Positions 1 to 43,293 of a stretch of 43,293 nucleotides of DNA are shown here, in pieces (position 1 is the first letter of the stretch; each line of letters begins with the position of its first letter). The stretch comes from Opitutales bacterium. Lineage in GTDB: Bacteria > Verrucomicrobiota > Verrucomicrobiia > Opitutales > JABSRG01. A model generated the notes under the pieces. The model made no database searches, had not been told where the DNA came from, and saw only the letters and a list, made by a program, of their open reading frames with translations. The stretch lies in NCBI GenBank assembly GCA_049599475.1, contig JBMYOQ010000035.1, positions 1 through 43,293 of the forward strand, written 5' to 3'. The position numbers and the translations under genes are program-made.

Positions 1-29
1 CCGTAGACAAAACCATATAACCATAAAGC

Positions 30-368
30 TCAATAATTATTCGAACTGGTATAATCATCGGCACCGGCCCCAAAGGAGGATAAGCGCCTCTCGATCTGAT
101 CCGCGGCAGTCAGCATGAGAATTGGTAGATTACTGCTCGAAGAGCTCCGGATGCGCTGGCAGAGATCGATACCATCGATTCCAGGTACGTTAATATCCAA
201 TACAGCGGCACAAAAGCGCTCGGACAAAACCTTGTGTAAGGCTAAAGCCCCATTCGGAGCGTAATCTACCAGCCACCCTTTGATCTCCAGGAAATCGACT
301 ATGTTTGCGGCCAAATCACTGTCGTCTTCCATAAGGAGTACAGGTAAGGAGGCTGGTTGATTCGTCAT
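30..368 (-). pseudogene. Response regulator receiver domain (OmpR-like), apparently truncated at the 3' end
   Basis: Contains MEDD, the phospho-acceptor LDINVPGIDG, PILMLTA and GAGADDY. It then reads TSSNNY-stop in place of the conserved xxKPF, and there is no DNA-binding domain. Confidence 0.75.
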
Positions 369-386
369 AACTAAGATTATACTGTG

Positions 387-1064
387 CTAGAAGCGGAAAC
401 GTAGACCAGTCAGAAAACTCATACTATCGTAATCAGCGCTAATTGTTGACCCAGAGCCCGTCTCTGGATCCATTTCCACCGATCCCGCGATCTGGTAGCG
501 CGCCTCAACAAAGAGTGACCAACGCGTATCCCAATAGTACTCGACTCCGCCAAAGACTTGAGCAGTCGGCACCCAGGAATCACTAAACGACTGCTCTTCG
601 CCTGACACAGTGAAATCGACATCAACCTCCTGAAGGAAGCCAACGCCTGCACCCAAGTATGGCGTAAAGTCACCCCAAAGCGGTGCGCCCTCATCGTCTG
701 AGAAGGTATAGACAGCATTTAGCATAATGTTCGTCGATGCATAATCACTCTCGGTCACACCGCCGTAATTGCCGCCAGTCAAAGTTTCCGCGTCATTTGA
801 GCGATAGAAGAACTCCATCTCAACGGCCCAATTCGAGTCTATCGCGTATCCCAAACCTGCACCAAAAAGAGCGCCACTTGAGAATTCAGCATCCGTAACA
901 CTGCCATCATCAAAACTCGTATCAGATAAGGCCGAAAAGCCGCCAAAGGCTTCAACATAAAGTCGATCTGTCCAAGATTGAGCAGAGATAGAGTGCGATG
1001 ACCCGACGCATACAAGAGTCAGCATCAAGACGTTAAGTTTAATGAGAAAAAAAGACTGTTTCAT
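387..1064 (-). CDS. Outer-membrane beta-barrel protein (OmpA-TM/OmpW/opacity-like)
   Basis: Signal peptide, amphipathic strands (LYVEAFGG, GLGY, TPYLGAGVG, WSLFVEARY) and a C-terminal GLRFRF beta-signal. Confidence 0.9.
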   Translation of the reverse strand: MKQSFFLIKLNVLMLTLVCVGSSHSISAQSWTDRLYVEAFGGFSALSDTSFDDGSVTDAEFSSGALFGAGLGYAIDSNWAVEMEFFYRSNDAETLTGGNYGGVTESDYASTNIMLNAVYTFSDDEGAPLWGDFTPYLGAGVGFLQEVDVDFTVSGEEQSFSDSWVPTAQVFGGVEYYWDTRWSLFVEARYQIAGSVEMDPETGSGSTISADYDSMSFLTGLRFRF

Positions 1065-1101
1065 CAGATATATAGCTTAGAAATTAAATGTCAGCCGCGA
1101 C

Positions 1102-1138
1102 AATAGGCCCCTGAGGATCAGCCCTAGAGGGCACTATT
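1102..1138. terminator. Imperfect intergenic hairpin (terminator or mRNA-stabilising stem)
   Basis: AATAGGCCCCTGAGG...CCCTAGAGGGCACTATT between the fasciclin and OMP genes; no clear U-tract. Confidence 0.35.
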
Positions 1139-1158
1139 CACACGATCCAGATTCCGAA

Positions 1159-1662
1159 TCAATTGATGGCCACCTCGGGCAGAATGACTGCATCAATCAC
1201 GTGGATCACCCCGTTTGAGGCCATGATATCGGTCTGCACAACCTTGGCTTTATCAATAGTTACCTTGCCTCGTGAAACCTTGAGTTGAGCCTTCTGCCCA
1301 TTAACCGTTTTTACCGGCATCGTCTTTACAGCAGACGCCGGAACCTTTCCTGGCACAACGTGGTAAGTTAAGATCGAAACTAGGGCATCTTTGTTCTCTG
1401 GTTTAAGCAGCGATTCCAAAGTACCCTCAGGGAGCGCCGCAAACGCTTCGTCCGTCGGAGCAAAAACAGTGAACGCTCCCTCACCCGCGAGCGTCTCTAC
1501 CAAGCCCGCCGCTTTCACCGCAGCGACCAATGTGCTGAAATTATCGTTGGATGCGGCAATCTCTACAATGCTCTGATTAGCGGCATTGTCTTGTTTCTTA
1601 GCACCGTAGGAGATTGACAAAAAGCCTACAATACAGGACAGGAATAGTGGGATCATTTTCAT
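1159..1662 (-). CDS. Secreted fasciclin (FAS1) domain protein
   Basis: Signal peptide plus FAS1 motifs [31 protein letters not shown] and [15 protein letters not shown]. Confidence 0.97.
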
Positions 1663-1762
1663 ATGCGTGTTGAAAAGCCTTCATTCCGGTCGAGACCCAA
1701 TCCACATGATCGGGTTATCACTCTCCGTATCTGAAGACATGATCCATCTTCTCAAATCCAAC

Positions 1763-1778
1763 GTGAAATAAGCGTGAA
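1763..1778 (-). promoter_or_regulatory. OmpR-family direct-repeat box TTCAC-N6-TTCAC
   Basis: CGTGAAAT occurs at 1762 and 1773 (11-bp period). The minus strand reads TTCACgcttatTTCAC, ~100 bp upstream of the fasciclin start. Confidence 0.65.
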
Positions 1779-1986
1779 ATGAACCGCAGTTCTCCGTGGA
1801 AAAAGCTAAAATCACGGATTTTCTGCCATTTCAGTCATGTTGTGAGCCTTCAACCCGAACCTACCTACGTAGAATACGGTATAGGTCCAACAAAAGCGAA
1901 CCATCGCGCAATGATAATCCGGCTATGACAAGGAAGCATCGGAGCACACACAGGAAGGCCGCAGTCAGTTAAACTCCTCATGATGA

Positions 1987-2012
1987 GGGGCCTGCGCGAA
2001 CCCAGCCCCTAC
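1987..2012 (-). repeat. GTAG-type REP-like palindrome
   Basis: Minus strand GTAGGGGCTGGGTTCGCGCAGGCCCC: a GTAG foot and a GGGGC/GCCCC stem. Confidence 0.4.
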
Positions 2013-2056
2013 AAGCCCTACTCAGAGCAATACGAAAATGTTAAGTCAATAGACTG

Positions 2057-4066
2057 CTAACGTGAAGAGAGCTGAAAATCACCTTCTCGTATCTCGATTA
2101 ATTGATTCAAGATCGACTCGATGAAAATAAGATTTTGATTACGCGTTAAGGTCATCTCGCCCATAACCGTTACTTTGCGAGTCTCAACATCTTCTTTCTC
2201 TTCATAGAGAGTATCGAGTGAAATCGATTTCTTATTCTTTCGAGAGTAGGATTTCGCAGTGTCGAAACCCAACGAATCTTCAGACAAAAAATAGCCGCGC
2301 GTAGGCACGTCCAGCTTTCTGATATTTCCCATCACTTTGATATCTGAGAATTTTGAGTTCCTATTATCCACATCTCCGATCCACTCTCCCTGTTGTCCAA
2401 AGGGAATTCCAAAATGACCAGCGTAAGGGGTCCTATGAACGCCAGCTTGTCGTGCATTGAAGAATGGAGAAACCGAGAAACAGAAATCAAATGTATCAGG
2501 ATTATCGATCAAATAATCTAATCCAGCGGGAAAGTAGAGGCCATTTAATATCAATACCTTTCTTCGATTTTTAAAGCGCGGATCATTTCTGAGGTAAGCT
2601 GCCAATTCGTAGAACATCTCTTCGTATGCTCCAAAAAAGCCCTTCTTTCCGAGCTCACGATAGTCGGCTCCGTATCCTTTAACTCCTGGGGGCAACACAG
2701 CTAAATAATCATAGCCTGCTAGCCTGAACATTGCGGCAGGGCCGATTTCACGGTTAGGTTTGCCCTCAGTCGATATGGTTCGATTTCCGCCGATATCGAT
2801 GACTAGCGGCTTGTCCTCCGGCGAAAGCGAAGATATTAAGGGTATTTCTACGTTGTACTTTCTCCACGGCAATAAATCCTCATTGAGTTCAATATCGATT
2901 AGTGCGAGCGACAGCTCCTCGAAGCCTTCAAGGATCTTCACAGTGCTTTGAGCGACGTCCATGAGTGCAAGCCCGACGCGTCCACTTTGAGACCTAATCT
3001 TGTAGAGCAACTTATTTTCGTCTTCTGAAAAGTCTACCAGCAATGCAGAGGTGGAAAATGTTTGTTTCTTAACAAACTCTGCGGTTTCACGATAGGCTTT
3101 GGACGCAACTATCAATTCCTTTGAATCACTCGTATTTACTCCGAAATGAATAATTTCATCATATTTTTCTGAATACAGTATTCTCATCGGGTTCGATAGA
3201 ATGTCGAAGGCCCAACTTCTCGGGCTTGTCGAATCATAGACAGGCTTATCATGCAGGACGGTGCCAATCTCGGATCCATCAGAGCTTAATTGAATAAAAT
3301 ACGCCTGAAATGCATCGAAATAATGGAGTGCATATATTTGCTGATTTTTGCCAATGAAAACGGGTTTAGTATCATTTGGAAGATCCATAATTTCTGCTCT
3401 ACCTTCACTTACAATGACCGCTCTAGAATCTGTCCGCTCGTTAGAAAAACCAATTGCCGATTTGCCGTCAAAACTAGGTATCCATTTATCCACCCAAGTG
3501 ACACGCTCATTGGTCAAGAATTCGAAATCTTCTTGCAATGGGTCAAAAAGGTAAGGCACCTGTACTGGCTTTTCAAAAACCTTTCCATCTTCCGAATTCA
3601 AAACTACGACACCAAATACGTTACCGTTAATCAAATACCACTGGTGATTTAGATTGGGATCCAATAAATAATCTTTACCGGGGATTATCATCTTTGGATC
3701 TCTGATATTGATTACGTAATTGTTTTTCTCATAAGTCTGGCGACGAAATCTGTAAGGGTTTAGTTTTACGTGAGTCGTCGAGTACTCAAACGACATCACC
3801 CCCTTGCGAAACAATTTAAGGTTTCTGAAATCGCTGTTAGACTTCTGCGGGATAACTCGTTTTTCGAATTCAGCATCATAAGTAACCAGCCGCTTATCCC
3901 CGTCCTTTATCTCAAAAAATGCTACCATATCCCCTTCGGGACTAATGGATGCGAACTGCAACGTCTTTTTTGGCGGAAATAGTCGATCGATTTGATCATA
4001 AAGAGAGGTGTCTGCCCTAGCTAGAAGGCAGGAAATCAAACCGATTACAAATAAAGCAGCTTTCAT
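2057..4066 (-). CDS. Secreted S9 (prolyl oligopeptidase)-like protein with degenerate catalytic motifs
   Basis: Signal peptide and a propeller start ISPEGDMVAF. The C-terminal PLVIDIGG and AGYDYLAVLPPGVKGYG segments align with S9 motifs, but there is no GxSxG. Confidence 0.7.
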   Translation of the reverse strand: MKAALFVIGLISCLLARADTSLYDQIDRLFPPKKTLQFASISPEGDMVAFFEIKDGDKRLVTYDAEFEKRVIPQKSNSDFRNLKLFRKGVMSFEYSTTHVKLNPYRFRRQTYEKNNYVINIRDPKMIIPGKDYLLDPNLNHQWYLINGNVFGVVVLNSEDGKVFEKPVQVPYLFDPLQEDFEFLTNERVTWVDKWIPSFDGKSAIGFSNERTDSRAVIVSEGRAEIMDLPNDTKPVFIGKNQQIYALHYFDAFQAYFIQLSSDGSEIGTVLHDKPVYDSTSPRSWAFDILSNPMRILYSEKYDEIIHFGVNTSDSKELIVASKAYRETAEFVKKQTFSTSALLVDFSEDENKLLYKIRSQSGRVGLALMDVAQSTVKILEGFEELSLALIDIELNEDLLPWRKYNVEIPLISSLSPEDKPLVIDIGGNRTISTEGKPNREIGPAAMFRLAGYDYLAVLPPGVKGYGADYRELGKKGFFGAYEEMFYELAAYLRNDPRFKNRRKVLILNGLYFPAGLDYLIDNPDTFDFCFSVSPFFNARQAGVHRTPYAGHFGIPFGQQGEWIGDVDNRNSKFSDIKVMGNIRKLDVPTRGYFLSEDSLGFDTAKSYSRKNKKSISLDTLYEEKEDVETRKVTVMGEMTLTRNQNLIFIESILNQLIEIREGDFQLSSR

Positions 4067-4201
4067 AAGAATAATTTACTCTAAACGTCGTTATCTAAAA
4101 ACCAGAATAAGCAAACAGACGAGGGTGGCACTTAGCAACCAACGTTCCAATGAATAGCTTTAAATGCATAGCCTCCATAGTTGAGGCCATGATCCACAAA
4201 G

Positions 4202-4624
4202 CTACACCAAGCGCGCTTCCAAGGCGTCTCGAAACGCCTCGGTCCAGGTCGTTGGCTGATGCGTTTTTCCGGACAATTTGCAGACTGTCCGGGTCCCGGA
4301 GCAATATACGGTTTCCTTGGCTTCATCCAAGATCTCAAACGCCATCGTGACACCTCCGGCGCGCACGCGGGTAACATCGTATTTCACCCAGATCTTCCCC
4401 GGATTGCGCACCGGCTGCCGGAAGCGAGCCTCAAGCCCGTGAACCACTACGTAGATATCTTCATCGCGCTCCGCGTTGAAATCCGGGACACCGAGAAGCT
4501 CCTGAAAGAAGGCCTGCTGGGCACGCTCCAGATGAATGAGGTAGCGCGTATGATGCAGGACGCCCAGCGCATCCAGTTCGTCGAAGAAAATATTAGATGG
4601 GTGATAGAATGAATTTCCAGCCAT
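4202..4624 (-). CDS. Acyl-CoA thioesterase (4HBT/YbgC hot-dog family)
   Basis: FDELDALGVLHHTRYLIHLERA matches the D..GvV.h..Yl...E.aR motif; 140 aa. Confidence 0.9.
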   Translation of the reverse strand: MAGNSFYHPSNIFFDELDALGVLHHTRYLIHLERAQQAFFQELLGVPDFNAERDEDIYVVVHGLEARFRQPVRNPGKIWVKYDVTRVRAGGVTMAFEILDEAKETVYCSGTRTVCKLSGKTHQPTTWTEAFRDALEARLV

Positions 4625-4692
4625 CTTGCGACAGTCTCCATGGCTGCCTAATTGTCAAAATCGCGAGCCAAAGAAGGCTTAGTTAGCCACCG

Positions 4693-5208
4693 TTAATTGA
4701 TCGCTCGATTCCAGCGCAACATCGAAGTCTGCGCCTCAGCGACCGCTGCCATTTCTTCGGAAAACCGATCTGAAACCTCGGAGATCCGGTAGCCCACATT
4801 GCGGTCTTTTCCGATTCCTCCCTCCTCCTCGAACAAACGTCCGTATAAGCGCACCAACTCGGCCTCTTCAATCATCATCGCTCGAACAGATTCCTCATAC
4901 TCACTCGCGCCGTTGCGCTTTGGATACTCGATTCCTGCAAGTGCGAGAGAGGCCGCATCATGCCCGTCTCTCAAGGTTTCAAAGAGCCGCTCTGCACGGA
5001 TATATGGAATTTCCCGGCCCTGATTGTATTCAGAAATATAGTTGGCCATTTGAATATGGTCATCCACTCGCGAAAAACAGAGACTTTCGACATTTTCAGT
5101 AAACTCGATCAAGGTATTACGGTCATAGTGTCGATACCCCACAATGTAGCCGATCACACCGGCAATCACTAAGAGAAACAATAAAGCTGCGCGCATTAAG
5201 ACAGTCAT
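4693..5208 (-). CDS. Hypothetical membrane-anchored helical protein
   Basis: N-terminal hydrophobic segment AALLFLLVIAGVIGYIVGY. The start is probably ATG 5208 or 5196 rather than the TTG at 5298. Confidence 0.7.
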   Translation of the reverse strand: MTVLMRAALLFLLVIAGVIGYIVGYRHYDRNTLIEFTENVESLCFSRVDDHIQMANYISEYNQGREIPYIRAERLFETLRDGHDAASLALAGIEYPKRNGASEYEESVRAMMIEEAELVRLYGRLFEEEGGIGKDRNVGYRISEVSDRFSEEMAAVAEAQTSMLRWNRAIN

Positions 5209-5297
5209 TGAGATAAAAGAAGACTCGCCAAGGAAAAAAGTGTGATTTAGTCGGGTAGAAAATCTGCTCTCGGGTGAATCAATAGGTTTTTCTCTCA

Positions 5298-7316
5298 ATG
5301 CTCTCTCTTCGCACAGGTTTATTACTTTGCTCTATCCTGCTGTCGTTTATCTGCTCAACGCTGAACGCTCAGAGCGGTGCAAACGTCCAGTACTACCCGG
5401 AGGACTTCACCCGCAGGCTGGGGTACGTTTCCGCTACACTCGGGTTCGACGGCAAGTATATCCACGGAATCGAGCGTTACAATGACAGCACGTACATCGT
5501 GAACCTACGCCTCGAAGACGGCCATTTTGCTAGGACCGACATTCGTGGCCTGAACACCGGCGATGAGATTATTCGCATCAACATGGCCTCGGAGACTCAA
5601 CTCCTGCTCCAGTCTCAGCAGGGCTATCTTTACTCGTTCGATCTCGATGACCGCCAAGCCACCCTCATCTTCGACCCCAAAATCACATTGCCTCTCCACA
5701 TGGGCTTTAGAACCGGCCCGTTCGCCGCTCCACGGATCAAACATGGCTTACCCGACCAGCCAGACCAAATCCTCATCAGCCACCAGAATAGCGATTTCAA
5801 TCGAGTAATCAGCTACCTTAACATACGCACAGGCGCCTTGGTCCCCGCCGCAAGCTCCGAAGAAGATGTGCATGAATGGTTTGTCGACGGGCAAGGCAAG
5901 ATCCGTGGAAAGAGCATCCGCAAACGCACACGCTTCGAATATTTATACCGCCTTAGTGAAAATGAGGATTGGGAAGAAATGGATGAAAACCTTCCACATG
6001 ATGCGGAAAAGCGCCTCCAGTTTAGTCTCTTCAAAGAAACACTCGCCGGCGTCGGGCAAGTATTCATGGGCTTTGGAGAACAAGAAAACGAAGTATATTT
6101 CGCCTCCAACCATAAGACCGACACGATGGCATTGTATCGAGCCTTCTTAGGCTCCTCAAAGCCACCAGAACTTGTCTACCACGACCCCAAATTCGACGTA
6201 GCGGAGAATCCAGGCACCATGCGAATGTCAGGCCTATATCCCAGCCCCTTCTCAACAGGCAGTGCTGCGCTTATCTACGAAGCCGACCGCTCTAAATTCA
6301 TTCCCTTGGAGTCCGAGTTTGGAACTCTCTTAGAGGAGCTATCCACCTTAGTCCTTCCCGAAGAAACGTGCATTCCCATTAGCTATGACCGCGATCGAAG
6401 GCACTGGCTTCTGATGGCCTACGCACCCCACAATCCCGGACGTTTCATCCTCTTCGATCGCGAAACACAGGAATCAAAACTGATTTTCGAAATTAACGAA
6501 TACCTCGATCCAGACTATCTCGCCCAAGCCAAACCTTTCGAGCTCACAGGAAGCGAAGGGCAACGCCTACACGGCTATTATTACGCTCCCAACAAACCGC
6601 AACCCAGCAGCGGCTACCCGTGTGTGGTGCTCCTTCACGGAGGTCCATGGTTTCGCGATACTTATTCCTACAACCCGCAGGTCCAAGTATTGACCTCAGC
6701 TGGATTTGCCGTGCTTCAAGTGAATTTTCGGGGATCCAGCGGCCTCGGTTTCAGACACCTGAGTGCGAGCGCGAAAAACTATGGAGCGGCCGCAGTTGTA
6801 GATATCGCAGAATCCACTCAACATTTCATTAGCGAAGGAAAAATAGACCCCGAACGCTGCGCCGTAATGGGATTTTCTTACGGCGCTTACGCAAGTATGT
6901 ATTCACTTGCTGAATACCCGGAACTTTTCTGCGCAGGAGTCGCGGGCGCAGGCCCTTATGATCTCGTGAGCATGACTCAAAGCGTGGCAGCCAAAAAGAA
7001 GGTAAGACGCATCGCCTTTGAACACTGGCAGCAGATGGTGGGCACCAACAGCCGAAGGGACCGCCCCGTCCTCGAAGCACAGTCCCCGACCCACATGATC
7101 GACAAGATTCAAGCACCCATTTTCCTTTACCATGGGCTCCTCGACCAGGTTGTTGCACCGACTCAATCAGAGCATTTCGCCAGACTCCTACGAGCTAAGA
7201 ATAAAGACTTCAGCTACTACCCGCTCCAAGGCGTGCCTCATTCTTTCGGTGACGCCCCGACGATGAATGCCCTGCACCACCACATCATCAAATTTCTCAA
7301 GAGGCAGTTTAAATAA
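5298..7316 (+). CDS. Secreted S9 family serine peptidase (dipeptidyl/acylaminoacyl peptidase-like)
   Basis: Signal peptide; PCVVLLHGGP, FAVLQVNFRGSSGLG, nucleophile GFSYG, HGLLDQVV (Asp) and GVPHSF (His). Confidence 0.95.
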   Translation: MLSLRTGLLLCSILLSFICSTLNAQSGANVQYYPEDFTRRLGYVSATLGFDGKYIHGIERYNDSTYIVNLRLEDGHFARTDIRGLNTGDEIIRINMASETQLLLQSQQGYLYSFDLDDRQATLIFDPKITLPLHMGFRTGPFAAPRIKHGLPDQPDQILISHQNSDFNRVISYLNIRTGALVPAASSEEDVHEWFVDGQGKIRGKSIRKRTRFEYLYRLSENEDWEEMDENLPHDAEKRLQFSLFKETLAGVGQVFMGFGEQENEVYFASNHKTDTMALYRAFLGSSKPPELVYHDPKFDVAENPGTMRMSGLYPSPFSTGSAALIYEADRSKFIPLESEFGTLLEELSTLVLPEETCIPISYDRDRRHWLLMAYAPHNPGRFILFDRETQESKLIFEINEYLDPDYLAQAKPFELTGSEGQRLHGYYYAPNKPQPSSGYPCVVLLHGGPWFRDTYSYNPQVQVLTSAGFAVLQVNFRGSSGLGFRHLSASAKNYGAAAVVDIAESTQHFISEGKIDPERCAVMGFSYGAYASMYSLAEYPELFCAGVAGAGPYDLVSMTQSVAAKKKVRRIAFEHWQQMVGTNSRRDRPVLEAQSPTHMIDKIQAPIFLYHGLLDQVVAPTQSEHFARLLRAKNKDFSYYPLQGVPHSFGDAPTMNALHHHIIKFLKRQFK

Positions 7317-10300
7317 TGAAACCCGCTATACGTGCATCTGCGATTCTTCTGGCAGTCCTCTCGATTGTCGCTGGGGCATATTGGGCATTCCAACACGGCC
7401 CCCTTGCCTCAGAACGCACCCTATTAAAGAACGCGGCAAAATCAGGCAGCCCTTCCGACAAAAGGGCATTTGCCCTCTATCTAGCGAACCCAGAGTATCA
7501 GGAATCTCCCGACGACCTGAATCTGGCCCACACACTACTCAAAGAACTGGCGGACGCGGGTGACAATACTTCCATAGAAATTCTCGCTCTTGCCTACCTC
7601 ACCGGAGACCCCTTTCCTGAAGATCAGGCACTTGGGTGGGAATTGGCTCAGTCTGCTAAAATGGAAAATCCAGAACTCGCAGAGCGTGTCGCCCTAGACG
7701 ACGCGAGCCCTCTCCCAGAAGCAACACGTATTCTAGCACTTGAAAAGGCCGCAGACTCCGGGAATGGTGAAGCTCAATATATGTATGCCCGGCACCTTAA
7801 GGAAACCCTGGGCGTAGAGAGCAAGAAATACCTCGCATGGCTACAGGAGGCAGCCTTCAGCGAAATCCCACAAGCGATGGTAGACTACGCCTTTCACGGA
7901 CTCCCTGAAGAGCAATCAATCACATCTGACATTGGCCGATTCAACTGGCTCATGCGCGCCGCGGAAAAAGGTTATCTCGAGGCAGAACAGAAGATTGTAG
8001 GCCTATACCTGGAAGACGACATTCTAACTTCGCGCGAACGTGGTATCGAAAAACTCAATGCACAAGGCCTTGAGCTTGGGCTCGCACAAGCCAAACTGCA
8101 TCAGGGTAAAATACTTCTGATAAAGGGGCAAGTTAAGGAAGCCGCCGAAATGCTAGAACAAGGCATTACCCGCCCAGACCACGGAGACTACCTCAAACTC
8201 CTGATAACCGTTTATCTCGACAAGGAAAACGGTGACTGGTCACCGATAAAGGCTCAGATCTGGACTCACGTAGCCGAACGCATGCTGGGCGCTCCCGTAA
8301 TGGACATTTCAAACTATGTTGCACTCGACGTTATCGACGCCTTTGAAGCCCGTTGGAAAAGTCTTCAGATCCTCAACCGTATCGGTCAACCCGTGACAAA
8401 TGGCCTAAGCCCAGATCTCCTTAAAACAGACTTCGCAGACCTTTCGCCCTACTTCGAAGAGCGAAGCGGCACAACATCGCCCTCACAAGACGCGATTTTC
8501 CAAGCGGCTATTGACTTAAATATATCAGGAATTCCCCACGCGCTTTCCTACCCTCTTTTTCAATATGCTGCGCATTCCGACAACTTAAATTACGCAATTC
8601 ACTACGCAAAGGTTCTTTATGAAATGGGTGATCACCGAAGCGCCCTAGTCTATTTGAAACCCGCCTCAAATCCAACTCTCGAGACTCTCAAGTATCAACT
8701 TTCGGTCGCTCATAATTATGCCATTAATCAGGAAGAATCCCAAGGGCCCAAGCAAGCCAAGGCGTGGTGGGAGCTCGTCGCAGACCTTGCAGTGCTCGGG
8801 CGTGAAAGACATCCTGCTGAATTTGTTTTTGAAAAGACGATACAAATCCTGATCGACGAGAGCAAAGTTACCCATACCGAAAAACTCGATGCTTTCGAAG
8901 CTTCCTATTTAGAACATCATACAGACCCACCTGCAGAGCTTCTATTTCGAGTTGCCGAGCGTAAATATTCCGACGCACTCCTACGCGGGACATCCCAAAA
9001 AAGAGCATCCGGAGCAGTGCTACCGCTATACCAGCAGGCAGTCGATAAAGGGCACGCGTCTGCACTCGCTCGGCTCATTGAGTGTTACCACCACCAAGGA
9101 GAACACAATTCTGGCCATCTAAGAGCGCGCGAACTCACCGCAACCGCCCTCGAAGCAGACCAACCTGTCGGCCTTTTCTTCTCGGGATACTTAGACTTAT
9201 TCGGCTATGACCGGATTGGGAACCCTCGAGATCTCGCCTTCGCCGTCGAGCGTATGAGAGAAGCGGCAGAGGCCGGACTCGATTTGGCCAAGGCGTATTT
9301 TATCGACCTTAGCCCGAGCTTCGATGTCACCCGCGGGTCCGAACGGTATTCTGTGAATAAGATATACCAAAGCATTGCGGAGCGCGACGCTGACCAGCTC
9401 GCCGAAGCCCTCAGGGCTAGAATATCCCATGCGGGACTCAATCCTCCAGGGCGTTTGGTAGATTGGATAAACCTGATAAAGGACATAGACGAAGCTACCG
9501 GCTGGCGAGAGGCTATCAGCCTTTACTCCAACTCCGATTTCCCTCTTTCCGATCCTCTGATGATCATTCGTGCAAATGAAGCGCTCGCTGATCTAGGTGA
9601 CGCGGAAGCGCAGTATGAACTCGGACTTGCCTACTATGAAGGCATCAACGTCCTGCAGGATAAAGACCTAGCGCTTAATTACCTCCAACTAGCGGCCCGG
9701 CAGGACCACCCCGAAGCCGTACGAGCGTTGAAGAGTTACGGGACGGTGCAGACAGCTCAAAGTTTCGATCAAAGCCAAAACACGGTCACCCTTCTGCGGA
9801 CCACTCAAGATCTTACCAGCGCGGTATTTCCAGTAATGCCCTACACAATTGACGAACAAGTGATCGTGCCGGTTTTTGAATCTGAGGGCAAAGCACGCAA
9901 GTTTTCAAATAAACGCCGACGCTTAGACAAATTCGAACCCAACATCGCGTTCCTAGCGGATAAACGAGGTCAATTCGCCGAAGGAATGATCAAAATCCAA
10001 GATTTCCGACACCTCACCCCCTTCATGTATGGGCAGGGCTACGGATACTTCACGGGCGTATCACCACGCTATGTCCTTGAGTTTTCTCCAGACCGGGACC
10101 ACCGGGACCTGTGGCTCTGTGTAGTGAATCGCTCCAGCAATAATCAGGAGCAGAAAACTCTATGGAAGCGCGTTGGGCGCACGAGAGCCGGAAAAAGCGA
10201 AAGCGTCGTTCTGCGCGATCCCCTGTTTCAAAGCAAAGTCTACGCAGCAGATGTCCACTTTTTCGACTCAGGCAAAGAGGTGCGCTCCACCCACCGCAGT

Positions 10301-10588
10301 CAACCGCCTGCACTGTTCAGCACCGTGGATGAGGAAACCCTGCCCACGGGCACACGCTCAGTCGACGCTATGAACACAGATTTCCCGTGGTTTGGAAAAA
10401 GGACCAAATATCCGCTCGGAGAAATGACGATCGAAACCAATCAAAGCGGTTTTGCGACCAATGCCATCTTCACCGAAAAACTGGTAAACCACGGGGCCGG
10501 ACTCCAAGCCCTCCTGGCCCTTCAAGGGATCGATTTTGAAGGCGAGAAAAACCCTTTCTCGGCAACACAAAGCGCGGAGTATTATTGA
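7316..10588 (+). CDS. Large Sel1-like repeat protein with N-terminal membrane anchor and possible degenerate TonB-C-like end
   Basis: N-terminal TM. Sel1 motifs include GDAEAQYELGLAYYEGINVLQDKDLALNYLQLAARQDHPEA and AADSGNGEAQY. Coupled to the S9 gene by TAATG. Confidence 0.85.
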   Translation: MKPAIRASAILLAVLSIVAGAYWAFQHGPLASERTLLKNAAKSGSPSDKRAFALYLANPEYQESPDDLNLAHTLLKELADAGDNTSIEILALAYLTGDPFPEDQALGWELAQSAKMENPELAERVALDDASPLPEATRILALEKAADSGNGEAQYMYARHLKETLGVESKKYLAWLQEAAFSEIPQAMVDYAFHGLPEEQSITSDIGRFNWLMRAAEKGYLEAEQKIVGLYLEDDILTSRERGIEKLNAQGLELGLAQAKLHQGKILLIKGQVKEAAEMLEQGITRPDHGDYLKLLITVYLDKENGDWSPIKAQIWTHVAERMLGAPVMDISNYVALDVIDAFEARWKSLQILNRIGQPVTNGLSPDLLKTDFADLSPYFEERSGTTSPSQDAIFQAAIDLNISGIPHALSYPLFQYAAHSDNLNYAIHYAKVLYEMGDHRSALVYLKPASNPTLETLKYQLSVAHNYAINQEESQGPKQAKAWWELVADLAVLGRERHPAEFVFEKTIQILIDESKVTHTEKLDAFEASYLEHHTDPPAELLFRVAERKYSDALLRGTSQKRASGAVLPLYQQAVDKGHASALARLIECYHHQGEHNSGHLRARELTATALEADQPVGLFFSGYLDLFGYDRIGNPRDLAFAVERMREAAEAGLDLAKAYFIDLSPSFDVTRGSERYSVNKIYQSIAERDADQLAEALRARISHAGLNPPGRLVDWINLIKDIDEATGWREAISLYSNSDFPLSDPLMIIRANEALADLGDAEAQYELGLAYYEGINVLQDKDLALNYLQLAARQDHPEAVRALKSYGTVQTAQSFDQSQNTVTLLRTTQDLTSAVFPVMPYTIDEQVIVPVFESEGKARKFSNKRRRLDKFEPNIAFLADKRGQFAEGMIKIQDFRHLTPFMYGQGYGYFTGVSPRYVLEFSPDRDHRDLWLCVVNRSSNNQEQKTLWKRVGRTRAGKSESVVLRDPLFQSKVYAADVHFFDSGKEVRSTHRSQPPALFSTVDEETLPTGTRSVDAMNTDFPWFGKRTKYPLGEMTIETNQSGFATNAIFTEKLVNHGAGLQALLALQGIDFEGEKNPFSATQSAEYY

Positions 10589-10784
10589 TTTCGGGCCTGG
10601 CTACGCTTCGTTTTATTTGAAAACAATTCCAGCTTTTCAGCGCAAATTGCCAAGGATTGCTCAAGAAAATGCCTCAAACAGCGTATTTTCTGCCCCCGCG
10701 ACAGGGATTTTATCCAAATAATGTGCTAAACCTGCGCATTTGTTAAAAATCACCCTCGATTCCCCGAATTTTGTAGGTCCAGGA

Positions 10785-13700
10785 ATGAGCCTACGAAACC
10801 CCATCGGAGACCGGACAAAAAGAGCCCTCGTCTATCTCCAAACCCTAGCCCTTATTTTCACTTCGAGCCACCCGGTTCTCATCGCTAATCCTAGCGGCGC
10901 AACCGTAGTGTATGGCAATGCTGTATTCAACGACAACGGCCCAGAGCTGACCGTCCAACAAAACGGCCAACAGCTCATCATCGACTGGCAGGATTTCTCC
11001 ATCGATGCCGGCGAAGTCACACGCTTCGTTCAACCCTCTACGACAGCTTCAGCCCTGAATCGCGTAGTCTCGGGAAACCTTTCGGAGATCTACGGCCAAC
11101 TAGACGCCAACGGCGAGATTTTCCTGATCAATCCAAATGGTGTTATCATCGGTGAGAGCGCTCAGATTGATGCGGCATCCTTCACCGCATCTACCCTCGA
11201 CATCGAAAATACAGATTTCCTGGACGGCGGAAACAGGACATTTCGCGCCACGGGCACGGTCTCCGGACATATCATCAATATGGGCCGCATCGAAGCAATC
11301 AGCGGGGACATCACTCTGATTTCAGAAGTCATCACCCAATCCGGTGAACTCATCGCATCCCAAGGATCGGTTGATCTCGCAGCGGGCCGCGAGGTGATAG
11401 TCCAACCCGACAGCGATAAACGCATTTTCATCAGCCTCCCGAGCGACGAGGCCTCAATAGACAATACCGGATCCATCGAAGCTGCGCGCGCGGAAATCGT
11501 TGCCGCTCACAGCAATCCATACGCCCTGGCCATCAACCAAGACGGCGTCGTGCGCGCGACAGGGACACAAGCAGTCAACGGCGAAATCTGGCTCGTCGCA
11601 GACGGCGGCACAGTCGCCATGACAGGCCAACTCGACGCATCCAACGCAGACAGCTCAGGCGGAGACATCCTGGTAACGGGTTCCCAAACCGGCATTTACG
11701 ATGGCGCCCAAATCCGCGCGGACGGAGACGGCGCCGACGGCGGCCAAGTCCTCATCGGTGGAAGCAGACGCGGCACCGACGATTCTATTTTCCATTCCGA
11801 TCGCACCTACATCGCGGAGGGTGCTCAAGTATCAGTCGACGCTTCCGGCGCAGATAGCACAGCCGGCACCCTGATCGCCTGGGGGAATGAAACTCTACGC
11901 TCTTTTGGCCAACTCAGTGCCCGCGGCGCGGGCTACGCAAGTGGAGGCTTCATCGAAACCAGCGCCGGTTGGTTCGACCTGGGAAGCAGTGTGGCCGATG
12001 TGAGCTCCGATTTCGGCCAAAGCGGCGAGTGGCTCATCGACCCCTACAATATTGTAATCAATGATGGAGGCCTGGATGAATTTGGCGACACCACCAACCC
12101 TTTCGACAATCCAAATACCGACGACGCCCAGATCGACGTAGATACCCTCATTGCTGCCCTCACCAGCGGATCCGGAGTCACCGTAACCGTAGAAACAGGC
12201 GCGTCTGGCTCCCAGGATGGCGATATAACGTTTGCGGCAGATCTAGATTACAACGGGATCGGCACCGGAGACACCCTCTGGCTGCGTGCTGCCAACGACA
12301 TCCTATTCAATGCGGGCATCGCGATCACCGATAGTTCCGGAGCCGACGATAGCCTCAACCTCGTCTTTCAATCTGACTCGGATGGTTCGGGTGCGGGAGC
12401 CATCAGTACAAACGGGGCCACCACGCTATTCACCCAAGGTGGAGAAATAATCTTTTCCGGAGGCAATTACAGCACACTCGACGATTTGCGCACGCTCGGA
12501 ATGGCTCAAGGAAACCCTTCGCGAACCAACGGCATCTACATCCATGAGGCACGTTTCGACACCTCAGGCGGAAATGTCACCTTGCGCGGAAATGGGACAA
12601 CACAACACGGCGTAAAGCTCGACAACGACTCCTACATCCATACCGGCTCCGGCAACATCACGCTCTACGGCATCTCAAGTAGTGGAAACGGTGATAAAGG
12701 CGTGACCCTGGAAGGGGTCACCATCACCGCAAATGGAGGCGATCTCAACTTCACCGGCTTCGGACTCAGTAATAATAACAATCAAGATAAATTTGCACAC
12801 GGCGTAGATATAGCCGATGGATCATCGATCACTCTCACTGGAGATTCCACTTTCACCATCACGGGAACTTCCAGCCAGGCGTCAAACGATGACCAAAATT
12901 ACGGCGTCAACGTGTCGGGAAGCGGAACTACTATCTCTATTGAGAACGGAAACCTGGCAATCACGGGCACCGGCGGTCTCGATGTGGGTGGATACGGGAT
13001 TTATCTCGGAGACGGCGCCAGCATCCAATCCACCGGCACAGGCGACATAAGCCTCACAGGCACCAGCAACGGCACCTCCGAGGGCATCTATTCAAGCCAT
13101 ACGTCTGCATTCACTTTAGGCGGCGCATCCATGACCGGCGATATCTTCCTAAGCGCTGGCACCACTGGCGGAAGCGATAGCATACTTCTGGATTCCGATC
13201 TCAATATTCAGACCAGCGGATCCATTACACTCCAAAGCGAAACCGCGAGCGATACGATAGGCCTCGGAGATAGCGCAACAGGCACCTTAAACCTCGACGC
13301 CACCGAGCTCAGCACCCTCGCAGATGGCGCCGCCACCATCATTTTCGGCCGCACCGACGGCACCGGCAGTATCGATGTCGAGGCACTAACCTTCACCGAC
13401 GATGTGCTCATACAATCCGATACTGGCATCATCGACTTCGACGGCGCTTTCAGTGTCGGTTCAAACGACCTGGGGCTCGATACTGATGGCGCCATTACAC
13501 AAACCGGAGCGATCACCGCAGCCGGGATAGTCATCACCGGAAGCGGCGACCATTTCCTGGAAAATGCCAGCAACGATGCAGACACCATCGCCGGCAGTGG
13601 GGGAAATCTCGCCTTTGCAGACACCGACGATCTATCCATCGGAAGCGTCACCATCAATGGCACCACGACCAACGGCATCAATGTCGGAGCCAATAATCTC

Positions 13701-16700
13701 GCGCTAGCGACCGAAGGTGCTCTCACGCAAACCCAGGCTATAATTGCCTTTGGCTTGGGCTTGAGAGGCTCTGGCACCAAGACCCTAACAAATAGCTCAA
13801 ACGACGTAGACGAATTGGGGGCATTCGGAGGGGTACTAGAGTATGTTGACGCCGACGACCTCACCATAGCAAGAACCACCGTAAACAGCACCCTTCACGA
13901 CGCCCTAGAAGTTGTCGGAGACGTTACCATAACAGCCGGCGACGACCTTATATTCAGCAATGATAGCAATTTCGATGGAAACGGCAGCGGCAACACATGG
14001 TGGTTCCGCGCCTACGAGGACATTAACCTCAATGCGAATGACTCAATTTCGGATGGATCAGGTAGTGATGATTCCATTACAGTTGTATTTCAATCCGACT
14101 ATAATAACTCAGGAACTGGGGGCATCAACCTATCGAGCGATTCACTCATCTCGACAAATGGCGGTGAGGTAATCATGTCTGGAGGTAATGGCTCCACACT
14201 AGCAGATCTAAGAACAAGCGGCTTCGCAAGGACTGGAGCAAACAATAGTGGCCGTGGTTTTCGCACCGCTGGCGGTGATATAGACGCGGGCACGGGGAAT
14301 ATAACTATCCGAGGACAAGGAGATACCAACGATGGTATCTTCATTAACAGCGGTTCCAGCATATCCACCACCACCGGCTCTATCACAATCGTCGGAGACA
14401 GCAACAGCGACAACGATAACGGTATCGATATTGCAGGGGCGTCCACAATCACTTCTAGCGGCGGAATCGTTAGCATAACAGGCACGACAACTTCTGACAA
14501 TTCTGGAGGAAACCAGACTGCTCATGGTATCGAAATTTTTGGAGGGTCTACGATCAATCTTACCGGTACCGCAACACTCAGCATCGACGGTACAGGTAGC
14601 CAGCAGGTAAACGATGACCGGAACTACGGAATCTATCTCTATGGGACCGGAACAGGCATCTCTGTAGAAAACGGCGATATGGCCATCACAGGAACTGGCG
14701 GTGTAAATACCGAGAGCTACGGTATTTACTTAGGAGAAGATATTTCCATCGCCTCCACAGGAACCGGAAACATCACCCTTACCGGAACCAGTACTGCGGA
14801 GGCAGGCATCTACTCGGAAACGACTGCGGCATATACACTTGGAGGGGCATCCATGAGCGGGGATATAACTCTGATTGCAAACACCACGAGCGCTGGAGAC
14901 AGCATCGTGATCGACTCAGATCTCACCCTCCAAACTTCCAGCAACATTATATTCCAATCCGGAGTCGCCAGCGACACCATGGGCCTTGGAGACACCTCTA
15001 CTGGCTTGTTCAACCTGGATACCACCGAGCTCGGCACAATTGCGGACGGTGCGGCAACGATCATCTTCGGCCGCACCGATGGCAGCGGCAATATAGATGT
15101 CGAGACCCTCACCTTTACAGATGACGTATTGTTACAATCGAACACGGGTACAATCGATTTCGACGGAGCCATCAGCGTAGGAACAAACGACCTCGGACTC
15201 GATTCAGACGGAGCCATTACGCAAACCGGTGCTATCACTGCGGGTGGACTCGTAATTTCAGGTAGCGGCGATCATTTTCTGGAAAATAGCAGCAACGATG
15301 TAGACACCTTGGCAGCAACAGGTGGCAACCTTAGTTTCGTGGACTCGGACGGCTTCAATATCGGCAGTGTTACGATAAATTCGGCGACAACGAATGGAAT
15401 CGACGTAGGTTCAAATGATCTCAGCCTGGATTCAGACGGAGCCATTACACAATCCAGCGCGATAACCGCTGGCGGCCTCGTCATTTTGGGAAGCGGCGAC
15501 CACTTTCTGGAAAACACCAGCAACGATGTAGACACCATCGCCGGAAGCGGCGGCAATCTCGCCTTCGCAGATACAGATGATTTAGTCATCGGAAGCGTCA
15601 CCGTCAATAGCACCACAACCAATGGCATCAACGTTGGCGCGAACGATGTAGCATTCGACACAGCAGGCGCACTCACCCAAACGCAAGCAATCATCGGCGA
15701 CGAGCTTGGCCTTCGCGGCAACGGGACAAAAACACTTACCAACAGCTCAAACAATGTAGTCGAAATCGGAGCGATCGAGGGGTCTATCAACTATTTCGAT
15801 ACAGATGATCTATTAATCGGTCATACAACTATCAATACAACGACGCATAATGCGCTCGAAGTAATCGGCGATGTAACCATAACCTCAGGAGCCGAGCTAC
15901 AGCTCGGCAATGATAGCGACTTCGACGGTAACGGCAGCGGGAACACTTGGTGGTTCCGTGCGCATGAAGACATTCAATTTAATTCAGGAGATGTAATCTC
16001 TGACGAAACAGGCAGCGACGACTCCATTAATGTCTACCTCCAGTCAGATTACGACAACTCTGGAACTGGAGGTATCAACTTCGCAGGCGGCGCGGGCATC
16101 ACTACCAACGGCGGTGAAATCATCCTTTCGGGAGGCAACGGCGCAACAGCTGCAGACCTCCGCACAACCGGATTTGCTCGCCAAGGATCAAACAACAGCG
16201 GAAGAGGTATTCGTATGAGCGGAGCGACTCTGGACTCTGGCGCCGGCAACATCACGGTCCGTGGCCTCGGAGGGACAGGCTCAGGAATAAGGCTCCTATC
16301 AGGAGCCGATATATCTTCGACCACAGGATCCATCACCATAGTCGGCGATAGCGACAGCACTAACGACAACGGGATAAGCATGGATTCTTCAGCATCTATC
16401 TCATCTGCTGGAGGCGCCGTCAGCTTAACCGGCACTACCGATTCCGAAAATACGGGTGGCACCAAGACAGCCAACGGCATTTCAATCAGCGAGGGAACCA
16501 CAATTATCCTTACCGGTGCTTCAACACTCACCCTTGATGGCACCGCCAGCCAACAAGTAAACGACACGCGCAACTACGGTATTTATTTAAACGGCACTTT
16601 GGGCGCCGTCACCTTATCTGTAGAAAACGGCGATATGACAATAAACGGTGTAGGCGGCGTAAACTCCGAAGGCTACGGCGTGTATATCGGGGAAGGCTCT

Positions 16701-19700
16701 ACGGTTGCGTCGACGGGCACTGGAAACATAAGTATCACTGGCACAAGTACAACAGACGCCGGAATATACAGTGAATCAACAACAGCGGTGAGCATCGGAG
16801 GCGCCTCAACTTCGGGGGACATCACCTTTACGGCCAATACAACCAGTGCTGGAGACAGCATCATCCTCGACTCGGACATAACGATACAAACCTCTGGAAA
16901 TGTTGCCTTTCAATCGGGAGTCGCCAGCGACACTATGGGACTCGGAGACAGCGCTACGGGCCTTTTCAACTTAGACGCCACTGAACTCGGCACAATCGCC
17001 GACGGCGCCGCTAATATAATCTTCGGCCGCTCCGACGGATCCGGCGCTATCGACATAGAAGCCCTCACATTCACCGATGACGTCTTGATACAATCGGACT
17101 CAGGCACTATCGACATCGATGGCGCACTCAGCGTTGGCACCAACGATCTCGCCATCAGTAGCAATGCATCCCTTACCCAAAGCGCCGCAATCACTGCTGC
17201 TGGCTTACAACTCTCCGGAAGCGGCACAAAAATCCTTACCGACGCATCCAACGGTTTGGATACGCTTGCAGCGACAGGCGGAGAGCTATCCCTTACAGAT
17301 CTGGATGATCTCATTATCGGAAGCGTAACAGTCAACGGGACAACTCTAAACGGAATTAATCTCGACGCCAGCCAGGGACTACACCTAGAAACCGCTGGAG
17401 CCGCCACGCAGACGCAAGCGATTACTGCTACGAATTTAATCCTCAGCGGAACTGGCTCCAAGACACTTACCAACACTTCTAACGACATAGACGATCTTGC
17501 GGCATATGGAGGAAGTGTTGAATTTTCCGATACAGATGAGATCACCGTAAACAGTGTGACTGTAAACGGGACTACTGTCACGGGCTTGGTGCTTACAGGC
17601 GATAGCATCATAGATGCGCTGGGTGGAGACTTACGGATGTCTGCAGACAGCAATTACAACGGTACCGGAGCAGGCAATACACTATGGCTGCGCGCTTCCG
17701 ATGACATTCCGTTCGATGCCAACGTAAATATCTACGACAGCGCCGGATCGACCGAATCTCTATCAGTATATCTCCAATCAGATTCCGATGGCAGCGGAGA
17801 CGGAAATATAGACCTCGACACGGGCTCGAGCATTGAAAGCAACGGAGGCGAAATCATCCTATCTGGCGGCAATTATGCAACCCTGGCAGATCTGCGCAGT
17901 CTCGGGTCCGCACAGGGAGGTGTCGGAGCCCTGGGCGTTCAAGTAAACGGCACACTCAACTCTGAAACCGGAAACATCACCGCCCGCGGTACGGGTGGAA
18001 CTGGAGCAGGCGTATGGCTAAACGGCGCCACAGTCGACTCAACCACAGGCGACATCACAATCTACGGTACCGCTTCGAATAATTCAACGGGGATATTCCT
18101 ATCAAACGCAGCATCAGTGACTAGCGACGGCGGAGCCGTTTCGATCACGGGCATCGGGGACAGCGATAACCTCGGGGGCTCTACCTCCGCGCACGGCTTT
18201 AGTATTTATGATGCTTCAACCATAACACTGACAGGCGACTCAACTCTAGATATTTCTGGAACGGCCAGCCAGCAACTCAATGACACAAACAACATCGGTG
18301 TCAGAATTTCCGATACAGGGACAGCACTTTCAGTAGAAAACGGAGATATGACGATTACCGGAACCGGAGGATACAGTACAGTGGGTTACGGTATATTTTT
18401 CTCATCAGAAGCGAGTATCAGATCCACGGGCACCGGAGATGTGTATCTAGACGGAGTTAGCAGCGGAGACGAAAGAGGCATCTGGACGAATTCATCCACC
18501 ACCCTAACCCTCGGAGACGCCAGCATGACCTCCGACATTTACCTCACTTCGAGCACGACCAGTGGCACCGATGCCATTCGAATCGATTCAGACTTAACGA
18601 TTGATACATCTGGCACCGTCTACCTAAGACCTGGAGACACTACCACGACTATTGGGCTAGGCCCTTCAGCGACAGGAATTTTCAGCCTAAACGCCGGTGG
18701 ATTGGGAGTCATCGACGACGGGGTCACGGCGATTGTAATAGGGCGAACAGATAGCACTGCCAGTATGGACCTCCGAGCACTCACCTTAACCGACGATATC
18801 GTCTTACAATCCGGTTCCGGGAGTATCAATTTCGCTTCATCATTTAACGTGGGCACCAACTATCTTACGATCAATAGCGGAGGAGCCGTCACTCAAAGTG
18901 GCGCCATCACAGCCGCCGGACTCCAAGTGCTCGGAAGCGGAACCAAGACCCTCGACCACGCCTCGAACGCGATCGATGAAGTCGCAGGATCCGGAGGCGC
19001 ACTCGAGCTCTACAATTCCGGCGCTCTGGATCTCGGAGAAGTCACCGTAAACGGTGTGACCTCAACGGGACTTTCAATTTCAGGCGACACCCTTCTCACA
19101 GCAGCTGGGGGTGATTTAGATATTACAGAAGACTCCGACTACAATGGTACCGGGGCCGGAAATACAATGTGGCTGCGCGCGAGCGAAGTTATCAGGTTCA
19201 ATACCGCCAAAGACATTCGGGATAGTTCCGGTTCGGGAGACAGCATCAACCTCGTTTTCCAGTCTGACTACGATGGCGATGGTGAAGGCAGCTTCGATAC
19301 CAACGGCGTGACCAACATCAATACACAAGGGGGCGAGATCATTGTCTCTGGTGGGTCCGGAGCGACTCTCAACGATCTGCGGACGACAGGCTCTGCCCAA
19401 GGCTTGAGCGGAGACGCCTGGGGAGTTTACATGAATGATGCGCGCATTTACACCGAAGGCGGGGACATCACCATACGCGGAAACGGAAGTGTCCAGGATG
19501 GCGTAAAACTCAACGACGGCTCTATCCTGGACTCTGGCTCAGGCAGTATCACCATATACGGGACTACAGATGGTGCCGACGATACCGGCGTAGAGTTCGA
19601 GGGCGTGACGATCAACTCAAGCGGAGGCGATGTCTCCATAACAGGCTTCGGAGAAAGTAATAACAACAATACCGATCGATTCGCAAACGGGGTGTCCTTC

Positions 19701-21503
19701 AAGGACGGAACAACCGTGAACCTTACCGGAAACTCCACCCTCACTGTAAACGGAACAGCCAGTCAACAAGCTCTGGACGATCAAAACTACGGTATCGAAA
19801 TTTCAGGCACAGGAACGAGCTTATCAGTAGAAAATGGTGATATGAGTCTCACCGGAACAGGTGGCCTCGATGTCGGAGGCTATGGAATCTACTTTGGTGA
19901 TGGAGCCGCAATCACATCTACAGGCAGCGGAAACATCAACCTTTCCGGCACAAGCAACGGAGCTAGCGAAGGTATTTTTACAGACTCCAGCTCAACATTC
20001 ACATTGGGTGGCTCCTCAACGAACAGCAATATCACCCTAAGTACGGCGACTACAGGCGGTGCTGATTCCATATTACTCGATTCTGATCTCACAATCCAGA
20101 CTAGCGGCATCCTCACATTCCAATCGACCTCAACGACCGACACAATGGGACTCGGCGATTCCGCAACAGGCATCCTCAATCTAGATTCCACCGAACTCGG
20201 CACAATCGCCGACGGCACATCTTCCATTGTATTCGGTCGCAATGACGGTACGGCAGACATCGACATCGCTGCCCTCACGTTCACCGACAACGTAGTCATC
20301 CAAATCGACTCGGGCAATATCGACTTCGGCGGCACCTTTAATCTCGGCTCCAACAACCTCGAAATCAACACCTCGGGAAGCGTCACTCAATCCGCAGCAA
20401 TCAACACGGGGACCCTGACCTTAGGAGGTAATGGCACATTTACGCTGTCGAACACCTCAAACACCATCGACAGCCTTGGCAACGTAAGCCGCGGAGGCGC
20501 GCTTAGCCTCTACGATAGCGCAGGCGGTCTAAACATTAGTGGCACCATTGCGGGCACAACTAACAACGCAGTAACCATCCGCACCGTTGGCGACCTCACC
20601 TTGGACAGCGGAGCTTCCATCACAACAACTGGATCCGGAAACAACATCACCCTAGAAGCCGCAAGCGGAGCCTTTATCAACAACGCAGGCTCATCAGCAC
20701 TGAGCACCGATTCCAGATTCATCATCTACTCCCAAAATGCAGAATCGCCTCACAACAAAGGCGGCCTGATAGGAAGTGAACAGTATGAGACCGACTACGG
20801 GTCGGATCCAATCGCGACAGGAAATGTATTCTATTATTCGGACACTGAACCCGTAGAGGAAGCTCCTGAAGAAAACAGTGAAGAACCAGAGAGTCCCGGA
20901 GATTCTGAAGGCTCCGATGAAAACGAAACACCCACCGAGGACGACGTCTCAAATGAGCCTGAAAACCCATCCAATGACGAAGCTCCCTCTGAAGAAGAGA
21001 CTCCAAGCGAAAACGAAGATCAACCGGGTGATAACCTTTCAAACAATAACAATTCGACAGACCAGGAGGAACCGTCCACCGGGGAGAATAGCAGCCCATC
21101 CACCCAAGAAGAAGTCACTCCAGATGAAACTCCCAATACATCTGAATCAATAATTCAACTACAAGAGGTTGAAACCTTTATCAGCGAAGCATTTTTTCAG
21201 AACAACCAGAAGACCAGCCTCAGCCCTGCCCAACCATTGAGCGACACGCCTAGCGACACCCCAGAAAACGAGGAAGACTCTATAGATCCAAAATCAAATA
21301 CACCTCGCGAGACGACCCTTTCAGCACCTTCACCAAGTACCCCTGAAGCAAGCCCAGTTTCGAGCTCCAAAAATCCTGCAGAAAACAAAACTTACTTTGA
21401 AGACCGCCTTGATATCGAGATTCTTGAGGTATCCGCAAACGAAGAGATTCTCTATCCAATAGACGAGAATCTCAAAAAGAAGGAGAAAGAAGAAGAGCGC
21501 TAG
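10785..21503 (+). CDS. Filamentous haemagglutinin-like TpsA exoprotein (~3570 aa)
   Basis: TPS secretion domain (ANPSGATVVYG, IIDWQDFSI, ALNRV, IFLINPNG), a G/T/S/N/D-rich beta-helical body and an acidic tail. ATG 10785 is preferred over TTG 10740. Confidence 0.95.
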   Translation: MSLRNPIGDRTKRALVYLQTLALIFTSSHPVLIANPSGATVVYGNAVFNDNGPELTVQQNGQQLIIDWQDFSIDAGEVTRFVQPSTTASALNRVVSGNLSEIYGQLDANGEIFLINPNGVIIGESAQIDAASFTASTLDIENTDFLDGGNRTFRATGTVSGHIINMGRIEAISGDITLISEVITQSGELIASQGSVDLAAGREVIVQPDSDKRIFISLPSDEASIDNTGSIEAARAEIVAAHSNPYALAINQDGVVRATGTQAVNGEIWLVADGGTVAMTGQLDASNADSSGGDILVTGSQTGIYDGAQIRADGDGADGGQVLIGGSRRGTDDSIFHSDRTYIAEGAQVSVDASGADSTAGTLIAWGNETLRSFGQLSARGAGYASGGFIETSAGWFDLGSSVADVSSDFGQSGEWLIDPYNIVINDGGLDEFGDTTNPFDNPNTDDAQIDVDTLIAALTSGSGVTVTVETGASGSQDGDITFAADLDYNGIGTGDTLWLRAANDILFNAGIAITDSSGADDSLNLVFQSDSDGSGAGAISTNGATTLFTQGGEIIFSGGNYSTLDDLRTLGMAQGNPSRTNGIYIHEARFDTSGGNVTLRGNGTTQHGVKLDNDSYIHTGSGNITLYGISSSGNGDKGVTLEGVTITANGGDLNFTGFGLSNNNNQDKFAHGVDIADGSSITLTGDSTFTITGTSSQASNDDQNYGVNVSGSGTTISIENGNLAITGTGGLDVGGYGIYLGDGASIQSTGTGDISLTGTSNGTSEGIYSSHTSAFTLGGASMTGDIFLSAGTTGGSDSILLDSDLNIQTSGSITLQSETASDTIGLGDSATGTLNLDATELSTLADGAATIIFGRTDGTGSIDVEALTFTDDVLIQSDTGIIDFDGAFSVGSNDLGLDTDGAITQTGAITAAGIVITGSGDHFLENASNDADTIAGSGGNLAFADTDDLSIGSVTINGTTTNGINVGANNLALATEGALTQTQAIIAFGLGLRGSGTKTLTNSSNDVDELGAFGGVLEYVDADDLTIARTTVNSTLHDALEVVGDVTITAGDDLIFSNDSNFDGNGSGNTWWFRAYEDINLNANDSISDGSGSDDSITVVFQSDYNNSGTGGINLSSDSLISTNGGEVIMSGGNGSTLADLRTSGFARTGANNSGRGFRTAGGDIDAGTGNITIRGQGDTNDGIFINSGSSISTTTGSITIVGDSNSDNDNGIDIAGASTITSSGGIVSITGTTTSDNSGGNQTAHGIEIFGGSTINLTGTATLSIDGTGSQQVNDDRNYGIYLYGTGTGISVENGDMAITGTGGVNTESYGIYLGEDISIASTGTGNITLTGTSTAEAGIYSETTAAYTLGGASMSGDITLIANTTSAGDSIVIDSDLTLQTSSNIIFQSGVASDTMGLGDTSTGLFNLDTTELGTIADGAATIIFGRTDGSGNIDVETLTFTDDVLLQSNTGTIDFDGAISVGTNDLGLDSDGAITQTGAITAGGLVISGSGDHFLENSSNDVDTLAATGGNLSFVDSDGFNIGSVTINSATTNGIDVGSNDLSLDSDGAITQSSAITAGGLVILGSGDHFLENTSNDVDTIAGSGGNLAFADTDDLVIGSVTVNSTTTNGINVGANDVAFDTAGALTQTQAIIGDELGLRGNGTKTLTNSSNNVVEIGAIEGSINYFDTDDLLIGHTTINTTTHNALEVIGDVTITSGAELQLGNDSDFDGNGSGNTWWFRAHEDIQFNSGDVISDETGSDDSINVYLQSDYDNSGTGGINFAGGAGITTNGGEIILSGGNGATAADLRTTGFARQGSNNSGRGIRMSGATLDSGAGNITVRGLGGTGSGIRLLSGADISSTTGSITIVGDSDSTNDNGISMDSSASISSAGGAVSLTGTTDSENTGGTKTANGISISEGTTIILTGASTLTLDGTASQQVNDTRNYGIYLNGTLGAVTLSVENGDMTINGVGGVNSEGYGVYIGEGSTVASTGTGNISITGTSTTDAGIYSESTTAVSIGGASTSGDITFTANTTSAGDSIILDSDITIQTSGNVAFQSGVASDTMGLGDSATGLFNLDATELGTIADGAANIIFGRSDGSGAIDIEALTFTDDVLIQSDSGTIDIDGALSVGTNDLAISSNASLTQSAAITAAGLQLSGSGTKILTDASNGLDTLAATGGELSLTDLDDLIIGSVTVNGTTLNGINLDASQGLHLETAGAATQTQAITATNLILSGTGSKTLTNTSNDIDDLAAYGGSVEFSDTDEITVNSVTVNGTTVTGLVLTGDSIIDALGGDLRMSADSNYNGTGAGNTLWLRASDDIPFDANVNIYDSAGSTESLSVYLQSDSDGSGDGNIDLDTGSSIESNGGEIILSGGNYATLADLRSLGSAQGGVGALGVQVNGTLNSETGNITARGTGGTGAGVWLNGATVDSTTGDITIYGTASNNSTGIFLSNAASVTSDGGAVSITGIGDSDNLGGSTSAHGFSIYDASTITLTGDSTLDISGTASQQLNDTNNIGVRISDTGTALSVENGDMTITGTGGYSTVGYGIFFSSEASIRSTGTGDVYLDGVSSGDERGIWTNSSTTLTLGDASMTSDIYLTSSTTSGTDAIRIDSDLTIDTSGTVYLRPGDTTTTIGLGPSATGIFSLNAGGLGVIDDGVTAIVIGRTDSTASMDLRALTLTDDIVLQSGSGSINFASSFNVGTNYLTINSGGAVTQSGAITAAGLQVLGSGTKTLDHASNAIDEVAGSGGALELYNSGALDLGEVTVNGVTSTGLSISGDTLLTAAGGDLDITEDSDYNGTGAGNTMWLRASEVIRFNTAKDIRDSSGSGDSINLVFQSDYDGDGEGSFDTNGVTNINTQGGEIIVSGGSGATLNDLRTTGSAQGLSGDAWGVYMNDARIYTEGGDITIRGNGSVQDGVKLNDGSILDSGSGSITIYGTTDGADDTGVEFEGVTINSSGGDVSITGFGESNNNNTDRFANGVSFKDGTTVNLTGNSTLTVNGTASQQALDDQNYGIEISGTGTSLSVENGDMSLTGTGGLDVGGYGIYFGDGAAITSTGSGNINLSGTSNGASEGIFTDSSSTFTLGGSSTNSNITLSTATTGGADSILLDSDLTIQTSGILTFQSTSTTDTMGLGDSATGILNLDSTELGTIADGTSSIVFGRNDGTADIDIAALTFTDNVVIQIDSGNIDFGGTFNLGSNNLEINTSGSVTQSAAINTGTLTLGGNGTFTLSNTSNTIDSLGNVSRGGALSLYDSAGGLNISGTIAGTTNNAVTIRTVGDLTLDSGASITTTGSGNNITLEAASGAFINNAGSSALSTDSRFIIYSQNAESPHNKGGLIGSEQYETDYGSDPIATGNVFYYSDTEPVEEAPEENSEEPESPGDSEGSDENETPTEDDVSNEPENPSNDEAPSEEETPSENEDQPGDNLSNNNNSTDQEEPSTGENSSPSTQEEVTPDETPNTSESIIQLQEVETFISEAFFQNNQKTSLSPAQPLSDTPSDTPENEEDSIDPKSNTPRETTLSAPSPSTPEASPVSSSKNPAENKTYFEDRLDIEILEVSANEEILYPIDENLKKKEKEEER
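12246..20500 (+). repeat. Five long intragenic repeats of the TpsA gene
   Basis: The anchor motif [DN][YF][ND]GxGxG[DN]TxW[LF]RAx[DE]xI starts at 12246, 13968, 15918, 17652 and 19137. The end coordinate is approximate. Confidence 0.9.
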
Positions 21504-22267
21504 CGGTAGGCCAAGTGCATTTTCGCCTTCATGTCACGAACCGCTTCATCGATTCCTACAAATATTGCTCGCGAAATGATTGAGTGCCCGATATTTAACT
21601 CATACAAGTGAGGAACCGCTACGACTAAGTCCGTCACATTATGATAATTTAAACCGTGCCCGGCGTTCACCTTCATCCCAAGCGTATGAGAAAGCTCGGC
21701 ACCTTTTACCAGCTTTTCCAATTCTGAGTATTTGCTCGAGCTTTCGTAATACCCATTCGCATACGCGCCCGTGTGCAACTCTACCATGTCGGCACCCGCT
21801 TCTTTCGAAGCTTGGATGGCTTCGTCGTCAGGATCGATGAACAGGCTGATCTCGATACCCGCATCCTGCAAAATCTTCGTCGCAGCTTTCACGCGCTCGA
21901 AATTCCCAGCCACATCCAATCCACCTTCGGTAGTCACCTCTTCACGGCTTTCGGGAACGAGCAAGACGCACTCGGGCTTCACCCCCAGTGCAAATTCCAC
22001 CATTTCATCGGTGCATGCCATCTCAAGATTCATTCGCGTCGCGATGACTTCTTTAAGCCGGAGGACATCCGAGCGCTGCACGTGGCGCTGGTCTTCCCGA
22101 GGGTGCAAGGTGATACCATCCGCCCCAGCCTTTTCAGCAGCCTGTGCTACCGCGACTGGATCGGGTTCGACATTTTGGCCGCTATCACGCTCGTATTCGC
22201 GGTAGCGTGCCTGGCGCACAGTCGCGCTATGGTCAATATTTACACCGAGGAGAATAGGAGCTTTCAT
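21500..22267 (-). CDS. pdxJ: Pyridoxine 5'-phosphate synthase
   Basis: LGVNIDHSATVRQAR, GADGITLHPREDQRH, VTTEGGLD, VELHTG, NAGHGL and ELNIGHSII. Start trimmed to ATG 22267. Confidence 0.98.
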   Translation of the reverse strand: MKAPILLGVNIDHSATVRQARYREYERDSGQNVEPDPVAVAQAAEKAGADGITLHPREDQRHVQRSDVLRLKEVIATRMNLEMACTDEMVEFALGVKPECVLLVPESREEVTTEGGLDVAGNFERVKAATKILQDAGIEISLFIDPDDEAIQASKEAGADMVELHTGAYANGYYESSSKYSELEKLVKGAELSHTLGMKVNAGHGLNYHNVTDLVVAVPHLYELNIGHSIISRAIFVGIDEAVRDMKAKMHLAYR

Positions 22268-22304
22268 GTTTTTAAGTGATATCAGGTTGCGGAGAAAAGC
22301 AGTA

Positions 22305-23024
22305 TTAGATGGGGAGCTCTGTCTGCAAGTTACTTGCCGGGTCGGAAAGAATTTTTTGCAAGAATGACATACGATGAATCGGACATGGACCATCCCTCAA
22401 CAGCGCGGCTCGATGCACGCCCGTGCCATAGCCCTTATTCTCCGAGAAGCGATAGGCTGGATACTGCTCGCAGATCCCTTCCATAAGCTGATCACGGTGA
22501 ACCTTCGCCAAGATGGACGCCATCGCAATCACCAGACTTTTATCATCGCCCTTTACAATAGCATCATGGGGATACCCCAGTCGTTTCACCGGACGACCAT
22601 CGATTAAAATTTTCGGAGCCCCTTCGGATTCCCAGTTTATCTGCCCAGGGAGGAGTGCGGCCAAGGCACGTCGCATCGCCAAAGTATTCGCTTCGAGAAT
22701 GTTTAGCTGCTCGATCTCGGCGACAGACCCTTCCGCGATCTCAAAACTGAGGAGCCCGTCCGCTTGCCATTTCCGCATGTCTGCCACCAGGGCTTCACGG
22801 CGCTCCGCCGAGAGCTGCTTTGAGTCCCGCATTTCCAAACAGACAGTTCGCCGCGCCCGACTCCCAAAAAATCCTTTATCCAAACACACCGCAGCAGCCA
22901 CCACGGGCCCTGCCAAACAGCCACGCCCCACCTCATCGACACCCACCAGCATCGAATACTCGGAAGCGAGCCGCCGATCATGCAACCAGCGCTTCGGTGA
23001 TTTTTTCCTATCGGCCACACCCAC
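22305..23024 (-). CDS. rnhB: Ribonuclease HII
   Basis: GVDEVGRGCLAGPVVAAAV, DSKQLS, LIDG, KGDDKS..IAMASILAKVHRD, NKGYGT and PIHRMSF. Confidence 0.97.
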   Translation of the reverse strand: MGVADRKKSPKRWLHDRRLASEYSMLVGVDEVGRGCLAGPVVAAAVCLDKGFFGSRARRTVCLEMRDSKQLSAERREALVADMRKWQADGLLSFEIAEGSVAEIEQLNILEANTLAMRRALAALLPGQINWESEGAPKILIDGRPVKRLGYPHDAIVKGDDKSLVIAMASILAKVHRDQLMEGICEQYPAYRFSENKGYGTGVHRAALLRDGPCPIHRMSFLQKILSDPASNLQTELPI

Positions 23025-23081
23025 AGTTCACGGAATCAGCGAAAAATTGCACGTCCGAATCTTCGATTTATCACACTTAAA

Positions 23082-23120
23082 CGACCTACTATTTGACCAG
23101 CTACTTGACCTATTTAAAAT
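23082..23120 (+). promoter_or_regulatory. Putative sigma70 promoter and operator of the TA operon
   Basis: TTGACC (23093)-16 bp-TAAAAT (23115). GACC recurs with a 12-bp period at 23083, 23095 and 23107. Confidence 0.6.
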
Positions 23121-23132
23121 TCTCCCAAAGCT

Positions 23133-23516
23133 ATGCACATGGTTAGAGTAAACTTGAGCGACCTGAAAACACATCTGTCCGACTATGCACGACGGGTAAA
23201 AGCGGGTGAGTCCTTGATTATATGCGAGCGAAATAAACCGATCGCAGAGTTTAGGCCTTTCAACGAAAACAAGCCTTATTTCCAGGACAACGCTTCCTCA
23301 GAGACTCTATATGTAGCCGAAGATTCCTATCCACCTGAGTCCGAAGCGCTGATTTCGAGCGCACTCAAATATGGGAGTTTTGGAAGCAAACAGGAGGTCA
23401 TACAGAAGGCGCTCAGCGACTTCGTTCGCAAACATCGCCAAATCCAGATCCTCGAGCTGGAAGGTGCTGTCGATTACTACGACGACTACGATTACAAGGA
23501 GGCACGGCGCAAATGA
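23133..23516 (+). CDS. Type II antitoxin: Phd/YefM-like N-domain fused to a VapB-like C-domain
   Basis: The N-terminus VNLSDLKTHLSDYARRVKAGESLIICERNKPIA is Phd-type. The C-terminus LISSALKYG...SKQEVIQKALSDFVRKHRQIQILELEGAVDYYDDYDYKEARR is VapB-type. ATGA overlap with the toxin. Confidence 0.85.
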   Translation: MHMVRVNLSDLKTHLSDYARRVKAGESLIICERNKPIAEFRPFNENKPYFQDNASSETLYVAEDSYPPESEALISSALKYGSFGSKQEVIQKALSDFVRKHRQIQILELEGAVDYYDDYDYKEARRK

Positions 23517-23923
23517 AACGCTTCATCGCAGATACCTCAGTATGGTCGATTTTTCTCAGGCGTTCGAGTCCTGACGAATCAGAGCTCAAGGCTCAGTTAC
23601 GCGCCGCTATCCTTTCCGATGAAGTTCAAATGCTTGGCATCATCCGCCAGGAATGCTTGTCAGGCATCAAGGAGCACGCGCAATTCATTCGACTTAAAGA
23701 ATACTTAGATGGCTTTCCCGATCTCTTGGCCACTACAGAGGATCACCTCAAGGCCGCAGAGTATTGCAACACGTGCCGCAGGAAGGGTTTCCAGGGCGGA
23801 TTTGCAGATTTCCTTATCTGCGCTCAAGCGAATTCCGCTGGACTCCCTATACTCACCAAGGACAAGGATTTTCTAGAATACCAGAGAATACTACCAATAA
23901 GGCTTGTGGGGCAAGGAGCCTAG
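23513..23923 (+). CDS. vapC: PIN-domain toxin (VapC family)
   Basis: IADTSVW, IRQECLSG, ADFLICA and ILTKDKDF supply the acidic PIN residues. Confidence 0.93.
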   Translation: MKRFIADTSVWSIFLRRSSPDESELKAQLRAAILSDEVQMLGIIRQECLSGIKEHAQFIRLKEYLDGFPDLLATTEDHLKAAEYCNTCRRKGFQGGFADFLICAQANSAGLPILTKDKDFLEYQRILPIRLVGQGA

Positions 23924-23941
23924 CTCGAGCTCAACGCCCTG

Positions 23942-24010
23942 TCGGCCACCAAAACGCGTTGGCCGAAGCAGCTACGCTGAATGATGCCAGCGAGGGTACT
24001 CGGCGCTACC
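23942..24010. repeat. Two degenerate hairpins ending in CTAC (GTAG-REP-like) between convergent genes
   Basis: TCGGCCA-N11-TGGCCGA...GCTAC and GCCAGCGAG-GGTA-CTCGGCGCTAC. Confidence 0.35.
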
Positions 24011-24055
24011 TTTGAAAGGAGGTTCCTCTTATCCAGCTAGCTCCAGGAATACTGC

Positions 24056-27000
24056 CTATTCCGCTGCTTGTGGCTGCTCGACACGAAGGCGGAAGAAGTC
24101 TTTGGGCTCGTTCTCGTAGGTCTCGGTGGAGCGGATGGTTCGGAGGCCGTTGGTGATATCCTCGATGCTCAATCCGGTCGGGCTCCAGGGGTCCGTTTGG
24201 CCTAGGTCTGTAGAAGCTTCTGGGATAATGTTTAGCAGGCCCAACGCTTGTGGATTAATCGGATGGGTGATCTCGATGAGGCCATTGGAATCGATCTGAA
24301 ACTCAGGCGTCGGGATGAGGGCTCCGGGTGAGAGGTCGAATGCAAAGGCTGCAAGGTTGGCAGGGCCGTCAGCTGAATTATCTGGCAAGAGCCCATTTTC
24401 CAGTTCCCAAAGGTTGGAGAGGCCGTCGCTATCCTCATCACGGATCAAGATCTCGGAGGCGAGTCCAGCCTCGTAGTGGACGCGGATCCGGTCGTCACTA
24501 AGCGGCTTGTTGTAAAGAGCGACTTCGTCTATCTCGAATCCTTGCGAGGCCGGAAAAATCCCGTCTCTGCCGACAAACATTTGGTTCCCGGTATTGTCGG
24601 GCGTGGTCCCGGTGCCGGTGCCATCGAATCCGTTCGGGAAGGAGAAGCTCGAGTGAATTCCTGATTGGACTCCGTTAACAAAGAGATCGAGGCGCCCGCC
24701 ATCTGTGCCAGGATCCCAGCGGGACACGACGTGATACAGCTCACCCACTTCGATGGGGGTGTCGCCATTGAACGCATAGCCAGTGGTAGTATATGCATGG
24801 GGCCGCAAGAGTAGGGTGCCGTCGACGTTGAGAAGATTGACCATGAAACAGAAGCTGGTGCTAGGGTCGGTTTCCCCGTCGCCGACGAGATTCGTCTGGG
24901 CATTCAAGGGTATGGTTTCGGTCACGCGGAGCCAGAATTCGGTGGTGAAGCCTGTGGAGCCCGCCGGATATTTCTCGAAAGGCACGGTAAACAGGATGCC
25001 TTCGTGATTGGCTGCGCCCGCGATATCTAGATTAAGGCCTGTGCCTGAGGTGCTATTGGGCAAGAGTTCGGCGCTTGTGGCGTCGATCGGGCCGCGGAAA
25101 GCGCCATCTGCGACCGAGCCGAGGTTACCTAAATTTACTTCGGGAGCGTTGGATGTGGTGTCCGAATTTGTGGCGAGGGCTGGCACATGATCCATCGGCC
25201 AATAAACGATTGGCGCATCGGCGAGCACGATACTCTGGTAATCGGGCTCAGCGATTGGAGGCGCGTTTAACAATAATTGGTTTCCTTCGATGCTCAGAGA
25301 AAAGCCCGACGGCAGCGGGGTGGTGGTATTGAACTGGTTTAATGTCGTGGATATATTCGTCGCCGCGCTGAAATCGATCAAGGTGACTGTGGGAAGCCCG
25401 TGCAATAAGGGATATGCGCTGATGTCTACGGAGATGGATTCACTCAGCTCAAAAGGTCCACCGTTGATCGCAAGGGATGCGCTAGGATTCAGGCGAAGAG
25501 ATACCGAGCTACCTGCCTCTACGATGAGCCCTTTTAGAGTACTGCGGTCCGAGATGACAAGCGTGCCCGCTGCCTCCACGGTCAGTTCGCTTTTGAGTAG
25601 GTCTGCACGCAGATCCAAGGTGCCACCCGAGAGTGTCGTCGTGCCGGAGTAGGTGTGCTCGCCGTGAAGTATTACCGTGCCAGGTCCACCGAACACGATG
25701 CCTGCGGAGCCTTGGTGCGAGGCGGTATTGGGTTTGCCGAAATACGTAGAGCCATCCATATCCGCAATGCTTCCAAGGATTTCGATAGTTTCGCCAAATG
25801 GTGGAGACAGGGCTTGGGTTTGGTTACCGTGGAGAAAGATACCTGAGCCAAAGCCGTAGCCACTTAAATCACCGATTGTTCTGGGCGCACTATTCTCGCC
25901 TATATCTAGGGAGCCGCTAAGCGTTAATGTAGCGCCTTCGTGAAGAAACAGGGCCCCTCCTAGGCTAGCTCCCGGGCCACCGCCATAGAGCGATCCATTA
26001 CTGGCACCGAAGCCGCCGGTGCCGGCGGTTCCATTTTGGCTACCACCACCACCAATGAGCCAGTTTTGGCCATATCCAGCGCCGCCGCCACCGAAGCCGC
26101 CGTCGCCTCCATAGCTATTGCCTGAGCTGCTGGCCATTCCGCCTCCGCCGCCAAAGCCACCATTGCCCCCATACACATCACTGCTGCCAATTCCGCGCCC
26201 ACCGCCGCCGCCAAAGCCGCCATCTCCTCCATCACCACTATCCAAGCTAACTCTGGAAATGTCCTCGCCGCCAAGGCCGCCGCCTGCCCCAGAACCATCA
26301 CCGGAGGGTTCGTTGTTGCCCCCCTCACCGCCGTCGTAGCCACCGAGAATCAGATCGGATGTGTGGCCGAAGAATGCTAAAATTTCATCGGGATCGGCGC
26401 TACCACCGCCTTTCCCTCCGAAGCCAAGGCCGTCGCTCGGCCTAGCACTCACTGAACTGCTGGATCCGAAACCACCACCACCGCCGTGATAACCTTGGCC
26501 ATTCAAGAGTCCACCCCCTCCGCCATAATAGTTCAGTCCTGAATCGAGAATTCCGCCTTGGCCTCCCTCAGCTTTGTTGCCCTCGAGTACGACGCCGCTA
26601 ATCACCAACTCGATGCCTTCGTTGACAAAGATTGCGCCTCCCAAGCCAGCACCTCCGCCCCCTCCCTCAAATCCGTCGCCGCCTTTGGAGAGACAGTTTT
26701 GGATGGTAAGGTTGCGGACGGTCACCTGCATATCTTGGGGGGCTGCTTCGGGATCCGAGCCGGGAAGTGGGCTGCTCCGGCCTCCGGTGAAATCGCCAAG
26801 TAGGAAGAGCCCGTGGTATAGATCCTGACCATCGAGTGTGAACCCATTGCCCTCAATCGTGACACTGCGCTGCACTGGGTAGATTTTCCGGTCTAAGATG
26901 ATATCATTTTGGAAACTGAGGGTATCGCCATGGATCGCGCCGTTGCCGTAGAGACCACTCCCACTGCTACCGCGCGCATCGCGTGGCTTGAAGGCTTCGC

Positions 27001-27649
27001 TTAGCTGCGCGGCCGTGCTGATGTAGAAAGGGCGGGAAAGGCGCAGATCGGGTCCATAATTTCTGAAGGTTGCATCGCCTGGGAGGGCGGGGGCCGTGAG
27101 CGAAAAGTCCGTTAGGTCGACATCCGAGGACGTGGTGACATCTTTCCAGTGTATGAGGCGACTAGAGCCCTCGCGCAGGCCGTCGGCATTGAGGACGGAC
27201 AGTGCCATCGTCCCCGCATCGAAGCCGGTCAAGGTGGAGCCTGTCAGTTCAAGTGTATGGAGGTGATCCAGTTCCAGGGTAGCCCCGGCTGTTAGGGTGA
27301 CATTACCGGAAAAAGTTGTGCTCGCGTAGAGTTTAAGCGATTTCCCCGACTCGAACGGGAAGTCTCCGCTGTAAATGCGCCCAGCCGCGTGGAGTGTGCC
27401 GCCAGCCGCGACCTTGGATTGAGCGTTGGCGAGATCGGACGTCGCGTCGGTTTCAAATGTGAGCCCCGCCACTTCCTCGGGCTGTCCGGCGCGCCAGGTC
27501 ACGGTGTCCCCGGCATCTAGCCCCGCAGTCCCCTGGTCCACCGTGATGGTGAAATCCTCGGTGACTCCAAGATACACATCACTCGATTGAGCCCATAGAG
27601 ACGCCGAAATTAACGCTGAAGTCAGTGGGAGAAGGGTTCGGAAACACAT
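24056..27649 (-). CDS. Secreted Gly-rich surface protein with a passenger-associated beta-strand repeat and a LamG/ConA-like domain
   Basis: Signal peptide; GFGGGGG repeats; GPGTVILHGEHTYSGTTTLSGGTL; LamG motifs (PIVYWPMD, FTTEFW, YHVV, LFVNG, IDEVALYNKPLS); DEDSDGLSNLWE; terminal FFRLRVEQP. Confidence 0.88.
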   Translation of the reverse strand: MCFRTLLPLTSALISASLWAQSSDVYLGVTEDFTITVDQGTAGLDAGDTVTWRAGQPEEVAGLTFETDATSDLANAQSKVAAGGTLHAAGRIYSGDFPFESGKSLKLYASTTFSGNVTLTAGATLELDHLHTLELTGSTLTGFDAGTMALSVLNADGLREGSSRLIHWKDVTTSSDVDLTDFSLTAPALPGDATFRNYGPDLRLSRPFYISTAAQLSEAFKPRDARGSSGSGLYGNGAIHGDTLSFQNDIILDRKIYPVQRSVTIEGNGFTLDGQDLYHGLFLLGDFTGGRSSPLPGSDPEAAPQDMQVTVRNLTIQNCLSKGGDGFEGGGGGAGLGGAIFVNEGIELVISGVVLEGNKAEGGQGGILDSGLNYYGGGGGLLNGQGYHGGGGGFGSSSSVSARPSDGLGFGGKGGGSADPDEILAFFGHTSDLILGGYDGGEGGNNEPSGDGSGAGGGLGGEDISRVSLDSGDGGDGGFGGGGGRGIGSSDVYGGNGGFGGGGGMASSSGNSYGGDGGFGGGGAGYGQNWLIGGGGSQNGTAGTGGFGASNGSLYGGGPGASLGGALFLHEGATLTLSGSLDIGENSAPRTIGDLSGYGFGSGIFLHGNQTQALSPPFGETIEILGSIADMDGSTYFGKPNTASHQGSAGIVFGGPGTVILHGEHTYSGTTTLSGGTLDLRADLLKSELTVEAAGTLVISDRSTLKGLIVEAGSSVSLRLNPSASLAINGGPFELSESISVDISAYPLLHGLPTVTLIDFSAATNISTTLNQFNTTTPLPSGFSLSIEGNQLLLNAPPIAEPDYQSIVLADAPIVYWPMDHVPALATNSDTTSNAPEVNLGNLGSVADGAFRGPIDATSAELLPNSTSGTGLNLDIAGAANHEGILFTVPFEKYPAGSTGFTTEFWLRVTETIPLNAQTNLVGDGETDPSTSFCFMVNLLNVDGTLLLRPHAYTTTGYAFNGDTPIEVGELYHVVSRWDPGTDGGRLDLFVNGVQSGIHSSFSFPNGFDGTGTGTTPDNTGNQMFVGRDGIFPASQGFEIDEVALYNKPLSDDRIRVHYEAGLASEILIRDEDSDGLSNLWELENGLLPDNSADGPANLAAFAFDLSPGALIPTPEFQIDSNGLIEITHPINPQALGLLNIIPEASTDLGQTDPWSPTGLSIEDITNGLRTIRSTETYENEPKDFFRLRVEQPQAAE

Positions 27650-27935
27650 GAGCGGTGCCTGAGAGGGTGAGTGTGGAGTCCGTAGCGGGGTTTCTGAAAG
27701 AGACTCTTAGGGGAAAAAGAGACGATGTCCAAAAATTTTTAAATATGATGCCCGTGTTTTATTTGACGGATCAATTCGTATGGTTTTCGGCTATACGGCA
27801 TTGTTTATCAAACAAAACCACTCGATCTTGCTAGCCATGAGCGTGCCACGATAAGCGGCTCCTGCAAAGTGATGCGCATTGGCTGGGCGAAATCGCTATC
27901 TTACTACCCCATCTCCCAATTTAAAACTTCGTCCA

Positions 27936-27956
27936 CCGCCGGAGGTCGGCGGCTAC
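27936..27956 (-). repeat. GTAG-type REP-like palindrome downstream of rnhC
   Basis: Minus strand GTAG-CCGCCG-ACCTC-CGGCGG, a perfect 6-bp stem. Confidence 0.55.
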
Positions 27957-27979
27957 CTCTATCTTGCTCTGATGGTGGA

Positions 27980-28954
27980 TTACCTTTTCCTAAAAACCTT
28001 TTTCTCCGGCGGCTCCAGGCCTTGCGCCAAATAGCTGGTGCGGAAATGCATTTTCGCCACCTTCTCTAGGCCTTCGCGGCCCGATTGCTGAAAAATGCGC
28101 TTGGCCTGTTCGAGGACGTGATTGCCTGCGCCCTTCATGAGCGGTTCACCCGTCGCCTCCGAAAGCTCTTTCATCTGGGTCACATAAGCATCCCGCGCGA
28201 TGATCGAAGCCGCGGCTACCACTGGATCCGCTTCAGCCTTGGTCTGCATCCGCAAGTCGAAATCGGTATGCTTATTCATGTAGCGCTGCACCAGAGGTTG
28301 TTTGGAAAATTGGTCGAGCATCCCCCAGGGCGCCTGCTTGCGATCGAGCGCTTTTTCCAAGGCCTTAGCGTGTTGCCAGGCCAGGAGAAGGTTCAAATTT
28401 GCCTTAGGCTTCGCCATCAGCTCGTTGTATTTAGGCATGCTGAGCATCATGTGCTCAACCACGACTCCGGGCGTCTTACGGATTATCTTAGCTAGTTTCT
28501 GAATGTTGCCATCCGTGATCTTTTTCGAGTCCTGAATGCCAGCCTTCATCCAGCTCTCGACGGCCTTACCGTCTGCAATCACGGTAGCCACCGAGATCGA
28601 TCCGAAGCAGTCACCTTTGCCGCTCTCGTCCATACCCGCGTGCAGCTCAAACCACTCGGGATGATGGACTGACTCGTAGCCCAGCTGGGGATCACCAGTC
28701 ACTTCCGACTCCAAAATATCACGCACAAAATCCTCAGTCCCCTTGCCTTGGACGACAAGCTTACCACTCTGATAACCGACCACATTGCAGGAAGCTCCTT
28801 TGAATGCGAACCGGGCGTAGGCGACCTCATAGTCTTGCCAACCGCGCGCACTCAAAATGTCCTCCAGCTTCTCCATGTGTTCATCGGAGATCTTGAGCGT
28901 ATACATCGTCTTGCCGCGCTCTTCCGAGCTCTTGGATTTGCCAGATTTTGCCAT
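27980..28954 (-). CDS. rnhC: Ribonuclease HIII
   Basis: N-terminal TBP-like domain (YQSGKLVVQGKG), GMDESGKGDCFG, DSKKI, DQF, KAEADPVVAAASIIAR and AKMHFRT. Confidence 0.96.
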   Translation of the reverse strand: MAKSGKSKSSEERGKTMYTLKISDEHMEKLEDILSARGWQDYEVAYARFAFKGASCNVVGYQSGKLVVQGKGTEDFVRDILESEVTGDPQLGYESVHHPEWFELHAGMDESGKGDCFGSISVATVIADGKAVESWMKAGIQDSKKITDGNIQKLAKIIRKTPGVVVEHMMLSMPKYNELMAKPKANLNLLLAWQHAKALEKALDRKQAPWGMLDQFSKQPLVQRYMNKHTDFDLRMQTKAEADPVVAAASIIARDAYVTQMKELSEATGEPLMKGAGNHVLEQAKRIFQQSGREGLEKVAKMHFRTSYLAQGLEPPEKKVFRKR

Positions 28955-28956
28955 AA

Positions 28957-30003
28957 ATGCCTTCCACAGTAAAAGAGACCCTGCCCGCCAAACTAAATCA
29001 AAATCTCCCGGAATTTCGAAATCAGCTCCTGGGCTGGTATGATCGCGAGCATCGAAAGTTGCCCTGGCGCGTCGAAAAAAGCACCTATCGGACCGTCGTT
29101 TCCGAGCTCATGTGCCAGCAGACACAGATCGCCACGGTGCTGCCCTATTTCGATCGCTGGATGCGCGAACTTCCCGATTTCGAAGCCCTCGCCGCAGCGC
29201 CGGAAGCTCAGGTCCTCAAGCTCTGGGAAGGCCTCGGTTACTACAGCCGCGCGCGCAACCTCCAGAAGCTCGCCAAAGCCCTCGTCGAAATGGATGCCTA
29301 TCCGACCGACGCTAAAGGCTGGCAACGGCTTCCGGGCATCGGCCCATACACCGCTGCCGCGATCGCGAGTATACACAATGAGCAGCCCATAGCCGTCGTC
29401 GATGGCAACGTCATCCGAGTCATCACACGTCTCACCGCAGACGAGCGCCCATTCAAAGACGGCCCATCCGCCGCCAAGCTCCTCCAAGATACCGCAAACC
29501 AGCTCCAGGAGTCCGCACGCCCCGGCGATTACAATCAAGCTACGATGGAACTCGGAGCCCTGATTTGCACGAAGCACAACCCCATGTGCACCGTATGCCC
29601 GGTCGTAAATCTCTGCGCGTCGGCCGCTCAAGGCACCCAAGAAGCATTCCCCAAGTTGGTCCCCAAGAAGGTAACGAAGGTAGAAATCCCACGCGCCTGG
29701 GTCTTCGACAAAGTAAACAAGACCTTGCTCCTCGCCAAAATACCCGACACGGCCAAACGCTTAGCTGGCCACTGCGAACTTCCCGAGCTTCAGAAACTCG
29801 GCGCAAACGTATCCCCGAAAAATCTCATGGCGAAAAAGAGCCGCGGCATCTCAAACCAGCGCATCGCCGAACCGATTTATACCGCCCAACCACCATACGA
29901 CCTCCCCCAAAACCACTTCTGGGCCAAAATCGACGCACTCGACACAGTGCAACTCACTGGCCCCCATCGCCGCTGGATCGAAGAGCTTCTGAAAAAAGAA
30001 TAA
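28957..30003 (+). CDS. mutY: A/G-specific adenine glycosylase
   Basis: LPWR, VSELMCQQTQ, WEGLGYYSRARNL, LPGIGPYTA, VDGNVIRV and the Fe-S motif CTKHNPMCTVCPVVNLC. Confidence 0.97.
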   Translation: MPSTVKETLPAKLNQNLPEFRNQLLGWYDREHRKLPWRVEKSTYRTVVSELMCQQTQIATVLPYFDRWMRELPDFEALAAAPEAQVLKLWEGLGYYSRARNLQKLAKALVEMDAYPTDAKGWQRLPGIGPYTAAAIASIHNEQPIAVVDGNVIRVITRLTADERPFKDGPSAAKLLQDTANQLQESARPGDYNQATMELGALICTKHNPMCTVCPVVNLCASAAQGTQEAFPKLVPKKVTKVEIPRAWVFDKVNKTLLLAKIPDTAKRLAGHCELPELQKLGANVSPKNLMAKKSRGISNQRIAEPIYTAQPPYDLPQNHFWAKIDALDTVQLTGPHRRWIEELLKKE

Positions 30004-30028
30004 TTCTCCATACTTTTAGACTGAGGGT

Positions 30029-30204
30029 CTCACGCAATGAACCGAAGCCCCCAAGAATATACTCACAGATTTTCTACCGCATTTACGCTTTGGGTCTTAG
30101 CGTATTGAGTGGAGCGGGCGTGAAAATTTATATGAATCTGAATTCACTTGCTTAGAATTCTGGAATTTAGGCTCACGCGAAGGCGCAAAGCCGCGAAGCG
30201 TAAA
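30029..30204. repeat. Cluster of three CTCACGC-(8-mer)n repeat arms
   Basis: Forward degenerate arm at 30029-30056, reverse arm at 30081-30123 and forward arm at 30172-30204 (CTCACGCGAAGGCGCAAAGCCGCGAAGCGTAAA). Confidence 0.75.
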
Positions 30205-30325
30205 CACGGTAAGGTTTTGAGTCTTTAACTTAGGCTGAAAGGGGCGGGATTAAACAAAATCCACGGAATAATTAATCGAATCAAAAAAGCGCGAAAATCG
30301 ACACCCGCGTCCCCGTTTATTCTCC

Positions 30326-31441
30326 GTGCTTTCTCATCTAGACGCGGCCCTGACCCTCAACGCGATCCCCCACTGGGGGCCTATTCGTGTTGCCCGTGTC
30401 TGTGAGGAGGCATCCTGTTCCTTTGAGGAAATTTTTGAGCTCAGTGACCGCGAACTAAAATCTATTCGCGACATCGGAACGAGGTCGATCGATTCATTGC
30501 GCCGTCGCAAGGAAGTCTTCGACCTGGATCGTGAGAAAAGGAACCTAGAAAAATCCAATACCCAATTTCTGACACGCGCAGACGCCTCTTATCCGCAGAG
30601 ACTCAAAAATCTACCCGATGCCCCTATCGGCCTTTATTGGCGTGGCCCACAAGACGCCAGCCTAGCCGAAATTGCCATCGTGGGCAGTCGCCGCACTTCG
30701 CCCTATGGCCGGCGATTAGCTGAGGAATGGGCACGTGTATTTTCAGAAAAAGGCATCACCGTAGTCAGCGGCCTCGCTCGTGGGATCGACGGCCATGCTC
30801 ACTACGGAGCCCTCGACGGCCGGGGAAACACCATCGCAGTTCTCGGTTCAGCGCTCGACCGCATTTATCCTGCCGAGCACATCGACCTATTTCGCCAAAT
30901 TGAGCACGGAGGCGCCGTTGTCTCCGAGATGCCCTTCGGGCGCCCTGCCAGCAAGACTAGCTTCCCCATGCGCAATCGCATTGTTTCCGGTATGGTAAGG
31001 CTTGTTCTCGTCGTCGAAACCGACGAATCCGGCGGCAGTATGATCACTGCAAAATTCGCCGCAGACCAAGGGAAAATCGTAGCGGCAATCCCAGGACGCA
31101 TCGACTCCAAGCAGAGCGCCGGCTGCCACCAACTCATACGCGACGGGGCCATTTTAGTAACTTCGCCCGATGAGGTCCTGGAAGAGCTTTCCTGGGAAAC
31201 CCAATACAGGGGCACTCAACTAGATTTCGCGCTGGGAACAGAATCTGAATCCCAAAAAACCGAACTATCACCGATCGAGTCTCAAATCCTCGCCACACTC
31301 GAAGGCGGCGAATCCGCATCCGCCGATAGATTCGTAGACATCCTCGATCGCCCTTTCCCCGAAGTCGCCTCCACCCTCATGATGCTCGAGCTCAAACAAA
31401 GCATCACCAAACGCGCCGACGGGACCTACGAGAAACGATAA
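30326..31441 (+). CDS. dprA: DNA-processing protein DprA/Smf
   Basis: IAIVGSR, VVSGLARGIDG..H, TIAVLG, FPMRNRIVSG, SGGSMITA, GCHQLIRDGA and a C-terminal winged helix. Confidence 0.97.
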   Translation: MLSHLDAALTLNAIPHWGPIRVARVCEEASCSFEEIFELSDRELKSIRDIGTRSIDSLRRRKEVFDLDREKRNLEKSNTQFLTRADASYPQRLKNLPDAPIGLYWRGPQDASLAEIAIVGSRRTSPYGRRLAEEWARVFSEKGITVVSGLARGIDGHAHYGALDGRGNTIAVLGSALDRIYPAEHIDLFRQIEHGGAVVSEMPFGRPASKTSFPMRNRIVSGMVRLVLVVETDESGGSMITAKFAADQGKIVAAIPGRIDSKQSAGCHQLIRDGAILVTSPDEVLEELSWETQYRGTQLDFALGTESESQKTELSPIESQILATLEGGESASADRFVDILDRPFPEVASTLMMLELKQSITKRADGTYEKR

Positions 31442-31457
31442 TTTCACACAGCCCGAA

Positions 31458-31500
31458 GCATTTAAGCTTTCATCCTTCATCCCTCATCCTTCATCCTTCA
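31458..31500 (+). repeat. Heptamer (TCATCCT) tandem repeat arm
   Basis: GCATTTAAGCTT followed by TCATCCT/TCATCCC x4; near-identical to the arms at 34718-34810. Confidence 0.85.
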
Positions 31501-31504
31501 GTGA

Positions 31505-32803
31505 ATGTCGGATCTCTACATTCAAGGTGGCCACGCGCTCAACGGAAACATACACCCTCAGGGCAACAAAAACGCAGCTCTGCCTTTGCTATGTGCGTCG
31601 CTGTTGACCGATGAGTTGGTCGTTTTGGAGAACATTCCGAATATCACCGATGTGGAGAAACTGGTCTCGTTTTTCCGAGAAATGGGCTCGGAGATCCATT
31701 GGGACAAAGACGCAAAGCGCGTCGAACTCTCTCACAAGAAACTTGGCGACCAGAGAGATGTTGAACTCCCCTCTGGAATGCGTTCGTCGGTCCTTTTATT
31801 CGCTCCGCTATTGCATCGATTGGGCCGCGTACCGATTGCCGTAAACGCCAAAGGGTGCGCCCTCGGCGTCCGTGAGCTCGATCCTCATATTGAAATTTTG
31901 CAACACTTTGGCGCGTATCTAAAACGCACAGATACCTCACTCACTCTGGAGCTACCAAGCGGCCAGCTTGAGGGCTGTCGACACTGGATGGATTACATGT
32001 CGGTAACCGCCACCGAAAACTTTGTAATGGCGGCAGTTCTCGCCAAGGGGAAATCCACTCTGCTCAATGCAGCGAGTGAGCCTCACGTCCAAGACGTCTG
32101 CCACTTCCTGAGTCAGCTCGGTGCGAAGATCACCGGTATCGGGACGAGTATGCTCGAAATCGAAGGTATTGATGCGCTTGGAAATGGCTCCTTCCGGGTG
32201 TCTTCCGACTACCACGAGATCGTCACCTTCCTAGCCCTCGGCGCGATGACCGACGGCGATATCTCTGTGCACGACGTGCAAACCAAGCACTTTGACCTGA
32301 TCCGCCGCTCATTTGCAAAACTCGGGGTCGATTTGGAAAGCGATGGCGAGACGCTGCGCGTCCGCCCTGGGCAAAACCGAGTCGTCCAGCAGCCCTTTAC
32401 CTCGAACATTCTTCCCAAAATCGAAGCGGCCCCGTGGCCCTATTTCCCAGTGGACTTGCTTCCACTGATGATCGCCCTCTCGGTCCGCGCCCAAGGTGAA
32501 GTATCCTTCTGGAATAAGGTCTATGAAAACGGATTTTCCTGGATACCCGAGCTCACCAAATTTGGCGCTCACGTGGTGGTAAGCGACCCACACAGAATCA
32601 TAGTATTTGGCGACCGCAAACTGCGCCCTGCCACGGTCGAAGCTCCATACATTATCCGAGCAGCGGTCGCGCTCTACATGGTGGCAGCAAGTATTCCTGG
32701 CGAGAGTCGCGTAAGGCACGCCGATCCTATCCGACGCGCACATCCTGGTTTCGTGGAGAATCTCCAGCGGCTCGGTGCTTCTGTAGAATGGCGTGACGAG
32801 TGA
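31505..32803 (+). CDS. murA: UDP-N-acetylglucosamine 1-carboxyvinyltransferase
   Basis: GNKNAALP, MRSSVL, GCALGVRELDPH (catalytic Cys), SVTATEN, NAASEPH and PWPYFPVDL. Confidence 0.95.
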   Translation: MSDLYIQGGHALNGNIHPQGNKNAALPLLCASLLTDELVVLENIPNITDVEKLVSFFREMGSEIHWDKDAKRVELSHKKLGDQRDVELPSGMRSSVLLFAPLLHRLGRVPIAVNAKGCALGVRELDPHIEILQHFGAYLKRTDTSLTLELPSGQLEGCRHWMDYMSVTATENFVMAAVLAKGKSTLLNAASEPHVQDVCHFLSQLGAKITGIGTSMLEIEGIDALGNGSFRVSSDYHEIVTFLALGAMTDGDISVHDVQTKHFDLIRRSFAKLGVDLESDGETLRVRPGQNRVVQQPFTSNILPKIEAAPWPYFPVDLLPLMIALSVRAQGEVSFWNKVYENGFSWIPELTKFGAHVVVSDPHRIIVFGDRKLRPATVEAPYIIRAAVALYMVAASIPGESRVRHADPIRRAHPGFVENLQRLGASVEWRDE

Positions 32804-33348
32804 GAATAGAATTCGAAACGCCCAGTGGCACCGCCGGCATTCTCAGAGATTGGAAAGATGCCGACTTTCCTGCATTTGCTGAGATGAATGCAGATCCGGA
32901 GGTCATGCGCTATTTATTGAAGACGCTGACCCTCGAAGAGGCCCAGACCTTCCTCAATAAAATCCGCACCCTGATCGCTGAAAACGGCTGGGGATTCTGG
33001 GCCGTGGAAGTCGACGGCGAACTCGCGGGGATGACAGGGCTTCATGCGCCTACTTTCGAGGCTCCCTTCACGCCCTGCGTCGAGATCGGCTGGCGTTTTC
33101 GCAAGCAGTTTTGGGGGCGCAGTATCGCATTCTCGGCGGCACGAACGGCACTGAGTTATGGATTCGAAAAACTGCAGCTCGATGAGATTGTAGCCTTCAC
33201 GACCCAGGGAAATATCCGTTCACAAACCCTGATGAAACGCCTCGGAATGACCTACGACCCCAGGGATGATTTCGACCACCCCATGGTCGAGGCAGACAAT
33301 CCACTTTTGCGGCACGTGCTTTATCGAAAGAGCCGATTGGTTCAATAA
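32800..33348 (+). CDS. GNAT N-acetyltransferase (RimJ/RimL-like)
   Basis: FAEMNADPEVMRY, VEIGWR, FWGR and NIRSQTLMKRLGM; GTGA overlap with murA. Confidence 0.93.
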   Translation: MRIEFETPSGTAGILRDWKDADFPAFAEMNADPEVMRYLLKTLTLEEAQTFLNKIRTLIAENGWGFWAVEVDGELAGMTGLHAPTFEAPFTPCVEIGWRFRKQFWGRSIAFSAARTALSYGFEKLQLDEIVAFTTQGNIRSQTLMKRLGMTYDPRDDFDHPMVEADNPLLRHVLYRKSRLVQ

Positions 33349-33350
33349 GG

Positions 33351-33616
33351 CCTCACGCCCGCGACGCTCAAGCAACAAAGACGCAAAGCTTCTGATGCTG
33401 GGATTTTTCCAAAGATTGAATGATGGCTGTAAGCCTGAATGACCTATGCCCATTCTTAGGGTCTTCGGGGCCTGGCGTGAGCTCTTTTCCACTACCCTAA
33501 GCTGTTCGATCAAGGACCCAGCAGCCAAACTATCCCTCTGCGCATTTAGGGCTATCCATGGTTTAATTCTCTAGAGAACATTGCGTCTTTGCTGCTTCAG
33601 CGTCGCGGGCGTGAGG
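33351..33616. mobile_element. MITE-like element with 36-bp terminal inverted repeats
   Basis: 33351-33386 and the reverse complement of 33581-33616 match at 34/36. A further related arm lies inside at 33455-33481. Confidence 0.7.
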
Positions 33617-33672
33617 ACAGATTCCATTTCTAGAGCTTGCCGTAATGAACATCTCTGAGGATAGTTTTAGTA

Positions 33673-34710
33673 ATGTCTGACGAAGCGTCCAAGGGAGTCG
33701 ATTTTTTGAATAGCACCGCGAGCAAGCGCTCGCCGCAAGATGCCGCGCTGCGACCACTACAATTCTCTGACTTCACGGGCCAGCCAAAGACCATCGAACG
33801 CCTGCAAGTGATGGCCGGCGCTGCGAAATCGCGCGGCGATGCTTTGAGCCATATTCTACTGAGTGGCCCTCCAGGGCTGGGCAAGACCACTCTCGCAATG
33901 ATCTTAGGACAGGAGATGGAGGTAAACGTCCGCGTGACATCTGGGCCCGTTTTGGAAAAGCCAGGCGACCTCGCAGGCCTTCTGACCAATCTTGAGGAGA
34001 ACGACATTCTTTTTATCGATGAGATTCATCGGATGCCGAAAACAGTGGAAGAGTATCTCTACTCGGCTATGGAGGATTTCTGCATCGATATCATGATCGA
34101 TCAGGGTCCTAACGCACGCAGCGTGCGTCTGAATGTCCAGAAATTCACGCTCATTGGAGCGACTACACGCGTAGGCCTACTGACTGCGCCGCTGCGGAGT
34201 CGTTTCACACTGCAGACCCGCTTGCACTACTATCAGCGCCCGGAGTTAATGAAGATCGTTAAGCGCACCTGCGAACTGCTCGAGGTAAGCATCGATGAGG
34301 CAGGCGCTGAAGAGATCGCACGACGCGCTCGCGGGACACCGCGTATCACTAACAACTTGGTGCACTTTGTCCGTGATTTTGCCCAACAACGCTCTGATGG
34401 CACCGTGAGTCAAGCCACTGCAGCATCGGCCCTCGAGCTCCTTGAAATCGACCAAAACGGCCTCGACGAGCAAGACAAACGGATTCTAGCCGCCATGGCC
34501 AATCACCACAGTGGCGGACCTGTCGGACTCAGCACTATCGCTGTAGCGATCGGCGAAGAGACACATACGGTTGAAGAAGTCCACGAGCCGTTCCTAATAC
34601 AAGAGGGCTACCTCCAACGCACCCCCCAAGGACGCGTGCTTACGCCTAAGGCGTGGCAGACGATTGGACTAAGCCCAGACCACAACAACGGCCAAGCGAC
34701 GATGTTTTAG
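33673..34710 (+). CDS. ruvB: Holliday junction branch migration helicase
   Basis: LRP..F..GQ, GPPGLGKTT, LFIDEIHR, LYSAMEDF, IGATTR, PLRSRF, RGTPR and QRTPQGR. Confidence 0.99.
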   Translation: MSDEASKGVDFLNSTASKRSPQDAALRPLQFSDFTGQPKTIERLQVMAGAAKSRGDALSHILLSGPPGLGKTTLAMILGQEMEVNVRVTSGPVLEKPGDLAGLLTNLEENDILFIDEIHRMPKTVEEYLYSAMEDFCIDIMIDQGPNARSVRLNVQKFTLIGATTRVGLLTAPLRSRFTLQTRLHYYQRPELMKIVKRTCELLEVSIDEAGAEEIARRARGTPRITNNLVHFVRDFAQQRSDGTVSQATAASALELLEIDQNGLDEQDKRILAAMANHHSGGPVGLSTIAVAIGEETHTVEEVHEPFLIQEGYLQRTPQGRVLTPKAWQTIGLSPDHNNGQATMF

Positions 34711-34717
34711 GAAATTA

Positions 34718-34810
34718 TGAAGGATGAGGAATGAAGGATGAAAACTTAAATGCTGCGCTTTGGTACTGCGTTTAAGCTTTCATCCTTCATTCCTCAACCT
34801 TCATCCTTAA
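34718..34810. repeat. Inverted pair of heptamer-repeat arms forming a long hairpin
   Basis: TGAAGGATGAGGAATGAAGGATGAAAACTTAAATGC...GCGTTTAAGCTTTCATCCTTCATTCCTCAACCTTCATCCTT between convergent genes. Confidence 0.85.
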
Positions 34811-34814
34811 ATTC

Positions 34815-35708
34815 TTACTCCACTGAAACCGGGACAACGATCTCGCTCTGGCCGGCGATACTCACAAACAAGCTGCCGGCTCCGATCGCGCCACCTTCGA
34901 CCTGCACACTCACCGTGCGCTGGCCTGCCGGAATGATGACCTCAGGCATGATGACACTCTCAGGGATATCAGTCGTCACCTGGACAGCCAAGCCCCCTGG
35001 AGGCGCAGGCGAATCGATATCGAAAGTCAACGCACGGGATGATCCGACACGCAGGTTGAGCGCATCTGGAATTACAGTGATGTTGGCCGCGTCGATTCGG
35101 AATTTTCCGAGAGGCATGTTGCCGTATCCAGATTCCCATACCACGTCGTATGACTCTCCAGCCATCAGGCCAGGTACCGTGAATTCTATGACATTCTCAG
35201 ACACATAACGCGTATCTGCAGCGATCGGCCCCATGACGATAGTATCAGACGGCGTAAATCCACGTCCCAGAACGGGCACAACCGTTCCAACAGGAGCACG
35301 GCTAGTTTCCAGTGTAACCACGTAACGATTCGTTAGGAAAAATTCATTCAACTCGCCAATCTTAGTGCGTACTTTTCCACTCCCTGACTCGAACTGATAG
35401 TTGACTTCGAAATAGTATTTCGCGGAGTCACGATCCTTCGGCAGAGCGTAGTCAAATTGAAAGACACTTTCCGCCCCTTCGCTCGGAATCATCTCATACT
35501 TTTTACCATCGATGACGACACTAGCCGCGATAGAATCCGGATCGACATTACCGTCTGTAATATCAGTCGAAACACCCAAGGTATAGATCCCAGATGGGTT
35601 CTGCGGGATGTCCGAAGGGGTGAGGTTTGTCAGGGAAATATGACATCCAGTGAGGAAAAACGTGACACTGGCAGCGAAGACCTTTGAGATCAGTGGGAAA
35701 TATTTCAT
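34815..35708 (-). CDS. Lipoprotein with IPT/TIG (Ig-like) domains
   Basis: Lipobox FLTGC and the IPT motif APVGTVVPVLGRGF...YVSENVIEFTVP. Start trimmed to ATG 35708. Confidence 0.85.
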   Translation of the reverse strand: MKYFPLISKVFAASVTFFLTGCHISLTNLTPSDIPQNPSGIYTLGVSTDITDGNVDPDSIAASVVIDGKKYEMIPSEGAESVFQFDYALPKDRDSAKYYFEVNYQFESGSGKVRTKIGELNEFFLTNRYVVTLETSRAPVGTVVPVLGRGFTPSDTIVMGPIAADTRYVSENVIEFTVPGLMAGESYDVVWESGYGNMPLGKFRIDAANITVIPDALNLRVGSSRALTFDIDSPAPPGGLAVQVTTDIPESVIMPEVIIPAGQRTVSVQVEGGAIGAGSLFVSIAGQSEIVVPVSVE

Positions 35709-35740
35709 ACGCGCGATTCGGCAAGGTATTGAATAACAAG

Positions 35741-36928
35741 ATGAAAGCGCAAGCAAAAGATCCGCTCAAGAACCCCCTGGGACTGTATATTCACGTCCCC
35801 TTTTGCGCCACCACCTGCGATTTTTGCGCCTTCTACCAAAAACGCCCCGAGCGTGGCGACATGGATGCCTACATCAGCGGCATCGAAAGCGAGCTCGATT
35901 CTTATGACCCAGAGGTCCTCTCTGCTGTGAAGACAGTCTTTTGGGGCGGCGGCACTCCAGGCCTGTTAGCCCCCCGCGATCTTGAGCGCTTGGGGAACGT
36001 GATGCTGGAGAAAATAGGGAATGCGTGGAGCGAGTGGTCGATCGAAATGGCCCCCATCACCGTGCATCCAGACCGTGTCCGTGTCTTGAAAGACCTGGGG
36101 GCAAACCGGATTTCGATGGGTGTTCAGAGCTTCGACGACGACCTACTGGATGCTCTAGGCCGCACCCATCCCAGAAAGAAAATATTCCAAGCCTGGGACA
36201 TTTTTCAAAAGGCTGGTTTTGAAAACATCAACCTAGACCTCATCTTCGCGGTGCCGGGCCAAAGCGACGCCGCCCTGGTATCAGACCTGCAGGAGGCCAT
36301 CGCCCTGGGCCCCAAACACATTTCCACCTATTGTCTAACCTTCGAAGAAGACACCAAGCTCTGGGTGAAGCTCAGCAAAGGCGAAATTAAACGCGACCCC
36401 AATGCAGAGGAGCGCCATTACCGCCTAGCGTGGGATACATTGGATGCAGCCGGCTACCCGCAATACGAGATTTCAAATTTTGCCCGACCAGGATTCGCCT
36501 GTCAGCACAACATCCACACCTGGCGCATGCACGATTGGATCGGTGTGGGCCCCTCGGCCTCATCGCAATATCATGGCCAGCGCTTCACCAATCCAAGCTC
36601 CTTACAGGAATGGCGAACGGGCATTGAAAGCGGTAACTTAGACACGATCCGCATCGATCAGGTCTCACTCGACGAAGCAATCCTGACTGCGGACCGCCTG
36701 GGCTTTGGACTTCGGATGAACGAGGGTATCCCCTTTAATACGCCGATTTCCCCGGGGCTCGATACGCCCCTAGCCCAACATCCTATTTGGCACTGGCTGC
36801 TAAACTTGGTCGAAAACGGCTTAGCGGAAATATCAGATGAAAGGCTGCGCCTGACCCTGGACGGCCGGCTCGTCGCAGATGCCATTGCGCGGGAGATTCT
36901 TGAGCGCTTCGAGCCGGTGGAGGTGTGA
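35741..36928 (+). CDS. hemW: Radical SAM heme chaperone (HemN-like)
   Basis: LYIHVPFCATTCDFCAF, GGGTP, RISMGVQSF, QYEISNF and HNIHTW. Start trimmed to ATG 35741. Confidence 0.9.
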   Translation: MKAQAKDPLKNPLGLYIHVPFCATTCDFCAFYQKRPERGDMDAYISGIESELDSYDPEVLSAVKTVFWGGGTPGLLAPRDLERLGNVMLEKIGNAWSEWSIEMAPITVHPDRVRVLKDLGANRISMGVQSFDDDLLDALGRTHPRKKIFQAWDIFQKAGFENINLDLIFAVPGQSDAALVSDLQEAIALGPKHISTYCLTFEEDTKLWVKLSKGEIKRDPNAEERHYRLAWDTLDAAGYPQYEISNFARPGFACQHNIHTWRMHDWIGVGPSASSQYHGQRFTNPSSLQEWRTGIESGNLDTIRIDQVSLDEAILTADRLGFGLRMNEGIPFNTPISPGLDTPLAQHPIWHWLLNLVENGLAEISDERLRLTLDGRLVADAIAREILERFEPVEV

Positions 36929-36963
36929 GCCAAGTCGCATGACATGGGAAAATGAAATTATTG

Positions 36964-37200
36964 CTCACGCGAAGACGCGAAGCGTAAATTGTGCAGGCTT
37001 TTCCGACTGTTAGCAGAGCGTCGTGCAGATAGCGACAGTTAACCGCAACCAATATGACTTGGCTTTAGTCAACTAAGCTAAAGATCATCACGCCCGCTGG
37101 CGCTCAAGCCCCAAAGACCCCAAGGAAAACAGCCTCATCTCTCACTGCAGTCAATCACTTTACAGCATTTACGCTTCGCGTCTTCGCGGCTTCGCGTGAG
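36964..37200. mobile_element. MITE-like element with inverted CTCACGCGAAG...CGTAAAT ends
   Basis: The left arm (36964-36989) and right arm (37167-37200) differ by one 8-mer unit. A related internal arm lies at 37088-37124. Confidence 0.7.
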
Positions 37201-37268
37201 GCATTTAAAGCGTCCTAAGTTTCCTACAGGGAACGGCTTTGCGGATCCGCTACAGTTGCTTCGGAGCC

Positions 37269-38231
37269 CTACTTCTCGGCTTTCACCAAAGCCGCGGCGC
37301 CCAGCAAGGCGGCGTCGCCCATGGGGAGGGCGGAGATTTCCAAGGTCGCCTTGTTCTTGTAGGGGTCGATCAAATTCGCAGCGAAGGCTTCGCGCGCGGG
37401 CTTCATGATGAGGTCGCCTGAGTTAAGTGGTCCACCAAAGAGGAAAAATTTCTCGGGGCTCGTGGTCAGCGCGTATGATGCGAGGGCCTTGCCCAGGAGA
37501 TCTCCGGTAAACTCGAACGTCTCGGTGGCAGTAAAATCCCCCTCGGCGGCGGCATTGGCGATCGCCTTTGACGTGATTTTTCCTACCGGAATATCGTCCA
37601 AGAGGGTCGGCTTATTGTGGAGCGCGATCATCTCAAAGAAGGTGCGCACTATCCCTGTAGCCGAACAGTAGGTCTCGAGGCTACCACGGCGCCCGTAGCC
37701 GCAATAGCGACCGCCAGGAACTACAGTGACATGGCCTAGCTCACCCGCGAATCCGTCGTGGCCGTAGACCAATTTACCATTTACAAAATAGCCACTTCCC
37801 AGGCCCGTGCCCAAGGTGATCATGATAAAATCGTTCACATCCTTGGCCGCACCATAGAACTTTTCTCCGAGCGCAGCGGCATTCGCGTCATTTGTGATGG
37901 CGATGAAGGGCAAATCAATACGCTCACTGAGCAAATTTACCATGGGTGTGATGCCCTTAAAGTTCAGATTGGGTGGAGCTTCGATAGTGCCCTTGTGGAA
38001 GTTGGCATTCGGTGCACCGATGCCCATGCCAGACCATTCAATCTCGCCCAACTCGTTCTCAGCAGTGGCCATGACCTCATGCGCACATGCGGTCAACGCA
38101 TCGGCAAAAGTGCCTGCGTCGCGATGCACAGAGGTATCAAAACTCTGGCGTGCTACCACTTTCGCATCTTCGGTCACGGCACCCACCCGGGTGTTCGTGC
38201 CGCCTATATCTACTCCGAGGGCTAACTCCAT
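37269..38231 (-). CDS. ROK family sugar kinase (glucokinase-like)
   Basis: GVDIGGTN, GIGAP, NDANAAALGE, TLGTGLGSG and AGELGH. Confidence 0.95.
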   Translation of the reverse strand: MELALGVDIGGTNTRVGAVTEDAKVVARQSFDTSVHRDAGTFADALTACAHEVMATAENELGEIEWSGMGIGAPNANFHKGTIEAPPNLNFKGITPMVNLLSERIDLPFIAITNDANAAALGEKFYGAAKDVNDFIMITLGTGLGSGYFVNGKLVYGHDGFAGELGHVTVVPGGRYCGYGRRGSLETYCSATGIVRTFFEMIALHNKPTLLDDIPVGKITSKAIANAAAEGDFTATETFEFTGDLLGKALASYALTTSPEKFFLFGGPLNSGDLIMKPAREAFAANLIDPYKNKATLEISALPMGDAALLGAAALVKAEK

Positions 38232-38361
38232 GGTTTGGGTCTAATCTTGGACATCCGTGAATAGCAACAAAAACCTATCTAAAATCAGGTCACTCTGGGC
38301 TTAGACCCAGGGAATTGCCACTACTCCTTGCAGCAACGGTCAAGATGCCTTTATTGGGAGG

Positions 38362-38997
38362 ATGCAGGAATATACTCATATTCTTTGGGATTGGAACGGG
38401 ACTCTCTTGGACGACTCGCGCATTTGTGTGGACATCTTGAACACGGTTTTAGCGACACAGGAGATGGATCCGATCGCGCTCGAGACCTATCGCGAGATTT
38501 TCGAATTCCCGGTACATCGCTTTTATCGGAATCTTTCGAGCACGCTGGACGAGACGACACTCAAGGCGATGAGCAGCCAATTCGTGCATTCATATGAGAA
38601 GGTGTGGCGAGACTGTAAGTTGCACGGCGACGCCCTAGAGACTTTGTATCATTTTCAAAACTCCTCCGTTCGGCAGATCGTACTCTCAGCGAGTAATCAA
38701 GAAACGCTCGATGCCTGTTTAAATTATTTCGAGCTAAGTTCACTCTTCGAGAAAGTAATCGGTCAAGACAACTGCCATGCTCATGGGAAACTTGGAACTG
38801 CGCGCGAATGGTTGAGCGCAAGCGGTATCGAGCCCGCAAAAGTGCTCCTCGTCGGTGACACCTTACACGACCTAGAAATTGCCCAAGAGCTCGGCTTCGA
38901 TTGCGCCCTCTTCAGCCAAGGGCACAATTCCGAAGCGCGCCTCAAAGACGCCCACCCCTGGGTGATCGCCAGTCTCGGGCAGCTGAAAGCGGGGTAA
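38362..38997 (+). CDS. HAD family hydrolase (phosphoglycolate phosphatase-like)
   Basis: WDWNGTLLD motif I variant, VLSAS, GK and VGDTLHD. Confidence 0.92.
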   Translation: MQEYTHILWDWNGTLLDDSRICVDILNTVLATQEMDPIALETYREIFEFPVHRFYRNLSSTLDETTLKAMSSQFVHSYEKVWRDCKLHGDALETLYHFQNSSVRQIVLSASNQETLDACLNYFELSSLFEKVIGQDNCHAHGKLGTAREWLSASGIEPAKVLLVGDTLHDLEIAQELGFDCALFSQGHNSEARLKDAHPWVIASLGQLKAG

Positions 38998-38998
38998 A

Positions 38999-39128
38999 AA
39001 ATCTCAAATTTCAAATCCCAAAAGTTTGCGAATGACGGCCCACCCAGAGTGTTTACTTATTCGAGGCACCCGCAGCTCCAAGGTAAAATTTACTGCGCTG
39101 TATTTTTTGGGATTTGAGATTTGGGATT
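38999..39128. repeat. Inverted pair of heptamer (AAATCYC) repeat arms
   Basis: AAATCTC AAATTTC AAATCCC AAAA ... TTTT GGGATTT GAGATTT GGGATT flanking ~80 bp. Confidence 0.75.
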
Positions 39129-39155
39129 AAGGACGTTCCGCCTCGCGAAACGTCA

Positions 39156-40118
39156 TCAGCCCTCGGAGTCTTCTTCTTCGGACGCTTCTTCTTCAGGCAA
39201 GTGCGAGCGCGCTGTTTGAATCAATGCCTCCAAGCGCTCTTTAAAAGCCTTCTCCTCCTCATCGAGCTCTTCTTGCTGCATGTCGCCCACGTAGGTTTCC
39301 GCCTTGTCGATGATACCTGCAAGGAGTTCTGTCTCACCCATCTTCGTGAGCTGCTCATCGAGTTCGCCTACCATATATTCGATAAGCTCTTGGGACTGTT
39401 GCTTTCGCAGATCGGCCTCGCGCTCGGCTTCTTGAATTCGCAATGTGTCCCGGAAGATGAGGGCTGCGAAGACAAAGCAAACCACCGCGCCAACTCCGAT
39501 CAAAGTCCAGAAGATGCGCAGAATGCGTTCGTTACGCCTGCGAATTTCTTCGGCATAAGTCCGGCCAGCTATGACGAAACGAGATATGACTTCGGTCGGT
39601 CTCGGAAAATTAGCCTTCGCCCGGCGCAACCATGCCTCCGCATCCGAAAGAGCTTGCCCGCGTAACAAATGGTCAGGCCGCTCCGCACGAGAAAACCAAG
39701 TATCGGCGAGTTTCTCATATTTACGGAACTGCTCCAGGTGTTCAAAATCCGTTTTAAGAGCCCGCACTAAGCGTTCCATGCGCTCTGAACGTACGCTGTG
39801 GTCCCACAACTCAATCCATTGTATCGAATTTATCGATTCAGGAATCGCCGCAAAATCAATAGTCTCATCTATGACGACAGGAGATAGGCGAACCTTTTTT
39901 TCGACAGCGCTTTTCAATCCTTCCAAGAAAGCCTCATCCTTTAGAGACGCGATAGAGAGTATTCCAATTACGACATCCAGCTCCGCGAGGGCCTCGGGTT
40001 CTGTAATATCAGGAAAGCACAACTCTAAATCTTGATCGGACCTCAAGCGGTCGACCAAAAAGCAGTATTTCTCTTCATCCTCAGATACGGCTAAAAGGCC
40101 TGCTTTGATTTTACTCAT
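39156..40118 (-). CDS. Single-pass membrane protein with a degenerate TIR-like domain and a short acidic ectodomain
   Basis: TIR-like core DVVIGILSIASLKDEAFLEGLKSAVEKKVRLSPVVI...IPESINSIQWI; linker W...DHLLRGQALSDAEAW; TM ILRIFWTLIGVGAVVCFVFAALIF. Confidence 0.78.
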   Translation of the reverse strand: MSKIKAGLLAVSEDEEKYCFLVDRLRSDQDLELCFPDITEPEALAELDVVIGILSIASLKDEAFLEGLKSAVEKKVRLSPVVIDETIDFAAIPESINSIQWIELWDHSVRSERMERLVRALKTDFEHLEQFRKYEKLADTWFSRAERPDHLLRGQALSDAEAWLRRAKANFPRPTEVISRFVIAGRTYAEEIRRRNERILRIFWTLIGVGAVVCFVFAALIFRDTLRIQEAEREADLRKQQSQELIEYMVGELDEQLTKMGETELLAGIIDKAETYVGDMQQEELDEEEKAFKERLEALIQTARSHLPEEEASEEEDSEG

Positions 40119-42264
40119 ATTGAAAGAGGTTGGATTCTAATACGCTAAGGAAGGGATCAAAGCAGTCTTGAGTATCTAGGAATTCGCGAACTTCCAAGTG
40201 CAAATCAGTCGCCCGTCCCAGGATCTCACCTGATCGCACAAATGCACTCAAGGGCCGCGACAGCATTGGGTGGAATGTATCCTCGAGAACAAGCTCTCTT
40301 AATGAACCCGCAGCATGCTCACGTAAGAGCTCATCTCCCGCTCGGTGCGCGTACAAAAAGACCATAAACTTAGCCCGCGCATATTCACTTTTACTACTAA
40401 ATCTCAAAGATCCTTTCTTAGACTCCTCTTGAAATAATTGGTATAACTTCTCGTACTCTTTCCTAGGCGATTCATTATTCGCTATCCGCAAAATAATTCC
40501 CGCCACCCAGTACTTAAGGGCAATCGAATTTTCGGACCGAGCCATGTAGAGGCCTTCGTTATATATCTCGTCTATCCGCGCCTTCATGGGTGCCAACGCA
40601 CCTGCCCGACCATTTATTGAAGCAAGAATCATCTGGCCGACCAAATTATTCCCGAGAAACGTTGCTTCACGATAGGTCGAGGGGTCAAAACTCTCCAATT
40701 CCCTCAATGCCTGATAACACCGCTTTAATAAATTTTCTGCTTCCTCCAAACGTCCGGCTCCTAAATACGAAAGCGCCAAGCGTTGGTTCAGAATAGCAAC
40801 CATCCGATCGAAACCATAATCGGAGGTGTTCCAATCGAATCGATAGGGTCGATTTCTTTCTTCTGTGACAGAGTAATCTCCCTCTAGGATATCGTGTTTG
40901 GCAATTATACTTAGGGCGAAAAGGATCTGCGATTGTTCATCAATATCTGGGTCATCGAGGCTCGCGTAATACTCCTCCAATTCCTTAAAATATTGGACAG
41001 CTACACTCCGTTGCCCATCCTCCAAGTAATACCAAAGCAAATTATAGACTGCGTTGAAGTAGGTATGTTTCCACTGGTCTGAAATTTCACGATGCTTTTT
41101 GCAAATCTCATAGATCTCTAAGAGTTCGCCTCCGCCAGCATAGGGCCCCTCAAGGTGAACCTTCGCCTGGGCCACCCAAAACAAGGTCGCAGTCAAACTT
41201 AACTGATATACATCACCCTCGGGATAACGCTCAATTGCCATATCATCAATCAAGCGACATTTCTCGAGGATACCTAGCGCATCTTCTGGCTTACCGTATG
41301 CAAGGTTTACATCAGCAATCAAATGCCCCATGCGGGCATAATGTAAGTAATCATCACCAACAAAGTGATCGATAGAAACATTTTCGAAATACTGTACTAT
41401 TGGTTCGAGCGAATAAGATAATTGCTCAACCCTCCCGGTCTGTCGGAGTTTTTCAAATGCATCAATCAACAGGTAATCAACCAAGCCTTGCGCTTGCTCT
41501 TTACGCATATCAGCTTCAGCAAGAGAATCGTCGTATTGATTATTAAAATACACGGATAGCCCAAAAAGTCCCAGAGTCAAAACAAACAAACTGACATACA
41601 GAATCCTTCGGCGTGCACGACTCTCTTGTTGGCGTTCTCGCTGTTGCGCTTCGTGATCCTCGGATGCCTGCAGATAGGCCCGCGCAATAGGAAAACCAGT
41701 CTGGTTCAATCGCTCTGCCGCCTCGATGATGCGCTGCCCGCCCCGCAAGGCCTCTCCTTGGTATAAGTGGTCGACGGATTGATGGTGTTCCTCCCACCGT
41801 ATCGCCGAGAGATGTATGGAATGCAGCTCATTCAAGAACACCTTCTCTGAGGACAACTTGTTGGATATACGGCGAGCAAGGCTGTTAATGTCCGGACGCA
41901 ATACCCATCGATCGACAGCGAAAGAGCTCAAAATCGGCGACAAGGCTGTGGCTGGCATGTCCTCTGGTTCAATCACCCAGATGGTCAGCTGGTGCTCAAC
42001 CGCGGAACCAAGTTCAAAACGACACATCTCTGAACTTCCCGCATTCTCTGTATGCAGAAATAGAAACACTGGATGCTCGATGAGTGCTTTTTCAATAACA
42101 GCTCGCCACTCCTGCGTCGGCTCAATGCTCTCCATATCCATCCAGATATTGAATCCACGCCCAAGTAAGGACTCACGCAAACCCTCGGCTATTTTCAAAT
42201 CTTTGCGCGAATAGGATAAGAAAATACCAGGAAGTGAAGGATCATGTTGAACGCCAACCGACAT
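40111..42264 (-). CDS. TIR domain - TM - TPR-like helical ectodomain protein
   Basis: IFLSYSRKD, IWMD, W...IEKAL and SSEMCRFEL; TM ILYVSLFVLTLGLFGLSVYF; TPR-like helices such as LALSYLGAGRLEEAENLLKRC. Start is ATG 42264 or TTG 42285. Confidence 0.9.
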   Translation of the reverse strand: MSVGVQHDPSLPGIFLSYSRKDLKIAEGLRESLLGRGFNIWMDMESIEPTQEWRAVIEKALIEHPVFLFLHTENAGSSEMCRFELGSAVEHQLTIWVIEPEDMPATALSPILSSFAVDRWVLRPDINSLARRISNKLSSEKVFLNELHSIHLSAIRWEEHHQSVDHLYQGEALRGGQRIIEAAERLNQTGFPIARAYLQASEDHEAQQRERQQESRARRRILYVSLFVLTLGLFGLSVYFNNQYDDSLAEADMRKEQAQGLVDYLLIDAFEKLRQTGRVEQLSYSLEPIVQYFENVSIDHFVGDDYLHYARMGHLIADVNLAYGKPEDALGILEKCRLIDDMAIERYPEGDVYQLSLTATLFWVAQAKVHLEGPYAGGGELLEIYEICKKHREISDQWKHTYFNAVYNLLWYYLEDGQRSVAVQYFKELEEYYASLDDPDIDEQSQILFALSIIAKHDILEGDYSVTEERNRPYRFDWNTSDYGFDRMVAILNQRLALSYLGAGRLEEAENLLKRCYQALRELESFDPSTYREATFLGNNLVGQMILASINGRAGALAPMKARIDEIYNEGLYMARSENSIALKYWVAGIILRIANNESPRKEYEKLYQLFQEESKKGSLRFSSKSEYARAKFMVFLYAHRAGDELLREHAAGSLRELVLEDTFHPMLSRPLSAFVRSGEILGRATDLHLEVREFLDTQDCFDPFLSVLESNLFQYE

Positions 42265-42756
42265 ACCCTCAACACACCAAGCCAAACCTCGCCTACAGCA
42301 AATTTAAAAAACCTTATATAATGCCTTTTTCATCAAAAACACACGAATACTGACTCTGAATCCACGAAGAGTGCACTTAATAATAATTCAGTATCAATTA
42401 CACACCACTCAGCGGTGATGTTTCAACTGAGCCGATCGCCGCGGATGCTGGTTTTGATCCGCAGAATAAGCGGGTGGTCGCAGATTCGTGATCTGTGTTC
42501 TAACCTTGAATCAAATACTTTGAGAAATGGATACAAGCACTTCCGGTGGCAGCAAAGAGACCGGGCTCCTCGAAGAACCGGACCAATGGAAACCAATGAG
42601 CACGAACCTCTTGATCCAATTTTCTCAGCGCGCTTCAAATACTCGACTACTTTTATAAAAATTATTTGAAAAATAGCTAATTCTCTAACGTCTATAAGAA
42701 GAGCCAGCCTACGAGATTTCAGGTGGCTTAACTATAATCTCTTATCATTCTCTCAG

Positions 42757-43197
42757 ATGGGCCAATTCATCCAAAACATAAAGGTATACTTCAGTGACGA
42801 TGGCACTGAACTTCATCCGACTGTAGACAACGGCTTCGCCATTCACACCGAGGCTAAGGGTAAAAACGACGCCTTTGTCCTGAACTTTCTATGGGGCGCT
42901 AACGAATCTGCATGGATGTCTCCCGCATCCACGGGAAATCTTGCAGATTACACCATATCCATCGACCCGATTGATGTAGACTACGTTTACCGCGTGGAGA
43001 ATAGCACAGGCGTTCTCTCACCAGCAGGAGGCTTGGGTGGCACTACGATCCAAGGCCCTCGAATCGTTATCCCAGGCATTCCAAGCGGATGGGACGGTAT
43101 CGATTTCGAATATATCCTCCGCATCACCGGGAATGCTAATGCTGGCAGTCGCTGGGGGATCCTTGATCCACGAGCCCGCCTGAATTGGGGTAAATAA
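42757..43197 (+). CDS. Hypothetical small beta-rich protein with a C-terminal Asp-Pro motif
   Basis: 146-aa ORF with no signal peptide and a beta-strand pattern, ending FEYILRI...ILDPRARLNWGK. Confidence 0.75.
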   Translation: MGQFIQNIKVYFSDDGTELHPTVDNGFAIHTEAKGKNDAFVLNFLWGANESAWMSPASTGNLADYTISIDPIDVDYVYRVENSTGVLSPAGGLGGTTIQGPRIVIPGIPSGWDGIDFEYILRITGNANAGSRWGILDPRARLNWGK

Positions 43198-43293
43198 TTA
43201 ATACTCGAGTTAAAAACAGGACACCTCTCGCATCCGGGTACTAGGGGCTGTCTTCAAATAAATCGATAAAAGCCTTGTACTATTATGGCATGG

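Follow-up and report, generated by a model that had tools for sequence, protein, structure and literature searches.

A candidate two-chain TIR receptor with complementary TIR halves in an Opitutales genome

In the available portions of the surveyed literature, enzymatic TIR systems are homo-assemblies whose subunits each supply both halves of a composite site. In particular, the accessible text on SpbK (PMC12847820) describes an NADase site built from the TIR-A and TIR-B surfaces of two subunits, and that on TIR-SAVED (10.1101/2022.05.04.490601) indicates that a TIR lacking its Glu can restore activity as a partner and that a dimer suffices. According to the same partial sources, both systems have a TIR_2-type domain with a catalytic Glu, as here, a BE-interface site that combines a BB-loop/Glu subunit with a betaD-betaE-alphaE subunit, and activation by induced proximity, a likeness to the locus described below; in contrast, they are soluble homo-oligomers forming open-ended filaments, while the surfaces here are divided between two membrane proteins and the sensor is predicted to lie outside. 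Thoeris types I-XI, in the available part of 10.64898/2025.12.03.692087, have in common with this locus a TIR with a catalytic Glu and possibly an ADPR-type signal; unlike Thoeris, the locus has a membrane-spanning two-chain sensor and an Asp-Pro partner candidate. Among the E. coli systems TIR-I to TIR-IX, some have two genes that are both needed and some contain a TM or TPR; compared by description only, the portion of PMC11350192 covering them mentions neither a complementary-half TIR-TM pair nor an Asp-Pro partner.

The earlier note called the locus Toll-like, a comparison that survives as an analogy only: here a TPR ectodomain forms the C-terminal part, and an N-terminal TIR is of the enzymatic type. 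Animal Toll-like receptor heterodimers join two single-pass chains with an outside LRR repeat sensor and an inside TIR, and dimerization drives their output. Their LRR, opposite chain direction and non-enzymatic TIR set them apart, with homology to the window only in the TIR; the processed protein ligand of Toll-Spaetzle parallels the Asp-Pro protein, again by analogy. For that small protein, the comparison is SO1698 of Shewanella oneidensis (PDB 3NJH/3NJI), of the DP-EP family; a 2012 study of SO1698 reportedly found self-cleavage at Asp-Pro. The beta protein of this locus resembles DP-EP/SO1698 and the MakD/PixA fold in its small beta-sandwich (predicted here) and C-terminal Asp-Pro; it differs from DP-EP/SO1698 in falling under the Pfam cut-off, in its identity of about 6-10% and in being tied to a receptor gene, and its Glu118, before the last aromatic strand, replaces the Lys of many members. 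Further, single-chain kinase-TM-TPR and TIR-TM-TPR receptors of Opitutales and metagenomes, which belong to no named family, have the same juxtamembrane motif, a TPR ectodomain and an adjoining small Asp-Pro gene; they are single chains with the partner directly downstream, whereas the window has two chains.

The window is the whole 43,293-nucleotide contig analysed here, from the genome labelled G000; G001 and G003 are relatives among seven family genomes. All three open reading frames proposed earlier (320, 724 and 146 aa) were recovered. The features are:

39156..40118, minus strand: short chain gene, 320 aa; pseudo-TIR, linker, TM, juxtamembrane helix and acidic tail
39453..39509, minus strand: short chain TM, residues 204-222, from hydropathy and charge bias
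39744..39890, minus strand: conserved C-half of the short-chain TIR, residues 77-125; predicted TIR-B surface
40111..40118, minus strand: 8-nt overlap of long-chain stop and short-chain start; G001 and G003 have overlapping genes too
40111..42285, minus strand: long chain gene, 724 aa from TTG; TIR, helical linker, single TM, juxtamembrane helix and TPR-like ectodomain
40114..41529, minus strand: juxtamembrane helix and TPR-like ectodomain, residues 253-724; predicted periplasmic
41548..41604, minus strand: long chain TM, residues 228-246, with an Arg cluster N-terminal to it
41989..42225, minus strand: N-half of the long-chain TIR with betaA, BB loop, alphaC and Glu91; predicted TIR-A surface
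42757..43197, plus strand: predicted beta-sandwich protein gene, 146 aa; candidate partner distantly like DP-EP/SO1698, with Asp137-Pro138 close to the C-terminus
43235..43293, strand not given: repeat at the contig end, common to 11 other contig ends of the genome

From the ATG at 42264, the long chain has 717 aa, as does the database protein. The overlap at 40111-40118, borne out when the sequence was read, is ATGAGTAA on the minus strand and may couple translation of the two chains. The contig ends 96 bases past the beta gene, leaving the neighbourhood visible from the other side only; the terminal repeat, beginning 38 bases downstream of the beta gene's stop, is probably an insertion-sequence end, and the last bin there has a depth of 347 versus 25. 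One contig of a possible source run covers 38300-43268 with zero differences and is not independent of the assembly; contigs of a second study cover pieces of all three genes, with no bridge between 42533 and 42931. Searches of the locus for an inversion boundary, promoter or terminator gave no signal above chance. The locus sits among housekeeping genes, with HAD and ROK genes as neighbours.

The two chains are homologous (22% identity over 233 columns, E 2e-8) and share the W..DHL(L/Y)xGxAL linker, single TM and juxtamembrane helix reported earlier, though not an intact TIR in both. Each has one strongly hydrophobic segment, with Kyte-Doolittle values of 2.09 at residues 228-246 (long) and 2.49 at 204-222 (short), and more Lys/Arg on its N side (6 versus 1 and 5 versus 3, respectively), the charge bias noted before and consistent with a predicted N-in topology. 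The TIR_2 (PF13676) match of the long chain (E 2.3e-13; 51.1 bits against a Pfam cut-off of 28) covers profile positions 1-84 of 122, the first two thirds, and that of the short chain positions 46-121 only (E 0.0047). Every chain was then scored with N-half and C-half HMMs built from 111 intact TIRs. The long chains of G000 and G001 reach 61.8 and 65.3 bits on the N-half and -1.3 and -0.2 on the C-half; the six short chains reach 0.3-5.4 and 16.1-30.4 bits (the window's own, 1.1 and 30.4). The Pfam ranges agree, with the long-chain match in both genomes ending at position 84-87 of 122, and the G003 pair keeps both halves (70.3/30.4 and 80.6/35.3 bits, N-half/C-half). These scores suggest complementary decay of the two TIR domains in this genus, where the long chain lacks a typical betaD-alphaE half and the short chain shows the reverse; the long-chain loss is seen in two sequences (G000 and G001), with the long partners of P0004-P0007 outside the comparison, and that half may have been remodelled instead of lost.

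The Glu91 codon lies at 42013-42015, and the residue, previously proposed as the catalytic-position Glu, is invariant in alignment A5 (numbered E84 there). Glu, betaA motif and BB loop are present in all three long chains (62-70 bits); the catalytic Glu and betaA motif are absent from all six pseudo-TIR short chains. The TIR lies about 95 residues from the TM, and the TIR-linker-TM layout is common (3457 representatives at E<=0.001); what is unusual is that the chains are paired and that their decay is complementary. Divergence runs through the whole long chain, whose linker is about 20% identical; a word-index protein search returned only itself and a profile search generic TIR/TPR matches.

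The six full-length short-chain sequences (317-324 aa) are 41-51% identical to the window's, with clade support of 100/100, which rules out a decaying duplicate. Identity to five homologues is 47-63% at residues 77-125 and 13-27% at residues 1-45, and the TM region is 53-70% identical across homologues; Ile99-Gln100-Trp101 are conserved betaD-betaE residues of the short chain. The G003 short chain has a complete TIR including the Glu, and the tree does not resolve it as an orthologue of the pseudo-TIR clade. With the short-chain profile, a metagenome scan confirmed none of 176 candidates, a genome-contig scan found one locus and a PDB sequence search found nothing useful. Long and short chains are adjacent in three of seven family genomes (G000, G001 and G003); this adjacency, the consistent N-in topology and the complementary TIR decay bear out the proposed receptor and co-receptor. 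The beta gene is divergent, as described earlier, in G000; in G001 it lies directly upstream of the long chain on the same strand, where its product is 67% identical and more conserved than either chain, and none was found in G003, though the chain pair is present.

No effector gene of the Thoeris kinds (such as SIR2-SLOG, Macro-TM, caspase or SLATT) adjoins the pair in G000 (one side only), G001 (ORFs by inspection) or G003, where the neighbours are transposase, DUF5916 and C39-ABC genes. The locus is therefore not filed as Thoeris: the PADLOC ThsB and NCBIfam ThcB4 models match the long-chain TIR only, far under cut-off (ThcB4, 45.4 bits against 220, over the 80-90-residue TIR part alone). 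Likewise, Avs/nSTAND NLR-like membership was rejected, with no STAND NTPase between TIR and repeats; the Pfam scan found no NTPase family in either chain, and STAND, cyclase and ThsA families, already reported missing, had no match among the three proteins and three flanking proteins scanned. An unlinked SLOG-TM gene occurs in G000 only, and SLOG was rejected as a general neighbour of the receptor class, since three queries of 18 TIR loci with 1.5 kb downstream recovered only the L132 query itself. A 767-aa membrane protein on contig C29 of G000 was rejected as a trans effector and is no more than a lead: homologues of it are found in the same three of seven family genomes as the pair, those of G001 and G003 in reverse-transcriptase/FGE-sulfatase-like loci by inspection, and it matches no Pfam or PADLOC family and not the L132 neighbour.

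The long chain is a member of the widespread kinase/TIR-TM-TPR class. The TPR-like helices described earlier were found, with a weak TPR_12 match (E 7e-5, under cut-off); hhalign of A5, an alignment that takes in one outside TIR-TM-TPR protein, against A7 gives 99.3% probability over 328 columns, and an HMM of 61 distant ectodomains matches only two genes in G000, both in the window. Among 86 unique class receptors, 46 have kinase and 24 TIR outputs, and 77 have a small C-terminal Asp-Pro protein directly downstream, versus 97 of 3574 background ORFs; 45 of these 77 carry a kinase rather than a TIR. L132 has two tandem receptors, each with its own small partner. Lys/Arg is in excess N-terminal of the TM in 62 of 69 receptors (seven tie), and hydropathy is at least 1.6 in all 69. 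Most partners lack a signal peptide; four (L098, L124, L125 and L127) have a signal- or lipoprotein-like start by crude scan and inspection. The class partner profile matches SO1698 structures full length (E 0.002-0.004), and one of 69 partners matches Pfam DP-EP (15.6 bits against a cut-off of 25); PADLOC and NCBIfam gave nothing meaningful on the 69. No truncated second chain was found among 97 loci with a juxtamembrane match (1.5 kb downstream was available in 52 of 99 loci). A viral scan with the ectodomain profile gave 0 of 47, and plasmid searches with two receptor queries 22 and 2 records.

The previously proposed link to an Asp-Pro gene holds at class level and in the G001 co-location, with a weak sequence score. 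Asp137-Pro138 follows an aromatic-led beta hairpin, aligns, via the class profile, with the Asp-Pro of SO1698, and is invariant in alignments A10 and A12, whose partners were selected by this motif. Of the 77 partners, 57 have the strict motif, as do 3 of 3574 G000 ORFs, the beta protein among them, and a C-terminal HMM built without the beta protein ranks it 2nd of 3574. In contrast, the partner HMM leaves it undetected (4.7 bits, E 1.2), a TIR-partner subset HMM ranks it 528th of 3574, a genome search with an alignment containing it did not recover it, Pfam DP-EP (PF08985) does not match it, and hhalign gives only 13.7% over 38 columns. In fold comparison, the best match is SO1698 (Z 8.4, rmsd 3.0 over 109 residues), with MakD tied (7.9), and Foldseek gives E 6.6e-4 for an SO1698-type beta-sandwich; the model (pLDDT 70) was built on the partner alignment, making this match partly circular, and a two-sequence model (pLDDT 41) had no clear structural match. 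DP-EP/pNTSase1-bearing clusters headed the results of the Atlas (0.86-0.88), which used no alignment from here; this is a lead only. The beta protein appears to fit the partner class in motif, position and predicted fold, but without a significant HMM score. With the beta protein, a word-index search found one homologue and a plasmid search no match; a PHROGs search and searches for PF20301 and PF20016 (one of them uninformative) gave no match, PDB sequence searches with the beta protein and one partner gave nothing useful, and a PF08985 scan of 301 phylum genomes was uninformative, its controls also lacking matches. A predicted complex between the long ectodomain and the beta protein scored 0.00 in two runs, the partner fold being uncertain, and weighs on neither side. 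Overall, the earlier note's observation is partly confirmed and its interpretation partly supported; the envelope signal and the possible defence role that it suggested are candidates, set against a neighbourhood of housekeeping genes and a partnered class in which kinases are the commoner output.

We give about an even chance to the reading that the two single-pass chains form one receptor in the inner membrane, with a TIR enzyme split between them. The periplasmic TPR domain of the long chain would bind the cognate Asp-Pro protein or its self-cleavage product, and binding would join the chains via the TM and juxtamembrane helices of each. On the cytoplasmic side, the BB loop and Glu91 (TIR-A) would then come from the long chain and betaD-DD-betaE-alphaE (TIR-B) from the short one, forming one composite NAD+ site per heterodimer. 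Because the halves kept are the two site-building surfaces, the pair is most likely an obligate heterodimeric NAD-cleaving enzyme; complementary decay would give a reason for two chains. Neither chain has both surfaces, and therefore no filament growth and a bounded output would be expected, better suited to a diffusible ADPR-type signal with a receiver encoded elsewhere than to lethal NAD+ depletion. The small beta protein is the likely outside trigger, although its lack of a signal peptide counts against a periplasmic ligand step; damage, pH or kin lysis may set it off. More tentatively, at well under even chances, the non-polymerising split enzyme would be switched on outside by this self-encoded, leaderless, self-cleaving protein as a private damage/kin-lysis alarm, and would belong, as one branch, to a widespread and hitherto undescribed class of ligand-receptor systems that combine a shared type of TPR sensor with interchangeable kinase or TIR outputs and a separate Asp-Pro ligand for each.

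The six short chains without Glu, betaA motif or sensor domain would also suit a brake, a dead paralogue blocking long-chain self-assembly until a signal removes it, and the available part of PMC8195603 describes regulation by pairs of pro- and anti-death paralogues as an established device. This is unlikely: it requires a long chain active alone, yet the typical TIR-B half is lost there, and the complete G003 short-chain TIR ill fits a decoy origin. Equally, it is improbable that the TIRs are non- or weakly enzymatic scaffolds recruiting a cytoplasmic adaptor in the manner of animal Toll-like receptors, or that a remodelled C-half makes the long chain active by itself, the short chain serving as a structural co-receptor. 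Both TIRs are off consensus, class outputs are mostly non-lethal and no effector adjoins, but the long chains retain their catalytic features and the surfaces retained are the two that make a composite site.

There are two further readings. In one, held to be quite improbable, the beta gene would be a passenger or relic with a chance or vestigial Asp-Pro likeness, and the pair is a real co-receptor sensing something else; the lack of a significant HMM link, the failure to find the gene in G003, its differing orientation and the nearby probable insertion-sequence end point this way, against its conservation and placement in G001, the rarity of the strict motif, the independent C-terminal ranking and the Atlas lead. 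In the other, which is very unlikely, the hydrophobic helix would not span the membrane, and a cytoplasmic or membrane-attached three-protein complex holds the beta protein as co-factor or self-guard in the TPR groove. The leaderless partners are consistent with this, and many TIR-WD40 proteins likewise have this helix after the linker; the class-wide hydropathy and N-side charge bias argue for crossing, and the four signal- or lipoprotein-like starts point outside.

Complementary TIR decay across two paralogous chains is provisionally new here: in a literature covered mostly as titles and abstract starts, with subscription papers outside scope, we found no published account of this two-chain architecture and no receptor link for the self-cleaving Asp-Pro fold. 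If the split-enzyme reading is true, a natural pair dividing the two halves would be evolutionary confirmation of the composite-site model, would show how a cell can limit TIR output to a single site in each dimer, and would offer a simple two-component tool for asking which surface sets the product, with the G003 pair and its two intact TIRs as a ready comparison. Aside from that reading, the almost one-to-one association of TM-TPR receptors with Asp-Pro proteins gives this self-cleaving fold a testable role.

The locus is made up of three genes, listed below with nearby repeats. The window takes in the entire contig, G000:C35.

36964-37200, intergenic inverted-repeat element, arms of 22-24 nt spaced 177 nt apart
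39000-39128, intergenic inverted-repeat element, arms of 22-24 nt spaced 81 nt apart
39156-40118, minus strand, short chain, a TIR-linker-TM paralogue without the betaA motif and catalytic Glu (pseudo-TIR)
40111-42285, minus strand, long chain, a TIR-linker-TM-TPR protein with Glu91 at the catalytic position
42757-43197, plus strand, beta protein, a small predicted beta-sandwich protein with Asp137-Pro138 near its C-terminus
43235-43293, repeat at the contig end, common to 11 other contig ends of the source genome (G000)

The three open reading frames with their 8 nt overlap, the linker common to both chains and the Arg clusters in each, all claimed in the earlier note, were confirmed in the sequence, and the single TM that it proposed per chain corresponds to one hydrophobic segment found in each. 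Pfam's TIR_2 clearly matches the long chain (E = 2.3e-13) and weakly matches the short chain (E = 0.0047). No Pfam family matches the beta protein, and PADLOC and NCBIfam matches are confined to the long chain's TIR. HAD and ROK genes are the left neighbours of the locus, and related records carry Verrucomicrobiota/Opitutales labels. The contig stops 96 bases past the beta gene, inside the repeat. This repeat is probably the end of an IS at which the assembly breaks, and it may be related to the flipped orientation of the beta gene. Because it has 25 blastn matches within the genome, itself counted, the element at 36964-37200 is REP- or MITE-like. Elsewhere, the window carries a 669-aa ORF without a Pfam match in a low-GC stretch of 0.40-0.45 (2057-4066, minus strand), a 3587-aa ORF without a Pfam match at E ≤ 0.001 (10740-21503, plus strand), upstream of which lie a 1090-aa ORF with one Sel1 match and a prolyl oligopeptidase gene, and a pair of Phd/VapB-like antitoxin and PIN toxin (23133-23923, plus strand).

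The pair of chains is a real, conserved module. In particular, a full-length long chain with an adjoining short chain also occurs in a genome of the same genus (G001) and in one of the same family (G003) among 61 genomes searched. A search of 401 order genomes with the short-chain profile, scoring at most five candidates per genome, gave matches at E ≤ 1e-8 in seven genomes, and the pair was present only in G000, G001 and G003, or three of seven family genomes. Across 1.84 billion representatives, the top matches were four further full-length pseudo-TIR short chains and one of the G003 type, followed by generic TIR-linker proteins in their thousands; although conserved, the pair is rare. A tree of 36 rows places the three long chains in one clade (support 98/93) and the six pseudo-TIR short chains in another (100/100), while the G003 short chain sits on a long branch whose placement is not resolved. 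That the short gene is a decaying copy is ruled out by these conserved full-length homologues and their 100/100 clade; the gene is therefore maintained.

The two chains carry complementary halves of a TIR domain. The long chains of G000 and G001 match positions 1-84 and 2-87 of the 122 in TIR_2, and five short chains match positions 46-121, 46-120, 52-115, 50-121 and 40-120; a further short-chain homologue, P0006, has no TIR_2 match in Pfam, and the two G003 chains cover positions 2-110 and 1-121. Half-domain HMMs were built from 111 intact TIR domains, drawn from the representatives search with the short-chain profile, aligned and cut just past the catalytic Glu. The G000 and G001 long chains score 61.8 and 65.3 bits with the N-half and -1.3 and -0.2 bits with the C-half, the six short chains score 0.3-5.4 and 16.1-30.4 bits, and the G003 chains score 70.3/30.4 and 80.6/35.3 bits. 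The C-half loss in long chains is based on two sequences, and the long chain diverges fast along its whole length. Within the short family, identity to the window's short chain is 13-27% over residues 1-45 and 45-70% over residues 77-125, the TM and the juxtamembrane helix. PMC12847820 describes the TIR active site as a composite, with the BB loop and catalytic Glu coming from one surface (TIR-A) and betaD, the DD loop, betaE and alphaE from another (TIR-B); 10.1101/2022.05.04.490601 reports that a dimer is enough for TIR-SAVED activity and that a Glu-dead TIR-SAVED rescues a non-multimerising partner. Judged by sequence, the long chain appears to retain TIR-A and the short chain TIR-B; from these complementary halves and the composite site we infer an obligate heterodimer, which would have one site and no spare surface for filament extension.

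Further, four weaker matches of the short-chain profile among the order genomes are kinase-TM-TPR or TIR-TM-TPR receptors with the same juxtamembrane motif, and immediately downstream of each lies a small ORF that carries Asp-Pro close to its end. A profile of these four seed ectodomains found 19 genome loci which, with the best 80 of 355 confirmed metagenome matches, made 99 class loci; removal of nine (receptor cut or fewer than 450 bases downstream) left 90, with 86 unique receptors. An Asp-Pro ORF starts -45 to +250 from the stop of 77 of the 86 (kinase 45/46, TIR 18/24, other or truncated 14/16), a count in which all four seeds and some four doubtful loci (L040, L051, L088 and L090) are included, compared with a background of 97 of 3574 G000 ORFs. 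At each class locus, one to three candidate ORFs were available. Inspection by eye of the nine receptors without a partner showed a look-alike truncated at the contig end for two of them and a His-Pro for one. Built from 69 partners without the window's sequence, a profile matches the SO1698 structures 3NJI and 3NJH along their length (E = 0.002 and 0.004), aligning Asp-Pro with Asp-Pro, and Pfam's DP-EP matches one of the 69, below its cut-off. SO1698 reportedly self-cleaves, with which its PDB titles are consistent. Of all ORFs in G000, an HMM of 61 distant ectodomains matches only the window's two chain genes (E = 5e-7 and 0.0036).

At one class locus (L132:138-7309), two tandem TIR-TM-TPR receptors are each followed by a small partner of their own, and one of these partners ends in Asn-Pro; past them lies a membrane protein without a Pfam match, the start of which is SLOG-like by motif. 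At two others, ECF-sigma-like genes (L035:3511-3837 and L036:4751-5353, by inspection) flank kinase-TM-TPR receptors and Asp-Pro partners, which suggests that the kinase branch acts on transcription.

Topology was assessed across the class. All 69 unique receptors tested have a hydropathy segment of at least 1.6, 62 have a Lys/Arg excess before it and seven tie, and the N-side Lys/Arg bias is present in all six chains of the three pairs. A crude scan flagged seven of 77 partners, four of which, by eye, resemble signal or lipoprotein leaders. Together, these features support a TPR domain outside the membrane. Leaders are lacking from the window's beta protein and from most partners, which would have to be exported non-classically or released upon damage or lysis.

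The beta protein is quite probably homologous to the class partners. A strict motif (Gly-hydrophobic-hydrophobic-Asp-Pro within the final 30 residues), defined after the data were seen, is present in 57 of the 77 partners and in three of 3574 G000 ORFs, the beta protein among them. With HMMs built without it, the beta protein ranks second (C-terminal) and 12th (full-length) among these ORFs, neither significantly, and 528th with a TIR-partner subset; no partner HMM scored it significantly, and hhalign against the partners gave 13.7%. Its G001 homologue (67% identity) lies upstream of the long chain, 127 bases away and on the same strand, and a search of G003 did not find the gene. As a lead only, Atlas ranked DP-EP- and pNTSase1-bearing clusters first (0.86-0.88). 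Use of the partner alignment raised the model's pLDDT from 41 to 70, and its best fold match, partly circular given that input, is SO1698 (Z 8.4, rmsd 3.0, 109 aligned), tied with MakD (Z 7.9). Whether the beta protein acts as the ligand, its predicted role, could go either way. The G003 pair has a DUF5916 gene and a C39-peptidase ABC exporter upstream (L016:10961-15343, minus strand); a peptide exported there could be an alternative ligand, and no precursor was identified.

Beyond the anatomy, conservation, complementary halves and class-level gene pairing, all directly observed, the best reading, to which we give about half our confidence, is a two-chain membrane receptor with a split TIR enzyme. 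The TPR domain would bind a ligand, the long and short chains would form a heterodimer, Glu91-dependent chemistry would follow, and the output would be bounded. An unlinked SLOG-TM gene in G000 (L140:1510-2520, plus strand, contig C1), a stand-alone STALD with a weak ThsA match and 3-4 TM-like segments, possibly encodes a receiver of TIR signals in trans; used as a query, it had no match in the six other family genomes, which rules it out as a general receiver. A defence role is possible but unsupported: no evident defence island surrounds the locus, and kinases are the signalling output of most of the class.

G000 has a second membrane TIR with a periplasmic solute-binding domain (TIR_2 + SBP_bac_8; L017:5373-7358, minus strand, contig C29), adjoined by a 767-aa membrane protein that matches no Pfam family and whose homologues occur in exactly the same three family genomes as the TIR pair.

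L017:7481-9784, minus strand, 767-aa protein
L146:4617-6974, homologue
L147:3839-5923, homologue

By inspection, the G001 and G003 homologues lie at loci with reverse-transcriptase-like and several FGE-sulfatase-like genes, which suggests a diversity-generating retroelement.

In layout, the window's pair resembles a Toll receptor pair, and it would work like a proximity-activated TIR enzyme, yet tests for membership place it outside Toll-like receptors, Thoeris and Avs, and its beta protein falls below the DP-EP cut-off. Further comparisons drew on PMC8195603, PMC11350192 and 10.64898/2025.12.03.692087, and the 29 candidate types in the supplementary tables of the last may bear on novelty. The literature searched describes neither the two-chain architecture nor the receptor-partner class. 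Overall, the class is widespread, and its rare two-chain, split-site form is the most striking feature.
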